Made by a program: the position numbers and the translations under genes. This document shows positions 1-64,000 of a stretch of 64,000 nt of DNA, in pieces (the stretch's first letter is position 1; each line of letters starts with the position of its first letter). The DNA comes from an uncultured Clostridia bacterium (GTDB taxonomy: Bacteria; Bacillota; Clostridia; Christensenellales; Aristaeellaceae): positions 17-64,016 of the forward strand of contig CAMJUL010000007.1 of the NCBI GenBank assembly GCA_946408995.1, given 5' to 3'. The notes under the pieces were generated by a model. It did not search any database, was not told where the DNA came from, and was given only the letters and a program-made list of their open reading frames with translations.

Positions 1-48
1 TTTTGAAATGAAGCAGCTGAAGAAGAAGGAAAAGAGGCGCGGACACTG

Positions 49-462
49 ATGCAAGGAAATACAGAACGGCAGTCCAAACTGAAACAAGCGGCATGTGTTT
101 GTATGCTTGCCGCAATGCTTTTCCTGCTGACCGGATGCAGGACAGGCAGTGTTTTTGACGGATCCAGGGTCTCTGACGCATCCGGGTTCCGGATGGAATA
201 CAGCATCCTGAATCGGGAGGAATCGGCTGGTCTGAACCTGACAGAGGGCGACCGTCTGCAGGTTTCTCTGTCGCATACAGAAGGAACTGTGGATGTGACC
301 GTGGGTATGAACGGGAAAGAGCCGATCTACCGGGGAAACGGGCAGCAGAACGCCGAATTTGTTCTGGAAATTCTGGAAAAAGGAAACTATCATATTTCCG
401 TTTCGGGACATCAGGCAAAAGGAAATATTGCTTTCATCAGGATTCCCGGAGGGCAGGAATGA
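49..462 (+). CDS. Putative secreted lipoprotein, function unknown
   Basis: 137-aa ORF. The N-terminal hydrophobic segment ends in a lipobox-like LLTGC. The stop overlaps the next start (ATGA at 459-462). Confidence 0.5.
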   Translation: MQGNTERQSKLKQAACVCMLAAMLFLLTGCRTGSVFDGSRVSDASGFRMEYSILNREESAGLNLTEGDRLQVSLSHTEGTVDVTVGMNGKEPIYRGNGQQNAEFVLEILEKGNYHISVSGHQAKGNIAFIRIPGGQE

Positions 463-1445
463 TGCAGGAGAAAAGAATAGAGGAACAGCTGATTGTCTGC
501 GGGAAATCCTATCGTATCCTCCGGCTGCTCGGTCACGGGAAGGGCGGGTATTCATACCTTGCGGAATCTGAGGGGCAGCCGGCGGTGATCAAGCAGATCC
601 ACCACGAACCCTGTGATTACTACGCCTTCGGCAATAAGATTGAGGCGGAGCAGAGGGATTATGAACGCCTGCGGGCGGCGGGCATCCGCATCCCGCGGAT
701 GCTGGCCATCGATATGGACGCGGAGCGCATTGTGAAGGAATACATCGAAGGTCCCACCGTTTTTGACCTGGTCAGGGACGGAGCGTCTGCCGAGCCTTAT
801 CTTGCCCAGGTGCGGGACATGGCGGACAAGGCGAAGGCCGCCGGGCTGAACGTCGACTGGTTCCCCACCAATTTCGTGGTACGGGACGGGCTGATCTGGT
901 ACGTGGATTACGAGTGCAACAATTATATGGATGAATGGAGCTTTGAAAACTGGGGCATCCGATACTGGAGCCGGACGCCGGAGTTTGAAGCATATCTAAG
1001 AGACCATAAACCCGCTGTCACGATCCGGGAAGAGCGGGTCACAGCGGAGGAATACATTGACTTCCTCAAACGGACAGACCTTGGCTCCCAGTACCCCAAA
1101 GAACGCTTCGAGGAGCGGATTAGCCGCTTGGTAAATACGGTTTCCATCAGTCTCACCGCTCGGAATGAACAGGGGCTGCTGGTGGGCGTGCTGTTCGGGT
1201 TGACGGATTACGCCTATTGGCTCTACGTCACCGATCTGGGGGTGGACAGGGATTATACCCGCCGGGGCATCGGCAAACGCCTGATAAAAGCCGCCCATCA
1301 GCTGGCCGGCGGTGAAAAGGACATCGCGGTCTATCTGATCGCCAACGAAAGCGCTGTGCCGTTTTACGAGAAATGCGGCATGAAGAGGGCCGACGATGTG
1401 ATGAAGTACAATCACATCGAATGGACGGAGTTCACAGTGACGTGA
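459..1445 (+). CDS. Two-domain protein: small protein-kinase-like N-terminal domain fused to a C-terminal GNAT acetyltransferase domain
   Basis: N-terminal half has a Gly-rich loop LLGHGKGGYSY, a VIKQ lysine, and FPTNFVV / VDYE motifs (kinase-like fold). C-terminal half has the GNAT-type acetyl-CoA loop RRGIGKRLI and ends in FYEKCGMKR. Confidence 0.7.
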   Translation: MMQEKRIEEQLIVCGKSYRILRLLGHGKGGYSYLAESEGQPAVIKQIHHEPCDYYAFGNKIEAEQRDYERLRAAGIRIPRMLAIDMDAERIVKEYIEGPTVFDLVRDGASAEPYLAQVRDMADKAKAAGLNVDWFPTNFVVRDGLIWYVDYECNNYMDEWSFENWGIRYWSRTPEFEAYLRDHKPAVTIREERVTAEEYIDFLKRTDLGSQYPKERFEERISRLVNTVSISLTARNEQGLLVGVLFGLTDYAYWLYVTDLGVDRDYTRRGIGKRLIKAAHQLAGGEKDIAVYLIANESAVPFYEKCGMKRADDVMKYNHIEWTEFTVT

Positions 1446-1559
1446 TTGCGCAAAAAAACTGTCAGTAAATAAACAGATATGTTATGGGAATAAGGCGAAA
1501 GGAAAAGTCTCCTTCGTCCAAATTCCCGGAGACCAGGAATGAAACAGGGAGAAAAAAGG

Positions 1560-2213
1560 ATGAATTACAAAATCATTGACAAAGAAACCTATTACCGCAA
1601 AGGCGTCTATCGCCACTTTACGCAGGACTGCAAGTGCTCCACCTCCATGACCGCCCGGACTGACGTAACGGCCCTGGCGGCGTACAGCAAACAAACGGAC
1701 ACCAGGTTTTATATCAACTTTCTATATGTCCTGTCAAAGGCGCTCAACTCCCGGGACGATTACCGGATGGCCTATCTGTGGCAGACGGATGAGCTGATCT
1801 GCTATGATGTGATTCATCCGACCCAGTATGTGTTCCACAAGGATACGGAAACCTGCACGCCGGTTTATACGGAATTCAGGGAAGAGTACGATGTGTTTTA
1901 CCGCCATGCTTCGGAGGATGTAGAGCGTGCAAAACAGACGCGGGAATACGGCCTGGACGCTGCAAACCATCCCAATTGGTTTGATGCGTCCTATATTTCC
2001 TGGCTTTCCTACGATGCCCTGAACATTGAACTGCCCGATGGATACCTGTACTTTCTTCCCATCATCAACTGGGGGAAATACCGTGAGGAAAACGGAAGGC
2101 TGCTCATGCCTGTCAGCGTCCGGATGAACCATGCTGTCGCCGACGGATACCTGATCGCCCATGTGTTCCGCCTTTTAGAAAAGGAAATGGCAGATTTCGT
2201 TGGGAGGACATAA
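1560..2213 (+). CDS. cat: Chloramphenicol O-acetyltransferase family protein (type A CAT-like)
   Basis: About 217 aa from the ATG at 1560 (AAAAGGA just upstream). CAT-like layout with FYINFLY, IHPTQYVFH...TETC and FLPIINWGKY, and the catalytic-His region NHAVADGY (canonical HHAVCDGY). Confidence 0.8.
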   Translation: MNYKIIDKETYYRKGVYRHFTQDCKCSTSMTARTDVTALAAYSKQTDTRFYINFLYVLSKALNSRDDYRMAYLWQTDELICYDVIHPTQYVFHKDTETCTPVYTEFREEYDVFYRHASEDVERAKQTREYGLDAANHPNWFDASYISWLSYDALNIELPDGYLYFLPIINWGKYREENGRLLMPVSVRMNHAVADGYLIAHVFRLLEKEMADFVGRT

Positions 2214-2215
2214 GC

Positions 2216-2500
2216 GTGAACGATTTCCTGAAGCCTGGAATCACGATTCAGGAAGAACGGGTCACGTCGGAGGAATACATTGACTTCCTCAAACGCACAG
2301 ACCTGGGCTCCCAGTATCCCAAAGAACGCTTTGTTACCGCCCCTGGAGTGGACAGGAATTACACCCGCCTGATGGAAAAAGCTCATCAGCTGGCCTGCGG
2401 TGAAAAGGAGATCGCGGTGTATCTGAACGCCAATGAAAACGCCGTACCCATCTACAAAAAGTACGGCATGAAAAGGGCTGGCGATGTGATGAGATCGTAA
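2216..2500 (+). pseudogene. Decayed duplicate of the GNAT domain of the 459-1445 gene (internal deletions remove core strands)
   Basis: The 94-aa ORF aligns to residues about 187-320 of the upstream fusion (ITIQEERVTSEEYIDFLKRTDLGSQYPKERF ... AHQLACGEKEIAVYL). It lacks about 45 residues of the GNAT core and the RGIGKRLI loop. Confidence 0.6.
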
Positions 2501-2770
2501 AACATGTTCCGCTCATTCGAAAAGGAAGCCACAGACGTGCAAGGGAGCGTTTCCACAAAAAACTGCACAGAGGAGGGCTTCCCGTAAACAGCATTATCCA
2601 GGCAAATGGGAAAAAACCAAGGGAGAAAGAGGAGAATCCGTCAGATAACGGGAGAAGAAATGCTGAATAAGACTGCTGGACGCAGAAGCGGACGGGATCA
2701 CGCTGGCTGGGAAACAGGACAGAAGATGTGAAGAAAACCGTACATAATGGAATCCTTAACAAGAATGAAG

Positions 2771-2800
2771 CGCCGGTTCATGAGAGCCGGCGGCTTTTCT
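2771..2800 (+). terminator. Possible rho-independent terminator for the + strand cat cluster, overlapping the stop of the convergent gene
   Basis: Stem CGCCGG / CCGGCG with a 10-nt loop, followed by GCTTTTCT. Confidence 0.35.
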
Positions 2801-4748
2801 GCGGGAAAAACGACGGTTCCTTTTGCAGCATGGGCATATATACCCCGCCCTGGACGCTGCGGCCAATGAAGGCCACGAATCGGGAGGTTTTGGTATCGTA
2901 CCAATCCGAGAAGGGAACCCGGGTGGCGGTGACGCGCAGATAATGCGCCAGCGGAGCAATCAGCTGACGGAAAACCTCCTCGTTCTGGGCCATGGAGGCG
3001 CTCCACATCATCCAATCGGACTTTGTGTAGTCCGCCCGGGAATCCAGGGGCAGGCCGAATGTATTCATCCGGGGCAGGTAGCTGCGGGTCTCTTCATCAT
3101 AGAACGATTTGGGCAGCAGGCCAAGATCCAGCACCAGGTCCCATACCAGATTGTATTTCATGCTCCATCCTTTTCCTTCAAAGGTGAGGGCGGTGCCTTC
3201 TTCCTTTTTCGCCCGGGTAAGCCAGCTGTCCGCCATTTCGCGGGCACGCTTTTCCCAAACGCCCGCTTCCGCTTCTATTCCTGATCTGCGCAAAATCCGG
3301 GCATAGCAGGCGATGCCTACGATGGCTTTGGCGGACAGGTTCACATTCCTTGCCAGGTGCCCCGCAAAATCGTCCGTGCACAGCTGTTCTCCGGGGTCCT
3401 CTCCGTAGGTATCCAGGTATTTTACCCACTTTTCCAGGATCGACGCATACTTGCGGATCAAATCATCCTTCGCCCCGAAGGATGCGGCGGCTTCCAGCAT
3501 GATCAGCATATTGCCGCATTCCTCCACCGGCATCTGATAGCGCGGATCGTACACGTCCGTCCCTGCGGGATACAGATAGAAGGGCAGGGGCGTTTGGCCG
3601 TTGGGAAGGGAGCGCTTGGCGGCGTACACCTGGCCGGTGGCGTAGGGATAGCGGCCCACGTCATGGGGCGCGAAATCCTCCTGCCATACGGGCAGGGAGG
3701 CAAAGCGCAGCACGGGGCGGCAAAGGGCATTTACCAGTTCAGGGCAGTATTTCAAGAATAACGGAACAGAAGGATAACTCACGTCCACCGTACCAATGCA
3801 GCCGTTGGAATCGTTTTCTTTGGAAAGAAGCGCCATTTCCCCTTCCGGCGTGGCGATCAGCTTGTGGGCAGCGAAGGTGTGCCGCCAGGCCGCCGCGGCG
3901 ATGAGGGCATAATCTGCACCGCCGATCTTTTCGGCTTCCGAAAGCACTTGCTCGTCCAGCTTGATACAGGCGTCAAAGAACTCGTCATGCCGCCGGTCAA
4001 ATTCTGCCAGCGCCTGGGGCATGGTTTTGCCGTCCCGCAGGCCCCAGGCCTTGCAGCAGGAGCCGAAATAGTTGATGGAGGCAATATCGTCATAGCCCAG
4101 CATCAGGAAGCCTTTTGCAGGCGCTTTTCCGATATGAACTTCCGAGGCAAACCGCAGGCCGCCGTTTTCCAGGGACACGTTGCCTTCCGACGCCATATAC
4201 AGATAGCCCCAATCCATGGTGATATGATCACCGGAGTGCCCCAGCACATGCTGCCGGGCCTGGCCGATCAGCGCCATATGAAGCCGATCCCAGGAAAACT
4301 GTTCCCCATGAAGGGGGGGTGCTGCACTGCCATCATAGCACAAAGCGGCGGAAGCAAAGAAGCGAATCGAAACCTCATGCTCCTTGTCGTCCGAAGACGC
4401 GAGGGAATAATCCATAAACGTGATGGGAACAGAAAGCGCGTCCAAATCATCCGGCAGAGCGGGGGACCAAAGAGTGACGGTCAGCTCCACGCCGGAAGCC
4501 TCCATCACGCTGATGGTTCGGGTAGGCGTAACCTGAAGCGCCGTGGTTTTCATTTCCGGACGGGCGCTTTTTCCAAGAAAAACATACTCATTCCCATCGA
4601 TGCGTATATGTCCGTCCAAATGCTTCGGCGCGCCTGACCAATGAACGGGGCCGGCAGAAGTAAGCGTATCTCCCGGGAGCCAGATGGAAAAATAAGGGTC
4701 GTTGGCAATCAACGGCAGCGCGGGCAAGCGATCCAGCCTTTGTTTCAT
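2778..4748 (-). CDS. Glutaminase-A-like multi-domain protein (DUF4964/DUF5127/DUF4965/DUF1793 type), probable glycoside hydrolase of unknown specificity
   Basis: 656 aa. The N-terminus LPLIANDPYFSIWLPGD and overall length and organisation match the fungal/bacterial glutaminase GtaA-like family as I remember it. It is the last gene of a sugar ABC operon. Confidence 0.65.
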   Translation of the reverse strand: MKQRLDRLPALPLIANDPYFSIWLPGDTLTSAGPVHWSGAPKHLDGHIRIDGNEYVFLGKSARPEMKTTALQVTPTRTISVMEASGVELTVTLWSPALPDDLDALSVPITFMDYSLASSDDKEHEVSIRFFASAALCYDGSAAPPLHGEQFSWDRLHMALIGQARQHVLGHSGDHITMDWGYLYMASEGNVSLENGGLRFASEVHIGKAPAKGFLMLGYDDIASINYFGSCCKAWGLRDGKTMPQALAEFDRRHDEFFDACIKLDEQVLSEAEKIGGADYALIAAAAWRHTFAAHKLIATPEGEMALLSKENDSNGCIGTVDVSYPSVPLFLKYCPELVNALCRPVLRFASLPVWQEDFAPHDVGRYPYATGQVYAAKRSLPNGQTPLPFYLYPAGTDVYDPRYQMPVEECGNMLIMLEAAASFGAKDDLIRKYASILEKWVKYLDTYGEDPGEQLCTDDFAGHLARNVNLSAKAIVGIACYARILRRSGIEAEAGVWEKRAREMADSWLTRAKKEEGTALTFEGKGWSMKYNLVWDLVLDLGLLPKSFYDEETRSYLPRMNTFGLPLDSRADYTKSDWMMWSASMAQNEEVFRQLIAPLAHYLRVTATRVPFSDWYDTKTSRFVAFIGRSVQGGVYMPMLQKEPSFFPQKSRRLS

Positions 4749-4844
4749 AAATCATTCCTCCATCAATCATCGGATAAAACAGTATATCACAGGGGTTCTT
4801 CGTCACAGCCCTTTGTTTTCTTCCCGTTTGTCTCCTGAACCCCA

Positions 4845-5753
4845 TTATCCTTTGATGGCTCCCACCATAACCCCTTTGACGAAATGCTTCTGTACAAAGG
4901 GATACAGGCAGATAACAGGCACGCTGGCAATGATGATGATGGCGTATTTCATGGTTTCCGCCGCCATCATTTTTTCATACAGGCCCGTTCCATCCCCCTG
5001 GGCCAGCTCCTGGTTCTGCAAAAGGATTTCGCGTAAGATCACCTGCAGAGGCATCCGGGAGCGATCTTTCAAATAGATCAGGGCATTGAAGTATTCGTTC
5101 CAATGGGCCACGGCGTAAAACAATACCATCACGGCGATGATGGACCCGGACAGGGGCAGCACCACGCGGAACAGGGTTTGCAAATCGGTGCAGCCGTCCA
5201 GATAGGCTGCTTCCTTCAGTTCGCCCGGAATGCTGGACTGGAAGAAGTTTTTCATTACCAGCATATTATATGTTGCGATCCCGGTGGGCAGCAGCATGGC
5301 CCAGATGGTGTTGTACATGCCTAATTGGCGCACCAGGAGATAGGTGGGGATCAGGCCCCCGGAAAACAGCATGGTAAAGGAGGCCACGAAAGTAAGCACA
5401 CCCCGAAAGGGCGTTTCTTTGCAGCTTAAGGGGTAGGCCATCATGATGGTGAGCACCAGGTTGACCACCGTACCCAGCACGGTATAAAGAATGGTGTTGC
5501 CATAACCCATCCAGATGCTGCTTTCCGCGATGACCATTTGATAGCTTTCCACAGAAAAGTTTTTGGGCCAGAACAGCACCCGGCCCAGCAGCACGTCCTC
5601 CGGCTTAGAGAAGGACGCGATCACGGTAAAATACAAGGGATACGCCACAATGAGAATCAAAAGGACGCTCAGAAACAGGATCACGCCTTGGAAGATCCGA
5701 TCTCCAACGGATTCCCGGATATGGGCGGGACGGTGCGCAGCGGATTTCATCAT
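4845..5753 (-). CDS. Carbohydrate ABC transporter permease (CUT1, LplC-like)
   Basis: Six hydrophobic segments and the EAA loop KEAAYLDGCTDLQTLFRVVLPL. Start moved to the ATG at 5753, preceded by GGTGAGGTG; the longer ORF would overlap the upstream permease. Confidence 0.85.
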   Translation of the reverse strand: MMKSAAHRPAHIRESVGDRIFQGVILFLSVLLILIVAYPLYFTVIASFSKPEDVLLGRVLFWPKNFSVESYQMVIAESSIWMGYGNTILYTVLGTVVNLVLTIMMAYPLSCKETPFRGVLTFVASFTMLFSGGLIPTYLLVRQLGMYNTIWAMLLPTGIATYNMLVMKNFFQSSIPGELKEAAYLDGCTDLQTLFRVVLPLSGSIIAVMVLFYAVAHWNEYFNALIYLKDRSRMPLQVILREILLQNQELAQGDGTGLYEKMMAAETMKYAIIIIASVPVICLYPFVQKHFVKGVMVGAIKG

Positions 5754-5763
5754 GCAGATCACC

Positions 5764-6708
5764 TCACCATAAGCTTTCATCCAGCGCGCGGCGGCACACG
5801 GTGTTGGCGGTCACGATCAGGATCAGATTGACCACGGAGTTCATCAGTCCTACCGCTGTGGCATAGCTGTAATCGCCCTTCTGAATGCCGTTTTTGTACA
5901 CCAGCGTGGATATGATTTCGCTGGCGCCGATGTTCAGATCGTTTTGCATCAGCAGGGCTTTTTCAAAACCGATGGTCATCAATTGGCCGATGCGCAGGAT
6001 AAACAGCGTAACGATGGTAGGCAGGATGCAGGGCAGGGATACGTGGATGATTTTCTGCCATCGGGAGGCGCCATCCACCGTGGCGGCTTCGTACAGGGCC
6101 GTGTCTACCCCCGCCAGGGCGGCAATATAAATGATGGCGTTCCAGCCCATGTTTTGCCATACGTTGCTGATCACGTACAAGGGCCGGAAATAGTTTTCAG
6201 ATTCCATCAGCGGGATCGGCTTCATGCCCAAAGCCTGAATGAACAGATTGATCACGCCATAGCGCTGATCGGTAAACAGCTTCAGCATGCTTACCACCAC
6301 CACGATGGAAAGAAAATATGGGATATAGGTGATGTTCTGCAGGATTTTGCGAAACCGGAGGCTGTTGATTTCATTCAGCATCAGCGCCAGAATAATAGGA
6401 GCGGGAAAACCAATCGCCAAACACCCCAGATTGATGGCCAGGGTATTCCAAATGGTGCTCCAGGCGTAATAAGAGGTAAAATACCGGGTAAAATGGCGCA
6501 GCAAAGGGGAGGCCCAGGGACTTTCCAGGATTCCCAGCCGCACCTTGTAATTCTTAAATGCCAGCTGCACCCCGAACATGGGTACATAGCAGAAAATGAT
6601 ATACCACGCCACCGGAATCACCAGCAGCGCCAGCAATTGCCAATGGGCCAACACCCGTTTTTTGAACCAGTGCGCCGCCCTGGGCTTGGCTATAGGATGC
6701 GCGGACAT
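5764..6708 (-). CDS. Carbohydrate ABC transporter permease (CUT1, LplB-like)
   Basis: Multi-pass membrane protein with the EAA loop YEAATVDGASRWQKIIHVSLP. Confidence 0.85.
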   Translation of the reverse strand: MSAHPIAKPRAAHWFKKRVLAHWQLLALLVIPVAWYIIFCYVPMFGVQLAFKNYKVRLGILESPWASPLLRHFTRYFTSYYAWSTIWNTLAINLGCLAIGFPAPIILALMLNEINSLRFRKILQNITYIPYFLSIVVVVSMLKLFTDQRYGVINLFIQALGMKPIPLMESENYFRPLYVISNVWQNMGWNAIIYIAALAGVDTALYEAATVDGASRWQKIIHVSLPCILPTIVTLFILRIGQLMTIGFEKALLMQNDLNIGASEIISTLVYKNGIQKGDYSYATAVGLMNSVVNLILIVTANTVCRRALDESLW

Positions 6709-6726
6709 ATTTTCCTTCCTTCCTTG

Positions 6727-6762
6727 GAAAAAACAAGAGGGAGAGGGTGCGTCCTCTCCCTC
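6727..6762 (-). terminator. Intra-operon hairpin/terminator between the binding-protein gene and the permease genes
   Basis: On the minus strand, a 10-bp stem GAGGGAGAGG / CCTCTCCCTC with a 6-nt loop, followed by TTGTTTTTT. Confidence 0.6.
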
Positions 6763-6786
6763 AGGGGTTCAGATTGGTTCTGCGGC

Positions 6787-8322
6787 TTATTGATAGGTGT
6801 CCAGCCGCTCCTGATAGATGCCCACCCATTCCTGCAGACCCATGTTTTCCAGGGTGCTGCAATAGGTGTCCCATTCATCGAAGCTCATTTCGCCCCGGAT
6901 AAACTTGGCGGCACAGGACTTCATGTAGGTGGAGATATCGGTGTCCAGGATCTGCAGCCGCTCGTTCACTTCCGCGTCAAACAGAGGCTCGGCATAGAGT
7001 ATATAGTCCATATAGGGGTCCAGGGCGGCCTGGGCGGCCTGGGTGGTGGGGGAGCAGACGGCGATGCAGTTGCGGTCGTTCAGGTACTGGGGAGAACCGC
7101 CGCCGGGCCAGATGCAGAACTGGGCGATGGTGGGGCCGGAGCCGTTGGGATTGTTCAGAATGCCGTCCACATAGACGGGATAGCCGTTTTCATCCCGGGT
7201 CCAGGTCTTGCCCTCGATGCCGTAGCGCATCAGGTAGCTGCCCTCTTCGCTGAACAGGTAATCGATCCAGCGCATGGCGGCTTCGGGATAATCGCAGTCA
7301 CAGGTGATGGCAAAGGTACCCAAATCGCGGGCAACGGGGCCGCTTTGCACGTACAGGTTATCGCTCATGCCAGCCATGGGGGCGATGCCGATATAGTTGG
7401 TGGAATCAAAGGCGTCGTCGGCCTGATTGAAGAAAATACCCATCATCTGGCCGCTCATCTTGGCGTTGAACTTGGAATACTCCTGGGTGAAGATGTCGGG
7501 ATCCATCAATCCCTCTTCGTACATCCTGTTGCTCCACTGCAGCAGGGCCTTGAACTGGTCGCTGGTCAGCCAGGAGGTCAGGGTCTTGCCGTCTTCGCTC
7601 AGATTCATTTCCTGACCGAACTGGTACTGCAGGCCGAACATACCCGCCATGGTGTCGAACCAGAAGTTCAGGTCTGCCGCGCCAATGGGAATTTCGTCCG
7701 CTTCGCCATTGCCGTTGGCATCGTATGCCTTGAAGGCCCGAAGCACGGCTTCCAATTCTTCAAAGGTGGTGGGAACGTTCAGGCCCACGGCGTCCAGCCA
7801 GGCTGTATTGCACCAGATTTTTTCCGTGCGTGCGGCGTTTACGGCGATGATGGCGGCCAGCGCGTAAATGTGGCCGTCAGGCGCGGTGATGCGGCCTTCC
7901 ACGTCCGGATATTGATCCATCAGGGCGGTGTAATTGGGGGCGTACTCCTTGAGCAGATCCTCAAGGGGCAGCAGAACGCCTTCGTCGCCGTACTTGATGA
8001 TCTCGGTACCGCTCAGGCCCGGGGCAACCAGCATATCGTCGTAAGTGTCGTTGGTCCACATCAGGGCCTTGGCTTCATCATAGCCCTGAGAAGGGGCCTG
8101 GTTGAATTCAAGCGTGATGCCGGTCATCTCCTGATATTTCTGGAAAAAGTCCATGGTGGCCCAATCCGCGTGAATAGCGCCCTGCTTGCCAAAGATAGAC
8201 AGGGTGATAGGCTCGGTGACAATGGGCAGCTCGCTTTCGGTATTCAACACGTCCTTGGTGTCTGCCAAGGCGAAAAGCGGCGTCATGCACAGCACGAGCA
8301 CAAGACATAACCATTTTTTCAT
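6787..8322 (-). CDS. Extracellular solute-binding protein of a sugar ABC transporter (large LplA-like type)
   Basis: Start set at ATG 8322 (AAGGAG upstream), giving the signal peptide MKKWLCLVLVLCMTPLFALA. About 510 aa, typical of oligosaccharide-binding family 1 proteins. Confidence 0.85.
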   Translation of the reverse strand: MKKWLCLVLVLCMTPLFALADTKDVLNTESELPIVTEPITLSIFGKQGAIHADWATMDFFQKYQEMTGITLEFNQAPSQGYDEAKALMWTNDTYDDMLVAPGLSGTEIIKYGDEGVLLPLEDLLKEYAPNYTALMDQYPDVEGRITAPDGHIYALAAIIAVNAARTEKIWCNTAWLDAVGLNVPTTFEELEAVLRAFKAYDANGNGEADEIPIGAADLNFWFDTMAGMFGLQYQFGQEMNLSEDGKTLTSWLTSDQFKALLQWSNRMYEEGLMDPDIFTQEYSKFNAKMSGQMMGIFFNQADDAFDSTNYIGIAPMAGMSDNLYVQSGPVARDLGTFAITCDCDYPEAAMRWIDYLFSEEGSYLMRYGIEGKTWTRDENGYPVYVDGILNNPNGSGPTIAQFCIWPGGGSPQYLNDRNCIAVCSPTTQAAQAALDPYMDYILYAEPLFDAEVNERLQILDTDISTYMKSCAAKFIRGEMSFDEWDTYCSTLENMGLQEWVGIYQERLDTYQ

Positions 8323-8382
8323 TCCGGGTTCAGCTCCTTTTCTTTTGGTTTGGAGGATAAAGCGATCCTCGTTGGTGAATCG

Positions 8383-8411
8383 ATTGTAACATGTACACAC
8401 GTGTTTGTCAA
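8383..8411 (-). promoter_or_regulatory. Near-consensus sigma-70-type promoter of the ABC/glutaminase-like operon, with the operator motif filling the spacer
   Basis: The minus strand reads TTGACA-AACACGTGTGTACATGT-TACAAT (17-nt spacer), about 60 nt upstream of ATG 8322. Confidence 0.6.
8392..8406. promoter_or_regulatory. Candidate operator, site 1 (TGTACACACGTGTTT)
   Basis: This 15-mer is identical to 16382-16396 and contains the palindrome ACACGTGT. It lies between the -35 and -10 hexamers of the promoter above. Confidence 0.55.
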
Positions 8412-8524
8412 TAGACCATTTGAAATATATTCTATTTTTCTTTGTTTTTACAACAAATATACACACTATGCTAATGAGTGTATATTCCTTGTGCCTGATG
8501 ATTTTCCGGCAAGCACGGCGGGCT

Positions 8525-9310
8525 TCACGCCAGCAACCGAACAGCATTGTACACGCAGAGGGCGAAAATGACGATCAGCAGGCTGATAAACAGCCGATCC
8601 GTAAGATGGACGGAAAGCTTTTTGTGCAGATGGGCGGAAAGCAGGCCGCCTGCCGCTCCGGCGAGCACCATGGCCGCCAAAATGCTCCAGGAAAAAGCGG
8701 GAACGGCTCCGGTGAGCAGGCTGAAAAGCAGGCTGGCTAATTGACTGAGCAAGATGATCAGGATAGAATTGACCGCCGCCTTTTTTGTATCCATGGAGAA
8801 AAAGAAATACAGCACCGCCAGATTCATGGGGCCGCCGCCGATGCCCAGGAAGGAGGAGCAAACGCCGAGCGCCAGTCCAATGAGCCCCGGCGCAGTGATT
8901 CCTTTTACATTTTTTGTGGGGATCCGGGTTTTGTTCAGCACATACAGCAGCGTTCCCAGGATAAGCAGCCCCAGCACCAGGGCCTGCACCGCGCCGACCG
9001 GCCGGTCAGCATTCAGGGTGGATTTCAGACTGGAAAAAATCTGCTTTCCAACAATGCCGCCTATCGCCGCGCCGATGCCCAGGGGAACGCTCCGGGCAGC
9101 ATCCATTTCGCCCCCTTTGCGGTTTTTCAGCACATTCAGGCAGGCCATGGCCAGCACCGTGAGACCGGATAAAAATGAAACCGTGGATACGGGCATGATG
9201 TCGATAGAATCCAGCAAGGGCTTGATGACCACGCCGCCGCCGATGCCGCAGATACCGCCGATGGAGCTTGCCGCAAAGCAAATCACAAATACGAGAGCAG
9301 TCTTCATCAT
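8525..9310 (-). CDS. TauE/SafE (DUF81) family anion exporter/permease
   Basis: Start set at ATG 9310. About 260 aa and very hydrophobic, with duplicated Gly-rich motifs GICGIGGGVVIKPLL and FLGIGGGPMNLAVL. It starts 15 nt after the LarA-like stop. Confidence 0.7.
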   Translation of the reverse strand: MMKTALVFVICFAASSIGGICGIGGGVVIKPLLDSIDIMPVSTVSFLSGLTVLAMACLNVLKNRKGGEMDAARSVPLGIGAAIGGIVGKQIFSSLKSTLNADRPVGAVQALVLGLLILGTLLYVLNKTRIPTKNVKGITAPGLIGLALGVCSSFLGIGGGPMNLAVLYFFFSMDTKKAAVNSILIILLSQLASLLFSLLTGAVPAFSWSILAAMVLAGAAGGLLSAHLHKKLSVHLTDRLFISLLIVIFALCVYNAVRLLA

Positions 9311-9324
9311 GGGCGGTTGTCCTT

Positions 9325-10821
9325 TCAGCCTCCGCAGGGATGGGCCGGCGCGTTGTCCCGGTAATGGCTGTTTTCCTCGGGATTCTTCATGCACAGGTGT
9401 ATGGCGGCGGTCGTGAAGGTTTTGGGCAGGGCCAGGATATTGGGGTTTTCGCCCACAAATTTCCGCTTGGCGTCCTCGATGGCTTCCTCAATGGTGGCCC
9501 GGGTTTTCAGCCCCATCCCCCTTGCGATGCCGGGCTCCCGGGCCCCGATGATATAGATGGCGCTGGTGTGCATTTCCGCAAGGTGGCCGCAGCTCATCAT
9601 GCTGAACCCATGGAAGGGATGGAAAGCATTGGCGTAGCGGTATTTGCGAATGTATTCCTCGTTGGTGGCGAAGTATTCGCCGTAACGGTTCATATCCGGC
9701 AGGGTCTGCATGGAATCATGCTGGAACATTTCGTAGAGTTCCTTTATATAGGGCCAGCGCTCGTCATGGAACCACCCATCGCAGATCGAGGGCACGATGA
9801 ACACGCAGTGATCGGAAAGCACCCGCTTGTGCCGGATCACCTGGGCGGACAGGGCCTGCATCATCTGGATGGGGTTGGTGCCCATGCCGTCGCCGTAGTG
9901 AAAACGGGTAGGCATCCCAAACACCACGATGTCGTATTTCTTATCCGCCCAGTGCACATAGGTGCGCTTATCCGCCATTTTCCATGACACGGGCTGCATT
10001 TCCTTGGCCCAGCCGGAATTGATTTCGATTTGCCGGGATTTCGTGTCCAGCACGGCGTCACAGCAGAAGAATTTTTTGCCCATTTTTTCTTCCATGTGCA
10101 TGCCCTGCTGATCGAATTTATCCCGCATGAGGCTGCCGGTGGAAACGGGTACAAAGTCCGGCCGGTGCATTACCTGGGGCACGTGATGGGCGGCGATGGA
10201 GCGCCAATGGCTGATACCGGTGGCACAGTGCTTATAGCCGCCGGAATAGCCGCCATAGGGGTTGCCCTGGGTGTGGCCGATGAGGATGGCCACATCGGCG
10301 TCGTACACATACCTGTTCATGATCACGTGGTCTCCCTGAGCGGTAAAGCCCAGGTCCACCAGGTGATCCCAATCCTCGCTGTCGTGGCTGGTGATTTGGG
10401 AGGAATACCAGAAATCGTTGAACAGTTCATCGCCCAAAATCTGCCGGGCTTCGTTCATAGGCGTGCGGGGGTGCAGGCCGTTGGAAAACAGCAGCAGGAT
10501 ATTTTCTTTTTGGATGCCCGCGCTGTACAGCTCATCCAGGCAGGCCTGGATGGCCACCTTTCGGTGACTGGTGGGCTGGCAGCCACCCTTGACGATATCC
10601 GGGATTACGAACACCACGGTCTTTTTGCCCTTGGCTATCTCTCGCAAGGGCTCCATGCCGATGGGATGGCGGAGGGAGTGCATGGTCGCCTGGTACAGGC
10701 TGTCCCAGTCCTGGGGGAGACAGGCAGGATCGGGCACCGTTTCGCCGGGGATGAACACGTCGGTGGTATCGGGCAGATTGGCGGTCATGAAGCCGTTGCC
10801 GTATTCAAATTGAAGCTGCAT
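9325..10821 (-). CDS. LarA-family (DUF2088) putative nickel-pincer-dependent racemase/epimerase
   Basis: 498 aa. VVFVIPDIVKGG, LIGHTQGNPYGGYSGGYKHCATG (candidate cofactor-tethering Lys) and several conserved-looking His residues. The resemblance to lactate racemase LarA is from memory. Confidence 0.65.
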   Translation of the reverse strand: MQLQFEYGNGFMTANLPDTTDVFIPGETVPDPACLPQDWDSLYQATMHSLRHPIGMEPLREIAKGKKTVVFVIPDIVKGGCQPTSHRKVAIQACLDELYSAGIQKENILLLFSNGLHPRTPMNEARQILGDELFNDFWYSSQITSHDSEDWDHLVDLGFTAQGDHVIMNRYVYDADVAILIGHTQGNPYGGYSGGYKHCATGISHWRSIAAHHVPQVMHRPDFVPVSTGSLMRDKFDQQGMHMEEKMGKKFFCCDAVLDTKSRQIEINSGWAKEMQPVSWKMADKRTYVHWADKKYDIVVFGMPTRFHYGDGMGTNPIQMMQALSAQVIRHKRVLSDHCVFIVPSICDGWFHDERWPYIKELYEMFQHDSMQTLPDMNRYGEYFATNEEYIRKYRYANAFHPFHGFSMMSCGHLAEMHTSAIYIIGAREPGIARGMGLKTRATIEEAIEDAKRKFVGENPNILALPKTFTTAAIHLCMKNPEENSHYRDNAPAHPCGG

Positions 10822-10833
10822 GGCTGATCCTCC

Positions 10834-11682
10834 TTACTGTACGCAGTTACGCATGTATATACGGATAATGTCCAGGTATTCCCCGGGATAGAAGCCGATT
10901 TCCCCCTGAAAGCGGGTCAGGGCGATGAGCCCCCCGTCGATTTCTGGAATGGAGGCCAGCATGGCTGCGTTTTCCTGCTTGAGCCCGCCGCCGTATACCA
11001 CATCCATGCCCTCGGTGGACGCCTTTACGAACCGGGCGATCTTTTCAATATACGGTTTGTCCGCCGGCGCTTTGCCGGGCCCGATGGACCAGATCGGCTC
11101 ATAGCCGATGACGATTTTGTTTTTGTCCGCCCCCAACAATCCCAGCTCCAGCTGCGTACCCAGTACGGCTTCCCATTGGGATTGTTCCTCGCTTTTTTCG
11201 CCGATGCAGTATAAAACGCTCAGGCCTGCTTTCTGGGCGCACAGGACTTCCCGGTTCAGGATGCGGTTCACCGCTTCGGCGGCTTTTTCCCCGGTGACTC
11301 CGGCTTCCGCCAGAACCCCCATTTTATCGTTTCTTTCTTCGCAATGGCCGATAAGCACGCTTTGGCAGCCTGCCTCCTTCATGGCGTTGGCCGTGCGATT
11401 GGCGGTAAACGCGCCGAAATTGCCGCCCACGGCGGTATCGGAACGGAACACCCCCTGACAGCCCACTTGCAGGGGGCTGTCCTCCGTCCTTGCGGCTGCG
11501 GCGGAAAGGATATGAGCCTCCGGGAAATACATTACGAATTCTGCGTCCGGGTAAGCTTTCAGCGCGTCCTGGGTGCTTTCCACGATGGTTTTTCCCCATG
11601 CCGCCATGGGGGCCAGGCGGTTCACACCGCCCTTTGCCGGGGAAATATCGAAGCGTTTTAAATTCAAATAAATGTGTTTCAT
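10834..11682 (-). CDS. Triose-phosphate-isomerase family protein (divergent paralogue)
   Basis: Start at ATG 11682. TIM catalytic motifs are retained: LNLKRF (Lys), IGHCEER (His), IGYEPIWSIGPG (Glu), VYGGGL (phosphate loop). Confidence 0.8.
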   Translation of the reverse strand: MKHIYLNLKRFDISPAKGGVNRLAPMAAWGKTIVESTQDALKAYPDAEFVMYFPEAHILSAAAARTEDSPLQVGCQGVFRSDTAVGGNFGAFTANRTANAMKEAGCQSVLIGHCEERNDKMGVLAEAGVTGEKAAEAVNRILNREVLCAQKAGLSVLYCIGEKSEEQSQWEAVLGTQLELGLLGADKNKIVIGYEPIWSIGPGKAPADKPYIEKIARFVKASTEGMDVVYGGGLKQENAAMLASIPEIDGGLIALTRFQGEIGFYPGEYLDIIRIYMRNCVQ

Positions 11683-11693
11683 GGTTTCTCCCT

Positions 11694-12842
11694 TCACACC
11701 CAATGGGGGATGGTCGGAAGCTGATCGCCGATCAGGGGACGGCACCAGCGCAGGAAGGCATCCGTCACGTTATAGGGAGCCAGGTATTCCGGAGGGAGCG
11801 GCCGCTCATGCAGGGCCAGTCCCTCCAACGGAACCAGGATTTTTTCGCAGTGATACGGTTCATCCGATACCCGGCGAAGCCCCGCCATCATGCCGCCGGT
11901 TCCGGCCAGCATCGTGCGGGTGGCCAGGGCGCCTAAGCTTTCTGCCTCTGTCCGGTCCACCGGGGATGCCATTTCCCCGCAGCACCGGCCCAGGATGCCC
12001 GGCGTTTCACACCTGGCCTTGATCCCCAGCTTTTCGATCACCAAGCGGCACAAGTATTGGGAAACCGCCCCGAAATATACCGCCCGGCCTGAGGCAAACA
12101 GGGGCGGGGCCACAGGCGTCCCGTCGGCATAGCGGATGCCTTCGCTGACGGCCACCACCACTCCGCGGCCCTGTTTCCATATCCGGGCCGCTTCATTGAG
12201 AAAATCCGCTTCGTTAAAAGGTACTTCGGGCAAAAGGAGCATATGGGGTGCGTCCCCGGCCTTTTCCCGTGCCAAGGCGGACGCTGCCGTGATCCACCCC
12301 GCGTTGCGGCCCATATATTCCACGATGCACACATGGATGGGCAGGGCGGCTACGTCCGCGGCGATTTCCCGCATGGACACCGCCGCGAACCGGGCGGCGC
12401 TGCCAAAACCCGGGGCGTGATCCGTCAGATCCAGATCATTATCGATGGTTTTGGGAATGCCGCCCACCAAAATGCCGTTTTTCCGGCACGCTTTCCACAG
12501 CTTGGCGCAGGTATCCATGGTGCCGTTTCCGCCTGTCAAAAGCACATAGCCGATTCCGTGCTTCTTAAGCACGCGGACCATATCGGCGTAATCCTTTTCT
12601 TCCAGAGGCGTGCGGGAGGTGCCAATGGCGGAGGCGGGTGACGCAGCCAGCGCCTGCAGCGCGGTTTCGTCCAGCCCGGTCAAATTGATAAAGCTTTCCT
12701 TTAAAATCCCTCTGGTGCCGTGGGACGCGCCCCAAATTCCATCCACCTTACCTGAATGCTGCGCCTCCCTGATCGCCCCGGCCAGGGAAGCGTTGATTAC
12801 CGCGGTGGGCGCCCCGCCGTGGGCAATGAGCAATTGAGCCAT
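11694..12842 (-). CDS. PfkA-family phosphofructokinase-like sugar-phosphate kinase
   Basis: HGGAPTAVINASL, LLTGGNGTMDT, GIPKTIDNDL and MGRNAGW motifs of the 6-phosphofructokinase family. Confidence 0.8.
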   Translation of the reverse strand: MAQLLIAHGGAPTAVINASLAGAIREAQHSGKVDGIWGASHGTRGILKESFINLTGLDETALQALAASPASAIGTSRTPLEEKDYADMVRVLKKHGIGYVLLTGGNGTMDTCAKLWKACRKNGILVGGIPKTIDNDLDLTDHAPGFGSAARFAAVSMREIAADVAALPIHVCIVEYMGRNAGWITAASALAREKAGDAPHMLLLPEVPFNEADFLNEAARIWKQGRGVVVAVSEGIRYADGTPVAPPLFASGRAVYFGAVSQYLCRLVIEKLGIKARCETPGILGRCCGEMASPVDRTEAESLGALATRTMLAGTGGMMAGLRRVSDEPYHCEKILVPLEGLALHERPLPPEYLAPYNVTDAFLRWCRPLIGDQLPTIPHWV

Positions 12843-12891
12843 ACAATGCTCCTTATAGAAAGAAGATATGGTTTTGCAGTATCGACACTCA

Positions 12892-14247
12892 TCAAAGCTC
12901 GATCACTGGAATATCCATCAGCGCGGCGGTTTGCTTGAGGGCGTCGTAAATATCGTCCCATACCAATACATAGTGGTGAGGGATCTGCTCCTGGATCAGA
13001 CGTTCCGCGGTCTCCCGCACTGGCGCTGCCATTTTCACCTGGATCATGCTGCCACGGGTCACCCGGTCCCGGTCCAGCGCTTCCCCCCGCGTGAGCACCA
13101 GCTTATACTTGCCATGGAAATTGTGCAGGCGGGCGATGGTCACTTGGCCTGGTTTGAGTGCCGTCCAGAAGGCAGAGCCCTGGCCCACCAGGGGATGGTT
13201 GCGAAGCTCCGGTTTGTATTTTTCATTGTGCAGGGAGGGGGCGGCATTGCCGCAATGCCAGAAATACAGGGTGTTTTCCTCTTCGTTCAGGTCGATCATG
13301 TCCGTGATGAAGGGCGCTTTTCCGGGAGAGAGAAGCATTTCCATCATCTGAGTGATGCCCGCGTCCACGTCCCCTTCGCAGCCGATGGATATCCCGTCAT
13401 CCAGCAGTCTGCCCAGCACCGCGCAGGGCTGGGTGTGGGCTGCGCCCATTTCCGGCCAGCATTTGATGATTCCGAAATCATACCCATCCAGTTTCATCCG
13501 CTTTTTCAGAGCCAGATACAGCCTGCAATGGTTCTCCAAATGCCCCTCAGGCAATAGAGAGGGATTCCACCTGGCGGAAACGGCAGCCATGTCCGCCTTT
13601 ACTTCCTCCTCCGGCAGGGCAGCCATATCGTCAAACACGGTTTTCAGCTCGGTGGCGTTCATGGCAAGCCCGAAGGTACGCCGGATGACGGCCTCGTCAA
13701 AGGTGCTGACATAATAGTTGGTGGGGCGGTAGCCGAACAGACCCAGCGTCATCTGGGACAGTGCCTTTTTCACTGCATAGCTCCGCAGCAGGTTTTTCAC
13801 CTTTTTCGCGGCCCGTTCATCCTCTTTGCCCCCGTACACCGTATGGCAGGGATAGCCCAGCCTGCCCAGGGCGGCGGCGTTCATGGTCATGGCGCACAGG
13901 GCGTTGGCCCACAGCCTTTCTTCCCGCACGTAAGGCGGCTCGTAGGGGGCCCACAGGATCAGCGGCACGCTCATCTTCTGCACGATGGCCGCGGCGATAT
14001 CGTCCCCCGTAAACGCGCCGTACACCATCACAACCGCGTCTACCTGGCTTTGCCGCATCATGGATATGGCGTCGTTCACTTCCTCCGGGGTGGTCAGCAC
14101 GTGGTCCGGCATTACCAGGTTCATATCCGTTAATTGCTCCCGGGCCCAGGCAGTGTATTCCCTGTGGCGCTCGATGGGGAGTTCCCTGGGCCAGCGACCG
14201 GACAGGGTCACGATCAAGCCTACGTTCAATGGATTTTTCATTTTCAT
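12892..14247 (-). CDS. L-fucose/L-arabinose isomerase family sugar isomerase
   Basis: 451 aa. Its organisation and motifs (GCEGDV, FWHCGNAAPS, C-terminal beta domain) resemble the FucI/AraA-like isomerase family. Assignment is by eye. Confidence 0.65.
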   Translation of the reverse strand: MKMKNPLNVGLIVTLSGRWPRELPIERHREYTAWAREQLTDMNLVMPDHVLTTPEEVNDAISMMRQSQVDAVVMVYGAFTGDDIAAAIVQKMSVPLILWAPYEPPYVREERLWANALCAMTMNAAALGRLGYPCHTVYGGKEDERAAKKVKNLLRSYAVKKALSQMTLGLFGYRPTNYYVSTFDEAVIRRTFGLAMNATELKTVFDDMAALPEEEVKADMAAVSARWNPSLLPEGHLENHCRLYLALKKRMKLDGYDFGIIKCWPEMGAAHTQPCAVLGRLLDDGISIGCEGDVDAGITQMMEMLLSPGKAPFITDMIDLNEEENTLYFWHCGNAAPSLHNEKYKPELRNHPLVGQGSAFWTALKPGQVTIARLHNFHGKYKLVLTRGEALDRDRVTRGSMIQVKMAAPVRETAERLIQEQIPHHYVLVWDDIYDALKQTAALMDIPVIEL

Positions 14248-14260
14248 TTAATCCTCCCTG

Positions 14261-15115
14261 TTACGCTTTTCCTTCGGAGCCGGAAAGGCAGATGATGCGC
14301 TTTACGTCTTCCTTCAGGGCGTTGCAGGCGTATTGGCTCACTTTCCAGCTGTGGCCCTGATGATCCATTTTGAGCCCTTCCTCCAGGTGCTCGATATATT
14401 TCCAGCGGATTTCCGTGCCGAAATTGATCTTGGCAATGCCAAGTTCTTTCACGGCCTTGCGGATGATGCTTTCATCCATCCCGGTGCAGCCGTGCAGCAC
14501 CAACGGGAGATCGCAGAAGGAGCGCACCTGCTCCAGGATTTCCAGATGAATATCTGGCTTTCCCTTGTAAAAGCCGTGGGCGTTACCAATGCCGATGGCC
14601 AAAGTATCCGGATGGCACAGGGTGAGGAACTCCTTCACCTGCAGAGGATCGGCCAGGTTTTTGTTTTCCAATACAGCGCCCGTGCTGTCCAGCCGTTGCA
14701 ATTCGCCGATCTCAGCCTCCACCGGCGCATGGAAGTATTTCGCCACCTGGACCACGCTTTCCGTCAGCGCTGCGTTTTCCCTGACGGGCAAGGTGGAGCC
14801 GTCGATCATCAGCGAAGTAAAGCCCAGCCGCAGCGCCTCCATACAGATGGCAAAATCCGCCCCGTGATCCAAATGGATGGATACCGGGACGGAAACCTTT
14901 TCGGCGCACCACTTGGCCACCTGATAAAACCAACCATGGCCGCTATACGCCCCGGTGCTCGCGTAATGGGCCAGGATCACGGGGGATTGAAGCTCCTCCG
15001 CTGCTTTGCACGCAGCCATGATGATGTCGTAGTTACCGCCCTGGGTATTGATGGCTGGAATAGCATAGCCCTCCCGCCTGGCACGCTGCATTTGCTCCAG
15101 GTTGTTACACAGCAC
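14261..15115 (-). CDS. Class II ketose-bisphosphate aldolase (FbaA/GatY/KbaY family)
   Basis: 284 aa. YAIPAINTQ, SIHLDHGADF (zinc ligands) and LVLHGCTG motifs. GTG start at 15115. Confidence 0.85.
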   Translation of the reverse strand: MLCNNLEQMQRARREGYAIPAINTQGGNYDIIMAACKAAEELQSPVILAHYASTGAYSGHGWFYQVAKWCAEKVSVPVSIHLDHGADFAICMEALRLGFTSLMIDGSTLPVRENAALTESVVQVAKYFHAPVEAEIGELQRLDSTGAVLENKNLADPLQVKEFLTLCHPDTLAIGIGNAHGFYKGKPDIHLEILEQVRSFCDLPLVLHGCTGMDESIIRKAVKELGIAKINFGTEIRWKYIEHLEEGLKMDHQGHSWKVSQYACNALKEDVKRIICLSGSEGKA

Positions 15116-15155
15116 AGCAGATCACCCTTCCTCCAATATATCGAACCGAATAATT

Positions 15156-15168
15156 ACACGTATGTACA
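15156..15168. promoter_or_regulatory. Candidate operator, site 2 (reverse complement TGTACATACGTGT)
   Basis: Matches 12 of 13 positions of the core of sites 1 and 3. It lies 41-53 nt upstream of the aldolase start, in the divergent LacI/aldolase intergenic region. Confidence 0.45.
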
Positions 15169-15321
15169 CTGAAAGTATAGCACAGACTTCGCTTTGGTGT
15201 CAATAATAACATCCGGTTTTTTTAAAGCTTTTTGCGGAACACAGGAGAAATCGCCGGATTGACTTCATATTTCCTTTGTGATACAATATACACATATCCA
15301 CAAATGAGAGGGGGCGGCCAA

Positions 15322-16335
15322 ATGCCGCGTAAGGGAAACACGCCCACGCGAAAGGATGTGGCGGATCTGGCCGGAGTATCGGAAACCATCGTGTCCTATG
15401 TGCTCAACGCCAACCGTTATGTATCGGCGGACAAGAAAAAACGGGTACTGGCTGCAGTGGAAAAGCTGCATTACCGGCCAAACTCCATTGCCCGGGCCTT
15501 GAAGGGCAAGGGCAACAGCCACATTTTGTTTATCGCCGATAACGTTGCCAACAATTATTTCGGTAGGCTTCTGCAGGAGTTGGACGACGTAGCCTACGAT
15601 AAAGGGTATCTGGTGTCTCTGATGAGCGCCAAGAATGACCGGGATTTTATCAACCGCATCCTGTCCCGTCAGGTGGACGCGGTGATTATTTCCTCCACCA
15701 GCCTGGCGGAAAGCTATGTACAGGAATTGGTGGATAACGGCTTGCCCGTGGTGCTGCTCATGACCCGGGACTATGCCACTGTTCACGGCCGGGTGGCCCG
15801 CATCTATACGGGCATCGAATCCGGCATCATGGCGGCGGTGCGCCTGCTGCATGAAAGCGGCTGCCGGAACTTGGTGCATGTGGACCGGGTGAGCCGCCAG
15901 GAGCATTTTTCCAACCGTCAGGATCTGCGTTTCCGGGGCTTTTGCAACCAAATGGAAACGTTGGGCCATCAATTGTCGGCGGATTCCTTTATTACCGGCT
16001 GCCACGATTACGACGAATTGTTTGAAGCTGTGTGCTGCCGAATCAAAAGCGGCGTGCCTGTGGACGGCTTTGTCTGCCGCAATGACGGCCTGGCCTGCAT
16101 GGTGCTGAACGCCGTGCTGGCCTGCGGAAAAAAGGTGCCGGAGGATATTTCCGTCATCGGCTTTGATAATTCCGACACCAGTCGCATCGTCCGTCCCGCT
16201 CTTTCCACCATCGCCACGGACCAGAAGGCCATTGCTGAAGCAGCCCTGGAATTGATCGAAGCCTTGATCAATGGGCAGACTCCCGGTGAAAAGCATTTGG
16301 TAACCCGCATGGTGATTCGGGACACTACCAAATAA
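15322..16335 (+). CDS. LacI family transcriptional regulator
   Basis: Start at ATG 15322 (GAGAGGGGG upstream). N-terminal HTH TRKDVADLAGVSETIVSYVLN, followed by a periplasmic-binding-protein-like sugar-binding fold. Confidence 0.85.
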   Translation: MPRKGNTPTRKDVADLAGVSETIVSYVLNANRYVSADKKKRVLAAVEKLHYRPNSIARALKGKGNSHILFIADNVANNYFGRLLQELDDVAYDKGYLVSLMSAKNDRDFINRILSRQVDAVIISSTSLAESYVQELVDNGLPVVLLMTRDYATVHGRVARIYTGIESGIMAAVRLLHESGCRNLVHVDRVSRQEHFSNRQDLRFRGFCNQMETLGHQLSADSFITGCHDYDELFEAVCCRIKSGVPVDGFVCRNDGLACMVLNAVLACGKKVPEDISVIGFDNSDTSRIVRPALSTIATDQKAIAEAALELIEALINGQTPGEKHLVTRMVIRDTTK

Positions 16336-16343
16336 GCGATCTT

Positions 16344-16367
16344 CCCCGTACCGAACGAGGTACGGGG
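16344..16367 (+). terminator. Hairpin after the LacI gene
   Basis: 9-bp stem CCCCGTACC / GGTACGGGG with a 6-nt loop. The T-tract is weak (ATTGTT). Confidence 0.45.
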
Positions 16368-16381
16368 ATTGTTCGACACCT

Positions 16382-16396
16382 TGTACACACGTGTTT
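16382..16396. promoter_or_regulatory. Candidate operator, site 3 (TGTACACACGTGTTT)
   Basis: Identical 15-mer to site 1. It sits between a -35-like TCGACA (16373-16378) and a weak -10-like TTGATT (16396-16401), 30 nt upstream of ATG 16426. Confidence 0.5.
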
Positions 16397-16425
16397 TGAT
16401 TCTGTAAAAGAAAGGAAGGCCGTCT

Positions 16426-17451
16426 ATGCTGGATGCAACGTACTTTGAGGGAATCCGCGGCGCGGTTTATTTCCCCTCCCGCGCTTACAACGCCTGGCAG
16501 ACCTGGAATGAGCTGAATCCGGAGGAGATCGACCGGGACTTTGGATATGCCCAGGACGCGGGCATAAACGCCCTGCGCATGTTCGTGAGCTTTGAATACT
16601 GGCAGGAGGAACCGGAGAAGTTTTTTGAACGCTTTGAGCAGGTGATCGCGCTGTCACAAAGGCACTGCATCCGAGTGATGCCCGTGCTGTTTGAAGACTG
16701 TGGGACGGATAACACGGAGGAAGCACGGAAAAACAAAAACCCCCATACCGCCATTTGCGTGTGCTCCCCCTGCCGGGCCATTCAGTCAGCCCCCGCCCGC
16801 TGGGTGGAGGTGCACGGGTTTGTGGATGCCTTCATGCGCCGCTATGGCAGTGATGAAAGACTGCTGGCCATCGAATGTATGAATGAGCCTCATTGGGAAT
16901 CGGGCAATGTTCCCTTTGCCCAGCATATTGTGGCGCTGTCGAAAGGCTATCGGGGCAGCGTTCCTCTGACCATCGGCTGCATCACGCTTTGGCACAACCT
17001 GTATTTCGGCGATGATCTGGATATTTACCAGTATCACGACAATTTCCCCCAGAGCGCGGAAAAACTTGGACGGGTGATCCGGGATGCGAAAACGGTGCAG
17101 CAATTGATACGCAAGCCCTGCTGGCTCACGGAATGGCAGCGGGTAAGGGAGGCCGGCCCTGGTTGGGATACCTCCGTGATCCCGCAGGAATACACCGTGC
17201 CCGCCCTGGCCTCGCTGGCCCCCACGATTTACGCGGAAGGGGTTGGCAGTTTCTTCTGGTCCCTGATGGTCAAGCCCGCGTATCTGATGGCACAGCGGCC
17301 CAACGGCACCTATAACGGCCTGTTCCATGAGGACGGCAGCGTGTACAGCCTGAAGGATTATCAGGCCATCGCCGGAAAAAATAAAATCCGCCCCGAAAAG
17401 GCGGATCTGCCGGCTTGGTACAAGGAAAGTCTGAAAAAATACGACCATTGA
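16426..17451 (+). CDS. Clan GH-A (TIM-barrel) glycoside hydrolase, GH5-like, no signal peptide
   Basis: 341 aa. Candidate acid/base in ECMNEPHW and nucleophile in CWLTEWQ, spaced as in GH5/cellulase-type enzymes. Confidence 0.55.
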   Translation: MLDATYFEGIRGAVYFPSRAYNAWQTWNELNPEEIDRDFGYAQDAGINALRMFVSFEYWQEEPEKFFERFEQVIALSQRHCIRVMPVLFEDCGTDNTEEARKNKNPHTAICVCSPCRAIQSAPARWVEVHGFVDAFMRRYGSDERLLAIECMNEPHWESGNVPFAQHIVALSKGYRGSVPLTIGCITLWHNLYFGDDLDIYQYHDNFPQSAEKLGRVIRDAKTVQQLIRKPCWLTEWQRVREAGPGWDTSVIPQEYTVPALASLAPTIYAEGVGSFFWSLMVKPAYLMAQRPNGTYNGLFHEDGSVYSLKDYQAIAGKNKIRPEKADLPAWYKESLKKYDH

Positions 17452-17460
17452 TCGATCAAA

Positions 17461-17507
17461 AACAGCCGTTCCGCTTTACATCAAGCACTGCAGAACGGCT
17501 GTTTTTT
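17461..17507. terminator. Bidirectional rho-independent terminator between convergent genes
   Basis: 11-bp stem AACAGCCGTTC / GAACGGCTGTT, followed by TTTTATGTTTTT on the + strand and TTT on the minus strand. Confidence 0.6.
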
Positions 17508-17563
17508 ATGTTTTTCCGGCACTGGCATAGCCGCCGGACGGCGGCCAATTGATGTGCCGGGTA

Positions 17564-19594
17564 TTACAGCACAACGATCTTTTCTCCAAGCGTTTCGCAA
17601 TCCAGGAGCTCCTTCGTCTTTTTGATCATGGTTTCTGCGTCGATCAGCGTATCTCCTGCCCACCAATAACGCCATTTTTTCGATAATCCTTTTTCCCGCT
17701 CATCCAAAATGCTTTGCAGTGCCATAGCGCCCTGCTGAACGGACAGGCGGAACAGGGCCGAATCCGCATCCGTCCGTCTGTATTGAGCGGCCTTGCACAG
17801 CGCGTTGACCCATTGATACAGGCCCAGGATCGTCTGAAGCTGCACAATCAGGTTGTTTTGAAAAAAGGCCCGGCGTTCCTTGGGAATCTGAGGAAGATAT
17901 GCCCGCGCCCGGGCGGATACTGCTTCAAAGTGCTCGATTCCTTTCGCTGTGACCTCCATATAGAAGGCTATAAAAGCCTCCGTTGTGGCAAAATCAAACA
18001 GCCGCTTGTTCTGGATATCGATTTTTATCAATTCTTCCCCCTGAATGATTTTCATCAGCATCAAAGCCACCCGCTTGCACATGCCGTCCATCAGCAGCAT
18101 TCGTCCCGATAGGCCGGTATCGTCCAGATGGGAATAAGCATCGAAATACGCCGTATACAATTCCGCCGCATCCTTACCGTCCGGCAGGTCCAGCACCTCC
18201 TGGCACCAGCTCTTTTCCGCTTCCTGAGGGGTCAGCCCCTGAAAAAGCCAGGTGCACTCCGCCACGGTGGAAATGCCCAGCACGTGCTCCCGAATGTTGG
18301 ACACGTTGAGAACGGAATAGGTTGTGTCGCCCAGGCGGAATGCGCGGTTGTAATTATACAGGATTTTTTCCGGCCGGTTCCCCTGCACCAGATGGGGGCC
18401 GCACCCCCAGAAGCACACGTGGTAATAAACGCCGTAGCTTACGTCCGCCCGGCGCGGCGTTTCAGCGTATTCGCTGCCCCACATCTGATCGGGGCCAAAA
18501 TCGGAAAGGACGATGATGGCGTTCTTTGGAAATTGCAGCGTGCCCGCCCGATACAGGGGCATTCCCTCCATCCACAGGGTCGAGGAGCAGAAGAAATCTT
18601 CCTGGCCCGTTTCCTCCGCAATGATGTGCCACTGATCCCGGATGGCTGCGGAAATCAATGCGCCGCGAGCCTCCGGCGTATCCGGGATCCGGTCGTTTTG
18701 ATACCAAACAGGCCGATCGCCCCGGCCCCGCAGGCCCAATTGCCAGATCACATTGGGGTACTTGGCCCATTTGCGAATAAAGTGCCGCCAAATCTGCCGG
18801 TATTTTTCAGGATGATCCATGTAATTCAGGTTTTCCGTATTGTCCCCCCTGCTTTTGAACCAACGGTCCAGCCGCTGCTGATTCACGCCAACAGGCTCCT
18901 GATGGTGCATGGAAATGAACAGGCCCCGGTCAGTCACAAGCTTTACCAGGGCTTCCTGGGCGGGATCGTCCATATCGATATGGGACGCGGGAATGAGCAG
19001 ATTCTGCTTCATCCGCAGGGCCGTTTCTACGATCATAGACAGCATGGGTGCGTAATCCTGATGAAAATCATATTCTTTTTCGGGCCGTCCCTGACGGCAA
19101 TACCCCATGATCAAATCTTCATCGTTGATGAACCAGCCCCGGAAACGATAGCTTTCCGGGCCGTCCACGACCTTTAGATCCTGGATCTCAATCGTTTCTT
19201 TGCGAATGGGAGCATGATCCGTAAAATGGTACATGGGATCAATCCCCAGAATCCGTCTGCTGCATTCGTAGAGAGCCCACATGGTGCCCCGTTCGTCGCT
19301 GCCGATCAGGTACAGGGTATTTTCGTTGCTTTCCAGCAAAAAATACTCCCATTTTCCTTCGATGCCGGAAGCATCCACCCCGTCCTGCTTCAGTTTTTTC
19401 CGCAGAAGAGGATTCGTCACCGTGCCGATAACCACCTGATCATCCGTTTTTTCCCCATTACGGATGATCTGCCCCGGCCGACCGCATACGGCCAACACAT
19501 CGTTTAAAAAATCCTGCGCCGCAAGGCCCACGCATTTCTTCTCGTGGGGGGCGATCCAAACCTTCACCGGATGAGTCCGATCAAACAGCATCAT
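17564..19594 (-). CDS. GH115-like glycoside hydrolase (alpha-glucuronidase-type family), intracellular
   Basis: 676 aa. LIGSDERGTMWALYECSRRILGIDPMYHFTD and YRFRGWFINDEDL resemble conserved N-terminal/catalytic-domain blocks of GH115 as I remember them. Confidence 0.5.
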   Translation of the reverse strand: MMLFDRTHPVKVWIAPHEKKCVGLAAQDFLNDVLAVCGRPGQIIRNGEKTDDQVVIGTVTNPLLRKKLKQDGVDASGIEGKWEYFLLESNENTLYLIGSDERGTMWALYECSRRILGIDPMYHFTDHAPIRKETIEIQDLKVVDGPESYRFRGWFINDEDLIMGYCRQGRPEKEYDFHQDYAPMLSMIVETALRMKQNLLIPASHIDMDDPAQEALVKLVTDRGLFISMHHQEPVGVNQQRLDRWFKSRGDNTENLNYMDHPEKYRQIWRHFIRKWAKYPNVIWQLGLRGRGDRPVWYQNDRIPDTPEARGALISAAIRDQWHIIAEETGQEDFFCSSTLWMEGMPLYRAGTLQFPKNAIIVLSDFGPDQMWGSEYAETPRRADVSYGVYYHVCFWGCGPHLVQGNRPEKILYNYNRAFRLGDTTYSVLNVSNIREHVLGISTVAECTWLFQGLTPQEAEKSWCQEVLDLPDGKDAAELYTAYFDAYSHLDDTGLSGRMLLMDGMCKRVALMLMKIIQGEELIKIDIQNKRLFDFATTEAFIAFYMEVTAKGIEHFEAVSARARAYLPQIPKERRAFFQNNLIVQLQTILGLYQWVNALCKAAQYRRTDADSALFRLSVQQGAMALQSILDEREKGLSKKWRYWWAGDTLIDAETMIKKTKELLDCETLGEKIVVL

Positions 19595-19615
19595 GGTTTT
19601 GCCCCTTTCTTATTG

Positions 19616-19646
19616 AAAGGCGGACAAGGGCTGTCCCTTGTCCGCC
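19616..19646 (-). terminator. Hairpin between the binding-protein gene and the GH115-like gene
   Basis: On the minus strand, a 12-bp stem GGCGGACAAGGG / CCCTTGTCCGCC with a 4-nt loop, followed by a short TTT. Confidence 0.5.
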
Positions 19647-19664
19647 TGTATATCGCTGAAAAGC

Positions 19665-21344
19665 TTATTTGGCAAAAGTACCGTCCATATAGTTCTGGTA
19701 GGCGTCGCGATAGATTTCGATATAGCGTTCGATGCCCAGATTCTTCAGTTCATTCTGATAGGCGTCAAATTCATCCAGGGAGCGGGCGCCGGTAATGAAC
19801 TTGGGGGTTTCCTGGGTGATGTAGTCTTCAATGGCCATCCGCAGGTCGGTCACTTCTTCTTCCTGTTCGGCGGTCAGATACACACTGGGCAGGCGGATGA
19901 AGGTGAGGTAATCCTCCATGGCGGCGGTCTGGCTCACACGCCAGCGGTGATCCCAGTTGTCGTTGAGGAAGATGGCTTCGGTGGTCACGGGAGCGTTTAC
20001 TTCGCGGCCGGTGATGGCGTCCTTGATCACCTTCACGGTGGTTTCATGCTCCACGCCGGCGTAGGTGTAGCGGTAGGGCTGATAGTTGTCGAACCGGCCC
20101 GCGATGTAGTAATAGGCGGTATTGCCGTTGGTCAGGGTGTAGGTGGGGTTGCTTTCGATCAAATCGTTTACTACAGCGCCGTCATCGTTGATCCACCAGG
20201 GATGGCTTCCTTCGATTTCGGCTTCCGGCGTACCCTTCATGGGGCCGCTCTGGTAGAGCATAGCGCCTTCTTCGCTGTAGAAGAAGTCTGTAATGGCAGC
20301 CACCAGCTCGGGATATTTGGTGGCAGCGGAGGCGTAGGAGCCAATGGAGTAGCCGAAATTGATGGAGGCCACGCGCAGATCATTCACGCTGCTGGAAAGA
20401 GGAGACAGGGCCCACCAGGCCTGCCAGTTGTTTTCGGCGGGCTGCAGGGTAGAATCGCCGAAAATGCCCACGCGCTGTTCCGCCACGATCCCCCGGTTGG
20501 CGGTCTGGTCCAGCGTGAAATAGTCGGGAGACACGAGCCCTTCATCGTACATGGCCTTCACGGTTTCCATGAACAGCTTTGCTTCAGAGGTAAAGGCGGG
20601 CAGCACCACTTCTTCATTTTTGATGGCGAAGGCCGTGCCGTACACTTCGGTGCCGGTGCAGCCATAGAAGCCCAGGGCATTCCAGATATAATCCTTGATT
20701 TTGTTCTGGTTGTCAATGATGGGGATCAGGTTTTCACCCACGCTGCCGGGGTCCTTTTCTTTGAAGGCCCGGGCCACAGCCAGGAACTCATCCAGCGTTT
20801 GAGGCATTTCCATGCCCACGGCCTTCAGCCAGTCCTGGTTGATGTTCACGCGGATGGAGGCGGAGAAAGCGCCGGTGTTATTGTCATATACAGCGCCGCG
20901 GATGTAAGGCAGGGTGTACAGTTTGCCGTCGGGGGCGGTGGAGGCCACAAAGGCATCGGGATAGGCTTCCCGGGCTTTGCAGGCGTTGGGCATGGTTTCT
21001 TCGTTCAGGTAAGGCGTCCAATCCAGCAGCTCCTCGGCGTCCACGCCGTAGCGCATGATATCACTGGTGCCGATGCCCACCCACATCAGGTCGAACACGT
21101 CGTCGGACAGGAGCAATTGGGTGGCACGCTCACCGGCGGTGCCGTTGTCCACCGCTTCCAGCTCAAACTTTACATTGAACTTATCCGCCAGATATTTGAA
21201 GATGTACAGATCTTCCACAGCGGCGGTCTGCTCGCTGTGCAGAATGGTGAGCACACGCAGCGTGGGCACATCGTCCGCCAGGGCGGAGGCGCCAAGGCTC
21301 AGCAGCATCACAGCGGCCAGAACCAGAGACAGGATACGTTTCAT
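19665..21344 (-). CDS. Extracellular solute-binding protein of a second sugar ABC transporter
   Basis: 559 aa with the signal peptide MKRILSLVLAAVMLLSLGASALA. Large family-1 oligosaccharide-binding type. Confidence 0.8.
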   Translation of the reverse strand: MKRILSLVLAAVMLLSLGASALADDVPTLRVLTILHSEQTAAVEDLYIFKYLADKFNVKFELEAVDNGTAGERATQLLLSDDVFDLMWVGIGTSDIMRYGVDAEELLDWTPYLNEETMPNACKAREAYPDAFVASTAPDGKLYTLPYIRGAVYDNNTGAFSASIRVNINQDWLKAVGMEMPQTLDEFLAVARAFKEKDPGSVGENLIPIIDNQNKIKDYIWNALGFYGCTGTEVYGTAFAIKNEEVVLPAFTSEAKLFMETVKAMYDEGLVSPDYFTLDQTANRGIVAEQRVGIFGDSTLQPAENNWQAWWALSPLSSSVNDLRVASINFGYSIGSYASAATKYPELVAAITDFFYSEEGAMLYQSGPMKGTPEAEIEGSHPWWINDDGAVVNDLIESNPTYTLTNGNTAYYYIAGRFDNYQPYRYTYAGVEHETTVKVIKDAITGREVNAPVTTEAIFLNDNWDHRWRVSQTAAMEDYLTFIRLPSVYLTAEQEEEVTDLRMAIEDYITQETPKFITGARSLDEFDAYQNELKNLGIERYIEIYRDAYQNYMDGTFAK

Positions 21345-21395
21345 GGGATATACCTCCTTTATATTTCATATGCGATTCCGCATATTGAATCAGGT

Positions 21396-22322
21396 TCATC
21401 CTTTTACGGACCCGATCATCATTCCTTTCACAAAATATTTTTGCACGAAAGGATAAGCGATCAGCATGGGCGCGCTGGAAATGAGCACCAGAGCGTATTT
21501 CATCACGACCGCCAGATTGGCGCGCCGGGCCATATCGGCAATGGTTTCCGGGTCCAGCATCCCCAGCTGATCTTCGCTCAGTGCGCTTTCATTCAGGATC
21601 AGAATGCGCCGCAGCACCAGGGACAGGGGATGGTAGGCCCGGTTGCTCAGGTACATCATGGCGTTCCAGTAGCTGTTCCAATGACCTACGGCGTAATACA
21701 GCGCCATCACCGCCAGAATGGGGCCGGACAGGGGCAGAGCGATGCGGAAAAACAGGCCGAATTCGCTGCTGCCGTCAATGCGCCCGGCTTCGTAAAGGCT
21801 GTCCGGGATACTGTTGGTAAAATAGGTGCGGGTGACGATCATGTTGTAGATGCTCAGGCCTCCCGTCACCACCATGACCAGCGGATTATTGATCAGGTTC
21901 AGATCTTTGTACAGCAGATAGGTGGCCGCCATGCCGCCGTGAAAATACATGGTGATCAGAAAATACCAGGAAATCACTTTGTGCCCGAACATTTTCTTTT
22001 TGCTCATCACATAGGCCGTGGGGATGGTGAGCAGCAGGTTGAACGCCGTGCCGAACACCGTATACAGAATGGTGTTCAGGTACCCGCGCCAGATTTCAGG
22101 GTTTTCAAATACTGCCTGGTAGGCCGTGGTTTGAAACCCGATGGGCCATAGGTTCACCTGACCCGTCGCCACAGGGACATAATCGGAAAAGGAGGCGATA
22201 ACGGTAAAAAAAAGTGGATAGAAGCAAATGAAGGTGAGAAGCAGCAGGAGCGCTATATTGACGAAATCAAACAGGCCCACTTTACGCGTTTTTTTCTTTT
22301 GCCGCTGGATGGCGGTATCCAT
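21396..22322 (-). CDS. Carbohydrate ABC transporter permease
   Basis: Membrane protein with the EAA loop YEAGRIDGSSEFGLFFRIALPL. Confidence 0.85.
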   Translation of the reverse strand: MDTAIQRQKKKTRKVGLFDFVNIALLLLLTFICFYPLFFTVIASFSDYVPVATGQVNLWPIGFQTTAYQAVFENPEIWRGYLNTILYTVFGTAFNLLLTIPTAYVMSKKKMFGHKVISWYFLITMYFHGGMAATYLLYKDLNLINNPLVMVVTGGLSIYNMIVTRTYFTNSIPDSLYEAGRIDGSSEFGLFFRIALPLSGPILAVMALYYAVGHWNSYWNAMMYLSNRAYHPLSLVLRRILILNESALSEDQLGMLDPETIADMARRANLAVVMKYALVLISSAPMLIAYPFVQKYFVKGMMIGSVKG

Positions 22323-22339
22323 GTCCTTTTCCTCCTTTC

Positions 22340-23296
22340 TCAGAACAGCCCTGTGTCCGTAACCTTCTTGACCACAAAGTTGGCCATCAGCAGGATCAGG
22401 ATATTGACCACGTTGTTGAACAGGCTGATGGCCGTGGCATAGCTGTACTGCCCGCTTTGGATGCCCACCCGGTACACATACGTGGAAATCACCTGAGAGG
22501 CGGACAGATTCAGGTCGTTTTGCAGCAGAAAGATTTTGGAGTATCCCACAGACAGAAGGCCGCCCATGCGCATGATGAAGGTAATGGCGATGGTAGGCAG
22601 AATGCCTGGAATGTTCACATGTCGAATGATTTGCATGCGGTTGGCCCCGTCAATGGTGGCCGCTTCGATTTGCTCCTGAGAAATAGATGCCAGGGCGGAA
22701 ATATACAGGATGGAATCCCAGCCAATATTCTGCCATAAGCCGCTCCACACATAAATGGAGGAGAAAGCGCCTGGTATTTCAATGAAAGGGATTCTATCCC
22801 CGCCGGAGGCCACGATCATATTGTTGATGGGGCCGTTGGCGCGGGCGAGCATCATCAGCACCAGGGAGCACACCACCACTTCGCTCAGAAAGTGGGGAGC
22901 GTAGGTGATCATTTGCACAGTTTTTTTCAGTTTCAGGTTCCGCACTTCGTTGAGCATCAGTGCAAAGAGGATAGGAAGCGGGAAAATGACCAGCGAATAC
23001 AGCGTAATGGACAGCGTATTTCGGATCATCTTCCAGAAATCGGGATAATTGACAAACCGGATGAAGTTTTTGAACAGCGGATCCAGCCATGGGCTCCCTG
23101 CGGCGCCCAACTTGGGTTTATAATTCTTAAAAGCGATTTGAACGCCGTACATCGGGCCGTAGTTAAAAATGGCCACGTAAACGATGGCCGGGATCAGCAG
23201 CACATACCATTGCCAGCTTTCCGTCAGCCGTTTGCGGACATGGGCCCATCCCATCCGCCGCTTGGGCAGCGTGCTGTTCATTTTTCTGGTCGTCAC
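22340..23296 (-). CDS. Carbohydrate ABC transporter permease
   Basis: Membrane protein with the EAA loop IEAATIDGANRMQIIRHVNIPG. Confidence 0.85.
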   Translation of the reverse strand: MTTRKMNSTLPKRRMGWAHVRKRLTESWQWYVLLIPAIVYVAIFNYGPMYGVQIAFKNYKPKLGAAGSPWLDPLFKNFIRFVNYPDFWKMIRNTLSITLYSLVIFPLPILFALMLNEVRNLKLKKTVQMITYAPHFLSEVVVCSLVLMMLARANGPINNMIVASGGDRIPFIEIPGAFSSIYVWSGLWQNIGWDSILYISALASISQEQIEAATIDGANRMQIIRHVNIPGILPTIAITFIMRMGGLLSVGYSKIFLLQNDLNLSASQVISTYVYRVGIQSGQYSYATAISLFNNVVNILILLMANFVVKKVTDTGLF

Positions 23297-23392
23297 GCCG
23301 GAACACCCCTTTCATGTTTGAGACGGGATCAGGGAGGAATTCTTCGCGCACAATGTAACATTCGGGAAAGAAAACGCTCAAGTCCCAAAACC

Positions 23393-23445
23393 CCAAAACA
23401 GAGCCCAGAATCCCTTGCATTCAGGATTTTGGGTTCTGTTTTTGG
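23393..23445 (-). terminator. Imperfect long hairpin after the AraC-type regulator gene
   Basis: About 21-nt imperfect inverted repeat (CCAAAACAGAGCCCAGAATCC / GGATTTTGGGTTCTGTTTTTGG) around a 10-nt loop. Confidence 0.4.
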
Positions 23446-23483
23446 ACTTTGGCGTAATTTCTCCCACTTGTGACATAAATCCT

Positions 23484-25577
23484 TTAGATTTGGGATGGAA
23501 GCGACCCCGTTAGTTCCTTGAACTTTTTGCTGAAATTGGAGGTTTTCCGGTACCCCACCTTCAACGCCACGTCATTTACAGAAAGACTTTTATTCTCGCT
23601 CAGCAGTCTTCTGGCTTCGCCGATCCGCAGCATGGTCACATATTCCTTGAAGGCGGAGCCGGTTTCCCGTTTGATCATGGCGCTGATGTAATCCGCGCTC
23701 AGGCCGAAGGTTTCAGACATGTCCTGCAAATTGATGTCCGGATCGAAGGCATTGGCAATCACATATTCCACGATCAGCCGGGCTGTATCGTCCGACGCCG
23801 GTTTGGACTGGCGATGGAGGCTTACGCTGTTTTTCAGAATCTTTTTCAAATCATCGATCACCATGTATGTATCAGGCAGGAGCACCAGCGCGTTGATGTT
23901 CGTTTTGTCGATCACCATGCTTCTATCCTCCGCTTTTCGCAGGGTGCTGCTGATAAGCTCATAAATGTGGTGCTTCGTCAGCGCGCCGTTGAGCGGTTCA
24001 TCGGATAAAAAGCCTGCTATGGCGGCGCAGGCCCGTTCTTCCGCTTTTTCATCGTCCGTTTCCAGGGCGGCCAGGAGCTTTTCCGCCAGGTCATCCGCCT
24101 GACCGGGCAGAAGCAGATGATTGGGGGGCTTTTTGTATTGCTTGGCTGTCAAAACCGACATAAAGGAGATGGGGAGCCGTTTGGGAGAATCCACCGGGGT
24201 GCCCCCGAACGCCTGAAGACTGTATTTTTCAAGCGTGGGCTGAAAATAGGCGAATAGATCATCCACGGTTAATCCGGTATTATAATTGGCGATGACGGCG
24301 CATTGTCCCGTTTCAGCGGTTTCCACGGTGTAAAAACAGGCGGAATCATCGGAAAGCGCTTCCAAATCCTTTCTTAGGGCTTCTTTTGCCGTCCGGTTCA
24401 GCTTTTCGCTTTCGATCAAAAAAACGCAGTAATTGGGACGCTTCAATGAAATATCCAATAAGGCCCATCTTTCCATCAGGCGTTCGCTGTATTCTCCCCG
24501 CAACAGAAGCAGCAGCAATTGATCCTTCAATTGCCGCCGCACGTCGCTGTGCTGCCGATCCAGATTTCCCAAAACGGCGTCTAACTGCCGAAATTCGTTT
24601 TTGATTTTGGTTTCCTCCGGCAGATATTTCCGGATCAGCTGATCCAGGGGCCACAGGCTGAATTTGGCCAGCAGCAATGCCAGACCAAGGGCAAGCAGGA
24701 CGCAGACGGAGGCGGTCAGGATCAATAAAGGATTGTTGGAAATCAATTCCTGCCAGCCTGTCAGCAATTGCTCCGCAAGGATGGAAAACCTTCCTTTGGC
24801 GGAGATTGCCGTGATCGTGTTCTTTTCGTTATGGGGAAAGTCTCCGGCTTCCGCCGTACTTAAAAACATGTCTGTTCCCATTGAAATGATATAATCCTCT
24901 GGGAGCCCTACGGTCATTTGACTTAAATAATCCTTGATTTGTCCCTCTGTCATCACAAAACATAGAGAAGCTGCCCGGGGATCATTGGGCCCATAGATCC
25001 GCAGCGGAAACACAACGAGAATCGTCTCTTCGAACCGGTCAAAATAGGCAAACCGTGCTTCACTGATTTGTTCCAGCGTTTCAGGGATCCGTTCCCCGGG
25101 AAGATGCAGCACCGCCGGCGCATAGTAATCAAAATAAGACGTATTGCCGGAAGAGGTATAGATTTTGCTGCTGAAATTGTATACAAGAAAGTACTGGCTG
25201 GCAAGCGGAGATGAAATGGACAGCTGTTTGAAGGTTTTCAGCAGCGCAATGTCATAAACCGGGCCGCTGTTTACCACGCTTGGTCTGTAATCTGGGTTTG
25301 CGGTGATCTGGGTGGCGATCCCTTCCAAAGCCAGGTATTGCTTCTCCAGTATATCCACGGACCGCTGCAGCACATTTTGGATATTTCGCTCCTCCAGGGT
25401 CACGATGCGCCGTGCGGAAAAACTGAGCGCCGTAAAGAGAATAATGCCGGACAGCAGGAATAAAACGATGAAATAAACCGCAGCGTACCGATAAAAGGTT
25501 TTTGTCTTTTGCCTTGTACCAAGCAACGTTTTCACCCCTTGCACGCATACCCGGAGCAGGCCGCCGAGAAAGCGCAT
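23484..25577 (-). CDS. Membrane-anchored one-component AraC-family regulator with an extracytoplasmic sensor domain
   Basis: Start at ATG 25577. TM1 is YAAVYFIVLFLLSGIILFTALSF, followed by an outside segment of about 270 aa and TM2 LLILTASVCVLLALGLALLL. The C-terminus carries an AraC double HTH (..GLSADYISAMIKRETG.. VALKVGYRKTSNFSKKFKELTG). Confidence 0.75.
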   Translation of the reverse strand: MRFLGGLLRVCVQGVKTLLGTRQKTKTFYRYAAVYFIVLFLLSGIILFTALSFSARRIVTLEERNIQNVLQRSVDILEKQYLALEGIATQITANPDYRPSVVNSGPVYDIALLKTFKQLSISSPLASQYFLVYNFSSKIYTSSGNTSYFDYYAPAVLHLPGERIPETLEQISEARFAYFDRFEETILVVFPLRIYGPNDPRAASLCFVMTEGQIKDYLSQMTVGLPEDYIISMGTDMFLSTAEAGDFPHNEKNTITAISAKGRFSILAEQLLTGWQELISNNPLLILTASVCVLLALGLALLLAKFSLWPLDQLIRKYLPEETKIKNEFRQLDAVLGNLDRQHSDVRRQLKDQLLLLLLRGEYSERLMERWALLDISLKRPNYCVFLIESEKLNRTAKEALRKDLEALSDDSACFYTVETAETGQCAVIANYNTGLTVDDLFAYFQPTLEKYSLQAFGGTPVDSPKRLPISFMSVLTAKQYKKPPNHLLLPGQADDLAEKLLAALETDDEKAEERACAAIAGFLSDEPLNGALTKHHIYELISSTLRKAEDRSMVIDKTNINALVLLPDTYMVIDDLKKILKNSVSLHRQSKPASDDTARLIVEYVIANAFDPDINLQDMSETFGLSADYISAMIKRETGSAFKEYVTMLRIGEARRLLSENKSLSVNDVALKVGYRKTSNFSKKFKELTGSLPSQI

Positions 25578-25588
25578 TTTTCTTTCTG

Positions 25589-26431
25589 TTATCCCTTGAC
25601 CGCCCCGGCCACCAGACCCTTGACCATGTATTTCTGGAAGAAGAAAAACACGAAGATCATGGGCAGCGCACCCAGGATGGAGGCGGAATTGATCAGCTGC
25701 CAATCGCTCACCTCGCCCATGTAAGTGAGCTTCAGGCCCTGGGACAGCGTCCACAGGCCGGGGGAGCGCACCAGGGTAACGGCGTGCAGGTAATCGTCCC
25801 AGGTCATGAGAAAGCTGTAAATGCCCACGGCCAGAATGCCCGGTACCACCAGGGGCATGATAATGCGCAGCAGCGTTTTCAGCCTGCCGCAGCCGTCTGT
25901 CCAGGCGGCTTCCTCCAGATCCCGGGGAATGCCGTCAAAGAAGGAGGCCATAAGCGATATGGAAAAGGGCACCTGGGTGGCACTGATGGCCAGCACCAGG
26001 CCCAAACGGCTGTCCGTCATGCCAAAACGGCGCAGGATGCCGTAAAGCGAAATCAGGCGGCTGATCACTGGCATCATCTGGGAAAAGGAAAACGCAGCCA
26101 GCAGCAGCACGTTCCACCGGAAGTGGAACCTGCTCAGGGCATAGCCCGCCATGATGGATAGGACGCAAATCAGCAGGGCCGCAAGGGCGGAAACGATCAG
26201 GTTATTTTGATAATAAATCAGGAATTTACCGTCCTGAAACAGGGTGCGATAGCCCTCCAGCGACAGGCTTTCCGGCCACAGAGAGGGGACGATGCGGTAG
26301 GATTCCACGTTGGTTTTCAGCGACGTGACCGCCATCCAGTACACAGGGAACAGCAGGAAGGAAAAAAGAAAAAGAACGGCGATATATTTGAAGGCTTTGG
26401 CTGCCGCGCGCATGCCTTTTGTGTTTTTCAT
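25589..26431 (-). CDS. Carbohydrate ABC transporter permease
   Basis: Start at ATG 26431 (280 aa). EAA loop EEAAWTDGCGRLKTLLRIIMPL. The 240-aa N-terminal extension in the ORF track overlaps the upstream permease gene and is Arg/Gly-rich. Confidence 0.85.
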   Translation of the reverse strand: MKNTKGMRAAAKAFKYIAVLFLFSFLLFPVYWMAVTSLKTNVESYRIVPSLWPESLSLEGYRTLFQDGKFLIYYQNNLIVSALAALLICVLSIMAGYALSRFHFRWNVLLLAAFSFSQMMPVISRLISLYGILRRFGMTDSRLGLVLAISATQVPFSISLMASFFDGIPRDLEEAAWTDGCGRLKTLLRIIMPLVVPGILAVGIYSFLMTWDDYLHAVTLVRSPGLWTLSQGLKLTYMGEVSDWQLINSASILGALPMIFVFFFFQKYMVKGLVAGAVKG

Positions 26432-26445
26432 GCTTCGCCCCTCCT

Positions 26446-27387
26446 TTACTGCTTTTCCCGTCGAAAGACCAGGTTGAACAGAAACACCACCACGATCATC
26501 GCCAGCAGCCACACGGTGGTCACCGCCGCGCCGGAGCCGTAATTGTTGTTTACAAAGGCTTCGTCGTAGGAAAGCACGGCGAGGGTGGTGGTGGCACCCA
26601 CGGGCCCGCCGTTGGTCAGGGTGGCAAACAGCGGGTACTGCTTGAAGTTTTCTATGATGCACATAGATATGGTCACCGCGATCACGCTGCGCATATAGGG
26701 GATCAGGATGTGGATCAGCCGGGTAAAGTAGCCTGCGCCGTCTATTTTCGCGGCCTCCAAAATATCTTCCGGCACGTTCTGCATACCGGCCAGCAGCAGC
26801 AGCGTCATCAGCGGCACCTGCTTCCACAGCCCCGCGATGATTACGCCCCACAGGGCCGTTCCCTTTCCGTTCAGCATCCCGAAATCCGTGATTTTGCCCC
26901 CGGAAAACAGGTTGACCAGATACTGCACAAGACCGTAGGGATTGGCGTAAATCCAGGCCCACAAAAGGCCCGTGATCACAGTGGGGATCACCCAGGGGAT
27001 CATCATCACGCTGCGCAGGAACCGCGCGCCCTTGGGCTCGGTATTCAGGATCAGGGCCAGCGTCATGCTGATCAGAAAGGTGAGCGCCACCGTCCAAAAC
27101 ACAAAACGCCCCGTGATCCCGATGGCGGCTTGCAGCTTTCCCGCCTTCCACAGCCGGGTGTAATTGGCAAAGTCATTCCATTCCCCAGGCCGGTTCTTGG
27201 TGAGGTTGGCGATTTTGTAAGTGGTAAAGCTCATGGCCACGGAATCCACAATGGGGATCAGGATGAACGCCGTGCACAAAACAAGGGCCGGAAGCAGCAG
27301 GCACAGGCAGAACAGCAGATCCTGACGTTTCCGGGAGCCCTTGCCCCTAAATAAACGGCGGCCAGGGCGGACAGAGGATGTGGTCAT
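26446..27387 (-). CDS. Carbohydrate ABC transporter permease
   Basis: Membrane protein with the EAA loop LEAAKIDGAGYFTRLIHILIPY. Confidence 0.85.
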   Translation of the reverse strand: MTTSSVRPGRRLFRGKGSRKRQDLLFCLCLLLPALVLCTAFILIPIVDSVAMSFTTYKIANLTKNRPGEWNDFANYTRLWKAGKLQAAIGITGRFVFWTVALTFLISMTLALILNTEPKGARFLRSVMMIPWVIPTVITGLLWAWIYANPYGLVQYLVNLFSGGKITDFGMLNGKGTALWGVIIAGLWKQVPLMTLLLLAGMQNVPEDILEAAKIDGAGYFTRLIHILIPYMRSVIAVTISMCIIENFKQYPLFATLTNGGPVGATTTLAVLSYDEAFVNNNYGSGAAVTTVWLLAMIVVVFLFNLVFRREKQ

Positions 27388-27404
27388 GGGGCTTGCCTCC
27401 TTTG

Positions 27405-27438
27405 AAGAAATGGGGGGTGGGCAAAATGCGCCACCCCC
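27405..27438 (-). terminator. Intra-operon hairpin after the binding-protein gene
   Basis: On the minus strand, an 8-bp stem GGGGGTGG / CCACCCCC with a 10-nt loop, followed by CATTTCTTC. Confidence 0.45.
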
Positions 27439-27460
27439 TTGGAAAGCTCAGCTCAAAGCA

Positions 27461-28744
27461 TTATTGGTCGATGTAGTATTCTGCTTCGGTGATGTAGCTG
27501 TTCACCGCATCTTCCAGGCTGGCGCCGTTCACAGTGTAATCCAGCACCATGGTGGCCAGCTGCTTCTGCACGCTCACCATGGGACCGATCTGGGTCTGCT
27601 TCACCACGTGGGAAACGCCCTGGGCCGCGCCCTCCAGGATGGGAGAGACCCGGCAGTCCTTCAGGCTCTCATGCGCCACAAAGGCCAGGCCGATATTGTT
27701 CAGATACCCTTCCAGGGTCTCTGTGCTGGTGCAATGCTGAATGAACAGACTGATGGCTTCCTTCTGCCCGTCGGTTAATCCGTCGCCGATCAGGAAGCAA
27801 TGGGATTCCACCAGGGAATTGCCCTTGCCGTTGGTGCCCATTGTGGTGGGAAGCGGCGCGGTCACGGTAAAATTGGCGGCATTGGCGTCCACTTCACCGA
27901 TCTGGGCATAGCCCCAGGAGGAGTCCACATAGGCAACCACGTTGCCCGCGCCGAAGGCGGCCCGGTAGTCCTTCAGTTTCAGGTTTTCCTGGGTGTAGCC
28001 ATTGCCGATCAGGTATTTGTAAAAGTCCAGCATTTCGGCCATGGCGGTGGCGTTGGGTTCAGCCTTCAGGTCCGCCAGCTGACCGTCATCGGTGAGCAAT
28101 TGGCCGCCGAAAGCGGTAAAAATGGCATTGATGTTGGAGCCGGTGGCAGGCACCTCTGCTGTGGTCAGGCCGAAAATGGTGGATACCTTGCTGCCGTCCT
28201 TATAGAAATCGGACAGCGTCTCGATCCAGGTTTTCAGGCCGTCCAGAGTGTCGGGGAAGGCCGCGGCGTCCATGCCGGCCGCCTCCACCAGATCCTTGTT
28301 GATGAACACCACGGAATTGGTGTAGTAATGGGGCACGGCGTACACGCCGTCCTTGTAGTACATCTGGTCCAGCACATAATCATAGTAGCCGGCATAGAAG
28401 TCCGGGGCGATCACGTCCTTGGGCTGCTGGATGAATTCGCCCTCCACCAGGGCGGGGATCCAGCTCACTTCGCCCAGGATCAAATCCACGCTCATGCCGG
28501 AGCCCAGGTCGTTGGTGAAGGTTTGGATCATGCTGTTGTAATCCACTGTAACGCTTTCCACCGTTACCCAGGGGGCCTTTTCTTCAAAGGATGCTACGGT
28601 AGCCTTCCACCAATCCGCCTTGGCCGTTTCGGACAGGGCGTAGTTGTAGAAACGGATGGTGACAGGTTCCTTTTCCTCTGCCAGCGCGGAGCAGCAGGAG
28701 AGTGCCAGGATCAAGGCGAGGACCAGTGCGAGCTGCTTTTTCAT
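27461..28744 (-). CDS. Extracellular solute-binding protein of a third sugar ABC transporter
   Basis: Start at ATG 28744, giving the signal peptide MKKQLALVLALILALSCCSALA. About 427 aa, family-1 sugar-binding type. Confidence 0.85.
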   Translation of the reverse strand: MKKQLALVLALILALSCCSALAEEKEPVTIRFYNYALSETAKADWWKATVASFEEKAPWVTVESVTVDYNSMIQTFTNDLGSGMSVDLILGEVSWIPALVEGEFIQQPKDVIAPDFYAGYYDYVLDQMYYKDGVYAVPHYYTNSVVFINKDLVEAAGMDAAAFPDTLDGLKTWIETLSDFYKDGSKVSTIFGLTTAEVPATGSNINAIFTAFGGQLLTDDGQLADLKAEPNATAMAEMLDFYKYLIGNGYTQENLKLKDYRAAFGAGNVVAYVDSSWGYAQIGEVDANAANFTVTAPLPTTMGTNGKGNSLVESHCFLIGDGLTDGQKEAISLFIQHCTSTETLEGYLNNIGLAFVAHESLKDCRVSPILEGAAQGVSHVVKQTQIGPMVSVQKQLATMVLDYTVNGASLEDAVNSYITEAEYYIDQ

Positions 28745-28832
28745 GGTTCTGTTTCCTCCTTTATTTGCTTTTTCCGTTTTTGCTTCCATTCCGGAAGTTG
28801 CGTGATGCCAAGGACGATATAAATTCGTGTGT

Positions 28833-28861
28833 ATATTATCACATTCATTGGCCTCTGTCAA
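28833..28861 (-). promoter_or_regulatory. Sigma-70-type promoter of the third ABC operon
   Basis: The minus strand reads TTGACA-N17-TAATAT. It is immediately followed by ACACACGAAT, which resembles one arm of the palindrome at 28940. Confidence 0.5.
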
Positions 28862-28939
28862 GATGATTTAACGATTTCTGGATCAAAAATAACGGATTCT
28901 TTTTCAGAAATTGAAAAAGAAGTGATTAGCGCATCTTTT

Positions 28940-28955
28940 TATACACATGTGTATA
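28940..28955. promoter_or_regulatory. Perfect 16-bp palindrome TATACACATGTGTATA, candidate regulator binding site
   Basis: It is its own reverse complement. It lies about 80 nt upstream of the -35 of the promoter above and matches 12 of 16 positions of the 8392/16382 motif. Confidence 0.5.
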
Positions 28956-29839
28956 CCGAATGGAAAGCAAAGAAAACAGTTTCCGGCCTGCCCTGAGAAA
29001 GGCGCTTCCGTGAGCGATTCTGCAAAGGTGTATCATGGGCTGGCTCCACAGGAAACGAATATGCTGAAGAAGCAAAGGATCACACGAACAGATTGATTCA
29101 AAAACAGCCGGGCGGGCTGAGATGAAGCACTTTATTGCGTTCATGGGCACGTTCCCATGGAGGACAATGGGGGAGTGCTGATGCGGGGCCTGCAGCCCTG
29201 TCTTGCAGTCCGGCAAGAAAGTTGACATTACGGTCACAATGTTCGTGAAATCTCGGGAATTGCAGGAGGGCGTAAATGAATTTGAGTAAGATACAACCCA
29301 AAGCAGGACCAGCAATCCTTGCAGGGACAGTATTTCTGTTTAAAATCTTTCTGATCATCCATTATTCTATGGGTAGATTCTTTGTCTGTCTTATCCTGCC
29401 GACAGGGTTTATCATGATGACGGCAGGTCTGAACAACGAATGCGAGGGGGACCGCAAAGCCGCCGCGAATTCCGGCTTTATCCCGGCGGCGGTGTACAGG
29501 ACGTTTATGACGCTTATCTATTTCACGCAGCTGACTACGGTAGATAACGAACAGCTGCATGAACAGGCGGCAAATCATGTGGAATTCGGAAAACTTGGGC
29601 GTATCTTCATCTACGATCTGCCCGGTTGAGGTGTAAGGACACTTTCTCCTTCCTTTGCGGGACGATCAATGATGCCGAAGAACAAAACGGATCAGTGGCT
29701 CAGAGCGCTGCTGATGATACCGGGAATGTTCTGTTTCTACTGCGCGTTTATGCCGATTACGGGAATGCTCACAAGGATGTCCTCTAACGTCGACGGAACC
29801 GGCGGTGGGGTCGACCATTCTCATCCAGGGCGGCGGCGA

Positions 29840-30040
29840 TATGGCATACGGACGAAAGGGGGAGCCACCCATCGGATGATGCCCTTTCCCCTGGACGTGA
29901 AAAGCACCTTTGACGCAGGCGATACCTTCAAGGCCGGATGTGTATATGGCTGCCGCAGGGCTTTCCGGATGGGGAACCGGTTCGCTTCGCCAGCGCCTGC
30001 TCCAAAGTGGCCATACCCCGTTTCCCCTGCCGCCGCATCC
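29840..30040 (+). pseudogene. Remnant of the C-terminus of a PfkB/ribokinase-family sugar kinase
   Basis: DVKSTFDAGDTFKAGCVYG resembles the PfkB signature (V-D-T-x-G-A-G-D-x-F). It continues in another frame as VRFASACSKVAIP. There is no intact N-terminal part. Confidence 0.35.
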
Positions 30041-30093
30041 GCAGAAGCTTGAAGAAGGACAAACGATCCACGGCGCTGTGGAAGGAGGATACG

Positions 30094-30814
30094 ATGCATA
30101 GAGAAAACGTTGAACAAGACAATCAGATGCTGATCAAGTTCTGGGATCAAACCTTCACTTTGTCCGAAGAACAGAAGGCGTATATTCAGAACCCAAAACA
30201 AGACTGGATGAAGCTGGCTCCATCGGAAAAGCTTTTTCTGGCAGCGCATTCTTTGGGTCAAAGGGGAATAATTGTTCGACTTTGGCTGCGGGACAGCGTG
30301 GGCTTCCATCATTGCCGCCAAAGGCGGATGCCCTGATATTACGGCCGAAGACGCGGCCACCGCCGCTGTACAGGCTGCACGCCTTTATGCTGCTCACTAT
30401 GGTGTTGCAAACCAAATTCGGTTTGAATATGCTGACGCAGTGTGGCTGAAAAACGTTCCTTCCGAAACGTATGACGGCATATTTTGCTCGAACGTGCTGG
30501 ATGTGATTCCTCCTGAGACAGCAAAAGAAATCATCCGGGAAACGGTGCGCATCCTGAAGCGGGATGGAAACCTGATCGTCGGCTTGAGTGATTACCTGTC
30601 TCCGGAAGCCGCTGCAGAAAGGGGAATGGAACTGACAGGCGGCATCCGGCTCTATATGGACGGCATTCTCAGGCTCATATCCCGGACAGATGAGGAGTGG
30701 GCGGAATGCTTCTCACCCTGGTATACTGTTGAAACTCTTACGCACTTTGCCTGGCCGGGTGGAAAAAAGGAAGCAAGACGCCTGTTCCGGTTGCGAAAAC
30801 GGGAGGGTGTTTGA
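30094..30814 (+). pseudogene. Class I SAM-dependent methyltransferase interrupted by one frameshift near 30262-30275
   Basis: ATG 30094 follows GGAAGGAGGA. The N-terminal 59 codons (MHRENVEQDNQMLIKFWDQ...) are in one frame. Motif I FDFGCGTAW and the rest (VLDVIPPE, RILKRDGNLIV) are in the next frame. Confidence 0.6.
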
Positions 30815-31425
30815 AGTGCTGATGGGTATTGTCGGAGAGAATTGCAGCGGGGGATTCACACCGGCAGCCTGTATCCGGATGATCATGATTCATGTTTTTC
30901 GGACCCAATCTCTGAAGGGCGCTGGTTCGAATGCAGTCGAACGTATGAATAATCCCCCGGAATCCTGCGAGGTTCCGGGAAATTGGATTGTTTTGGAATG
31001 AAAACAGAACGTGTGCGAGGTACATAAAGGACGTACATTACAAACTCCCGGTAACATATCCTTGCTGTTGGCAATAGGATCCCTGTACTTCTTGGGGAGA
31101 ATTACAGGCGCTGTGCCTTGAAACAGAATAGGATCCTCATCCATCTGCCGGCATAGGCCTTCCTTGCTTCAGCCGACAAACAAATCCATGCCGTTGGAGC
31201 GTTTGCAAGATCGGAACACGCAAGCAAAGCCCTCCCTGAAAGGGACAACGGCCGGGTTGAACATGCTGTTGGCCCGCTTATTGCCATAGTGTCCTGTAAC
31301 AGGATACCCGCTAAGAGGTCATACCGGATCGGAGGTATTTGTGGGCTGCTCCTCCCACAGGATGTTGGGACATGCATCTGAGATAATCGGCGGCTATATC
31401 CCTTTCTCTTTCGTTGCTCAAAGCA

Positions 31426-34400
31426 TTAGACTTTCACCCGCAGCGTGATGATCTCAAAGGGTCTGGCGTGCAGCCCGATGGTCCCGGCAGGCTGGAATGC
31501 CTGTTCAGGCTGCTCCAGCATGTCGCAGAGGACGACGGAAATCACCGGCATCGCCGCTGACAAGGTGAAGGCGGTATCGCACTTTTTGCTCTCGTACAGG
31601 CGCAGGATGATATCGCCGCTGCCATCTTCTGCGGGTTTGACGGTGTCAAGGATGATGTTGGGCGCATCCACGCGGAACAGGCAGCAGGTTGGTGCCGTGC
31701 CGGGCGCGGCGGCAACGGGGGCGTTCAGCCGCAGGCCATCCTGCACGACGGAAGCATCCTTGAAGGCGCCCTCCCAAGCCTCGAATGCATAGGTGAAATG
31801 GTGCATACCGTTGTCCGCCTGCATCTCCGGGGCGGCGGTTGCCCGCAGCAGCGTCAGGGAGATGGTGCTGCCTTCGGTGCTCACACCGTACTTGCTGTCG
31901 TTGAGCACCGCGCAGCCATGTCCCTGATCGGTCAGGGCCGTGTAGCGATGGTTGCAGACCTCGAAGCGATCCTTGTCGCAGGCGCGGCTGCGATGTGTGG
32001 GGCGTTCCACATAGCCAAACTGGATCTCGTGCAGGGCGTTCTCGGAAAACACTGTCGTGGGGAAGCTCACCTTCAGCAGGCGGTGCAGCTCATGCCAGTC
32101 CACCGTGGTGTCGAAGAACAGAGTGGTTTCATCGGCGTTCAGGCGGATGACCTGCTCAATGATGGAATTGCCGATTGCACGGCGGACACGCAGGGCAGCG
32201 CACAGGCCCTCCGCGCACTCGATGGACAGCGCAGCATCCCCCGTCAGCGGAATCTCCTGCGAGGCGTAGTTGCTGTCGATGTCCCATGCGTCGAAGAGGC
32301 GGGGAACATCCTTGTACAGGCGGAGCTGGTTCATGGGTGCGGCGGCCAGCTCACGGCCCTCCTTGGTGCGGTAGGAGAGGATGCGTCCTTGCTTGTCCAG
32401 GGTAATCTGCACGCGGGCGTTTTCCAGCAAGGCGCCACGCTGGGTGAGCGTGGCTTTTGCCGTCGGTGCAGCATGTGACGTGCCGGGCACGACGCTGACC
32501 CAGCCCATCGCCGGGACGGTCACGACGGCCTTGCGACCGCAAACCGGAACGGCAGCGCCTTCGCGGGTCTGTGCGCCGCCCTCCGGGAAGTCCTCGGGCA
32601 GGTCAATCACTTCTGTGCGGTCAAAGCCCAGGGAGTTGAACAGCGTGAAGCCTGCGCCGGGCTGCGTAAGCGTGCTGAGGAAGTCCGCCGCCAGCGCTTT
32701 GGCCTCCTGCTGGAGGGCTTCATGGGCGGCGTTGGCCTCCTGATACACCCGTGCGATGCTGGAGCCGGGCAGAATATCGTGAAACTGCAGCAGAAGCAGC
32801 TGCTTCCACAGGCGGTCTGCGTCGCCAAGGGGATAGCTCGCGCCGCGGAGCATTGCTGCCGTTCCCCAGACCTCCATATCATGCAGGGCGCATTCGCTGC
32901 GGCGATTGTTTTTCTTTACCGCCGCCTGGCTGGTGTAGGTGCCGCGGTGGGCATTGAAGTACAATTCGCCCGTCCAGGTGTTGCGGGGGCCGCCCTCTTC
33001 CGCCAGGCGGTCGAAGAAGTCCACCGGGGCCTCCATGCTGACCTTGGGCATGCCCTCCAGGTCACGGGCGCGCAGGGCGTATTCGATGTGATCCCGGCAG
33101 GGGCCGCCGCCGCCGTCGCCGTAGCCGAAGGGCACCAGGAAGTCATCCAGATGCCGGGCCTGCACGCGGCTGTTCCATGTCCGGCACAGCTCCTTGGGAT
33201 CGGTGCGGTAGGTGTAGCTGGTGGGCAGGAAGGAGGTCACGCTGCTGCCGTCCATGCCGATCCAGTTGAAATAATGGTAGGGGAAGCGGTCGCCGTCGTT
33301 GTAGCTCCAGAAGATCTTCTGGGTCACGAGGTAGTCCACATGGCATTTGCGCAGGATCTGCGGCAGGGCTGCCGTATAGCCGAAGGTGTCCGGCAGCCAC
33401 AGCACGCGGCTTTCCAGCCCGAAGGCATCCTTGTAGTACCGCTTGCCGTGAAGCACCTGGCGCACCAGCGCTTCACCGGAGGGCATGTTGGTGTCGGGCT
33501 CAACGTACATCGCGCCGTCGGCGATCCACTGGCCCTTGCTGATCGCTTCGCGGATGCGTTCGTACAGCTCCGGATAGCGCTTGCGGCACATTTCGTAGGC
33601 GGCGGGCTGACTCTGGATGTAGCGGTATTCGGGGTACTTCTCCAGCAGGCGCAGCTGTTGGGCGAAGGTGCGGGCGGTCTTGCGCTCGGTCTCCTGCATC
33701 GGCCAGAGCCAGGCCAGGTCCAGGTGGGAATTGCCGACTGCGCTTATGCGGGGCATGGTCGAGCCGTTTTGCGCCGCCAGCAGGGGAGATAGAGCCTTGC
33801 GTGCCTTGCGGTAATCCGCCAAACGAGCCTCGCGGGGCTGCTCGAAGTCCACCAGGAGGGTGTACTCTTCCAGAGCGTCGGCGATCTTCGCAGCCCGCAG
33901 GGACGTATCCGGCAGCTCATTCATCAGCAGGTGCAGCGTGGAGACATCCAGCCAAAGCTGGTAGGCGTCCTCCTGCCAAACGCCGAAGGTGCTGCTGCCC
34001 ATGACGGTGCGCTGGCCCTCGGTCTTGGGGTCAAGATAGCTGCCGGGCAGCACCGGGCCGGTAGCGCATCCGCCTGCATCGGGGAAATAATGCCCCGCGT
34101 ATACCTCAAAGAGCAGGTCGAAGCGCTTTCCGGGCACGGCATGCCCGGTCAGGATGTTGTCCACCTTGTAATGATGGGGCGTGTCCACCCAGTCTGCGCG
34201 GCGGGTGCCAAAGGCGCGCCCATTGACGAACAATGTGGCCTCACCGCCCAGGTTCAGATCCATGGTGACCATCTGCCCTTCGCATTCCGGCGGGATGACG
34301 ATGCTTGCCTGCACCCACATGTATTCCCAGGTGTGGCCCCATACGAAGCCTTCCGGGATGGGGCGGAAGTCGCCCTCTGCAGCCTGTTCGACGGTCAGCT

Positions 34401-34524
34401 GCTCCATGGTGAAAAAGCCCTCAAAATGGATGGGCTGCACAGGCATGTAGAAATCCTGCTGGATCGTCCGCTGCCAGTGCTCAAGGCGGTCACGGTATTC
34501 ATTGTTCAACAGCTGCATAAACAA
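31426..34524 (-). CDS. GH38 alpha-mannosidase
   Basis: 1032 aa. VGNSHLDLAWLWP, GGAMYVEPDTNMPSGE-like block (ADGAMYVEPDTNMPSGEALVRQ) and LWLPDTFGY, all typical of GH38. No signal peptide. Confidence 0.9.
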   Translation of the reverse strand: MFMQLLNNEYRDRLEHWQRTIQQDFYMPVQPIHFEGFFTMEQLTVEQAAEGDFRPIPEGFVWGHTWEYMWVQASIVIPPECEGQMVTMDLNLGGEATLFVNGRAFGTRRADWVDTPHHYKVDNILTGHAVPGKRFDLLFEVYAGHYFPDAGGCATGPVLPGSYLDPKTEGQRTVMGSSTFGVWQEDAYQLWLDVSTLHLLMNELPDTSLRAAKIADALEEYTLLVDFEQPREARLADYRKARKALSPLLAAQNGSTMPRISAVGNSHLDLAWLWPMQETERKTARTFAQQLRLLEKYPEYRYIQSQPAAYEMCRKRYPELYERIREAISKGQWIADGAMYVEPDTNMPSGEALVRQVLHGKRYYKDAFGLESRVLWLPDTFGYTAALPQILRKCHVDYLVTQKIFWSYNDGDRFPYHYFNWIGMDGSSVTSFLPTSYTYRTDPKELCRTWNSRVQARHLDDFLVPFGYGDGGGGPCRDHIEYALRARDLEGMPKVSMEAPVDFFDRLAEEGGPRNTWTGELYFNAHRGTYTSQAAVKKNNRRSECALHDMEVWGTAAMLRGASYPLGDADRLWKQLLLLQFHDILPGSSIARVYQEANAAHEALQQEAKALAADFLSTLTQPGAGFTLFNSLGFDRTEVIDLPEDFPEGGAQTREGAAVPVCGRKAVVTVPAMGWVSVVPGTSHAAPTAKATLTQRGALLENARVQITLDKQGRILSYRTKEGRELAAAPMNQLRLYKDVPRLFDAWDIDSNYASQEIPLTGDAALSIECAEGLCAALRVRRAIGNSIIEQVIRLNADETTLFFDTTVDWHELHRLLKVSFPTTVFSENALHEIQFGYVERPTHRSRACDKDRFEVCNHRYTALTDQGHGCAVLNDSKYGVSTEGSTISLTLLRATAAPEMQADNGMHHFTYAFEAWEGAFKDASVVQDGLRLNAPVAAAPGTAPTCCLFRVDAPNIILDTVKPAEDGSGDIILRLYESKKCDTAFTLSAAMPVISVVLCDMLEQPEQAFQPAGTIGLHARPFEIITLRVKV

Positions 34525-34578
34525 ACCTCCCTGTGTACAATGCGGTGTTCCCTTTGTTCGTTGATCCGGAGAATTACC

Positions 34579-35355
34579 TCAATGTTTGCCTTGGGGGTGC
34601 GATCCATATCCGGCAGGCCGTTGACTTCTGCAGCCCATGGCCTTGGTCAGTTCCACGTCTATGCGCAGCACGTTGTCCCTGAGGGTGGTCAGCAGACTGT
34701 CCGGCCAGCAGCCTTGATCCGGAAGCTGCCGCTGATAGAAAAGACGGTTGTACAAAAGCATCTTGCCGTTGACGGCCTCGACCGTGCGCATGCCAGAGCA
34801 AGTGTCCGCCTCCTCGCCGCCGCGAAAGTCCCGATGGTCAGGCCGTACAGCGCGGGATGGCCGGGACTCCCCATGTGGAAGCCCTCCAGGTGTTCGTTAT
34901 GCCGCAGGAAAAGCTCCGTCTGCATGCAGCGGTCAGAGAGGACCTTCACGTCGCTGACAGCCACCTCATCGCCCTTGAAGGAGGCGGTCAAGCGGATGGG
35001 CGCGTCCCTCGACAGCGAGTTGAGGTATTTCTCTGCCTTCACGCTGTCGGGTTCCAGACAAGAGGGCATGCGGAAGTCCAGGGGGGGGGGGTGTACTCGC
35101 CCAGACCCTCCAGCCAGAAGTTCTGTCAGATGCGGGTCGAAGGATGTACCAGCACTCGAAGGGCTTGGGGAGAAAGACTGCGTACCCGGGCTGATCGGAA
35201 TCGAAGCGATCGTCCGCGCGGACGTTCAGCGAGTACTCGCCGCCGGTCTCAGTCAGGCCGGTCTCCTCAAAGAGGAAGGGGGGCATATCCTTGCTGTAAT
35301 CAAGACAGGGAATGTGTACATTGATGAATGAAGACCATTTCTTCTCTGTAAACAC
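34579..35355 (-). pseudogene. Disrupted gene of unknown function upstream of the GH38 gene (at least three reading-frame changes)
   Basis: Coding-looking sequence passes through three or more frames (ORFs 34966-35355, 34689-35069, 34579-34791). One switch is at the poly-G tract 35081-35091 and one is near 35125-35135. Confidence 0.45.
35081..35091. repeat. Homopolymer G11 (C11 on the coding strand)
   Basis: Eleven consecutive G, counted in the sequence. A length of 9 or 12 would join ..LEGLGEYTPPP to LDFRMPSCLEPD.. in frame. Confidence 0.9.
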
Positions 35356-35829
35356 AGCCGTTCCGACAGGAACATCCGGTATCTCTCCTGAAAATCATCA
35401 GGAATGTACTCTAAGACCTTTCCGGCGATTTGATTGTTGTCCGTACCGCATTCCCCTCAAAAAGGGTGTACATCCGGCCAAAGAAATATCCCTGTGTAAG
35501 AACATCATTAAAAGGATTCTTTGATGATTTGTACGGCTTGCCATTGTGGTTGATTATATTTTGTCTTCACACGGTTCGTCCTCAAAAACAAGCGGCCGTC
35601 CTGACACCCAAACCACAGCCACAACCCGCTGTTATCCAAATCAATAACGCAACGCTGCCGCAAAAACATCCAAGAAGGCCATTTCAACCCTCCGACATCC
35701 AAACAGCCTGCACAACCCTTCGTTCGGAGCGGTTGATATGTTCTTACAGAGCGGTTTTCACGGGCATATCTCACTGCGGTTGACGGGAAGATGCCCGAAA
35801 ATCCAGAAAATACGGCACTCCTGACGGTC

Positions 35830-37179
35830 TTATGTGGCTTTCCGTGACAGCAATACTACTGTCTCGACATGGGAAGTCTGGCAGAACATGTCCACACTTT
35901 GCGTCTTGAGGGCATGATACCCCAGGGCGCAGAGGATGCCGATATCCCTGGCCTGAGTGGCCGGATCACATGCGACATAGACAACGCGTTCAGCGCCGGA
36001 GGCGGCGATGGCCTCAAGCACCGGACGTTCACATCCTTTGCGGGGGGGATCCAGCACACAGACATCCATGCGGAGCCCCTCTCCGGCCAATCGAGGCAGA
36101 ATCTCTTCGGCGTTTCCGGCAATAAAATCGGCATTGGAAACACCATTGCGAAGGGCATTCTCCCGGGCGTTTGCAACGGCGGCTTCCACCGCCTCGATGC
36201 CGATGACCCGTTTGGCCCTCCTGGCCAGCAGGAGCGAGATGGTGCCGGCACCGCAGTACAGGTCGCAGACGGTTTCCGTCCCCTTCAGGTCCGCGTAATC
36301 CAGGGCCAGACCATACAGCACTTCGGTTTGCTGTGGATTGACCTGAAAAAATGAAAGCGGGGATACCTGGAAGTCAAGCCCGCAAAGGGTGTCTGTCATG
36401 ACGCCGCTGCCAAAAAGAACACGCGTCTCCGAGCCGAGGATCACATTATCCCTTTTGGGATTGAGGTTGAGGCAAACAGAAACCAGGGAAGGCACGCCTT
36501 TGCGCAGAAGGGAAACCAACGCGTCCGTATGGGGAGGCACGGCTTTGGCGATCAGTACGGCCATCACGTCCCCCTTCCTGGAAACACGTACCATGACATG
36601 CCGGACCAGGCCCTGACCGGACATTTCGTCATAGGGCGGGATTCCCCACTCAGCCATCCACTGGCGGATGAGGGCAAGCACGCCATCGCTTTGCGGCATG
36701 GCGATGGGACAAGAGAGGACCGGAATAAGCCGATGGCTTCTTGGCTGGTAGTACCCGGTCTCAACACGTTCCTGAACCAGAGCGACCGGCATGGAGATCT
36801 TGTTCCGGTAATGCCAAGGGTTCTTCATGCCGATCACCGGAGGTACGTCCAGGTGAATGCCGCCAATGCGGTTCTGTACGTCCTGGACGTGCTGCCTTTT
36901 CATTTCAAGGCTGAGGGCATAGGACATATGCTGCGTCTGACAGCCGCCGCACCGTTCATAGACGGGACAGAGGGGTACGCAGCGGTCCGGGGATGGAGCC
37001 AGGACCCGCAGGGTCTTCAAAAAGGCGCAGTTTTTCTGCACCTTTTCCACCCGCGCGTCCACCGTTTCACCGGGGAGCGCGCCGCGTACAAATACGATTA
37101 GCCCCTCCACATGCGCGATTCCAAATTCACCGCCCAGTTTTTCGACCGTCAGACGGAGAACGTCATTTTTCCTGATCAT
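35830..37179 (-). CDS. rlmD: 23S rRNA (uracil-C5)-methyltransferase, RlmD/RumA family
   Basis: N-terminal TRAM-like domain, the Cys cluster CPVYERCGGCQTQH, and a C-terminal SAM-MTase with DLYCGAGT, DPPRKG and VYVACDP. Confidence 0.85.
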   Translation of the reverse strand: MIRKNDVLRLTVEKLGGEFGIAHVEGLIVFVRGALPGETVDARVEKVQKNCAFLKTLRVLAPSPDRCVPLCPVYERCGGCQTQHMSYALSLEMKRQHVQDVQNRIGGIHLDVPPVIGMKNPWHYRNKISMPVALVQERVETGYYQPRSHRLIPVLSCPIAMPQSDGVLALIRQWMAEWGIPPYDEMSGQGLVRHVMVRVSRKGDVMAVLIAKAVPPHTDALVSLLRKGVPSLVSVCLNLNPKRDNVILGSETRVLFGSGVMTDTLCGLDFQVSPLSFFQVNPQQTEVLYGLALDYADLKGTETVCDLYCGAGTISLLLARRAKRVIGIEAVEAAVANARENALRNGVSNADFIAGNAEEILPRLAGEGLRMDVCVLDPPRKGCERPVLEAIAASGAERVVYVACDPATQARDIGILCALGYHALKTQSVDMFCQTSHVETVVLLSRKAT

Positions 37180-37200
37180 ACGCTTGTCGATGTCCTTGGA

Positions 37201-38415
37201 TCACAGGATGATCTTGCATTCCATATAATACCGCTTTTCATGGGCTTCTCCCATGCTGAAAGTCTTTCGGGGGAGCGCGCCGCGTTTTGAGACCGCCTCA
37301 AACAAAAGCCCTTTGTCCATGGGGGGCACCAGAATGCCACTGCCCTTTCCCTGCATTACAAAAGCACGGACCGCATCGGAGCCGTGTACGTAATCAATGT
37401 CTTTGATCCCTTCCGCATCAAGGCATTTCTGCACGGTGCCCACAGGAAGCGGATGGAGGGGTTGCTGAAAACGCAGAGCTTGTTCCCCGTCGGCTGTAAC
37501 AAGGCGGATATCCGCGTCCTGCTCCGCGGGCACGGGACAGGCCTTCCGAAGGACATGGATGACCTCTTCTCCGCTGAGACCGGCGATCACCCGGTGGATG
37601 GGTTCAAAGACCAGCGCGGGTTCATAGATGTTGATCAGTTCCACCGTCGCAAAACGCGCAGGATGTTCAAGGGCTTGCGCTGGCGTCAGGCCGCGTTTGA
37701 TTTCTTCCCAGCAGCCCTTGGCCGTGGCCAGGGAATGGTTGCCGTCCCCGGCCGCGAACAGAATGCCGTCCCCGGTTTTTTCAGCCAGAAGATCCAGGGC
37801 GCGGAAGGCCTGTTCGGCCCATTGACCCGTTACTTTCCAGCCCCGCAGTCTGCCGCCGTTCGCCATCAGATCCACATCATAGAGGGGCTCAAGATGGTCC
37901 TTATCCCGGTAAAGGGGCTCGATGACGGTTTCTTCCCGGTCATCGCACAGGAGCAGGATGTGACTGCATTCCAGCATCGCTCCGCGGCGAACAGCCATCC
38001 GGGGAGGAAGCCGCTCCAGAACCGTGCCTTCGGTGGGACGGATGGGGGATCTGGAAGAGGGGGAATAATCATAGGCTTCCAGGTCCACGGTCATCACCAG
38101 GCCGATGCGATTGCCATGGACACAGGCCCTCTCGGTCAGGACCAGGCCATCCTCTACGGCCGCGGCAAGGATGTGGTCCTCAAGGTATTGCCGCATACAG
38201 CGGTGGATCTGCGGCACCCGGCGGTCCGCTTCGCCAAGGTAGACCTCGGGCAGGATCAGGCGCAGGGAAGAAGGGGCGTCGCCGACAGTCCGTTCCATCT
38301 CCTGCCATACTTCCGCCTGGGAAGTATACTGATCGCAGGCAACCACCCCCCAGTTGGGCAAATCCGCCTTCCTGGCGGGCAAGTAAAAACAACCGGTATG
38401 ATAAATACGGTCCAT
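37201..38415 (-). CDS. DUF1015 family protein
   Basis: Start at ATG 38415 (GGGAGGG upstream), about 404 aa. The N-terminal VVACDQYTS region and overall length are reminiscent of DUF1015. The longer ORF extension runs across a consensus promoter on the other strand. Confidence 0.6.
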   Translation of the reverse strand: MDRIYHTGCFYLPARKADLPNWGVVACDQYTSQAEVWQEMERTVGDAPSSLRLILPEVYLGEADRRVPQIHRCMRQYLEDHILAAAVEDGLVLTERACVHGNRIGLVMTVDLEAYDYSPSSRSPIRPTEGTVLERLPPRMAVRRGAMLECSHILLLCDDREETVIEPLYRDKDHLEPLYDVDLMANGGRLRGWKVTGQWAEQAFRALDLLAEKTGDGILFAAGDGNHSLATAKGCWEEIKRGLTPAQALEHPARFATVELINIYEPALVFEPIHRVIAGLSGEEVIHVLRKACPVPAEQDADIRLVTADGEQALRFQQPLHPLPVGTVQKCLDAEGIKDIDYVHGSDAVRAFVMQGKGSGILVPPMDKGLLFEAVSKRGALPRKTFSMGEAHEKRYYMECKIIL

Positions 38416-38571
38416 GTTGATTCCCTCCCGTACAGTGTTCAAACAACAAAAGCCAAAACGATCGAACCGGAACAGAGCGGCCGGATAAAACGAAAGCAGT
38501 CTCAGAGACATCATAGCCAAAACAAAGGGGTTTTGCAATCCTTTTTTGGGTAAGGCGGACCTCTTGCCGCA

Positions 38572-38600
38572 TTGACAGGGGGTGGGCGTGCACCTATAAT
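38572..38600 (+). promoter_or_regulatory. Consensus sigma-70 promoter (TTGACA-N17-TATAAT) for the hydrolase gene
   Basis: Both hexamers are perfect with a 17-nt spacer, read directly. The ATG at 38784 lies about 175 nt downstream of the predicted start site. Confidence 0.6.
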
Positions 38601-38783
38601 AAGGACAAGCAATCGCGTTGGGATACCCGACACGGAAAAAGCGGCACAAAGGAGAGGGCTTCGTCATTACGGGCCCGTTTGTTGCATGCATAAGGGACGC
38701 CGTGCGCCTGGATCCGTCTGACAGGAACTGCAATTGGAGCGCAGCAGTGCCCGGTGAAGCGCGAGGAAAGGAAAGAGCGAAAA

Positions 38784-39779
38784 ATGCCACAAGTCAACCA
38801 ATCCCTGAACGAGGACTATCTTGTTTTGTCCGAAGCGTATCAGCGCGTCATGGACGAATATGTTATTCCGGAGCTCAAAGGGATCCGAAGGGACACTTTT
38901 GTATTGGGAGCGCGAGGGGACAGGATATTCTGTTCCTGTTTTGACGTGCAGGATTCCCGTGGAACGGTGGTCATTCTTCACGGATTCACGGAAAGCGTGG
39001 AAAAATTTGACGAATTGATCTATTCCCTTGTGAAGCATCACTACAGCGTTTGTGCCTATGATCAGCGGGGACACGGACGTTCGGCACACGCCGAGGGGCT
39101 GCCGGATGATTCCGTGACCCATGTGGATGCGTTTGACGAATATGTACGCGACCTGGAGCAGGTGCTCGACCAGGTGGTTTCAAAAATGCCTGCTCCTTAT
39201 CTGCTGTTTTCCCATTCCATGGGCGGGGCGGTTTCAGCGCTGTATCTGGAGGGGCATGCGGAGCCATTTGAGAGGGCCGTGTTCTGCGCCCCCATGATCG
39301 CCTGTGACCGGGGGGGTCTCCCCATGCTGCTGGCCAAGGGGATCTGCCTGTTCCCTTGTGCCGTCGGCAGGGGAAAAGCGAGGAACTTTATTGCCAAGCC
39401 ATACGCGGGTCCGGAAGATTTCGAGACTTCCTGCGCTTCTTGCAAGGAACGGTTTGAACGGTACAACCGGTTCCGCGCGGAGCACAGGGAATTCCAAAAC
39501 AGCGGGCCCACCTACCGGTGGACGCTGGAAGCGCTCCGGGTAACAGCAAGGATTCTGGCTCCCGGAGCGGTGGAAAAGATCCGGATCCCGGTGCTTTTGT
39601 ATACGGCGGGAAAGGACAACATGGTGCTGCCCGAGCAGCAGCGGCTGTTCGTTGAGCGCCTTCCGAAGGGCAAACAGGTGCTTGTTCCGGGGGCCAAGCA
39701 TGAAATCTATTTTTCCGAGGATGATGTGCTGTTCCCCTGGTGGCGCCAGATCCTGGCGTTTTTTGCGGGCGAAAAGTGA
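38784..39779 (+). CDS. Alpha/beta hydrolase (lysophospholipase / monoacylglycerol-lipase-like)
   Basis: VVILHGFTES, DQRGHGRS and the nucleophile elbow FSHSMGG. The C-terminal KHEIY region is consistent with the catalytic His. Confidence 0.8.
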   Translation: MPQVNQSLNEDYLVLSEAYQRVMDEYVIPELKGIRRDTFVLGARGDRIFCSCFDVQDSRGTVVILHGFTESVEKFDELIYSLVKHHYSVCAYDQRGHGRSAHAEGLPDDSVTHVDAFDEYVRDLEQVLDQVVSKMPAPYLLFSHSMGGAVSALYLEGHAEPFERAVFCAPMIACDRGGLPMLLAKGICLFPCAVGRGKARNFIAKPYAGPEDFETSCASCKERFERYNRFRAEHREFQNSGPTYRWTLEALRVTARILAPGAVEKIRIPVLLYTAGKDNMVLPEQQRLFVERLPKGKQVLVPGAKHEIYFSEDDVLFPWWRQILAFFAGEK

Positions 39780-39803
39780 CGGGACGATAAGAGGGGCAGT
39801 TAG

Positions 39804-40283
39804 TTATTGTACGCGGCTGAAAGCGGGATCCGCGGCAAGGCGCTTCAGCAGGGCTCTGCAGCCCAGGTCCACGTCCCGCAGGGTCCTTTCAAAATCCCGG
39901 GTATACCAGGGGTCTGCGACCTCCTGCCCGGGAAGGCCGGCCCAATCCAGAAGGAGGCTGGCCTTTTTCATGGCGTTTTTTCCCAGGATCCGTTCCATGT
40001 CATATAAATTCTCCAGGTCCATGGCGATCAGATGATCATACCTTTCGGCATCGCTTTTTTCCAGAAGCCGCGCGGCATGGGGAGGGCAGGGGATCCCATG
40101 GGCCAGCAGCGTTTTTTTCATAGGCGGATATACATCGTTTCCGATTTCTTCCGTGGTAGCGGCTGCGGAAGCTGCGGTGATCCATCCCTCCATATGCATT
40201 TCCTTAACCAGGTGCTGGAGCACCTTTTCGGCGCAAACGCTGCGGCAAATGTTGCCGTGGCAGACAAATAATATCCTGATCAT
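39804..40283 (-). CDS. Low-molecular-weight protein-tyrosine phosphatase
   Basis: P-loop VCHGNICRS (C-X5-R-S) at the N-terminus and the DPWY aspartate loop. 159 aa. Confidence 0.85.
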   Translation of the reverse strand: MIRILFVCHGNICRSVCAEKVLQHLVKEMHMEGWITAASAAATTEEIGNDVYPPMKKTLLAHGIPCPPHAARLLEKSDAERYDHLIAMDLENLYDMERILGKNAMKKASLLLDWAGLPGQEVADPWYTRDFERTLRDVDLGCRALLKRLAADPAFSRVQ

Positions 40284-40412
40284 AGGGGTATTTCTCCTAA
40301 GAAGCGTACAATTGTGCGGCTTTGCAGCGCCATCAAGGAACGCATCCCCCGGTTTTCCGGAGGATGCGGGCGGATCAGGCGTTGCGCGGCAAATAGCCTT
40401 TCTTCTTGCGGC

Positions 40413-41189
40413 TCATTGGGAAAGGCGTTCCGTTTCCACCGGTTCCGCCCCTTTGCGCAGAATGCTGCTGATGAAGGCGCGCGTCCTTTCCTGCTTGGGA
40501 TTGGAAAAGAATTCCTGGGATGGGGCGGATTCCACAACGAGTCCCTTATCCATGAAAAGAACATGGTTTGAGACATTGCGTGCAAATTCCATTTCGTGGG
40601 TCACAACCACCATGGTCATCCCTTCTTCGGCGAGCCTGCGCATGACGTTGAGCACTTCCCCGATCAGCTCGGGATCCAGGGCACTGGTGGGTTCGTCAAA
40701 ATAGATGATCTCCGGCTTCGCGGCCAGACCGCGGGCAATGGCGACCCGCTGCTGCTGACCGCCTGAAAGTTCGATGGGATAAGCGTCCAGCTTATGACCC
40801 ATGCCGACCCGCTCCAGGGCTTCCAGAGCGGCTTTTTCCGCCTCGGCCCGTCCGATTCTGCGCCCGTGAATCAGGCCGAGGGTCACATTCTGAAGGACAG
40901 TTTTGTTCAGAAACAGGTTGTAGTTCTGAAAAACGAAGGCGGTTTTACGGCGAATGGCCGCGATGTCCCGCTTGCTTACTTTGTGCATGTCATAGACCGT
41001 TCCGTCAAAAACCATGGTGCCGCTGTCGGCGGTTTCAAGGAAATTCATACAGCGGAGCAGGGTGGTTTTCCCTGAGCCGGAAGGCCCGAGAATGGCGATC
41101 ACGTCGCCTTTATGGACGTTCAGACTGATGCCCTTCAGCACTTCGTTTCCGGGGGTAAACTGTTTCCGGACGTCTTGGATCTCAAGCAT
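40413..41189 (-). CDS. Amino-acid ABC transporter ATP-binding protein
   Basis: Walker A GPSGSGKTT, signature LSGGQQQRVAIARGL, Walker B IIYFDEPTSALD. Confidence 0.9.
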   Translation of the reverse strand: MLEIQDVRKQFTPGNEVLKGISLNVHKGDVIAILGPSGSGKTTLLRCMNFLETADSGTMVFDGTVYDMHKVSKRDIAAIRRKTAFVFQNYNLFLNKTVLQNVTLGLIHGRRIGRAEAEKAALEALERVGMGHKLDAYPIELSGGQQQRVAIARGLAAKPEIIYFDEPTSALDPELIGEVLNVMRRLAEEGMTMVVVTHEMEFARNVSNHVLFMDKGLVVESAPSQEFFSNPKQERTRAFISSILRKGAEPVETERLSQ

Positions 41190-41861
41190 TTAACGATTTC
41201 CTCCGTAAGCACTCAGCTTCTTTTCTCCCCAACGCTGGAGCAGGGTCAGCAAAGAGCAGAAAATCAAATAAATAAACGCAACTTCTGAATAAAGCGCAAG
41301 GGATTCGTACACTCTGCCGTTGATGACAATGGCCTGGCGGAACATCTCGGTGACCGTGATGACGGATGCCAGCGAAGTTCCCTTGACCATGGAAATCAGG
41401 GAATTGGACAGGGCGGGGAACGCGGTCCGGAACGCCTGAGGAAGAATCACGTGGCGCATGGTGCTCAGGTAACTCATGCTGACGCAATACCCCGCTTCCA
41501 GCTGACCGGAGGGAACGGATTCCAGGGCGCCGCGCATGGATTCGGCCATATACGCCCCTTCGTTAAAGCCAAAGACGAGCACTGCAGTGGGAAAGGCATC
41601 CAGAAGGATCCCTAAACTGGGAAGGCCATAGAATACCAGGTAAAGCTGCACCAGCAGCGGCGTACAGCGGATGATCCAGATATAGATCCTGCAGACCTGG
41701 CGAAGCACCTTGACCTGGGCATATTGTATCATTGCGACTGTGACCGCGATGATTAGGGCGATGGAGAAGGAGAGCGCGGTCAGGGGCAGCGTCATGGTAA
41801 AGAATTTCTCAATCAGCTGAGGAAAGGCGTCTTTCAGGATTTGGATAACTCTGTCGTTCAC
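41190..41861 (-). CDS. Amino-acid ABC transporter permease (His/Glu/Gln/Arg type)
   Basis: GTG start at 41861, preceded by GGAGG. It overlaps the M20 stop as GTGA. Polar amino-acid permease type with the loop LEAGYCVSMSYLSTMRHVILPQAF. Confidence 0.8.
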   Translation of the reverse strand: MNDRVIQILKDAFPQLIEKFFTMTLPLTALSFSIALIIAVTVAMIQYAQVKVLRQVCRIYIWIIRCTPLLVQLYLVFYGLPSLGILLDAFPTAVLVFGFNEGAYMAESMRGALESVPSGQLEAGYCVSMSYLSTMRHVILPQAFRTAFPALSNSLISMVKGTSLASVITVTEMFRQAIVINGRVYESLALYSEVAFIYLIFCSLLTLLQRWGEKKLSAYGGNR

Positions 41862-43270
41862 AGCAGGACCTCCGCTTTTACGCAAACTTGCTCGATCAGA
41901 CGTGTCAGCACACGGATTCCCTGGAGATATGCGCGGACCGAGATCCGCTCGTTGGTTCCGTGAATGCCTGTGGATGAAATGTCTTCTTCTTCAAGAAACG
42001 GGCCAAAACGAAAACAGCAGGGACTGACAGGCTCGTATTGACGGCAGTCGGTTGCGCCGCGGTTCTGGACCGGAATAAAGATCAGCGAATCAAAATAATG
42101 CTCCAGGACCTGCTTGAGGGCATCAAACGCCCCGGTATCCAGCCTGGAAGGGCGGGAAGCGGGGATCTGCTGTTCCCATTCCAAATCAATGTCACTGTCA
42201 AGCAGGGAACGGCAGGTGGTAAAGACGCTTTCCGGGGTATCCTGCGGGGCGAAACGGAAGTTGATCACTGCGGACATATCCTGAGGCATCACATTGGCGG
42301 CAGGCGCGCCCTCGCTGATCATGGTAGGAGCGATGGTTGTGGACACCTGATGATAAAGGCTTTCCTTGGACATGTACCAATGGACCAGTTCATCCTCATG
42401 CTTTTGCGTATCCTGAAGCCATCCTCTGACTGGGTCCTGCGTGATATAAGGGGCGAGCAGCTGCAGGGCAGAGCGAGTACAGTCGTTCAGACGTGGGGGC
42501 GGGGGATTCGAAAGGATCCGGGCGATGGCGCTTGCAAGGATCCCAAGAGACGTCCCATGAAACGGATTGGAGCTGTGCCCTCCTTTGCTTCGTACGGTCA
42601 AACGAAGATCCCCATACCCTTTCTCATAGGTGCCGATGGTGCAAACCTGTTTTCCAGGCGCGCCGTAATCCGCGGCGTCGGCGACATCACCGGAGCCTTC
42701 GTCCAGAACAAGGGCAAACCGGATCTGTCGTTCCATGAGGAGCGAACAGATAGCCATGGCGCCGGTACTGCGGGTTTCCTCGTCTTCCCCGAAGGCAAAA
42801 TACAGAGTCCGTTTCAGTTTCTTCCCTTTGGAAAGCAGGTATTCCGCCGCTTCAAGATGACCGATCAGCATTTCCTTGATATCCAGCGCGCCTCTGCCCC
42901 AAATATAGCCATCCGCCAGGTCCCCGCTGAAGGGGGCATGTGCCCAGTCCTTTTCCGTTCCGGATTTGACGGGAACCACATCCTGATGCGCCATCAGCAG
43001 AATGGGAAGCAGGGTGCTGTCGCTGCCGGGAAGAACGATCAGAAGGCTGTGTCCCACCGTCTCCCAGACAGCCTGAGAGGCAATGTGCGGATAGGACCGG
43101 TGCAAAAATGCGTGAAAACGCTTGAAGACAGCGTAGTCAGTCTGCGCAGTATCCAGGTGGCTGACGGTGGGAAAGCGAAGCGCTTCCTGCAAATGCGCAC
43201 ATGCGGCGTCACGGGGGAAGTCCGGGTAATCCGTCTCATGGATAAAATGGGCGGAATTGTTCATAAGCAT
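41858..43270 (-). CDS. M20-family metallopeptidase/amidohydrolase
   Basis: LLMAHQDVVP, GRGALDIK and FGEDEE motifs of the M20/M25/M40 family. 470 aa. Confidence 0.75.
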   Translation of the reverse strand: MLMNNSAHFIHETDYPDFPRDAACAHLQEALRFPTVSHLDTAQTDYAVFKRFHAFLHRSYPHIASQAVWETVGHSLLIVLPGSDSTLLPILLMAHQDVVPVKSGTEKDWAHAPFSGDLADGYIWGRGALDIKEMLIGHLEAAEYLLSKGKKLKRTLYFAFGEDEETRSTGAMAICSLLMERQIRFALVLDEGSGDVADAADYGAPGKQVCTIGTYEKGYGDLRLTVRSKGGHSSNPFHGTSLGILASAIARILSNPPPPRLNDCTRSALQLLAPYITQDPVRGWLQDTQKHEDELVHWYMSKESLYHQVSTTIAPTMISEGAPAANVMPQDMSAVINFRFAPQDTPESVFTTCRSLLDSDIDLEWEQQIPASRPSRLDTGAFDALKQVLEHYFDSLIFIPVQNRGATDCRQYEPVSPCCFRFGPFLEEEDISSTGIHGTNERISVRAYLQGIRVLTRLIEQVCVKAEVLL

Positions 43271-43294
43271 TCATTCCCTTAAATAAAACCAGGA

Positions 43295-43316
43295 GGGCAG
43301 CCTGAAAAGGCTGCCC
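43295..43316 (-). terminator. Hairpin between the binding-protein gene and the M20 gene
   Basis: 8-bp stem GGGCAGCC / GGCTGCCC with a 6-nt loop, followed on the minus strand by TCCTGGTTTTATTT. Confidence 0.45.
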
Positions 43317-43352
43317 TGTTTTGAGAAACAAGGAAAAGAGACGGGAAGAACC

Positions 43353-44159
43353 TTATTCAGCGTTTGGCGCGACGGTCAGGTCCAGTCCGTTAAAATAGCG
43401 GGTGGAAATCTCAGAGAGCCTTCCGCTTGAGCGCAGCGCCTCGATGGCCTCATTGACGGCCTGACGCAGCGCGGCGGAATCGTCCCCTTTCCGCATGGGG
43501 ATCGCTACCGGGTCCCCTTCCGTTTCGGCTACGATTTTCAGATGGACATCCGGATGCGCAAGGAGGTAGTCATTGATGGTGACTTCGGAGTTGATGGTGG
43601 CGTCAACACGCCCCTGGAGGAGCAGCGCAAAGGTATCCGCGAGGGTCTCCACCCCGACCACCGTGGCTCCGTAGGCTTCGGCGAGGGCTGCGTAGGTGCT
43701 GGAGGCCGTGTTGGCGGTGGTTTTGCCTTTCAGGTCTTCCAGGACCTTGATGGTTTCGTTATCGTCCCGGACCACAAGCACTTTATGGGTATAGACATAG
43801 GGGATGGAAAAGTCATATTTTTCCGCGCGGGTTTCCGTATATCCGACGCCATTGCATGCCAGGTCGAAGCGGCCGGAGTCGACTCCTGCCAGGATAGCGT
43901 CCCAGCTGGTTTCCTCAAATCGGGCTTCTACACCGAGATACTCCGCAATGGCCTTTCCAAGTTCGATGTCCAGCCCGACGAGTTCGTTCGCTTCATTGTG
44001 GAAAGTCCAGGGCTGCCAATCCCCTTCTGTGGCAATGACGATATATCCGCGCGCTTTGATGTCCTCCAACTGGTCCGCATGGGCGGATACGGAAAGACTC
44101 AGCACCATCAAAAGGGCAAGGAGCATTGCTGCAAGGCGCGAAATAAAGGAATGCTTCAT
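43353..44159 (-). CDS. Amino-acid ABC transporter substrate-binding protein
   Basis: Start at ATG 44159, giving the signal peptide MKHSFISRLAAMLLALLMVLSLSVSAHA. Family-3 solute-binding protein of about 268 aa. Confidence 0.85.
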   Translation of the reverse strand: MKHSFISRLAAMLLALLMVLSLSVSAHADQLEDIKARGYIVIATEGDWQPWTFHNEANELVGLDIELGKAIAEYLGVEARFEETSWDAILAGVDSGRFDLACNGVGYTETRAEKYDFSIPYVYTHKVLVVRDDNETIKVLEDLKGKTTANTASSTYAALAEAYGATVVGVETLADTFALLLQGRVDATINSEVTINDYLLAHPDVHLKIVAETEGDPVAIPMRKGDDSAALRQAVNEAIEALRSSGRLSEISTRYFNGLDLTVAPNAE

Positions 44160-44235
44160 AGGATTTACCGTCCTTTCTGACGTTTGTACGGAATAGGTGG
44201 AACGATGGAAGTATATCTCATTTGAACCCATTATG

Positions 44236-44290
44236 CAAATAAAGATTGTTTATGGCGGTCAAATAAGATTGTTTATGGCGGCCAAATAAG
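44236..44290. repeat. Tandem direct repeat, about 2.4 copies of a 22-23-nt unit (CAAATA(A)AGATTGTTTATGGCGG)
   Basis: Copies at 44236-44258 and 44260-44281 differ by one extra A. A partial third copy CCAAATAAG follows. Confidence 0.8.
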
Positions 44291-44297
44291 AAGGCCT

Positions 44298-44705
44298 TCA
44301 AAGCTTTTTTGTGAAGGACAGGATGTTTTGACCGTCCTCGTATCTGTAATGGATCTCATCCATGCTTTTTTTGACCATATAGATCCCAAGACCGCCAATC
44401 TGCCGTTCTTCGGCGCTCAAGGTCACGTCCGGATCAGGCCTGGCCAGCGGATTGAAGGGGATCCCATGATCCCGGAATTCAATGCGGACGGAAGGAGGTT
44501 CCGAAACCGTTTCGATCCGGATCTGCGCTTCCCCTGTGCGTGGAGCATAGGCATACGTTGCGATGTTGACATAGATTTCTTCCACGGCCACGTCGATCTG
44601 CATCTGCGTTTTCATTGGGCAGGCAAGCGCTTCGAGATGGGCGTCGACAAAAGCCAATACCTTCTCAAGGGATTCCACACTGGCTTGCAGCGTCATTTCA
44701 TGCAT
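44298..44705 (-). CDS. Anti-sigma-factor-type serine kinase (RsbW/SpoIIAB-like HATPase domain)
   Basis: 135 aa. AVEEIYVNI (N-box region), RDHGIPFNPL (G1) and IGGLGIYMVKK (G2/ATP lid). Confidence 0.7.
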   Translation of the reverse strand: MHEMTLQASVESLEKVLAFVDAHLEALACPMKTQMQIDVAVEEIYVNIATYAYAPRTGEAQIRIETVSEPPSVRIEFRDHGIPFNPLARPDPDVTLSAEERQIGGLGIYMVKKSMDEIHYRYEDGQNILSFTKKL

Positions 44706-44841
44706 GTTGTTTTTCCTCCGTTCCCATATAACGCAGACCAGGCATTGCAGCGCCTTTCCATAAAGTTGAGAAATAAAGCGCAGGAAGCTTTGCAGAAAGG
44801 GGCCCCGTCCTTTTTCCCGCTTGGAAAGGATATCCCCCTTT

Positions 44842-46617
44842 TTATAATACTACCCGCATTACGTTGAATCCTTCATAATTCCGGTAGGTGAATGATTTGG
44901 CCGTTTTTTTGACCATCAGGACGCCAACAGAATCAAGAAACTCTTCTTCCCTCCCCTTTTGGAGCTTGCCCATATTCATCATCAAGGGATTGAAGCGGGG
45001 GGCGCTGTTGCGGATGCAAAGGGTGCAGTCTCCGCTTTCTTCAAGGGCGAGGGTGATCTGGATGTATTCATCATTCTTCCCGCTGAACGCCCGTTCCATG
45101 GTAACAAGACACAGCTCTTCAACGGCAAGCTGGATCTGCATTGCTTTTTTCAAAGGGATCTCCTGTGCGCGGCAGAACGCGTCAAGACGGACCAGCACCT
45201 GATGAAGTTCATGATCGGCATTGTTCAAGACGGCGCTGAAAAGAGGAAGCCTGCGCTGTACGTTTCCCCGTTCAAAGAGAAAACGGATCGCCAGAAAAGC
45301 CAGCAGGGAAGCGGCTTCCGTGGCGGGGAACAGCAGCCAGAAGGACTTTGGAAAAAGCAGACCGAAAAGAACCGTAAAGGGAAGCAGGAAGACAGCGCTC
45401 CTCAGGAGGGTGATCAGGCTGCTCAGCTTTGCGCAGCCGGAGGACTGATAATACGCGATGAGGATAAAAAGGGCCCCCGCTATGGGCGTACTCAGGCAGA
45501 ACCACCGAATGGCCGGAACAGATATCAGGACGGAAGCGGAATCCCGGAGGCCAAAGACACCGGAAATGGGGACGGCAAGCAGCGCGAGAACAGCGGAAAG
45601 GAAGGCCCCCAGGCCCACCCCCCAAAACAGGGCCAGACGGAGGGCGTATTTGAGACTGGATTCGTCATGCTCCTCGCTGAAGGTGGAAGCCAAAGGCTGC
45701 ATGGTTTCCGCTGAAGCCCGGTAGATGGAATAGGCCACATGGGAGACGTTCATGACAACGTCAAAGACGGCCACGTACAGGGACCCGTCAATGATTCCGC
45801 GGTCTCCGGCGGCAAGCAGTAGGCGGTTTGCAATGAAAAGGAACAGGAACTGGAACACATAGCGCACAGAGGTGGAAAAACCGATCCCCAGGGATTCAAG
45901 GCAGAGGGAGAGGACCTGGGCGGGCTCCCCCCGGGCACGGAGGATGGATTTCAAATGAAGGACACCGCTGTGATCAAACAAATGGACGGAAAGCACGGCT
46001 GCGCATACGATCTGCGCGGTAACGGTCGCCCAAACAGACCCAGCGACCCCTTTTCCAAGGATCAGCACGAAGAAAATATTCAGGCCCAGGTCAACAGCGC
46101 TGCCAAGGGTCAGCCCGAGGGTGGCCAGGCCGGGTTCGTCATCACATCGGGTAAAGTCGTAAAGAAGAAAATTGAGCATGAACAAGGGTGCGGCACCGAC
46201 CAGCGGCCGGGCATAGCTTTCACACAGGGAGAGGAGCTCCTTCCGGGTGTCGTTAACGCCAAGAAGCGCAAGGAGGGGGCGCATGAACACATTGCCGAGA
46301 ACTGCAAAAAGCAACGCTCCCAAAAGCGCCTTCCACGCCAGAGAGCGAAAAACGCACAAAGCGGTTTCGTTCTTGCCGCCGGCCGTCAGCTTCCCGTGGG
46401 TGACACAGCCGCCCCGGGCAATCCCATAACCGAACAGGTTGTAGATCATATAGATCGGGGTAACGATGCCGATCGCGGCCAGTCCCTGTTCCCCGACCCG
46501 CTGTCCGACGACCAACGCGTCCGCGATATCCGCAAAGGATAAAGCCAGGGCGGAAATCGAGGCTGGCCAAAGCACCCGATAGAACATTTTGCGCGGAAAC
46601 CAACGATTCGGGTTCAT
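44842..46617 (-). CDS. MATE-family transporter fused to a C-terminal RsbW-like HATPase domain
   Basis: Start at ATG 46617. The first 455 aa or so are polytopic MATE-like. The last 135 aa or so align with the neighbouring 135-aa kinase (AVEELCLV, FNPL, MVKK), but G1/G2 are degenerate (NSAPRFNPL, LDSVGVLMVKK). Confidence 0.7.
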   Translation of the reverse strand: MNPNRWFPRKMFYRVLWPASISALALSFADIADALVVGQRVGEQGLAAIGIVTPIYMIYNLFGYGIARGGCVTHGKLTAGGKNETALCVFRSLAWKALLGALLFAVLGNVFMRPLLALLGVNDTRKELLSLCESYARPLVGAAPLFMLNFLLYDFTRCDDEPGLATLGLTLGSAVDLGLNIFFVLILGKGVAGSVWATVTAQIVCAAVLSVHLFDHSGVLHLKSILRARGEPAQVLSLCLESLGIGFSTSVRYVFQFLFLFIANRLLLAAGDRGIIDGSLYVAVFDVVMNVSHVAYSIYRASAETMQPLASTFSEEHDESSLKYALRLALFWGVGLGAFLSAVLALLAVPISGVFGLRDSASVLISVPAIRWFCLSTPIAGALFILIAYYQSSGCAKLSSLITLLRSAVFLLPFTVLFGLLFPKSFWLLFPATEAASLLAFLAIRFLFERGNVQRRLPLFSAVLNNADHELHQVLVRLDAFCRAQEIPLKKAMQIQLAVEELCLVTMERAFSGKNDEYIQITLALEESGDCTLCIRNSAPRFNPLMMNMGKLQKGREEEFLDSVGVLMVKKTAKSFTYRNYEGFNVMRVVL

Positions 46618-47058
46618 AAATACGCCTCGTAAATAAACAAGCGATTTTGGAAAAAGCATTGTGTCTTTGCCGTCTGCTGCAGTCCGGGCTCTTTCAGGCT
46701 GAACGGCGGACACGGGAGGGCAACATCGCCAGGCTGGATCCCGGAACGGAAAAGCGTCAGCACGCTTCAGGAAGGAAGGGCTGTATCAAGGGCAGGGGAG
46801 CCCCTTTTTGGCAGACGATAAAGCGGGGAGCAAAGAGGAGAAAAAAGAAGATCCCTTTTCTGCGTATCGTAGAGCCATCTGCGGATCTTGCCGGCGTCCC
46901 CGCAGGGAAAGAAACAGGCGTTGAACAGACGGCTGCGGTCCATCAGGTGTAGGCCAAGAGATCAGCAAAGGAAAGGAAGTGCGGAAGGGGGAGCAAAAGA
47001 GGAGTCCTTGAGCCGTGAGGCCTGACAAAGAGCACGGTTTCCATTGGGTGAAAAGGGA

Positions 47059-47358
47059 TCATGGCTCAATACTGAGAATGTCCACAATACCCGTTGCTTC
47101 AAAGATTTCCATGATTTCAAGGGGAACAATCCGGATGACCTGCTGCCCAGACAGTTCATGGCCTTCTGGGCGGAAAGCAGCACCTGAAGGCCGGCAGAAG
47201 AAAGATAGACCAAGCTTTTCGGGTCAAAAACCGGATTTTACGATGCGGGATAGAGATGCGCGAAGCGCTTCCTCAAGCTGTGGGGCCGTGCTGGTGTCAA
47301 GCCTTCCTTCCGGTTCAATGACAAGAGCGTTCTCTTCCTGCTTTTTCTTGCTCTCCAT
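47059..47358 (-). pseudogene. STAS-domain anti-sigma-factor antagonist (SpoIIAA/RsbV-like) with two frameshifts
   Basis: My own translation gives three segments in three frames. They are MESKKKQEENALVIEPEGRLDTSTAPQLEEALRASLSRIVKSG, then FDPKSLVYLSSAGLQVLLSAQKAM, then ELSGQQVIRIVPLEIMEIFEATGIVDILSIEP. The switches are near 47226-47230 and 47155-47165. Confidence 0.55.
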
Positions 47359-47584
47359 GATTGTATCCCTGCAGTTTTAATTTGCTGCTTTAGCGGGATC
47401 CATCGGGCGGGACAGCCCGGTCCGCCGGGAAATGCCGTTCATGAGAGTTCCCTGTGTATTCAATACGCGGGGATTATACCACAGGACCTGTATATATACA
47501 AGCGGGTATATGATGCACCGGATAGGGCAGCGCGGGATTGCGTGCGGAAATCCTCCTTGCCTCAAAGAACCGCAAACTGAAGGA

Positions 47585-47614
47585 ATGGTAAGAAATGTAA
47601 TGGTAAGAAATGTA
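47585..47614. repeat. Perfect tandem duplication of a 15-nt unit (ATGGTAAGAAATGTA x2)
   Basis: Read directly. It is followed by the inverted repeat ATTGTTA-N8-TAACAAT at 47614-47635. Confidence 0.85.
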
Positions 47615-47658
47615 ATTGTTACGTTATTATAACAATGCTTTCGGAAAAGAATAGATTC

Positions 47659-47687
47659 TTGAAAAAAATGCCGGAATGGATTATAAT
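47659..47687 (+). promoter_or_regulatory. Sigma-70-type promoter for the polysaccharide locus
   Basis: TTGAAA-N17-TATAAT in an AT-rich region, about 180 nt upstream of ATG 47868. Confidence 0.5.
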
Positions 47688-47867
47688 AAATTGATTGTAT
47701 GGTAAGGTGGATTAGACTTCCTGTACAATGTATTTTTATCCTTTTTAATGTATGGCTCATACGGGCATTTGTTCGGGATACACACGGGGTCCGCGAAGGG
47801 GGATCACAGAGATCGATCCGACTGTGAACGCTTTTCGCCGGTTCCACGGATGGAGGATGCATCGCGA

Positions 47868-49283
47868 ATGAAAAAAAGCATTGATCTTGGCAAGCTGATG
47901 CTTTTTATTCTGAAAAACAGCTGGCTCGTTATTCTTTGCGCAGCCATCTGCTTTGGTGTCATGTACTGGCGCACTGCCAGCAGGCAGGTGGATACCTATA
48001 CGGCTTCCGGCACCATGTATGTATACAACGGCAACCCGAATCTGGTCAATTATCAGTATACAAGTACTTCCGATCTGAACAGCGCCATTCAGCTTCTGGA
48101 CACCTATTCGGTGGTCGTCAGGAGCAACAAGGTCCTGGATGCCGTGGCCGAGCGGCTCAGTGCGGATTATCCGGGAATTACCCCTGAATTTATCAACTCC
48201 ACCCTTTCCATGGGTTCTGTATCGGATACCGGCGTGATGCGGATCAGCTGCACGTCCACCGCGGCCCAGCTTTCTGCGGACATCTGCAACGCCGTTTTGG
48301 ACGTGGCGCCCGCGGAGATCATCCGTGTGGTCAATGCCGGCGGAATCGAAATTATCGATTACGCCGCAGTTCCGGAATCGCCCAACAGTCGGAACCCGAT
48401 GATGAAGGGAGCTATCGGAGGCCTTGCCGGTGCGGTGCTGGCGGCTGGGGTGCTCAGCGTTTTGTTTCTTGTGAACCAAAGGGTCGGCTCCGCCAAGGAA
48501 CTGACGGACAGCTATACCCCGCCGGTGCTGGCGGAGGTTTGCCTGGACAAACGGAAAAACGATCAGAACGGGCATTTTTTGCTGACGGCCCAAAGCCCCA
48601 TGGAGATCACGGAAAGCTACGCAAAGCTTCGCATGAACCTTTCCTACACCCTGGTCGGGAAGAACAGCCGTGCTGTCATGATCACCAGCTCCATTTCCGG
48701 GGAGGGGAAATCCACCATCGCGGCCAACCTGGCCATTTCCTGCGCCCTGAGCGGGCGAAAAGTGCTTCTGGTGGACGCGGATATGCGCCGGGCCTGTCAA
48801 AAGGACCTGTTCATGCTGGAGGACGGGCTTCCGGGACTGTCTGATGTGCTTGCAGGCAGCTTCAGATGGCAGGATGTCATCCTGCCTCAGGCGGAACGGG
48901 GGATCGACCTGCTTCCTGCCGGGCATATCCCTCCCAACCCCGCGGAACTTCTGGAATCCGGGGAGATGGAACGGCTGCTGGGCGAGCTGGCCGGGGCGTA
49001 TGATCTGATCCTGGTGGATTCCCCTCCGATCAACATCGTATCGGACCCGGTGGCACTGGCAAACAAGGTTGCCGGCGCGTTGTTTGTGGTGCGGCAGGGG
49101 GTTTCCGAACACCGGGAGATACGCCAGGCGCTCAATACGGCCGAGCTGGTCAACCTGAACCTGCTGGGCTTTATCTTCTATGCAAACAATCCCCGCAAAG
49201 GCTCCTATTACAGCAAAAAATACTACAAGTATTATCACCAGTACGACAAAAGAGGCCAGGACCAACAGAAAGGAAACGTTTGA
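47868..49283 (+). CDS. Fused chain-length-regulator (Wzz/CpsC-like) and BY-tyrosine-kinase (CpsD/Wzc-like) protein
   Basis: Start at ATG 47868 (GGAGG upstream). N-terminal TM, Wzz-like domain and second TM, then Walker A SGEGKST, Walker A' VLLVDADMRR, Walker B LILVDSPP, and the C-terminal Tyr cluster SYYSKKYYKYYHQY. Confidence 0.85.
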   Translation: MKKSIDLGKLMLFILKNSWLVILCAAICFGVMYWRTASRQVDTYTASGTMYVYNGNPNLVNYQYTSTSDLNSAIQLLDTYSVVVRSNKVLDAVAERLSADYPGITPEFINSTLSMGSVSDTGVMRISCTSTAAQLSADICNAVLDVAPAEIIRVVNAGGIEIIDYAAVPESPNSRNPMMKGAIGGLAGAVLAAGVLSVLFLVNQRVGSAKELTDSYTPPVLAEVCLDKRKNDQNGHFLLTAQSPMEITESYAKLRMNLSYTLVGKNSRAVMITSSISGEGKSTIAANLAISCALSGRKVLLVDADMRRACQKDLFMLEDGLPGLSDVLAGSFRWQDVILPQAERGIDLLPAGHIPPNPAELLESGEMERLLGELAGAYDLILVDSPPINIVSDPVALANKVAGALFVVRQGVSEHREIRQALNTAELVNLNLLGFIFYANNPRKGSYYSKKYYKYYHQYDKRGQDQQKGNV

Positions 49284-49297
49284 AGGAGTCTGTAAAC

Positions 49298-52200
49298 ATG
49301 AGGGAAAAAGCGGGAAAATGGATTTTGCTCCTTCTGCTGACGCTGTGTCTGTCCAGCTGCTTTGTTTGGTCGGCTTTGGCCGAAAACGTTTTCGCCCTTA
49401 CTCTGCCCACAGTTACCGAAACGGACTGCGTTTGGGACGGGGAAGGGAACCTGATCAGCGAGACGGCGCATGACCTTTCCGGCGCGCCGGCGCTGAATCA
49501 GAGGGGCTTCTTCAGAGGCGAGTATACCTGGGACGCTCACGGAGATCTTCTCTCGGAGCGGTACTACGGGCTGAACGGAGAGCCTGTCGTGACGGACGCC
49601 GGCTATGCCTGGGCGGAATATACCTATTATATTGATTCCGATGATGTCGCCCATGTGCTGACGGTGGACCGGTACGCCGCGGACGGATCCCGGGCGGAGG
49701 TGCCGGGCAGCTACAGCTACCGCAGAGACGCCTACCAGGACGATATGCTTTTGTACAGCGAATACTTTGATGCTGCGGGACAGTATACCCGGCCCACCGG
49801 CGGATATGCCCGTATCCTAGTGGATCATCAAAACGTCGGGAGCGTGCTCCGGCTGACTTTCCGGTACCTGGACGCGGACGGAAGTCCGCTGATCGGGCCG
49901 GACGGCGGGGCCGTGATGGTTTCGGAATATACCTACTGCTATATGACAGAAGACGGGGAAAAGGTGTTTCTGGACCCGAGAACAGCGGATCCGGAGGACC
50001 CGCTCTGGGGGCTGGAGCTGGATACGGAAAAACGGCTGGGCGTCAAGAAGCACTGGCTGCTCCTCTCCCGGGAGATCTTTGGGAAGGACGGTTCCCCTAC
50101 CCTGGGCACCCACCATTTCCACCGCCAGAAAAACACCTATGACGCGCATTACAATCTCGTCCGTACGGACTATTTCGGGGTGGAGGAAGAGCCTGTGATG
50201 GCGACCACCGGGTATGCCTCCATCGTGAATACCTACGACTCCATCGACCGGCTGATCCAGGTGGATTATCTGGACCGGCAAGGGGCTTTGGTTAAGATGG
50301 TCAACGGCTACGCCAGGATCAAATATGCGTATTATGGAAGTACCGATGTCCTTCACTACGAATGGTATTTTGGCGCGGACGGCATGCGCACCATGCGTAC
50401 GGAAGGTTATTCCATGGCGGAGCACGAATACAATGGCCCGGACTATGATTACCGCATTACCTATTACGACATCATCGACGAATACACCATGATGGATCAG
50501 GGCTTTGCCCGGATCGAATACAAGTTTTACGGGCAGCGGGGCTACAGGGAGAACAGCGGCACCTGGATTCTCCGTCTGGCGGATATCCTGTGGGAAAAGT
50601 ATTATGGCGTGGATATGCGCCTGATCCAGACCAAGGCCCATTACGCGGGGTACCTCAATGATTACAACGGGAACGGGCAGGTCATCAGGACCACCTATAT
50701 GGACGAAAACTGGGTCCCTGTCCGCAATGATGAAAAGCAGTTCGCGATCATCGAATATCAGTACAAGGGCACCCGGAAGGACGACCCACCTGTATACGAA
50801 GCGTATTTTGATGAAATGCATGTTCCCTGCGAGGGGATCACAGGGGCCTACGCCCGTTCCATGGTCTATGGCGGGCCCAAGGAAAACCTGCTGTTTGAGG
50901 AATGCTTCTTTGACGCCAATGGGGGGAAAACCGTAAGCATTGAGAACAATGCCCATCGGGTGACGTATTATTACAGCGGCAACCTGTCCGGGGGCGAGCT
51001 GGTACAGACCCGCGTATGCTATTACGACGTGGACGGCAGTCCCATCGGCAACCATGTCGGGGTCGCCGCCATGTACAGGGAGTACAGGCATGACGGCGGG
51101 CTTCTGTGGGAAATGGCTTTCGACAAGGACGGGAAGCTGACCGTATCCGGCAGCCATGCCGCTGCCCAGCTGCACACATATGATTACGCCGGCCAGGCGA
51201 ACTGGGATGTGTTCTTTGGGACGGACGGCCTGCCGGTGACCCACAAGGCGGGGTATTCCGCCGTGGCCTATCGGCACGATTTGGACGGAAATATCACGGA
51301 AACGACCTATTACAACGCCGAAGGGGATCCTGCGGCTGTTTCCGGCAGGGCAAGGATCGTCAGGACCTATGACGACAGCCACCGCGTTGTCTATGAGGCC
51401 TATTATGGGACGGATCTGAAGCCTGTGCGGGTGGATACAGGGTATGCTGCAAGGCGCATTGAACGGGACAGCCGGACAGGACTCCTTACCCGTGAGGCCT
51501 TTTATGACGAAAACGACAAGCCCGTCCAGCTTTCCAGCGGCTATTCGTCCTATATCGTTGAATATGACCTGAACAGGGTCCGGACCAAAGTCGCGTACTA
51601 TGATGTGAACGGGAATCCGGTCGCGCCTCCGTCTGTCCGCTACGCCTGGTATGAGCGGCAAACGGACGAACACGGAAACATCCTGGAGGAAGCCTATTAC
51701 AACCCGGACGGCAGCCTGATCGTCAACCGGGACGGCTATTCCGTGACGGTGATGACCTATGACGTCAACGATTATCGGACCAGCGTTACCTATCTGGATA
51801 CCGCCCGGAAACCGGTGCTTACTGCCTTGGGCTATGCCCGGGTGGAAGAGACCTACGACGCCCACGGGAACCAGCTCAGCGCGGCGTATTTTGACGCTGC
51901 CCTGAAGCCGATGGTTCTTCAGGAGGGATGGCATCGGGTCCTCTATGCGTGGGATCCCGAGAACCGCAAGCTGTCCGAGGCCTATTTCGATGCGCAGGGG
52001 ATGCCCGTTGAATGTCCCTTTGGGTATGCCTCCTTCGCGAGGGAATATGATACAAACGGCAATCTGATCCGTGAGGTGTATTACGGGACCGATGGCCGCG
52101 TCACCAATGTGACGGCCGGCGCTGCCCTGATGGAGCGGGAGTATGATACCCGGAACCGTCTTCTGAGCGAAAGGTATTATGACGAAACAGGCCTCCCCTT

Positions 52201-55192
52201 GATGCTCAGGGGGGATTACGCGGCGGTCGAGTATGCCTATGACGGGTTTGACAACGTCATCCGTGAAGCGTACTTTGACGCCGACGGGAACGGCGTCGTT
52301 TCTTCCAAGGGGTTTGCCCTGATGGAACGCGTCTATGACGCGTCCGAGAACCTGCTTTCGGAGCAGTATACAGACGCCCAGGGTCATTTGCTGGTGCAGA
52401 AATCAGGATACGCGAAGCTTGTTCAGACCTGGGACACCCACGGAAACCTGACCACCCAGGCCTGGTACGGTTCAGATGGAATGCCTCTTTTGCAGGATGG
52501 CGGCTACGCGTATATCGAATATCGGTATGACGCCCACGGGAACTGCCTCAGCCAGCGCTGGTATGAGCGTGAAGGGAAAGCGGCGACCCTCGCCGGCGGG
52601 TATGACCGCAAGGATTACTCCTATGACGCGTCCAACAACAGGATCCTGGAGGTTTATTACCTTGAGGGTCAGATTGTCACGATCGATGAGGGGTACGCGG
52701 CCAGGCGGTTTGACTATGACAGCATGAACCGGGTCGTCAAGGAGTCCCTCCTGGGCAGACAGCTGGGCCGGGTGATGGGAAAAAGAGGCTATTCGGCGAT
52801 CCAGTATATTTATGACTATGCAGGGCACACCCTTCAGGTCCGGTATCTGGACAGCCTGGATCATCTGGTGCGGCTTCCGGAGGGCTTCAGCGTATGGCAG
52901 CGGGAATATGATCAGTACGGACATGTTATCCTGGAGCAGTACCTGGACGAAAAGGAGCGGATCGCGTCCCTTACCAACCGCTCTCCTGTGATCCGCAGGA
53001 CATATGACGGCCGCGGGAATCTTCTCCGCCAGGAATACCTGACCGCGGCGCTCCAGCCTTGGGAACTGCATTTTGGATACGCAACCCTTGTATATACCTA
53101 TGACGACCAGGACAGACAGACCAGCGTGACCTATCTGGATGCCAAGGACCTGCCGGTGCTGATGTCTGAGGGGTATGCGGCCATCCGGTATGAATATGGC
53201 ACGCAGGGGAAGGCCTGGCGGGTAACGTATCTGGACACCGCCGAGCAGCCCACCCTGAACAAGGACGGTTATGCCGTCGCCGTGTATACCTACGACGAAA
53301 ACCTGTACCTGACCTATATCGAATACCAGGATGACTCCTATCAGCGCACTTATCTGTATGACGGATATTCCGCCATCCGGCGGACCGTGGATAAAAACGG
53401 GGACATCCTGACAGAGACGTATCTGGACAATGACGATCTTCCCGTTCCCCGCGCCCAGGGCTATGCCATGATCCGTAATACCTGGGACGACAGACAGCGG
53501 AGGATCCGGCTGGAATATCTGGATACGGAAGGCCTTCCGGTCATGATGGAGGGCAGCTACTGCGCCATCGGATACGCTTATGACAACAGTGACAACCTGA
53601 TCCGCCGGTCTTATTACGGCAAGAACGGGCAGCTGACCTGGGGACGCTTTGGCTACAGTGAGATCGTTTATACCTTCAATGCCAGGAATTTCTGCGTAGC
53701 GGAGCAGCTTTTGAACATTCAGGGTCAGCACGCCATCCATTCAAGTTACTATTATTCCTCCCTTCAGCGGGACGTGGATCCGGATGGCAAGATCCTCTCG
53801 GTCCGCTATTATGACGCGGGCGGAAATCCGGTGCTGTATCAGAACGATTATTATGAGGTGCGGTATACCTACGACCTGGCCGCAAGGGAAACGGCCGTTA
53901 GTTACTATGACCGCAGCGGCGTTCTCAGCAAGGGGACCCGCGGCTTTGCCACCCGGACAAGGGAATACAACGACCTGGGCCTTGTTACTCGCGAGGCGTA
54001 TTTTGACGGGAATGGAAACCTTTGCAACACCGTCGACGGCTACGCGCTTACAGTGTACACCTATGACGAACTTGGGAATATGACCTCTGAGCGCCACTAC
54101 GATACCCTGTTCCTGGGGGTGACGCCTACAGGCTCGCTTTACGCGTATGTCAAAAAAGCCTACGATGAGGAGGGCCGCGTTGTCAGCGAGGAATATCTTG
54201 ACGATTTCGACCGCTATGTCCTGAACGAAGACGGATACGCCGCCCATTTTATCAGCTACAATGAAAATGGTCGGATCGCGGAGGAGTATTATCTGGACAA
54301 TTACCATCAACCGGTCAACGTGGGCGGGTTCAGCCGCAGGACCCTGGTCCGCGAAAATGAGGCGGACAGGACCTATACCATGCGGGAGGAGCTTTTGGAT
54401 CCCCTTGAGGGTGAAGTGGTCTCCATTACCGAACAAACCTATAACCATTACGACCGTGCGGTGGAGACCCGTTATCTGGACAAAAACGGGCAGATGACCA
54501 CCGGGGCCGAAGGCTGCGGCATCGTGCGGAGAGAGTATACCGGCAGGGGAGCGGTTTCCCTGGAACTGTACCTGAATGAAAAGGAAGAACCGGTCGCCGT
54601 GAATGGGGTCTATGGCGTCCGGAGGGATTACAACGCTTACGGAAATCTGGCGCTTGAAACCTGGCTGGACCGGGACGGCAACGCCGCAACGACCCTGAAC
54701 GGATACGCTGCCATCCGGTACGACTATGATCTGAGCAATTCCGAACGGGTCGAGAAATACTTTCAATACTATCTAGACACGGCGGGAAACCGCTGCGCCG
54801 CAAAGAACGGCGCGTGGGGGGTCAGTACCCTGTATTATCCCGTGACCTTGGTGCGGGTCATCACCTTCATCGATCGGGACGACAATCCCATCACCACAAC
54901 CGACGGATACGCCATTATGGAATATGAAGAGGATCAAAACGGCAATCACGTCTGGGAAGGCTATTATGACGCACGCCATGCACAGGTCAATTGCAGCGAA
55001 GGCTATTCCAGCGTGGAACGCTCCTTTGACAGCCGGGGACGGGTCATCAGCGAACGGTATCTGGACCGTTACAACAAACTGACAAATAACGCCGATGGGG
55101 TGGCCGGGTGGACCGGGTACTATAATGACGACGGAACCCTTGTGATCACCAGCCGGTATGACAAGGACCGCAGGCAGCTGCCCAAGGAATAA
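49298..55192 (+). CDS. Giant secreted protein (1964 aa) made almost entirely of 32-residue tandem repeats (YD-like motif), function unknown
   Basis: ATG 49298 lies 9 nt after GAAGGAG. Signal peptide/lipobox MREKAGKWILLLLLTLCLSSCFVWSALA. The repeating unit is G-Y-A-x5-Y-D-x2-G-N-x4-E-x-Y-x-D-x2-G-x-P-V, with a strict 32-aa period over long runs. Confidence 0.85.
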   Translation: MREKAGKWILLLLLTLCLSSCFVWSALAENVFALTLPTVTETDCVWDGEGNLISETAHDLSGAPALNQRGFFRGEYTWDAHGDLLSERYYGLNGEPVVTDAGYAWAEYTYYIDSDDVAHVLTVDRYAADGSRAEVPGSYSYRRDAYQDDMLLYSEYFDAAGQYTRPTGGYARILVDHQNVGSVLRLTFRYLDADGSPLIGPDGGAVMVSEYTYCYMTEDGEKVFLDPRTADPEDPLWGLELDTEKRLGVKKHWLLLSREIFGKDGSPTLGTHHFHRQKNTYDAHYNLVRTDYFGVEEEPVMATTGYASIVNTYDSIDRLIQVDYLDRQGALVKMVNGYARIKYAYYGSTDVLHYEWYFGADGMRTMRTEGYSMAEHEYNGPDYDYRITYYDIIDEYTMMDQGFARIEYKFYGQRGYRENSGTWILRLADILWEKYYGVDMRLIQTKAHYAGYLNDYNGNGQVIRTTYMDENWVPVRNDEKQFAIIEYQYKGTRKDDPPVYEAYFDEMHVPCEGITGAYARSMVYGGPKENLLFEECFFDANGGKTVSIENNAHRVTYYYSGNLSGGELVQTRVCYYDVDGSPIGNHVGVAAMYREYRHDGGLLWEMAFDKDGKLTVSGSHAAAQLHTYDYAGQANWDVFFGTDGLPVTHKAGYSAVAYRHDLDGNITETTYYNAEGDPAAVSGRARIVRTYDDSHRVVYEAYYGTDLKPVRVDTGYAARRIERDSRTGLLTREAFYDENDKPVQLSSGYSSYIVEYDLNRVRTKVAYYDVNGNPVAPPSVRYAWYERQTDEHGNILEEAYYNPDGSLIVNRDGYSVTVMTYDVNDYRTSVTYLDTARKPVLTALGYARVEETYDAHGNQLSAAYFDAALKPMVLQEGWHRVLYAWDPENRKLSEAYFDAQGMPVECPFGYASFAREYDTNGNLIREVYYGTDGRVTNVTAGAALMEREYDTRNRLLSERYYDETGLPLMLRGDYAAVEYAYDGFDNVIREAYFDADGNGVVSSKGFALMERVYDASENLLSEQYTDAQGHLLVQKSGYAKLVQTWDTHGNLTTQAWYGSDGMPLLQDGGYAYIEYRYDAHGNCLSQRWYEREGKAATLAGGYDRKDYSYDASNNRILEVYYLEGQIVTIDEGYAARRFDYDSMNRVVKESLLGRQLGRVMGKRGYSAIQYIYDYAGHTLQVRYLDSLDHLVRLPEGFSVWQREYDQYGHVILEQYLDEKERIASLTNRSPVIRRTYDGRGNLLRQEYLTAALQPWELHFGYATLVYTYDDQDRQTSVTYLDAKDLPVLMSEGYAAIRYEYGTQGKAWRVTYLDTAEQPTLNKDGYAVAVYTYDENLYLTYIEYQDDSYQRTYLYDGYSAIRRTVDKNGDILTETYLDNDDLPVPRAQGYAMIRNTWDDRQRRIRLEYLDTEGLPVMMEGSYCAIGYAYDNSDNLIRRSYYGKNGQLTWGRFGYSEIVYTFNARNFCVAEQLLNIQGQHAIHSSYYYSSLQRDVDPDGKILSVRYYDAGGNPVLYQNDYYEVRYTYDLAARETAVSYYDRSGVLSKGTRGFATRTREYNDLGLVTREAYFDGNGNLCNTVDGYALTVYTYDELGNMTSERHYDTLFLGVTPTGSLYAYVKKAYDEEGRVVSEEYLDDFDRYVLNEDGYAAHFISYNENGRIAEEYYLDNYHQPVNVGGFSRRTLVRENEADRTYTMREELLDPLEGEVVSITEQTYNHYDRAVETRYLDKNGQMTTGAEGCGIVRREYTGRGAVSLELYLNEKEEPVAVNGVYGVRRDYNAYGNLALETWLDRDGNAATTLNGYAAIRYDYDLSNSERVEKYFQYYLDTAGNRCAAKNGAWGVSTLYYPVTLVRVITFIDRDDNPITTTDGYAIMEYEEDQNGNHVWEGYYDARHAQVNCSEGYSSVERSFDSRGRVISERYLDRYNKLTNNADGVAGWTGYYNDDGTLVITSRYDKDRRQLPKE

Positions 55193-55209
55193 AAGGAAAG
55201 GACGCGAAC

Positions 55210-56286
55210 ATGAACAAAATCAGAACGCATGGGTTTGGCAAAGCTTCTCTGCGGCGCTTGGCGGCGATGCTCCTCTTTGTATGCCTGGTATGCTCCGCCG
55301 CCCTGGGAGAAGGCAGGGACCGTTCCAACGCCGATTGGGTCAACTTTCTCCTGCTGTGCAACGAAGGAATGAACAACGACAAAGGGAACGCCGGCAACAC
55401 CATGATGGTTGTGGCCATGCATCCGACCACCGGACGCATACGTCTAATGATGTTCTGTTGGGACACCTTTATCGATTATGAGGGGTATGACCTGCCGCAG
55501 ACGCTTGATATGCCGTACCGCAACAATGGGCCGGCCGAAACCATGAAGGTCTTCGACGAGAACTTTGGCATGCATATCCATCTTTTTATGTCCATCAACT
55601 TCCTTAATCTGGCTTCCCTGATCGATTATTACGGGGGGGTCACCGTGGATGTGACCCGGGCGGAACGGAACGCCCTGAACGGCATGGTCTCCTCCAAAAA
55701 GGAACAGCTCAAAGCCCAGGCTGCCACCGGCCTTCTCAGCCAGATCTTGCTGGATTCACTGGCAACGGAATACTATATCAGCGATTTCGGTCCGGAAACC
55801 CATCTGAACGGGCTGCAGGCGGTGGGTTTCGGCTGGCTTCAGTATGATTCCGTTTACAATTGCTGCGAACGGTCCGTGGAAGTGATTGCCAGCCTCTTTT
55901 CCAGCGTTGCAAAGCATATCAATGAACAGGTCATCCTGTATACGGACGAAACCGGCTATCCGGACGACACCTACGGCAAACGTCCCGTCAACCTGGACCA
56001 GGTGACGGAGGAAGACATGGATTTCCTGCACGAGGCCATCGGCCCGATTTTCCAGAAATCCTTCCACGACCTGAAGGAGGACGAAATCGACTCCATCACC
56101 CTGACACTGGCCCGGGTGGCCTATCAGGCGTCCCGGCAGGGGTTCGATCTATTCAGCGCGCTGGACCACACGGTCCTTCCCCTGGAAGCCAATGATGAAT
56201 ATGTGATCATTGCCGGGGCGAAGGGGCATGTGATCGATAAGCAGGCCAATATCAAGGCGATCAGGGAATTCCTTTACAAGGATTGA
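55210..56286 (+). CDS. LytR-CpsA-Psr (LCP) family glycopolymer ligase
   Basis: N-terminal TM, then the LCP core NFLLLCNEG...NTMMVVAMHP...FMSINFLNLASLIDYYGGVTVDV. Confidence 0.85.
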   Translation: MNKIRTHGFGKASLRRLAAMLLFVCLVCSAALGEGRDRSNADWVNFLLLCNEGMNNDKGNAGNTMMVVAMHPTTGRIRLMMFCWDTFIDYEGYDLPQTLDMPYRNNGPAETMKVFDENFGMHIHLFMSINFLNLASLIDYYGGVTVDVTRAERNALNGMVSSKKEQLKAQAATGLLSQILLDSLATEYYISDFGPETHLNGLQAVGFGWLQYDSVYNCCERSVEVIASLFSSVAKHINEQVILYTDETGYPDDTYGKRPVNLDQVTEEDMDFLHEAIGPIFQKSFHDLKEDEIDSITLTLARVAYQASRQGFDLFSALDHTVLPLEANDEYVIIAGAKGHVIDKQANIKAIREFLYKD

Positions 56287-56367
56287 ACAAAGTCAATAAA
56301 ACATCTGCGCCCGGCAGCAGCGGCAAAGTGCGGAGGGACGGGTACAAAAGAGGGATGGTGATGTGCT

Positions 56368-58329
56368 TTGGATGAGAACACGAACAGAACCCCTGTCAGG
56401 TTGCGGGGCATGCTCCTGGCTTACGATTTGGGGATCTACCTGGTTTTGGGTATCCTGATCGTCGGCTTTTACCCCTCCTATGTTGAAAAACTTGGCTTCT
56501 GGGATGTGGTCACCAATATCCTCGTGGGGTTGTTGTGTATCTTCCTTCCCAGACTTGCGATCGGGATCTACAACTATATCTGGCGTTACGCGGGGGCGGA
56601 GGAGTTCATCAACCTGATCTTCGCGGATATCATCGGCCTGGTCCTTTTCCTGGCCGTTGGAAGGATCATTCCGCAGCCGCTGACCTTTATCCATACGGTG
56701 TCGCTGGTTGCCTTCAACCTGTTGATCAATATTTCTCTGCGCCTTGTCTACGTATACATTTACAGACAGCGCAGCAGCAACGCCTTTGCGGAGCAGTGGG
56801 CCCTGCAGCTCCTCCGGCTCTTTACGGGGGTCAATTTTCATATGGAAACGCCCACCAACGCGGACAGGCGCATCAAGATCGCCATTGTGGGCGCGGGAAG
56901 CATCGGCGCCATGCTGGCGGAAGAACTGCAGGGCAATCCCAAGGCCCCTTATCAGGTGGTCTGCTTTGTTGATGTCAATCAGGAAAAAACAGGGCGGAAT
57001 ATTCTGGGCATCCGTGTGCTCGGGGAAGGGGTCAACCTGCATTCTCAAATGGAAGCCCTGGGCGTGCAGGAAGTAGTCATCGCGCTTCCCAATGCCTCTC
57101 CGGAGACCAAGCAGCAGATGTACGACCTGTACAGGGGGTATGGATACCGGGTCAAGGCCTACGATTATCCCACCATCGAAAACGGCGCCAACTCCAGGCC
57201 TCAGATGCGTGAATTCAACATTGAGGAACTGCTATTCCGCAGGGAAGAAACCTTTGTGGAAGAAAAAACGAAGGCGTGGTATCGCGGCAGACGGGTATTG
57301 ATCACGGGGGGCGGCGGCAGCATCGGCAGCGAGCTGGCCCGGCAGGTAGCCCACATGGAGCCGGAACTGCTGGTTTTGCTGGACATCTACGAAAATGGGG
57401 TTTATGATATCCAGCAGGAGCTCAAGTTCAAATATGGCGATAAGCTGAAGCTGCAGGTGGAGATTGCCAATGTCTGTGACCGCTCCGCTATGGAAGCGAT
57501 TTTTGCGACCTACCGGCCTGACATCGTTCTGCACGCGGCGGCCCACAAGCATGTGCCGCTGATGGAGCATAACTGCTGCGAAGCGGTGCGAAACAATGTG
57601 TTTGGGACCCTGACCACCGTGGAGACCAGCGAAAAATACGGGGTCAAACGGTTCATCATGATCAGCACGGACAAGGCGGTCAACCCCACCAATGTGATGG
57701 GAGCCACCAAGCGGGTATGTGAGATGATCGTGCAGAGCCGTACCGGAAGCGGGACCTCCTTCAGCGCCACACGCTTTGGCAATGTGCTGGGCAGCAACGG
57801 GTCTGTGATCCCCCTGTTTCGCCGGATGATCGAGAATGGCGGTCCTGTGACCATCACGGACAAGCGCATCATCCGGTATTTTATGACCATTCCGGAAGCC
57901 AGCCAGCTGGTGCTCACCTCCGGCGCCATGGCCAGCAACGGGGAGCTGTATGTGCTGGATATGGGCAAGCCGGTCAAGATCATTGAACTGGCGGAACGCA
58001 TGATCCGCATGGCCGGCCGGGAGCCCTACAAGGACATTGATATTGTGGAAATCGGGCTGCGTCCCGGGGAAAAACTGTATGAAGAGCTTTTGATCCGCGG
58101 GGAAAACATCGGCAATACCGACAACAAAATGATCTTCATCGAACGGGATAAACCCCTCTCCAGGGAAGAAATGGACGGCCGCATCGAAATCCTGAGGGAG
58201 GCGCTGGTAAGCGGCAGCGATGACGAGCTTCGCCAGGCACTCAAACGGGTTTTGCCCACGTACCGTTCTCCGGAGGAGGTCAACCGCAATGCGGAGCATG
58301 CGGAGGAAATGAAGACCCTCGCCCAATAA
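56368..58329 (+). CDS. Membrane-bound NDP-sugar 4,6-dehydratase (CapD/PglF/WbpM family)
   Basis: TTG start. Four N-terminal TM segments, two Rossmann motifs (VGAGSIGAML and ITGGGGSIGSEL), and the short-chain dehydrogenase core HAAAHKHVP. Confidence 0.85.
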   Translation: MDENTNRTPVRLRGMLLAYDLGIYLVLGILIVGFYPSYVEKLGFWDVVTNILVGLLCIFLPRLAIGIYNYIWRYAGAEEFINLIFADIIGLVLFLAVGRIIPQPLTFIHTVSLVAFNLLINISLRLVYVYIYRQRSSNAFAEQWALQLLRLFTGVNFHMETPTNADRRIKIAIVGAGSIGAMLAEELQGNPKAPYQVVCFVDVNQEKTGRNILGIRVLGEGVNLHSQMEALGVQEVVIALPNASPETKQQMYDLYRGYGYRVKAYDYPTIENGANSRPQMREFNIEELLFRREETFVEEKTKAWYRGRRVLITGGGGSIGSELARQVAHMEPELLVLLDIYENGVYDIQQELKFKYGDKLKLQVEIANVCDRSAMEAIFATYRPDIVLHAAAHKHVPLMEHNCCEAVRNNVFGTLTTVETSEKYGVKRFIMISTDKAVNPTNVMGATKRVCEMIVQSRTGSGTSFSATRFGNVLGSNGSVIPLFRRMIENGGPVTITDKRIIRYFMTIPEASQLVLTSGAMASNGELYVLDMGKPVKIIELAERMIRMAGREPYKDIDIVEIGLRPGEKLYEELLIRGENIGNTDNKMIFIERDKPLSREEMDGRIEILREALVSGSDDELRQALKRVLPTYRSPEEVNRNAEHAEEMKTLAQ

Positions 58330-58368
58330 GTGCTGCGAATGAATTACGAATTGAAAAGAGGAATACGC

Positions 58369-59676
58369 ATGGATTTCAGGCAGGATCCCCGTTTCTCGGA
58401 GTTTGTCCCCTTTGAAAGCAAGCTATGGCTCAGTTCCCCCACCATGCACGGACAGGAGCAGCATTGGGTGGATGACGCCATCCGGACCAACTGGGTCTCC
58501 ACGGTGGGGGCCAACATCAACGAGATCGAAAAGGAAGTGGCCCGCTATGTGGGCTGCGGGTATGCTGTGGCGCTTACCTGCGGAACCGCGGCCCTGCACC
58601 TGGCCACCAAACTGGCCGGGGAGCGGCTGTATGGACAGGCCAGGCCGGACAGGGGCACCCTGGCCGGGAAAAGGGTCTTCTGCTCGGACGTGACCTTTGA
58701 CGCTTCCATCAATCCGGTGGCCTATGAGGACGGAGAGGCCGTTTTTATCGATACGGAACGGGATACTTGGAACATGGACCCGGCCGCGCTGGAAAAGGCC
58801 TTTGAGCTCTATCCCGATACCCGTCTGATCGTGCTGGCGCATCTGTACGGAACGCCTGCCAAAATGGCGGAGATCCGGAGGATCGCCGATGCCCACGGCG
58901 CCCTGATTGTAGAGGATGCGGCGGAAAGCCTGGGGGCCAAATACCGCTTGAACGGCAAGTGGGTCGAAACCGGGGCCCTGGGGGACTTCAACTGCATCTC
59001 CTTTAACGGGAACAAGATCATTACCGGCTCCTCAGGCGGCATGTTCCTGACCGATTCCCGGGAGGATGCCGAAAAGGTGCGCAAATGGTCGACCCAGAGC
59101 CGGGAAAACGCCCCCTGGTACCAGCATGAGGAGATCGGGTATAATTACCGCATCAGCAACATTGTGGCCGGGGTCGTCCGCGGTCAGCTGCCCTGGCTGG
59201 ATCAGCACATCGCCCAGAAAAAGGCCATCTACGAGCGTTACCTGGAAGGCTTCAAGGGACTGCCGGTCACCATGAATCCCTATGACGCCGAAAGCAGTGA
59301 ACCCAATTACTGGCTCAGCTGTCTTCTGATCGACCGGGAAGCCATGGCTCCCCATGTCCGCGGGGAACGGGATGCCCTTTATAAGCACGAGCACGGTAAA
59401 AGCAGCCCTACGGAGATCCTGGACGCCCTGCAGGCCTTCAACGCGGAAGGGCGCCCCATCTGGAAGCCGATGCACATGCAGCCCATTTACCGCTCTAACG
59501 CCTTCGTGACCGCGGAGGGAACGGGCAGGGGCAGGAGCAACGCTTATATCCAGGGGGAAGGATTGGACGTAGGCGCGGATCTGTTTGCCAGAGGGCTTTG
59601 CCTGCCGAGTGATAACAAGATGACCGCGGAGCAGCAGGATGTGGTGATCAAGATCGTATCTGCGTGCTTTGACTAA
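58369..59676 (+). CDS. DegT/DnrJ/EryC1/StrS-family PLP-dependent sugar aminotransferase (PglE/EpsN-like)
   Basis: Start at ATG 58369. LTCGTAALHLA, EDAAESLGA and SFNGNKIIT (PLP lysine) motifs. Confidence 0.85.
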   Translation: MDFRQDPRFSEFVPFESKLWLSSPTMHGQEQHWVDDAIRTNWVSTVGANINEIEKEVARYVGCGYAVALTCGTAALHLATKLAGERLYGQARPDRGTLAGKRVFCSDVTFDASINPVAYEDGEAVFIDTERDTWNMDPAALEKAFELYPDTRLIVLAHLYGTPAKMAEIRRIADAHGALIVEDAAESLGAKYRLNGKWVETGALGDFNCISFNGNKIITGSSGGMFLTDSREDAEKVRKWSTQSRENAPWYQHEEIGYNYRISNIVAGVVRGQLPWLDQHIAQKKAIYERYLEGFKGLPVTMNPYDAESSEPNYWLSCLLIDREAMAPHVRGERDALYKHEHGKSSPTEILDALQAFNAEGRPIWKPMHMQPIYRSNAFVTAEGTGRGRSNAYIQGEGLDVGADLFARGLCLPSDNKMTAEQQDVVIKIVSACFD

Positions 59677-59738
59677 GCTGCACATCCTTTTTTTGAATGG
59701 TGCGAAGGATTGTAATTTGAATTTGACGGAGGAATTCC

Positions 59739-60704
59739 ATGAATATCCTGATCCTTAGTGTGGGAACACGCAATAAGATCGTCCAGTATTTTAAAAAAAG
59801 CATCACCGGAAAAGTCGTTGTGACAGATATGTCTCCAATTGCGCCTGCAATTTTTGAGGCGGACAGCTATTATATTGTTCCGGCGATTACAGCACCTAAT
59901 TACATAGACATGATTCTGGATATTTGTATAAAGGAAAAAATCAATGCAGTAATGTCTTTGATCGATCCGGAATTGTCATTGCTTGCCCAAAACATCGACA
60001 GGTTTTCCGGCGTTGGCGTGATGGTGATCGGCTCGTCTTACGAATTATGCGAAATGTCGCTGGACAAAATGAAAATGTTTGCTTTTTGCAGGCAGAACGG
60101 GTTCAATTGTGCAGAAAGCTATGAATCGATCGCGCAGTTTGAATCGGCCCTCCGTCAAGACAGGATTTCTTTTCCGGTTTTTGTAAAGCCAATCAGGGGC
60201 AGCGCTTCCATCAATATCTCCAAAATCGACAACATGGAACTGCTCAATGTGGTTTTCAAGCAAAGCGATCAATTGATGATCCAGCAGTATCTTCGTGGTC
60301 AGGAAATTGGCGCGGATGTTTACATTGATATGGTTTCGGGGGAAATTGTTTCTATTTTCACAAAAAAGAAGATCCTTATGCGAGCGGGCGAGACGGATAA
60401 AGCAGTAAGCTTTAAGGAAGACAGATTGTTCGAATATATAGAGCGTTTTGTGAAGGTTGCCGGATTCCGCGGGCAGATCGATATCGATCTTTTTGACATC
60501 GATGGCGAATACTACATTTCGGAAGTGAATCCACGCTTCGGCGGCGGATACCCCCACGCGTACGAATGCGGGTGCGATCATATGAAACTGATCGAAAACA
60601 ATGTGAACGGGATTGCCAATACAAGACAGATCGGCAATTATCAATCCGGCATTTACATGATGAAATACAACGAAATCAAGATTTGCCAGGATATCCGGTC
60701 CTGA
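59739..60704 (+). CDS. ATP-grasp enzyme (carboxylate-amine ligase type)
   Basis: 321 aa. FPVFVKPIRGSAS, MIQQYLRGQEIGADVY and ISEVNPRFGGGYP, typical of the ATP-grasp fold. This is the first gene of the low-GC block. Confidence 0.75.
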   Translation: MNILILSVGTRNKIVQYFKKSITGKVVVTDMSPIAPAIFEADSYYIVPAITAPNYIDMILDICIKEKINAVMSLIDPELSLLAQNIDRFSGVGVMVIGSSYELCEMSLDKMKMFAFCRQNGFNCAESYESIAQFESALRQDRISFPVFVKPIRGSASINISKIDNMELLNVVFKQSDQLMIQQYLRGQEIGADVYIDMVSGEIVSIFTKKKILMRAGETDKAVSFKEDRLFEYIERFVKVAGFRGQIDIDLFDIDGEYYISEVNPRFGGGYPHAYECGCDHMKLIENNVNGIANTRQIGNYQSGIYMMKYNEIKICQDIRS

Positions 60705-60737
60705 TCGTCTGGAACAAATGCGACATATAGTTTTTTC

Positions 60738-61412
60738 ATGCTGGGAGGGATAACATTGTACCGGACCTATATTAAGCGTTTGCTGGATTTTGTTCTATCC
60801 TTGTGTGCCATTATCGTCCTCTCTCCAATTATGCTTGTGCTGACGATTGCGGGCTTCTTCGCAATGAAAGGGAACCCATTCTTTTTTCAGGAACGGCCGG
60901 GATTGCATGAAAAGATTTTTACGCTTATCAAATTCAGGACAATGACCAATGAAAAAGACGCGGACGGAAAATTGCTGCACGATGAAGACCGTCTGACTTC
61001 CTATGGCAAGTTTTTAAGGTCGACCTCTCTGGACGAGCTTCCGGAGCTCTTTAATATCCTGAAGGGGGACCTTTCTATTGTAGGGCCCCGCCCATTGCTG
61101 GTGAGGTATCTGCCTTTTTATACTGAAGAAGAACATCACAGGCATGACATCCGTCCGGGTCTGACAGGATATGCGCAAGTCCATGGCAGGAATTATGTCA
61201 AGTGGGAAGAAAAATTTAAAATGGATCTTTGGTACGTTAAGCATGTTTCCTTTAAAACGGACCTTCGTATCCTGTTGGACACGGTCATCGTTGTTTTAAA
61301 GAGGGAGAATATCGAGACCGCCAGTATTATCGTCCATGATGGTGTGACTTATCAGCCCTTTGATGTTGAACGGAAGGCCCAATGGGAAAGGGAGGGGCAT
61401 CATGAACAATAA
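60738..61412 (+). CDS. Small monotopic phosphoglycosyl transferase (PglC/WbaP C-terminal type bacterial sugar transferase)
   Basis: One N-terminal hydrophobic helix, then KFRTM, SLDELPQL-like SLDELPELFNILKGDLSIVGPRP and PGLTGYAQV. Confidence 0.85.
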   Translation: MLGGITLYRTYIKRLLDFVLSLCAIIVLSPIMLVLTIAGFFAMKGNPFFFQERPGLHEKIFTLIKFRTMTNEKDADGKLLHDEDRLTSYGKFLRSTSLDELPELFNILKGDLSIVGPRPLLVRYLPFYTEEEHHRHDIRPGLTGYAQVHGRNYVKWEEKFKMDLWYVKHVSFKTDLRILLDTVIVVLKRENIETASIIVHDGVTYQPFDVERKAQWEREGHHEQ

Positions 61413-62718
61413 TAAAAAGAATGTATTGGTATTTCCAAGCCCTGTATATCCGGCTTTGCAGGTGATCGATTGCCTGAAACACTGTTTGCAGGTCCATGTA
61501 ATTGCGGGGGCAAGCTATTCAAACCATGCCGAATACATTTGCGATGACACAATCTGTGATATGCCCTATATCACTTCGGAGGGGTTCCTGGACTATTTGA
61601 TTGGACTGGTCCATGACAGAGCCATTGATTTGATTATCCCTACAGATGATACGGCGGCATTGTTCCTGTCCGAACATGCAGAGGAAATCCCCGCCAAAGT
61701 CGTGTGTTCCCCGTATGAAACGGCGAAGATCTGCCGCTATAAAAGCCTGACCTATGAGGTTTTAAAGGGCAAATCTTATATCCCCAAAGCATACTCCGTG
61801 GATGAAATAGATCAGATTGAAGATTATCCGGTTTTTATCAAACCGGATATCGGAGCCGGGTCCAGGGGGGCCACGAAGATTTATTCTGCGGAACAGTTGA
61901 AGAATGTAAAAGAACTTGAAAACTATGTGATTTGTGAGTATCTGCCCGGGGAAGAATATACCATCGACTGTTTTACTAACAAGGACAGATCCCTGCTGTT
62001 TTGCAATCCCCGGGTCCGGTCCCGATTGATCAACGGGAAAACAGGCAGGGGCCACAATGTTGCTTTGACGGATGAGATGCGGGCGATCATTGAATCGCTG
62101 AATGAATCCATCGTTTTCCGCGGGTATTGGTTTGCACAGTTAAAAAGAGATGCACAAGGCAAATTAAAGCTGCTGGAGATTTGCACAAGGTTTTCCGGTT
62201 CATTCGTTTTCAGCAAAAGCAGGGGGGTTAATCTTCCGCTTCTTGCAGTTTGTGATTTTTCGGGGATCCCTGCGGATGTTGTCGTGAATGATTATGAGGT
62301 GGAATGCGATAAATCCTATATCGACAGGATCCGTATCAGCTACCCGTATAATCATCTGTACATTGATTTTGACGATACGATCACCTCTGAGGGTGGGAAG
62401 AACGTTAATCCTTATGTGATGGCCTATCTGTATCAATGCAGGGCAAAAAATATTAAAATCTCTTTGATATCACGGCATGCTGTTTCTAAAAAAGAAAGTT
62501 TGGAAGACGCCTTCAGCAGACTATGTATTTCGAAAGATCTGTTTGATGAAATTATCGAACTGGATTGGGATGAACTGAAATCGAATAAAATCGAGGATGT
62601 ATCCAAAAGCATTTTTCTGGACAACAGTTTTAAGGAACGGAAAGAAGTGCACGACAAACTTGGGATTCCGGTTTTTGATCTTTGCAATCTGGATGCTTTA
62701 TTTGATTGGAGAGCGTAA
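61402..62718 (+). CDS. Fusion of an ATP-grasp domain with a C-terminal HAD-like phosphatase domain
   Basis: Start at ATG 61402 (GGGAGGGG upstream, overlapping the previous gene by 11 nt). ATP-grasp blocks YPVFIKPDIGAGSRG and ICEYLPGEEYTIDCF. The C-terminal part has the HAD motif I YIDFDDTIT. Confidence 0.7.
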   Translation: MNNNKKNVLVFPSPVYPALQVIDCLKHCLQVHVIAGASYSNHAEYICDDTICDMPYITSEGFLDYLIGLVHDRAIDLIIPTDDTAALFLSEHAEEIPAKVVCSPYETAKICRYKSLTYEVLKGKSYIPKAYSVDEIDQIEDYPVFIKPDIGAGSRGATKIYSAEQLKNVKELENYVICEYLPGEEYTIDCFTNKDRSLLFCNPRVRSRLINGKTGRGHNVALTDEMRAIIESLNESIVFRGYWFAQLKRDAQGKLKLLEICTRFSGSFVFSKSRGVNLPLLAVCDFSGIPADVVVNDYEVECDKSYIDRIRISYPYNHLYIDFDDTITSEGGKNVNPYVMAYLYQCRAKNIKISLISRHAVSKKESLEDAFSRLCISKDLFDEIIELDWDELKSNKIEDVSKSIFLDNSFKERKEVHDKLGIPVFDLCNLDALFDWRA

Positions 62719-62720
62719 TC

Positions 62721-63737
62721 ATGCAAAATGAAAACAATTTGATCAGCGTTGTCGTGCCGGCATACAATGTTGAAAAATACATTGAAAAATGCGTAGACAG
62801 TCTTCTTCAGCAAGAACTAGACTGCAAATATGAAATCATTCTCGTAGATGATGGATCCACAGATGGAACAAGCAGTTTGATTGATTCTTTTGCTGAGAAC
62901 AATAAAAACATTTATGCCTATCATAAAAGCAATGGCGGATTGTCCAGCGCAAGAAACTATGGAATTCTGCATTCCAGCGGGAATTTGATTACTTTTGTTG
63001 ATTCTGATGATTACGTCTCCAGGACTTACCTGAAGGACATGCTGTATCTTTTGCAAAAATATGATGCAGATATGTCAATTACGAAAGTGGTACTCAGGAC
63101 GCCAGGGCAAGAACTTAGAAGTGTTTTTTCAGATTTTCTTGTAGACCGTAAAGAAGCACTTTATGAAGTGTATTGTAATGATCGTATCAGCTGGCTTGCC
63201 GTTGGAAAACTATATAAGCGAGAGGTTTTCGCGGATGTACTTTTCCCTGATGGATATTATGAAGATCAAGCCAGCTCATATAAGTTTATTGATAAATGCG
63301 ATAAGGTTTCGATTGGTGATTACAGGAATAATTACTATTACATTCAACGCGATGGAAGCATTTCATTTTCCAAGTTTAATCCCAAGCACTTAAGAGCATT
63401 TGAAATATGTGAGGAATTTTCGGATTATGTAAAGAAGACTTATCCGGACATGTTTTATATTGTGATTATGACCTGCCAAAAGTCGGTTCAGCTTCTTTTA
63501 AACAGATTGGTCACGACAAGAGAAGAATTTAATCGGATTTATTATAAATACCGCGGCATGTTCAGAAGCAATGCTGGCAGTATACTTAAAAACAGCAGGA
63601 TTCCAACTCGGTCCAAGATTTATTACATTGTGATGTGTTCTACGCCATTCATTTATAAGCTGTTCTCAGGAAGTATTCAAATGCTTGGAACGCTCAAACG
63701 AAAGCTTATGAGCTATCGCCAAAGACAAGACGGATAA
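62721..63737 (+). CDS. Family 2 glycosyltransferase
   Basis: ISVVVPAYNVEKYIEKCVDSLLQQ, ILVDDGSTDGT and FVDSDD (DXD) motifs. Confidence 0.85.
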   Translation: MQNENNLISVVVPAYNVEKYIEKCVDSLLQQELDCKYEIILVDDGSTDGTSSLIDSFAENNKNIYAYHKSNGGLSSARNYGILHSSGNLITFVDSDDYVSRTYLKDMLYLLQKYDADMSITKVVLRTPGQELRSVFSDFLVDRKEALYEVYCNDRISWLAVGKLYKREVFADVLFPDGYYEDQASSYKFIDKCDKVSIGDYRNNYYYIQRDGSISFSKFNPKHLRAFEICEEFSDYVKKTYPDMFYIVIMTCQKSVQLLLNRLVTTREEFNRIYYKYRGMFRSNAGSILKNSRIPTRSKIYYIVMCSTPFIYKLFSGSIQMLGTLKRKLMSYRQRQDG

Positions 63738-63904
63738 ATCTCATCTGAGAGTTCTTTCATTTTGTTGTTTGAATTTGCATTGCAATATTGCTAAAAGCAT
63801 AGCCTCGTGTTTCAAAAAATGTCTATTCAAATCATTGTTCATTCGCTTAAACTACTCCAACGGATTTAGAAACGTTTAGACCGATTGAGAGGTGTAGAAC
63901 GGAT

Positions 63905-64000
63905 ATGCTTAATCTGATTGTGTTTGGATTGTCAGACGATATAGGCGGCGTAGAAAACTATCTTCTTCATATGCAGCATGAACTTGAAACCAGGGTTTGC
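63905..64000 (+). CDS. 5' end of a further gene, possibly a GT4-type glycosyltransferase (truncated by the window edge)
   Basis: MLNLIVFGLSDDIGGVENYLLHMQHELETRVC. The G-G-x-E motif near the N-terminus is common in GT4 enzymes. Only 32 codons are visible. Confidence 0.35.
   Translation, partial: MLNLIVFGLSDDIGGVENYLLHMQHELETRVC

What the first reader, a model, noticed from the sequence alone, without database searches (positions are those of the whole stretch)
56368..62718. Bacillosamine-type initiating-sugar module in which two ATP-grasp enzymes replace the usual N-acetyltransferase
Seen: a PglF/CapD-like 4,6-dehydratase, a DegT/PglE-like aminotransferase and a PglC-like small phosphoglycosyltransferase are present, but no left-handed-beta-helix acetyltransferase. 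Instead, an ATP-grasp ligase lies between the aminotransferase and the transferase genes. An ATP-grasp domain fused to a HAD-like phosphatase domain (DxDxT motif YIDFDDTIT) follows, overlapping the transferase gene. Established: dehydratase plus aminotransferase plus acetyltransferase makes UDP-diNAcBac-type sugars. In Neisseria the pglB2 allele carries an ATP-grasp domain instead of the acetyltransferase domain, and the glycan then bears a glyceramido group in place of the second acetamido group. Inference: the 4-amino group of the initiating sugar is probably acylated with a carboxylic or amino acid by an ATP-dependent ligase. The second enzyme could add a further residue, or ligate a phosphorylated acid that its HAD domain then dephosphorylates. 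This would give an unusual N-acylated di-amino-trideoxyhexose.
Basis: partly seen in the sequence, partly recalled or inferred. Interest (0 to 1): 0.65.

Follow-up and report, generated by a model that had tools for sequence, protein, structure and literature searches.

The report
Two ATP-grasp ligases replace sugar acetyltransferase
A capsule-sugar gene cluster from a sheep-gut bacterium makes an amino sugar but, in place of the usual acetylating enzyme, carries two ATP-driven amide-forming enzymes: one belongs to a very common type with a known biochemical precedent, and the other is fused to a phosphatase and belongs to a widespread family for which I found no studied member.

Summary
On the + strand lie a PglF-type dehydratase, a PglE-like aminotransferase, an ATP-grasp protein (AG1), a PglC-like small phosphoglycosyltransferase (PGT) and an ATP-grasp–HAD fusion (AGH). 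No left-handed-beta-helix acetyltransferase lies in the locus or in the 3.2 kb I could recover downstream.

Bacillus cereus Pyl is an ATP-grasp enzyme shown to ligate 2-oxoglutarate to a UDP-4-amino sugar. AG1 belongs to a very large family (NF009406, PDB 2PN1). Its usual context is DegT–PGT–AG1: a PGT precedes AG1 in 58 of 67 metagenome loci.

AGH is the more interesting part. Full-length relatives occur in 404 species genomes. All HAD motifs are invariant and the fold is MDP-1-like. It usually lies near a sugar aminotransferase (69 of 80 loci) and is translationally coupled to its own PGT type. I found no characterised member.

No other locus examined (0 of 160) combines AG1 and AGH. The window has two ligases but only one evident amine source, and this is unexplained.

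Most likely, AG1 N-acylates the 4-amino group, and AGH ligates a phosphorylated metabolite that its HAD domain then dephosphorylates. Substrates and order of action are inferred. I rate it a new variant of a known kind, of moderate interest.

The parts
47748..49283 (+). Wzz chain-length domain fused to a BY-kinase-like P-loop ATPase (CpsC/CpsD-like). It belongs to the conserved 5' part of the polysaccharide locus.
   Evidence: Pfam Wzz plus AAA_31/CbiA/ParA
55210..56286 (+). LCP (LytR-CpsA-Psr) glycopolymer-to-wall ligase
   Evidence: PF03816, E 5e-12
56368..58329 (+). Membrane-anchored PglF/WbpM/CapD-type UDP-GlcNAc 4,6-dehydratase
   Evidence: Polysacc_synt_2, E 1e-113. TDK...MxxxK motif in the sequence (motif from PMC8987622). 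GC 0.557, like the genome.
58330..59676 (+). PglE-like PLP sugar 4-aminotransferase (DegT family)
   Evidence: PF01041, E 5e-68. Best PDB hit is C. jejuni PglE, 1O61/4ZTC, 202 bits. GC 0.590.
59677..59738 (.). Junction between the conserved (genome-like GC) and variable (low GC) parts of the locus
   Evidence: GC falls from 0.59 (GC3 0.75) to 0.435 (GC3 0.54) across this spacer. Contigs from independent runs span the junction.
59739..60704 (+). AG1: stand-alone ATP-grasp carboxylate-amine ligase of the 2PN1/NF009406 family. It is the positional equivalent of B. cereus Pyl.
   Evidence: NF009406, 503 bits against a cutoff of 271. 2PN1, E 4e-93, 46% identity. More than 8000 database relatives. 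The family context is DegT-PGT-AG1.
60738..61412 (+). PglC-like small monotopic phosphoglycosyltransferase (initiating enzyme)
   Evidence: Bac_transf, E 4.5e-61. 229 bits to PglC, 8G1N. It is closest (65-78% identity) to PGTs paired with AGH in other loci, and 58-64% identical to those paired with AG1.
61402..62307 (+). AGH, N-terminal ATP-grasp ligase domain (residues 1-302)
   Evidence: ATPgrasp_Ter, E 1.7e-17, and ATP-grasp_3, E 2e-9. AF2 model pLDDT 93. Top Foldseek hits are 2PN1 and PylC. The start codon overlaps the PGT stop region by 11 nt.
62308..62718 (+). AGH, C-terminal capless HAD phosphatase-like domain (residues 303-438)
   Evidence: Invariant DxDDT, (S/T)(R/K)H, K and F(I/L)DN..ER motifs, which also hold in a 34%-identical Cupriavidus homologue. 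AF2 pLDDT 91. Top Foldseek hits are the BF1531 phosphatase domain (3SLR), MDP-1 and the T4 PNK phosphatase.
62721..63737 (+). Family-2 glycosyltransferase, first of the repeat-unit GTs. GT4, GT2 and an EpsG-like polymerase follow beyond the window.
   Evidence: PF00535, E 2e-34. The downstream genes are on L001, which is 100% identical to 61007-64000.

Best explanation
This is the start of the variable region of a Wzy-dependent capsule/exopolysaccharide locus of an uncultured ruminant-gut Firmicute.

Shown by homology: the PglF-type dehydratase and the PglE-like aminotransferase convert UDP-GlcNAc to a UDP-2-acetamido-4-amino-2,4,6-trideoxyhexose, and a PglC-like PGT places that sugar phosphate on undecaprenyl phosphate.

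Inferred from synteny and precedent: the 4-amino group is not acetylated by a CoA-dependent transferase. Instead it is amidated by an ATP-grasp ligase through an acyl-phosphate intermediate. AG1 is the prime candidate for this step. It is the counterpart of B. cereus Pyl, which adds 2-oxoglutarate. The acid AG1 uses here is unknown.

Inferred, lower confidence: AGH is translationally coupled to the PGT and co-inherited with it. I propose it is a second carboxylate-amine ligase whose partner substrate carries a phosphate ester, for example 3-phosphoglycerate giving a glyceroyl amide, or a phospho-amino or phospho-hydroxy acid. Its fused MDP-1-like HAD domain would remove the phosphate after ligation. 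In most related loci AGH would act directly on a sugar amine. In this window only one sugar amine is evident, so AGH and AG1 most likely build a two-unit N-acyl side chain in sequence. The order of action and both substrates are unknown.
For: Domain assignments.

No acetyltransferase: none in the locus or in +3.2 kb.

AG1 family synteny: a PGT directly precedes AG1 in 58/67 loci, and DegT plus PGT lie upstream in 45/52. The R. bromii-like loci read DegT-PGT-AG1-GT4. A natural PGT+ATP-grasp fusion exists in this family, next to a DegT fusion.

AGH conservation: 404 species genomes encode full-length fusions. The HAD motifs are invariant. The fold is a HAD phosphatase fold.

AGH context: a DegT gene is present in 69/80 loci. 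These include two independent amino-sugar routes: PglF/PglE-like in Clostridia, and RmlA/RmlB/DesI-like in Bacillus pumilus.

Split versions: separate genes in the order DegT-PGT-ATP-grasp-HAD occur in Priestia and in L003.

Amine accounting: PIG-L deacetylase appears only where another N-acylating enzyme already occupies the 4-amine (L003, L006-8, L139, L145). AG1 and AGH occupy the same slot in otherwise similar loci (L139/L145 against L006).

Other points: the ligate-then-dephosphorylate logic is experimentally established for Cj1438C/Cj1435. The locus appears transcribed across its gene junctions in a sheep-gut metatranscriptome. Both ligases keep their family-conserved residues.
Against: There is no biochemical or structural-chemistry evidence for any substrate.

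I could not obtain the sequence of Pyl or of Neisseria PglB2, so AG1's orthology to Pyl rests on fold, family and gene position only.

The window breaks the 'one ligase per amine' pattern: two ligases, one DegT and no deacetylase.

AGH here lacks its usual neighbours, the divergent PLP-fold protein 'unk335' and a FemAB-like protein. Its role in this window may therefore differ from its role elsewhere.

The nearest AGH relatives (L175, L177) have no DegT within 8 kb.

The AGH family has Cys/Ser in place of the Mg-binding Asn of the ATP-grasp E-x-N motif.

The HAD domain falls below every curated HMM cutoff. Its closest structural relatives do not reveal a substrate.

An acetyltransferase further downstream or elsewhere in the genome cannot be excluded.
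Confidence: 0.5

Rival explanations
1. AGH works in the direction of the Campylobacter Cj1438C/Cj1435 pair. It would activate a carboxylate already on the glycan and amidate it with a phosphorylated amine (ethanolamine-P, serinol-P or phosphoserine). The carboxylate could be the free end of a dicarboxylic acid added by AG1, as Pyl adds 2-oxoglutarate, or a pyruvyl or uronic carboxylate of the repeat unit. The HAD domain would then remove the phosphate.
For: The experimentally proven precedent has the same enzyme logic in a capsule locus (PMC11800397). In most loci AGH sits beside a PLP-fold protein (DegT, or the divergent 'unk335'). This recalls the Cj1437 (PLP) / Cj1438C / Cj1435 triad. It would also resolve the 'two ligases, one amine' problem, because AG1 would create the carboxylate that AGH consumes. 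Pyruvyl-transferase genes occur in several AGH loci.
Against: AGH shows no detectable sequence similarity to Cj1438C or Cj1435 (BLASTP E >= 0.5, negative profile scores). AGH's ligase domain belongs to the 2PN1/PylC clade together with AG1. No UDP-glucose dehydrogenase appeared in any annotated AGH locus. Most AGH loci have no AG1 to supply a carboxylate (0/80). The DegT next to AGH in Bacillus is DesI-like and lies with RmlA/RmlB, so it is a sugar aminotransferase. The window lacks the PLP partner.
Confidence: 0.22
2. The pairing is a recent recombination product. AG1 and AGH would be alternative, functionally equivalent N-acylation systems that came to lie in one locus. Only one would be needed, or they would compete and give a mixed or heterogeneous side chain.
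For: AG1 and AGH occupy the same position in otherwise similar loci (L139/L145 against L006). No other locus of 160 has both. The gene order DegT-AG1-PGT differs from the family norm DegT-PGT-AG1. The whole block downstream of DegT is low-GC, horizontally acquired DNA. The window's PGT belongs with AGH, not with AG1. AG1 differs from its family at 9 of 152 near-invariant positions, including a Tyr that is invariant in 119 relatives.
Against: Both ORFs are intact, keep their catalytic and family-conserved residues, and are covered by metatranscriptome contigs. AG1, PGT and AGH have nearly the same GC (0.435, 0.455, 0.434), as expected if they arrived together or have coexisted for a long time.
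Confidence: 0.15
3. The 4-amino group stays free, giving an AAT-type zwitterionic polysaccharide as in Bacteroides PSA, or it is acetylated by an enzyme encoded elsewhere. The ATP-grasp enzymes would then act on unrelated substrates.
For: Free 4-amino sugars made by dehydratase plus aminotransferase plus small PGT are well known (WcfR/WcfS; PMC11626204). About 5 kb of the source contig beyond L001 could not be inspected. Hexapeptide acyltransferase genes occur further downstream in 19 of 80 AG1-type loci.
Against: AG1 is linked extremely tightly and widely to DegT-PGT, including gene fusion. AGH overlaps the PGT gene. The downstream 189-aa hexapeptide proteins in related loci lack a PglD_N domain and look like O-acetyltransferases. 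The Pyl precedent also argues against this reading.
Confidence: 0.08

Closest known systems
Bacillus cereus ATCC 14579 Pat/Pyl pathway (UDP-yelosamine; Hwang et al., J Biol Chem 2014, 289:35620, as cited in PMC11626204 and PMC8987622)
   Same: [quoted passage not shown] The genes lie directly upstream of a small monotopic PGT. The window's order, dehydratase-aminotransferase-AG1-PGT, matches that description.
   Different: I could not obtain the Pyl sequence, so orthology is untested. The acid used here is unknown. The window adds a second ligase fused to a phosphatase. I found no mention of a phosphatase partner for Pyl in the papers I could read.
Neisseria PglB2 (PGT domain fused to an ATP-grasp domain; makes glyceramido-acetamido-trideoxyhexose, GATDH; PMC11130364, PMC6959607)
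   Same: An ATP-grasp domain takes the place of the acetyltransferase in a diNAcBac-type pathway and is physically tied to the PGT. Here the AGH gene overlaps the PGT gene, and the AG1 family includes true PGT fusions (P0280). pglB2 always arrives with an extra ORF of unknown function ('ORF8'; PMC11130364, PMC3338715). This parallels the second component here.
   Different: In the window the PGT and the ligases are separate proteins. Sequence similarity to PglB2 and the nature of ORF8 could not be tested. The glyceroyl product here is only a hypothesis.
Campylobacter jejuni Cj1438 C-terminal amidoligase plus Cj1435 HAD phosphatase (PMC11800397)
   Same: An ATP-dependent amide ligase in a capsule locus uses a phosphorylated co-substrate, and a HAD phosphatase then removes the phosphate. 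AGH fuses these two activities in one chain.
   Different: There is no sequence similarity. Cj1438C's sequence looks to me like a TupA-type ATP-grasp (my reading, not tested here), whereas AGH is 2PN1/PylC-like. Cj1435 is a capped HAD of about 210 aa, and AGH's domain is a capless MDP-1-like HAD of about 135 aa. In Campylobacter the sugar supplies the carboxylate (GlcA) and the amine carries the phosphate. AGH's polarity is unknown.
Canonical diNAcBac pathway (PglF, PglE, PglD, PglC of C. jejuni; EpsC/N/M/L of B. subtilis)
   Same: The dehydratase, aminotransferase and small PGT are clear homologues: PglE 202 bits, PglC 229 bits.
   Different: The PglD/EpsM-type left-handed-beta-helix N-acetyltransferase is absent and is replaced by ATP-grasp ligases.
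PDB 2PN1 (Exiguobacterium sibiricum 'carbamoylphosphate synthase large subunit', structural genomics) and PylC (4FFL)
   Same: 2PN1 is 46% identical to AG1 and is the top structural match of AGH's ligase domain. PylC, a carboxylate-to-amine ligase, is the nearest functionally characterised fold relative.
   Different: 2PN1 has no assigned function. PylC joins two amino acids in pyrrolysine synthesis, not a sugar amine.

Membership tests
Pyl-type UDP-4-amino-sugar:carboxylate ATP-grasp ligase | ATP-grasp fold with nucleotide- and Mg-binding residues | tested here: met
   AG1 has PylC-like_N plus ATP-grasp_3 and scores 503 bits on NF009406. K110, K150, E189, E262, N264 and R266 are conserved in alignment A5.
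Pyl-type UDP-4-amino-sugar:carboxylate ATP-grasp ligase | Encoded with a UDP-GlcNAc 4,6-dehydratase, a 4-aminotransferase and a small PGT | tested here: met
   The window order is PglF-DegT-AG1-PGT. In the AG1 family a PGT precedes AG1 in 58/67 loci, and DegT plus PGT lie upstream in 45/52.
Pyl-type UDP-4-amino-sugar:carboxylate ATP-grasp ligase | Sequence orthology to B. cereus Pyl itself | not testable with these tools
   The JBC paper is not held. B. cereus was not among the hits of any search.
Pyl-type UDP-4-amino-sugar:carboxylate ATP-grasp ligase | ATP-dependent ligation of 2-oxoglutarate (or another acid) to the 4-amino group | not testable with these tools
   This needs an enzyme assay.
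NCBIfam NF009406 / PDB 2PN1 family | Whole-protein score above the curated cutoff | tested here: met
   AG1 scores 503.4 bits against a cutoff of 271. AGH scores only 76.6 bits and is not a member.
Neisseria PglB2 | ATP-grasp domain fused C-terminally to the PGT domain | tested here: not met
   In the window the PGT (60738-61412) and both ligases are separate ORFs. A fused form does exist in the AG1/2PN1 family (P0280, 538 aa).
Neisseria PglB2 | Sequence similarity of the ATP-grasp domain to PglB2, and similarity of AGH's HAD domain to the pglB2-linked ORF | not testable with these tools
   No Neisseria sequence was reachable, and the relevant papers are not held.
PglD/PglB-type diNAcBac pathway | Left-handed-beta-helix N-acetyltransferase (PglD_N plus hexapeptide) in the locus | tested here: not met
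   No Hexapep or LbH hit in window 45-64 kb, among the seven locus proteins, or in the +3.2 kb of L001. The rest of the genome was not seen.
HAD phosphatase superfamily (capless, MDP-1-like) | Motifs I-IV: DxDx(T/V), S/T, K, and acidic D..(D/E) | tested here: met
   D322, D324, D325, T326, (S/T)357 followed by H359, K393, D407, N408, E412 and R413 are invariant in 20-39 sequences down to 34% identity.
HAD phosphatase superfamily (capless, MDP-1-like) | Rossmannoid HAD fold | tested here: met
   The AF2 model of residues 303-438 has pLDDT 91. Top Foldseek hits are the 3SLR phosphatase domain (E 5e-5), MDP-1 (1U7P/2WM8) and the T4 PNK phosphatase.
HAD phosphatase superfamily (capless, MDP-1-like) | Match to a curated HAD profile above its cutoff | tested here: not met
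   No Pfam HAD hit. NCBIfam gives only weak hits over motifs I-II: Cof/HAD-IIB at E 1e-4 to 8e-3, far below cutoff. The PDB profile search found nothing significant.
Cj1438C amidoligase / Cj1435 phosphatase pair | Sequence homology to Cj1438C and Cj1435 | tested here: not met
   BLASTP E >= 0.1 and negative HMM scores against the sequences printed in the SI of PMC11800397.
Cj1438C amidoligase / Cj1435 phosphatase pair | A uronic-acid supply gene (UDP-glucose dehydrogenase) in the locus to provide the carboxylate | tested here: inconclusive
   None was seen in the Pfam-annotated AGH loci or in the window. The loci are incomplete, and other carboxylates are possible.
PglC-type small monotopic PGT | Single Bac_transf domain of about 200 aa with the Asp-Glu dyad, similar over its full length to PglC | tested here: met
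   PF02397, E 4.5e-61. 229 bits over residues 4-193 to 8G1N/8E37. 'LDELP' is present.
PglF/WbpM-type retaining UDP-GlcNAc 4,6-dehydratase | TDK...MxxxK catalytic signature and an N-terminal membrane domain | tested here: met
   'STDKAVNPTNVMGATK' is in the translation. The signature is as listed in Table 1 of PMC8987622. Polysacc_synt_2 plus CoA_binding_3.

The most novel reading that the evidence does not exclude
AGH is the first example of a single-chain 'ligase-phosphatase'. It would install hydroxyacyl groups on sugar amines directly from phosphorylated central metabolites, for example a glyceroyl amide from 3-phosphoglycerate. That would also explain Neisseria GATDH and the pglB2-linked ORF. 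In this window AGH would cooperate with a Pyl-type ligase to build a two-residue, peptide-like N-acyl chain on the initiating sugar. This would define a new and widespread route (404 or more species, including the Bacillus pumilus wall teichoic acid locus) for diversifying bacterial surface glycans.
Probability: 0.2. Interest if true: 0.7.

Novelty: new variant of a known kind. Interest (0 to 1): 0.5.

Why it matters
N-acyl decorations on the first sugar of capsules, O-antigens and protein glycans shape antigenicity and phage and immune recognition. How groups other than acetyl are installed is known for only a few cases.

This work shows that ATP-grasp ligases are the normal partner of DegT-PGT pairs in a large share of gut Firmicutes. 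That makes the B. cereus Pyl reaction look like the tip of a very large family.

It also singles out a second family, conserved across many phyla (the ATP-grasp-HAD fusion), for which no function has been tested. That family gives a concrete, cheaply testable hypothesis: ligation of a phosphorylated metabolite followed by built-in dephosphorylation. It also has cultivable test organisms (Bacillus pumilus, B. glycinifermentans, Trichococcus, Oribacterium).

The particular two-ligase combination in this window is rare. It may encode an unusually elaborate side chain, but this rests entirely on inference.

Tried and rejected
(1) Retrieving the rest of the source contig. The exact-protein look-up for AG1 found nothing. 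The look-up for AGH returned only a 6.2-kb identical contig, so only 3.2 kb downstream could be inspected.

(2) Obtaining B. cereus Pyl for a direct comparison. The JBC paper is not held. The related Bar-Peled and review papers give no sequence or locus tag. The SI of the PGT paper is not held. A plasmid tblastn found no Bacillus cereus hit. A homologue search seeded with 2PN1 returned Exiguobacterium and Clostridia but no B. cereus.

(3) Obtaining Neisseria PglB2 and its linked ORF. The key papers are not held. Other papers only say the ORF is a conserved hypothetical protein.

(4) Classifying the HAD domain by sequence. Pfam gave nothing, NCBIfam gave only sub-threshold hits, and the PDB profile search gave nothing. 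Only fold comparison worked. A Foldseek search with the full-length model was swamped by ATP-grasp hits.

(5) I considered that AGH is a homologue of Cj1438C/Cj1435 and rejected it: there is no similarity.

(6) I considered that the DegT next to AGH in Bacillus is a serinol-phosphate-type transaminase and judged it unlikely. It is DesI-like and lies with RmlA/RmlB.

(7) The promoter and terminator scan gave nothing above the shuffled expectation for terminators, and no intergenic terminator inside the block.

(8) Literature searches for WbqC and BF1531 gave nothing useful.

Full report
OBSERVATION. On the + strand the window encodes the following:
- an LCP ligase (55210-56286);
- a 653-aa membrane-anchored Polysacc_synt_2 dehydratase (56368-58329, E 1e-113);
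- a DegT-family aminotransferase (58330-59676);
- a 321-aa ATP-grasp protein, here AG1 (59739-60704);
- a 224-aa Bac_transf protein (60738-61412);
- an ATP-grasp protein with a C-terminal extension, here AGH;
- a GT2 (62721-63737).

The dehydratase carries the TDK...MxxxK signature that a review tabulates for PglF/WbpM enzymes. The aminotransferase's best solved relative is C. jejuni PglE (202 bits). The transferase matches C. concisus PglC over its full length (229 bits).

AGH almost certainly starts at ATG 61402, not at TTG 61360. GGGAGGGG lies just upstream, and the 438-aa product is the form found in the protein collection. It overlaps the PGT gene by 11 nt.

An identical 6.2-kb contig (L001) extends the locus by 3.2 kb: GT4, GT2 and an EpsG-like polymerase. 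A Wzz/BY-kinase gene lies upstream. This is therefore a Wzy-type capsule or EPS locus.

No hexapeptide or PglD-like protein was found in 45-64 kb or in L001.

Contigs from independent sheep-gut runs span the DegT/AG1, AG1/PGT and PGT/AGH junctions. Those from a metatranscriptome match at 100% identity. The arrangement is therefore real and is probably transcribed as one unit. DNA carry-over in the RNA library cannot be excluded. No intergenic terminator-like site lies inside the block.

A COMPOSITIONAL BREAK. PglF and DegT have the GC content of the rest of the window (0.56-0.59 against 0.555; GC3 about 0.74). Everything from AG1 onward is much lower: AG1 0.435, PGT 0.455, AGH 0.434, GT2 0.374, and the downstream genes 0.36-0.42. 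The 62-nt spacer between DegT and AG1 is thus the boundary between the conserved and the variable, horizontally exchanged part of the locus.

AG1 IS A MEMBER OF A HUGE FAMILY THAT IS ALREADY PARTLY UNDERSTOOD. AG1 passes the curated cutoff of NCBIfam NF009406 (503 bits against 271). It is 46% identical to the structural-genomics entry 2PN1. All 8000 candidates scored in the search were significant relatives, and the best 120 are 65-72% identical.

In Ruminococcus bromii-like genomes the gene order is DegT-PGT-AG1-GT4. I labelled 80 metagenome loci using the window's proteins as phmmer queries:
- a small PGT is the gene directly before AG1 in 58 of the 67 loci with enough upstream DNA;
- DegT and PGT are both upstream in 45 of 52.

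One relative is a natural PGT+ATP-grasp fusion beside a DegT fusion (P0280). This is the architecture reported for Neisseria PglB2 (PMC11130364).

B. cereus Pyl is an ATP-grasp protein shown to ligate 2-oxoglutarate to UDP-4-amino-FucNAc. [quoted passage not shown] So 'an ATP-grasp ligase instead of the N-acetyltransferase' is an established kind of pathway, and AG1 is most simply a new member of it. I could not obtain the Pyl sequence, so orthology remains untested.

AGH IS THE LESS ORDINARY COMPONENT. Its N-terminal 300 residues are an ATP-grasp domain, only 20% identical to AG1. An AlphaFold model (pLDDT 93, pTM 0.90) has 2PN1 and PylC as its top structural matches.

The last 136 residues have no Pfam hit and only sub-threshold NCBIfam hits to HAD-IIB and phosphoglycolate-phosphatase models. 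Every HAD catalytic motif is nevertheless invariant, even in a 34%-identical Cupriavidus homologue: DxDDT, (S/T)(R/K)H, Lys, and F(I/L)DN..ER. A model of this domain alone (pLDDT 91) matches the BF1531 phosphatase domain, MDP-1 and the T4 PNK phosphatase. These are small capless HAD phosphatases. The Asp at position +2 of motif I is the phosphatase/mutase signature (my own knowledge of the superfamily).

A scan of one genome per species found 404 genomes with a relative. The 80 best hits cover essentially the whole 438-aa query. They come from Lachnospiraceae, Oscillospiraceae, Bacillus pumilus, B. glycinifermentans, Trichococcus, Fibrobacter, Sphingobacterium, Flavobacterium, Treponema and candidate phyla. 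The only names attached to these proteins are 'ATP-grasp domain-containing protein' or 'hypothetical'. Literature searches found no characterised member.

CONTEXT OF AGH. A DegT gene is present in 69 of 80 loci, and within 3 kb in 61.

The closer relatives (42% identity or more) show [PglF]-DegT-PGT-AGH-'unk335'-FemAB-like. The PGT stop and the AGH start overlap or abut.

The remoter relatives show AGH-DegT-GT2-[PglF] or DegT-WbqC-unk335-AGH. In Bacillus pumilus, AGH lies in the wall teichoic acid locus. That locus has TagF-like genes, TagG/H and MnaA, together with RmlA- and RmlB-like genes and a DesI-like aminotransferase. So AGH accompanies two different amino-sugar routes.

'unk335' is a divergent DegT-like protein and probably has a PLP fold.

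Split versions also exist: DegT-PGT-ATP-grasp-HAD as four separate genes in a Priestia plasmid and in L003.

Three observations tie AGH to sugar amines.
(i) In Blautia-type loci, a thiolase, a 3-hydroxyacyl-CoA dehydrogenase and a hexapeptide acyltransferase should put a 3-hydroxybutyryl group on N-4. There a PIG-L de-N-acetylase gene is inserted just before AGH.
(ii) The same LbH-PGT-PIG-L arrangement occurs with AG1 in AGH's place (L139 and L145).
(iii) PIG-L was seen only in loci that already contain another N-acylating enzyme.

The simplest reading is that AG1 and AGH each need a free sugar amine and are alternative ways of filling it.

WHAT IS ODD ABOUT THIS WINDOW. None of the 80 AGH loci contains an AG1-family gene, and none of the 80 AG1 loci contains AGH.

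The window has both ligases, one aminotransferase and no visible deacetylase. It lacks AGH's usual partners, unk335 and the FemAB-like gene.

Its gene order, DegT-AG1-PGT, departs from the AG1 norm (DegT-PGT-AG1). It does fit the description that the B. cereus enzymes lie directly upstream of their small PGT.

Its PGT is 65-78% identical to PGTs paired with AGH but only 58-64% identical to PGTs paired with AG1. PGT-AGH is therefore a co-inherited unit, and AG1 is the addition.

Both ligases are intact. AGH differs from its family at 2 of 100 near-invariant columns. AG1 differs at 9 of 152, including a Tyr invariant in 119 relatives. That hints at a shifted specificity and nothing more.

MECHANISM. 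Shown by homology: UDP-GlcNAc is converted to the 4-keto-6-deoxy sugar, then to the 4-amino sugar, which is transferred to Und-P.

Inferred with fair confidence: N-4 is amidated by an ATP-grasp ligase, most likely AG1, by analogy with Pyl.

Inferred with low confidence: AGH ligates a phosphorylated metabolite, and its HAD domain removes the phosphate.

The best-documented analogy for that last logic is the Campylobacter pair. Cj1438C joins serinol phosphate to glucuronate, and the HAD enzyme Cj1435 then dephosphorylates the product (PMC11800397). However, AGH shows no sequence similarity to either protein. It may work like them but is not a member of their families.

Which partner carries the phosphate is open.
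- A phospho-acid such as 3-phosphoglycerate would yield the glyceroyl amide known from Neisseria GATDH. This is attractive because free glycerate is scarce whereas 3-PG is abundant, and because FkbH-type enzymes also draw glyceryl units from phosphoglycerate (PMC7489565). I recall that FkbH enzymes carry a HAD-like domain, but I did not verify that here.
- A phospho-amine would fit the Campylobacter polarity. It would also let AGH use a carboxylate created by AG1.

Because only one amine is evident here, I favour sequential action of the two ligases on one side chain. A redundant or competing pair left by recombination is a real alternative.

VERDICT. The kind of system is known (Pyl, PglB2). 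AG1 is a new member of that kind. AGH is an uncharacterised and widespread variant that deserves an assay. The combination of the two is rare and unexplained. Nothing here is categorically new, and every substrate assignment is inference.

Noticed in passing
window 49280-55192 (+): A 1970-aa ORF with an N-terminal signal-peptide-like segment. It carries dozens of degenerate repeats of about 45 aa ('GYA..EY.YD..GN...E.Y.D..G.P', reminiscent of YD/RHS repeats). It sits between the Wzz/BY-kinase gene and the LCP gene of the polysaccharide locus. It has no Pfam hit at E<=0.01. The long antisense ORFs across it (e.g. 49817-52387) are probably composition artefacts.
   Followed up: partly
window 59677-59738: A sharp GC break inside the operon. 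PglF and DegT have GC 0.56-0.59 (GC3 about 0.74). AG1, PGT and AGH have 0.43-0.46, and the GTs 0.36-0.42. This marks the border of the exchangeable serotype-type region.
   Followed up: yes
window 61402-62307 (AGH residues 259-263) and alignment A5: The AGH family has Cys or Ser where ATP-grasp enzymes normally have the Mg-binding Asn of the E-x-N motif. AGH reads 'E-I-C-T-R'; AG1 and 2PN1 read 'E-V-N-P-R'. AGH also has an invariant Arg-rich strand, 'NPRxRxR' (R204, R206, R208), that AG1 lacks.
   Followed up: no
L172:255-1871 (protein P0280): A natural fusion of a small PGT domain with an AG1/2PN1-type ATP-grasp domain (538 aa). An 820-aa CapK_C+DegT fusion follows it. This is the same architecture as reported for Neisseria PglB2, but in a metagenome contig.
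   Followed up: partly
L046:5925-16878 (Bacillus pumilus GM3FR); also L064 and L024: The ATP-grasp-HAD fusion is embedded in a wall teichoic acid locus. The locus has two TagF-like genes, TagG/H and MnaA, with RmlA-like, RmlB-like, DesI-like aminotransferase and GT2 genes. This predicts an N-acylated 4-amino-6-deoxyhexose decoration on the teichoic acid of the B. pumilus group.
   Followed up: partly
L006:5156-9990 (Blautia-type loci L006-L008); L139, L145: A cassette of 3-hydroxyacyl-CoA dehydrogenase, thiolase, a 300-aa hexapeptide acyltransferase, PGT and a PIG-L deacetylase. It is followed either by AGH-unk335-FemAB-like or by AG1. This suggests a sugar carrying 3-hydroxybutyryl on N-4 and a second, ligase-made acyl group on a de-acetylated N-2.
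   Followed up: partly
L006:11299-12306, L175:9341-10459 ('unk335'): A protein of 335-372 aa with no Pfam hit, or only a faint DegT hit, lies immediately after or before AGH in 25 of 80 loci. It looks like a divergent PLP-fold enzyme. A WbqC-like protein (PF08889) accompanies it in 15 loci. The window lacks both.
   Followed up: partly
window 54000-64000: Contigs of a sheep-gut metatranscriptome (run X1) cover the locus at 100% identity. One of them is a 6.2-kb contig from the PGT gene to the polymerase gene. Several ruminant-gut DNA runs hold 95-99% identical variants. The organism is therefore a ruminant-gut bacterium, and the locus appears to be expressed.
   Followed up: partly
window 44842-46713 (-): A 623-aa ORF with MatE (N-terminal) and HATPase_c_2 (C-terminal) hits. 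This is an unusual pairing that may be an ORF-calling merger.
   Followed up: no
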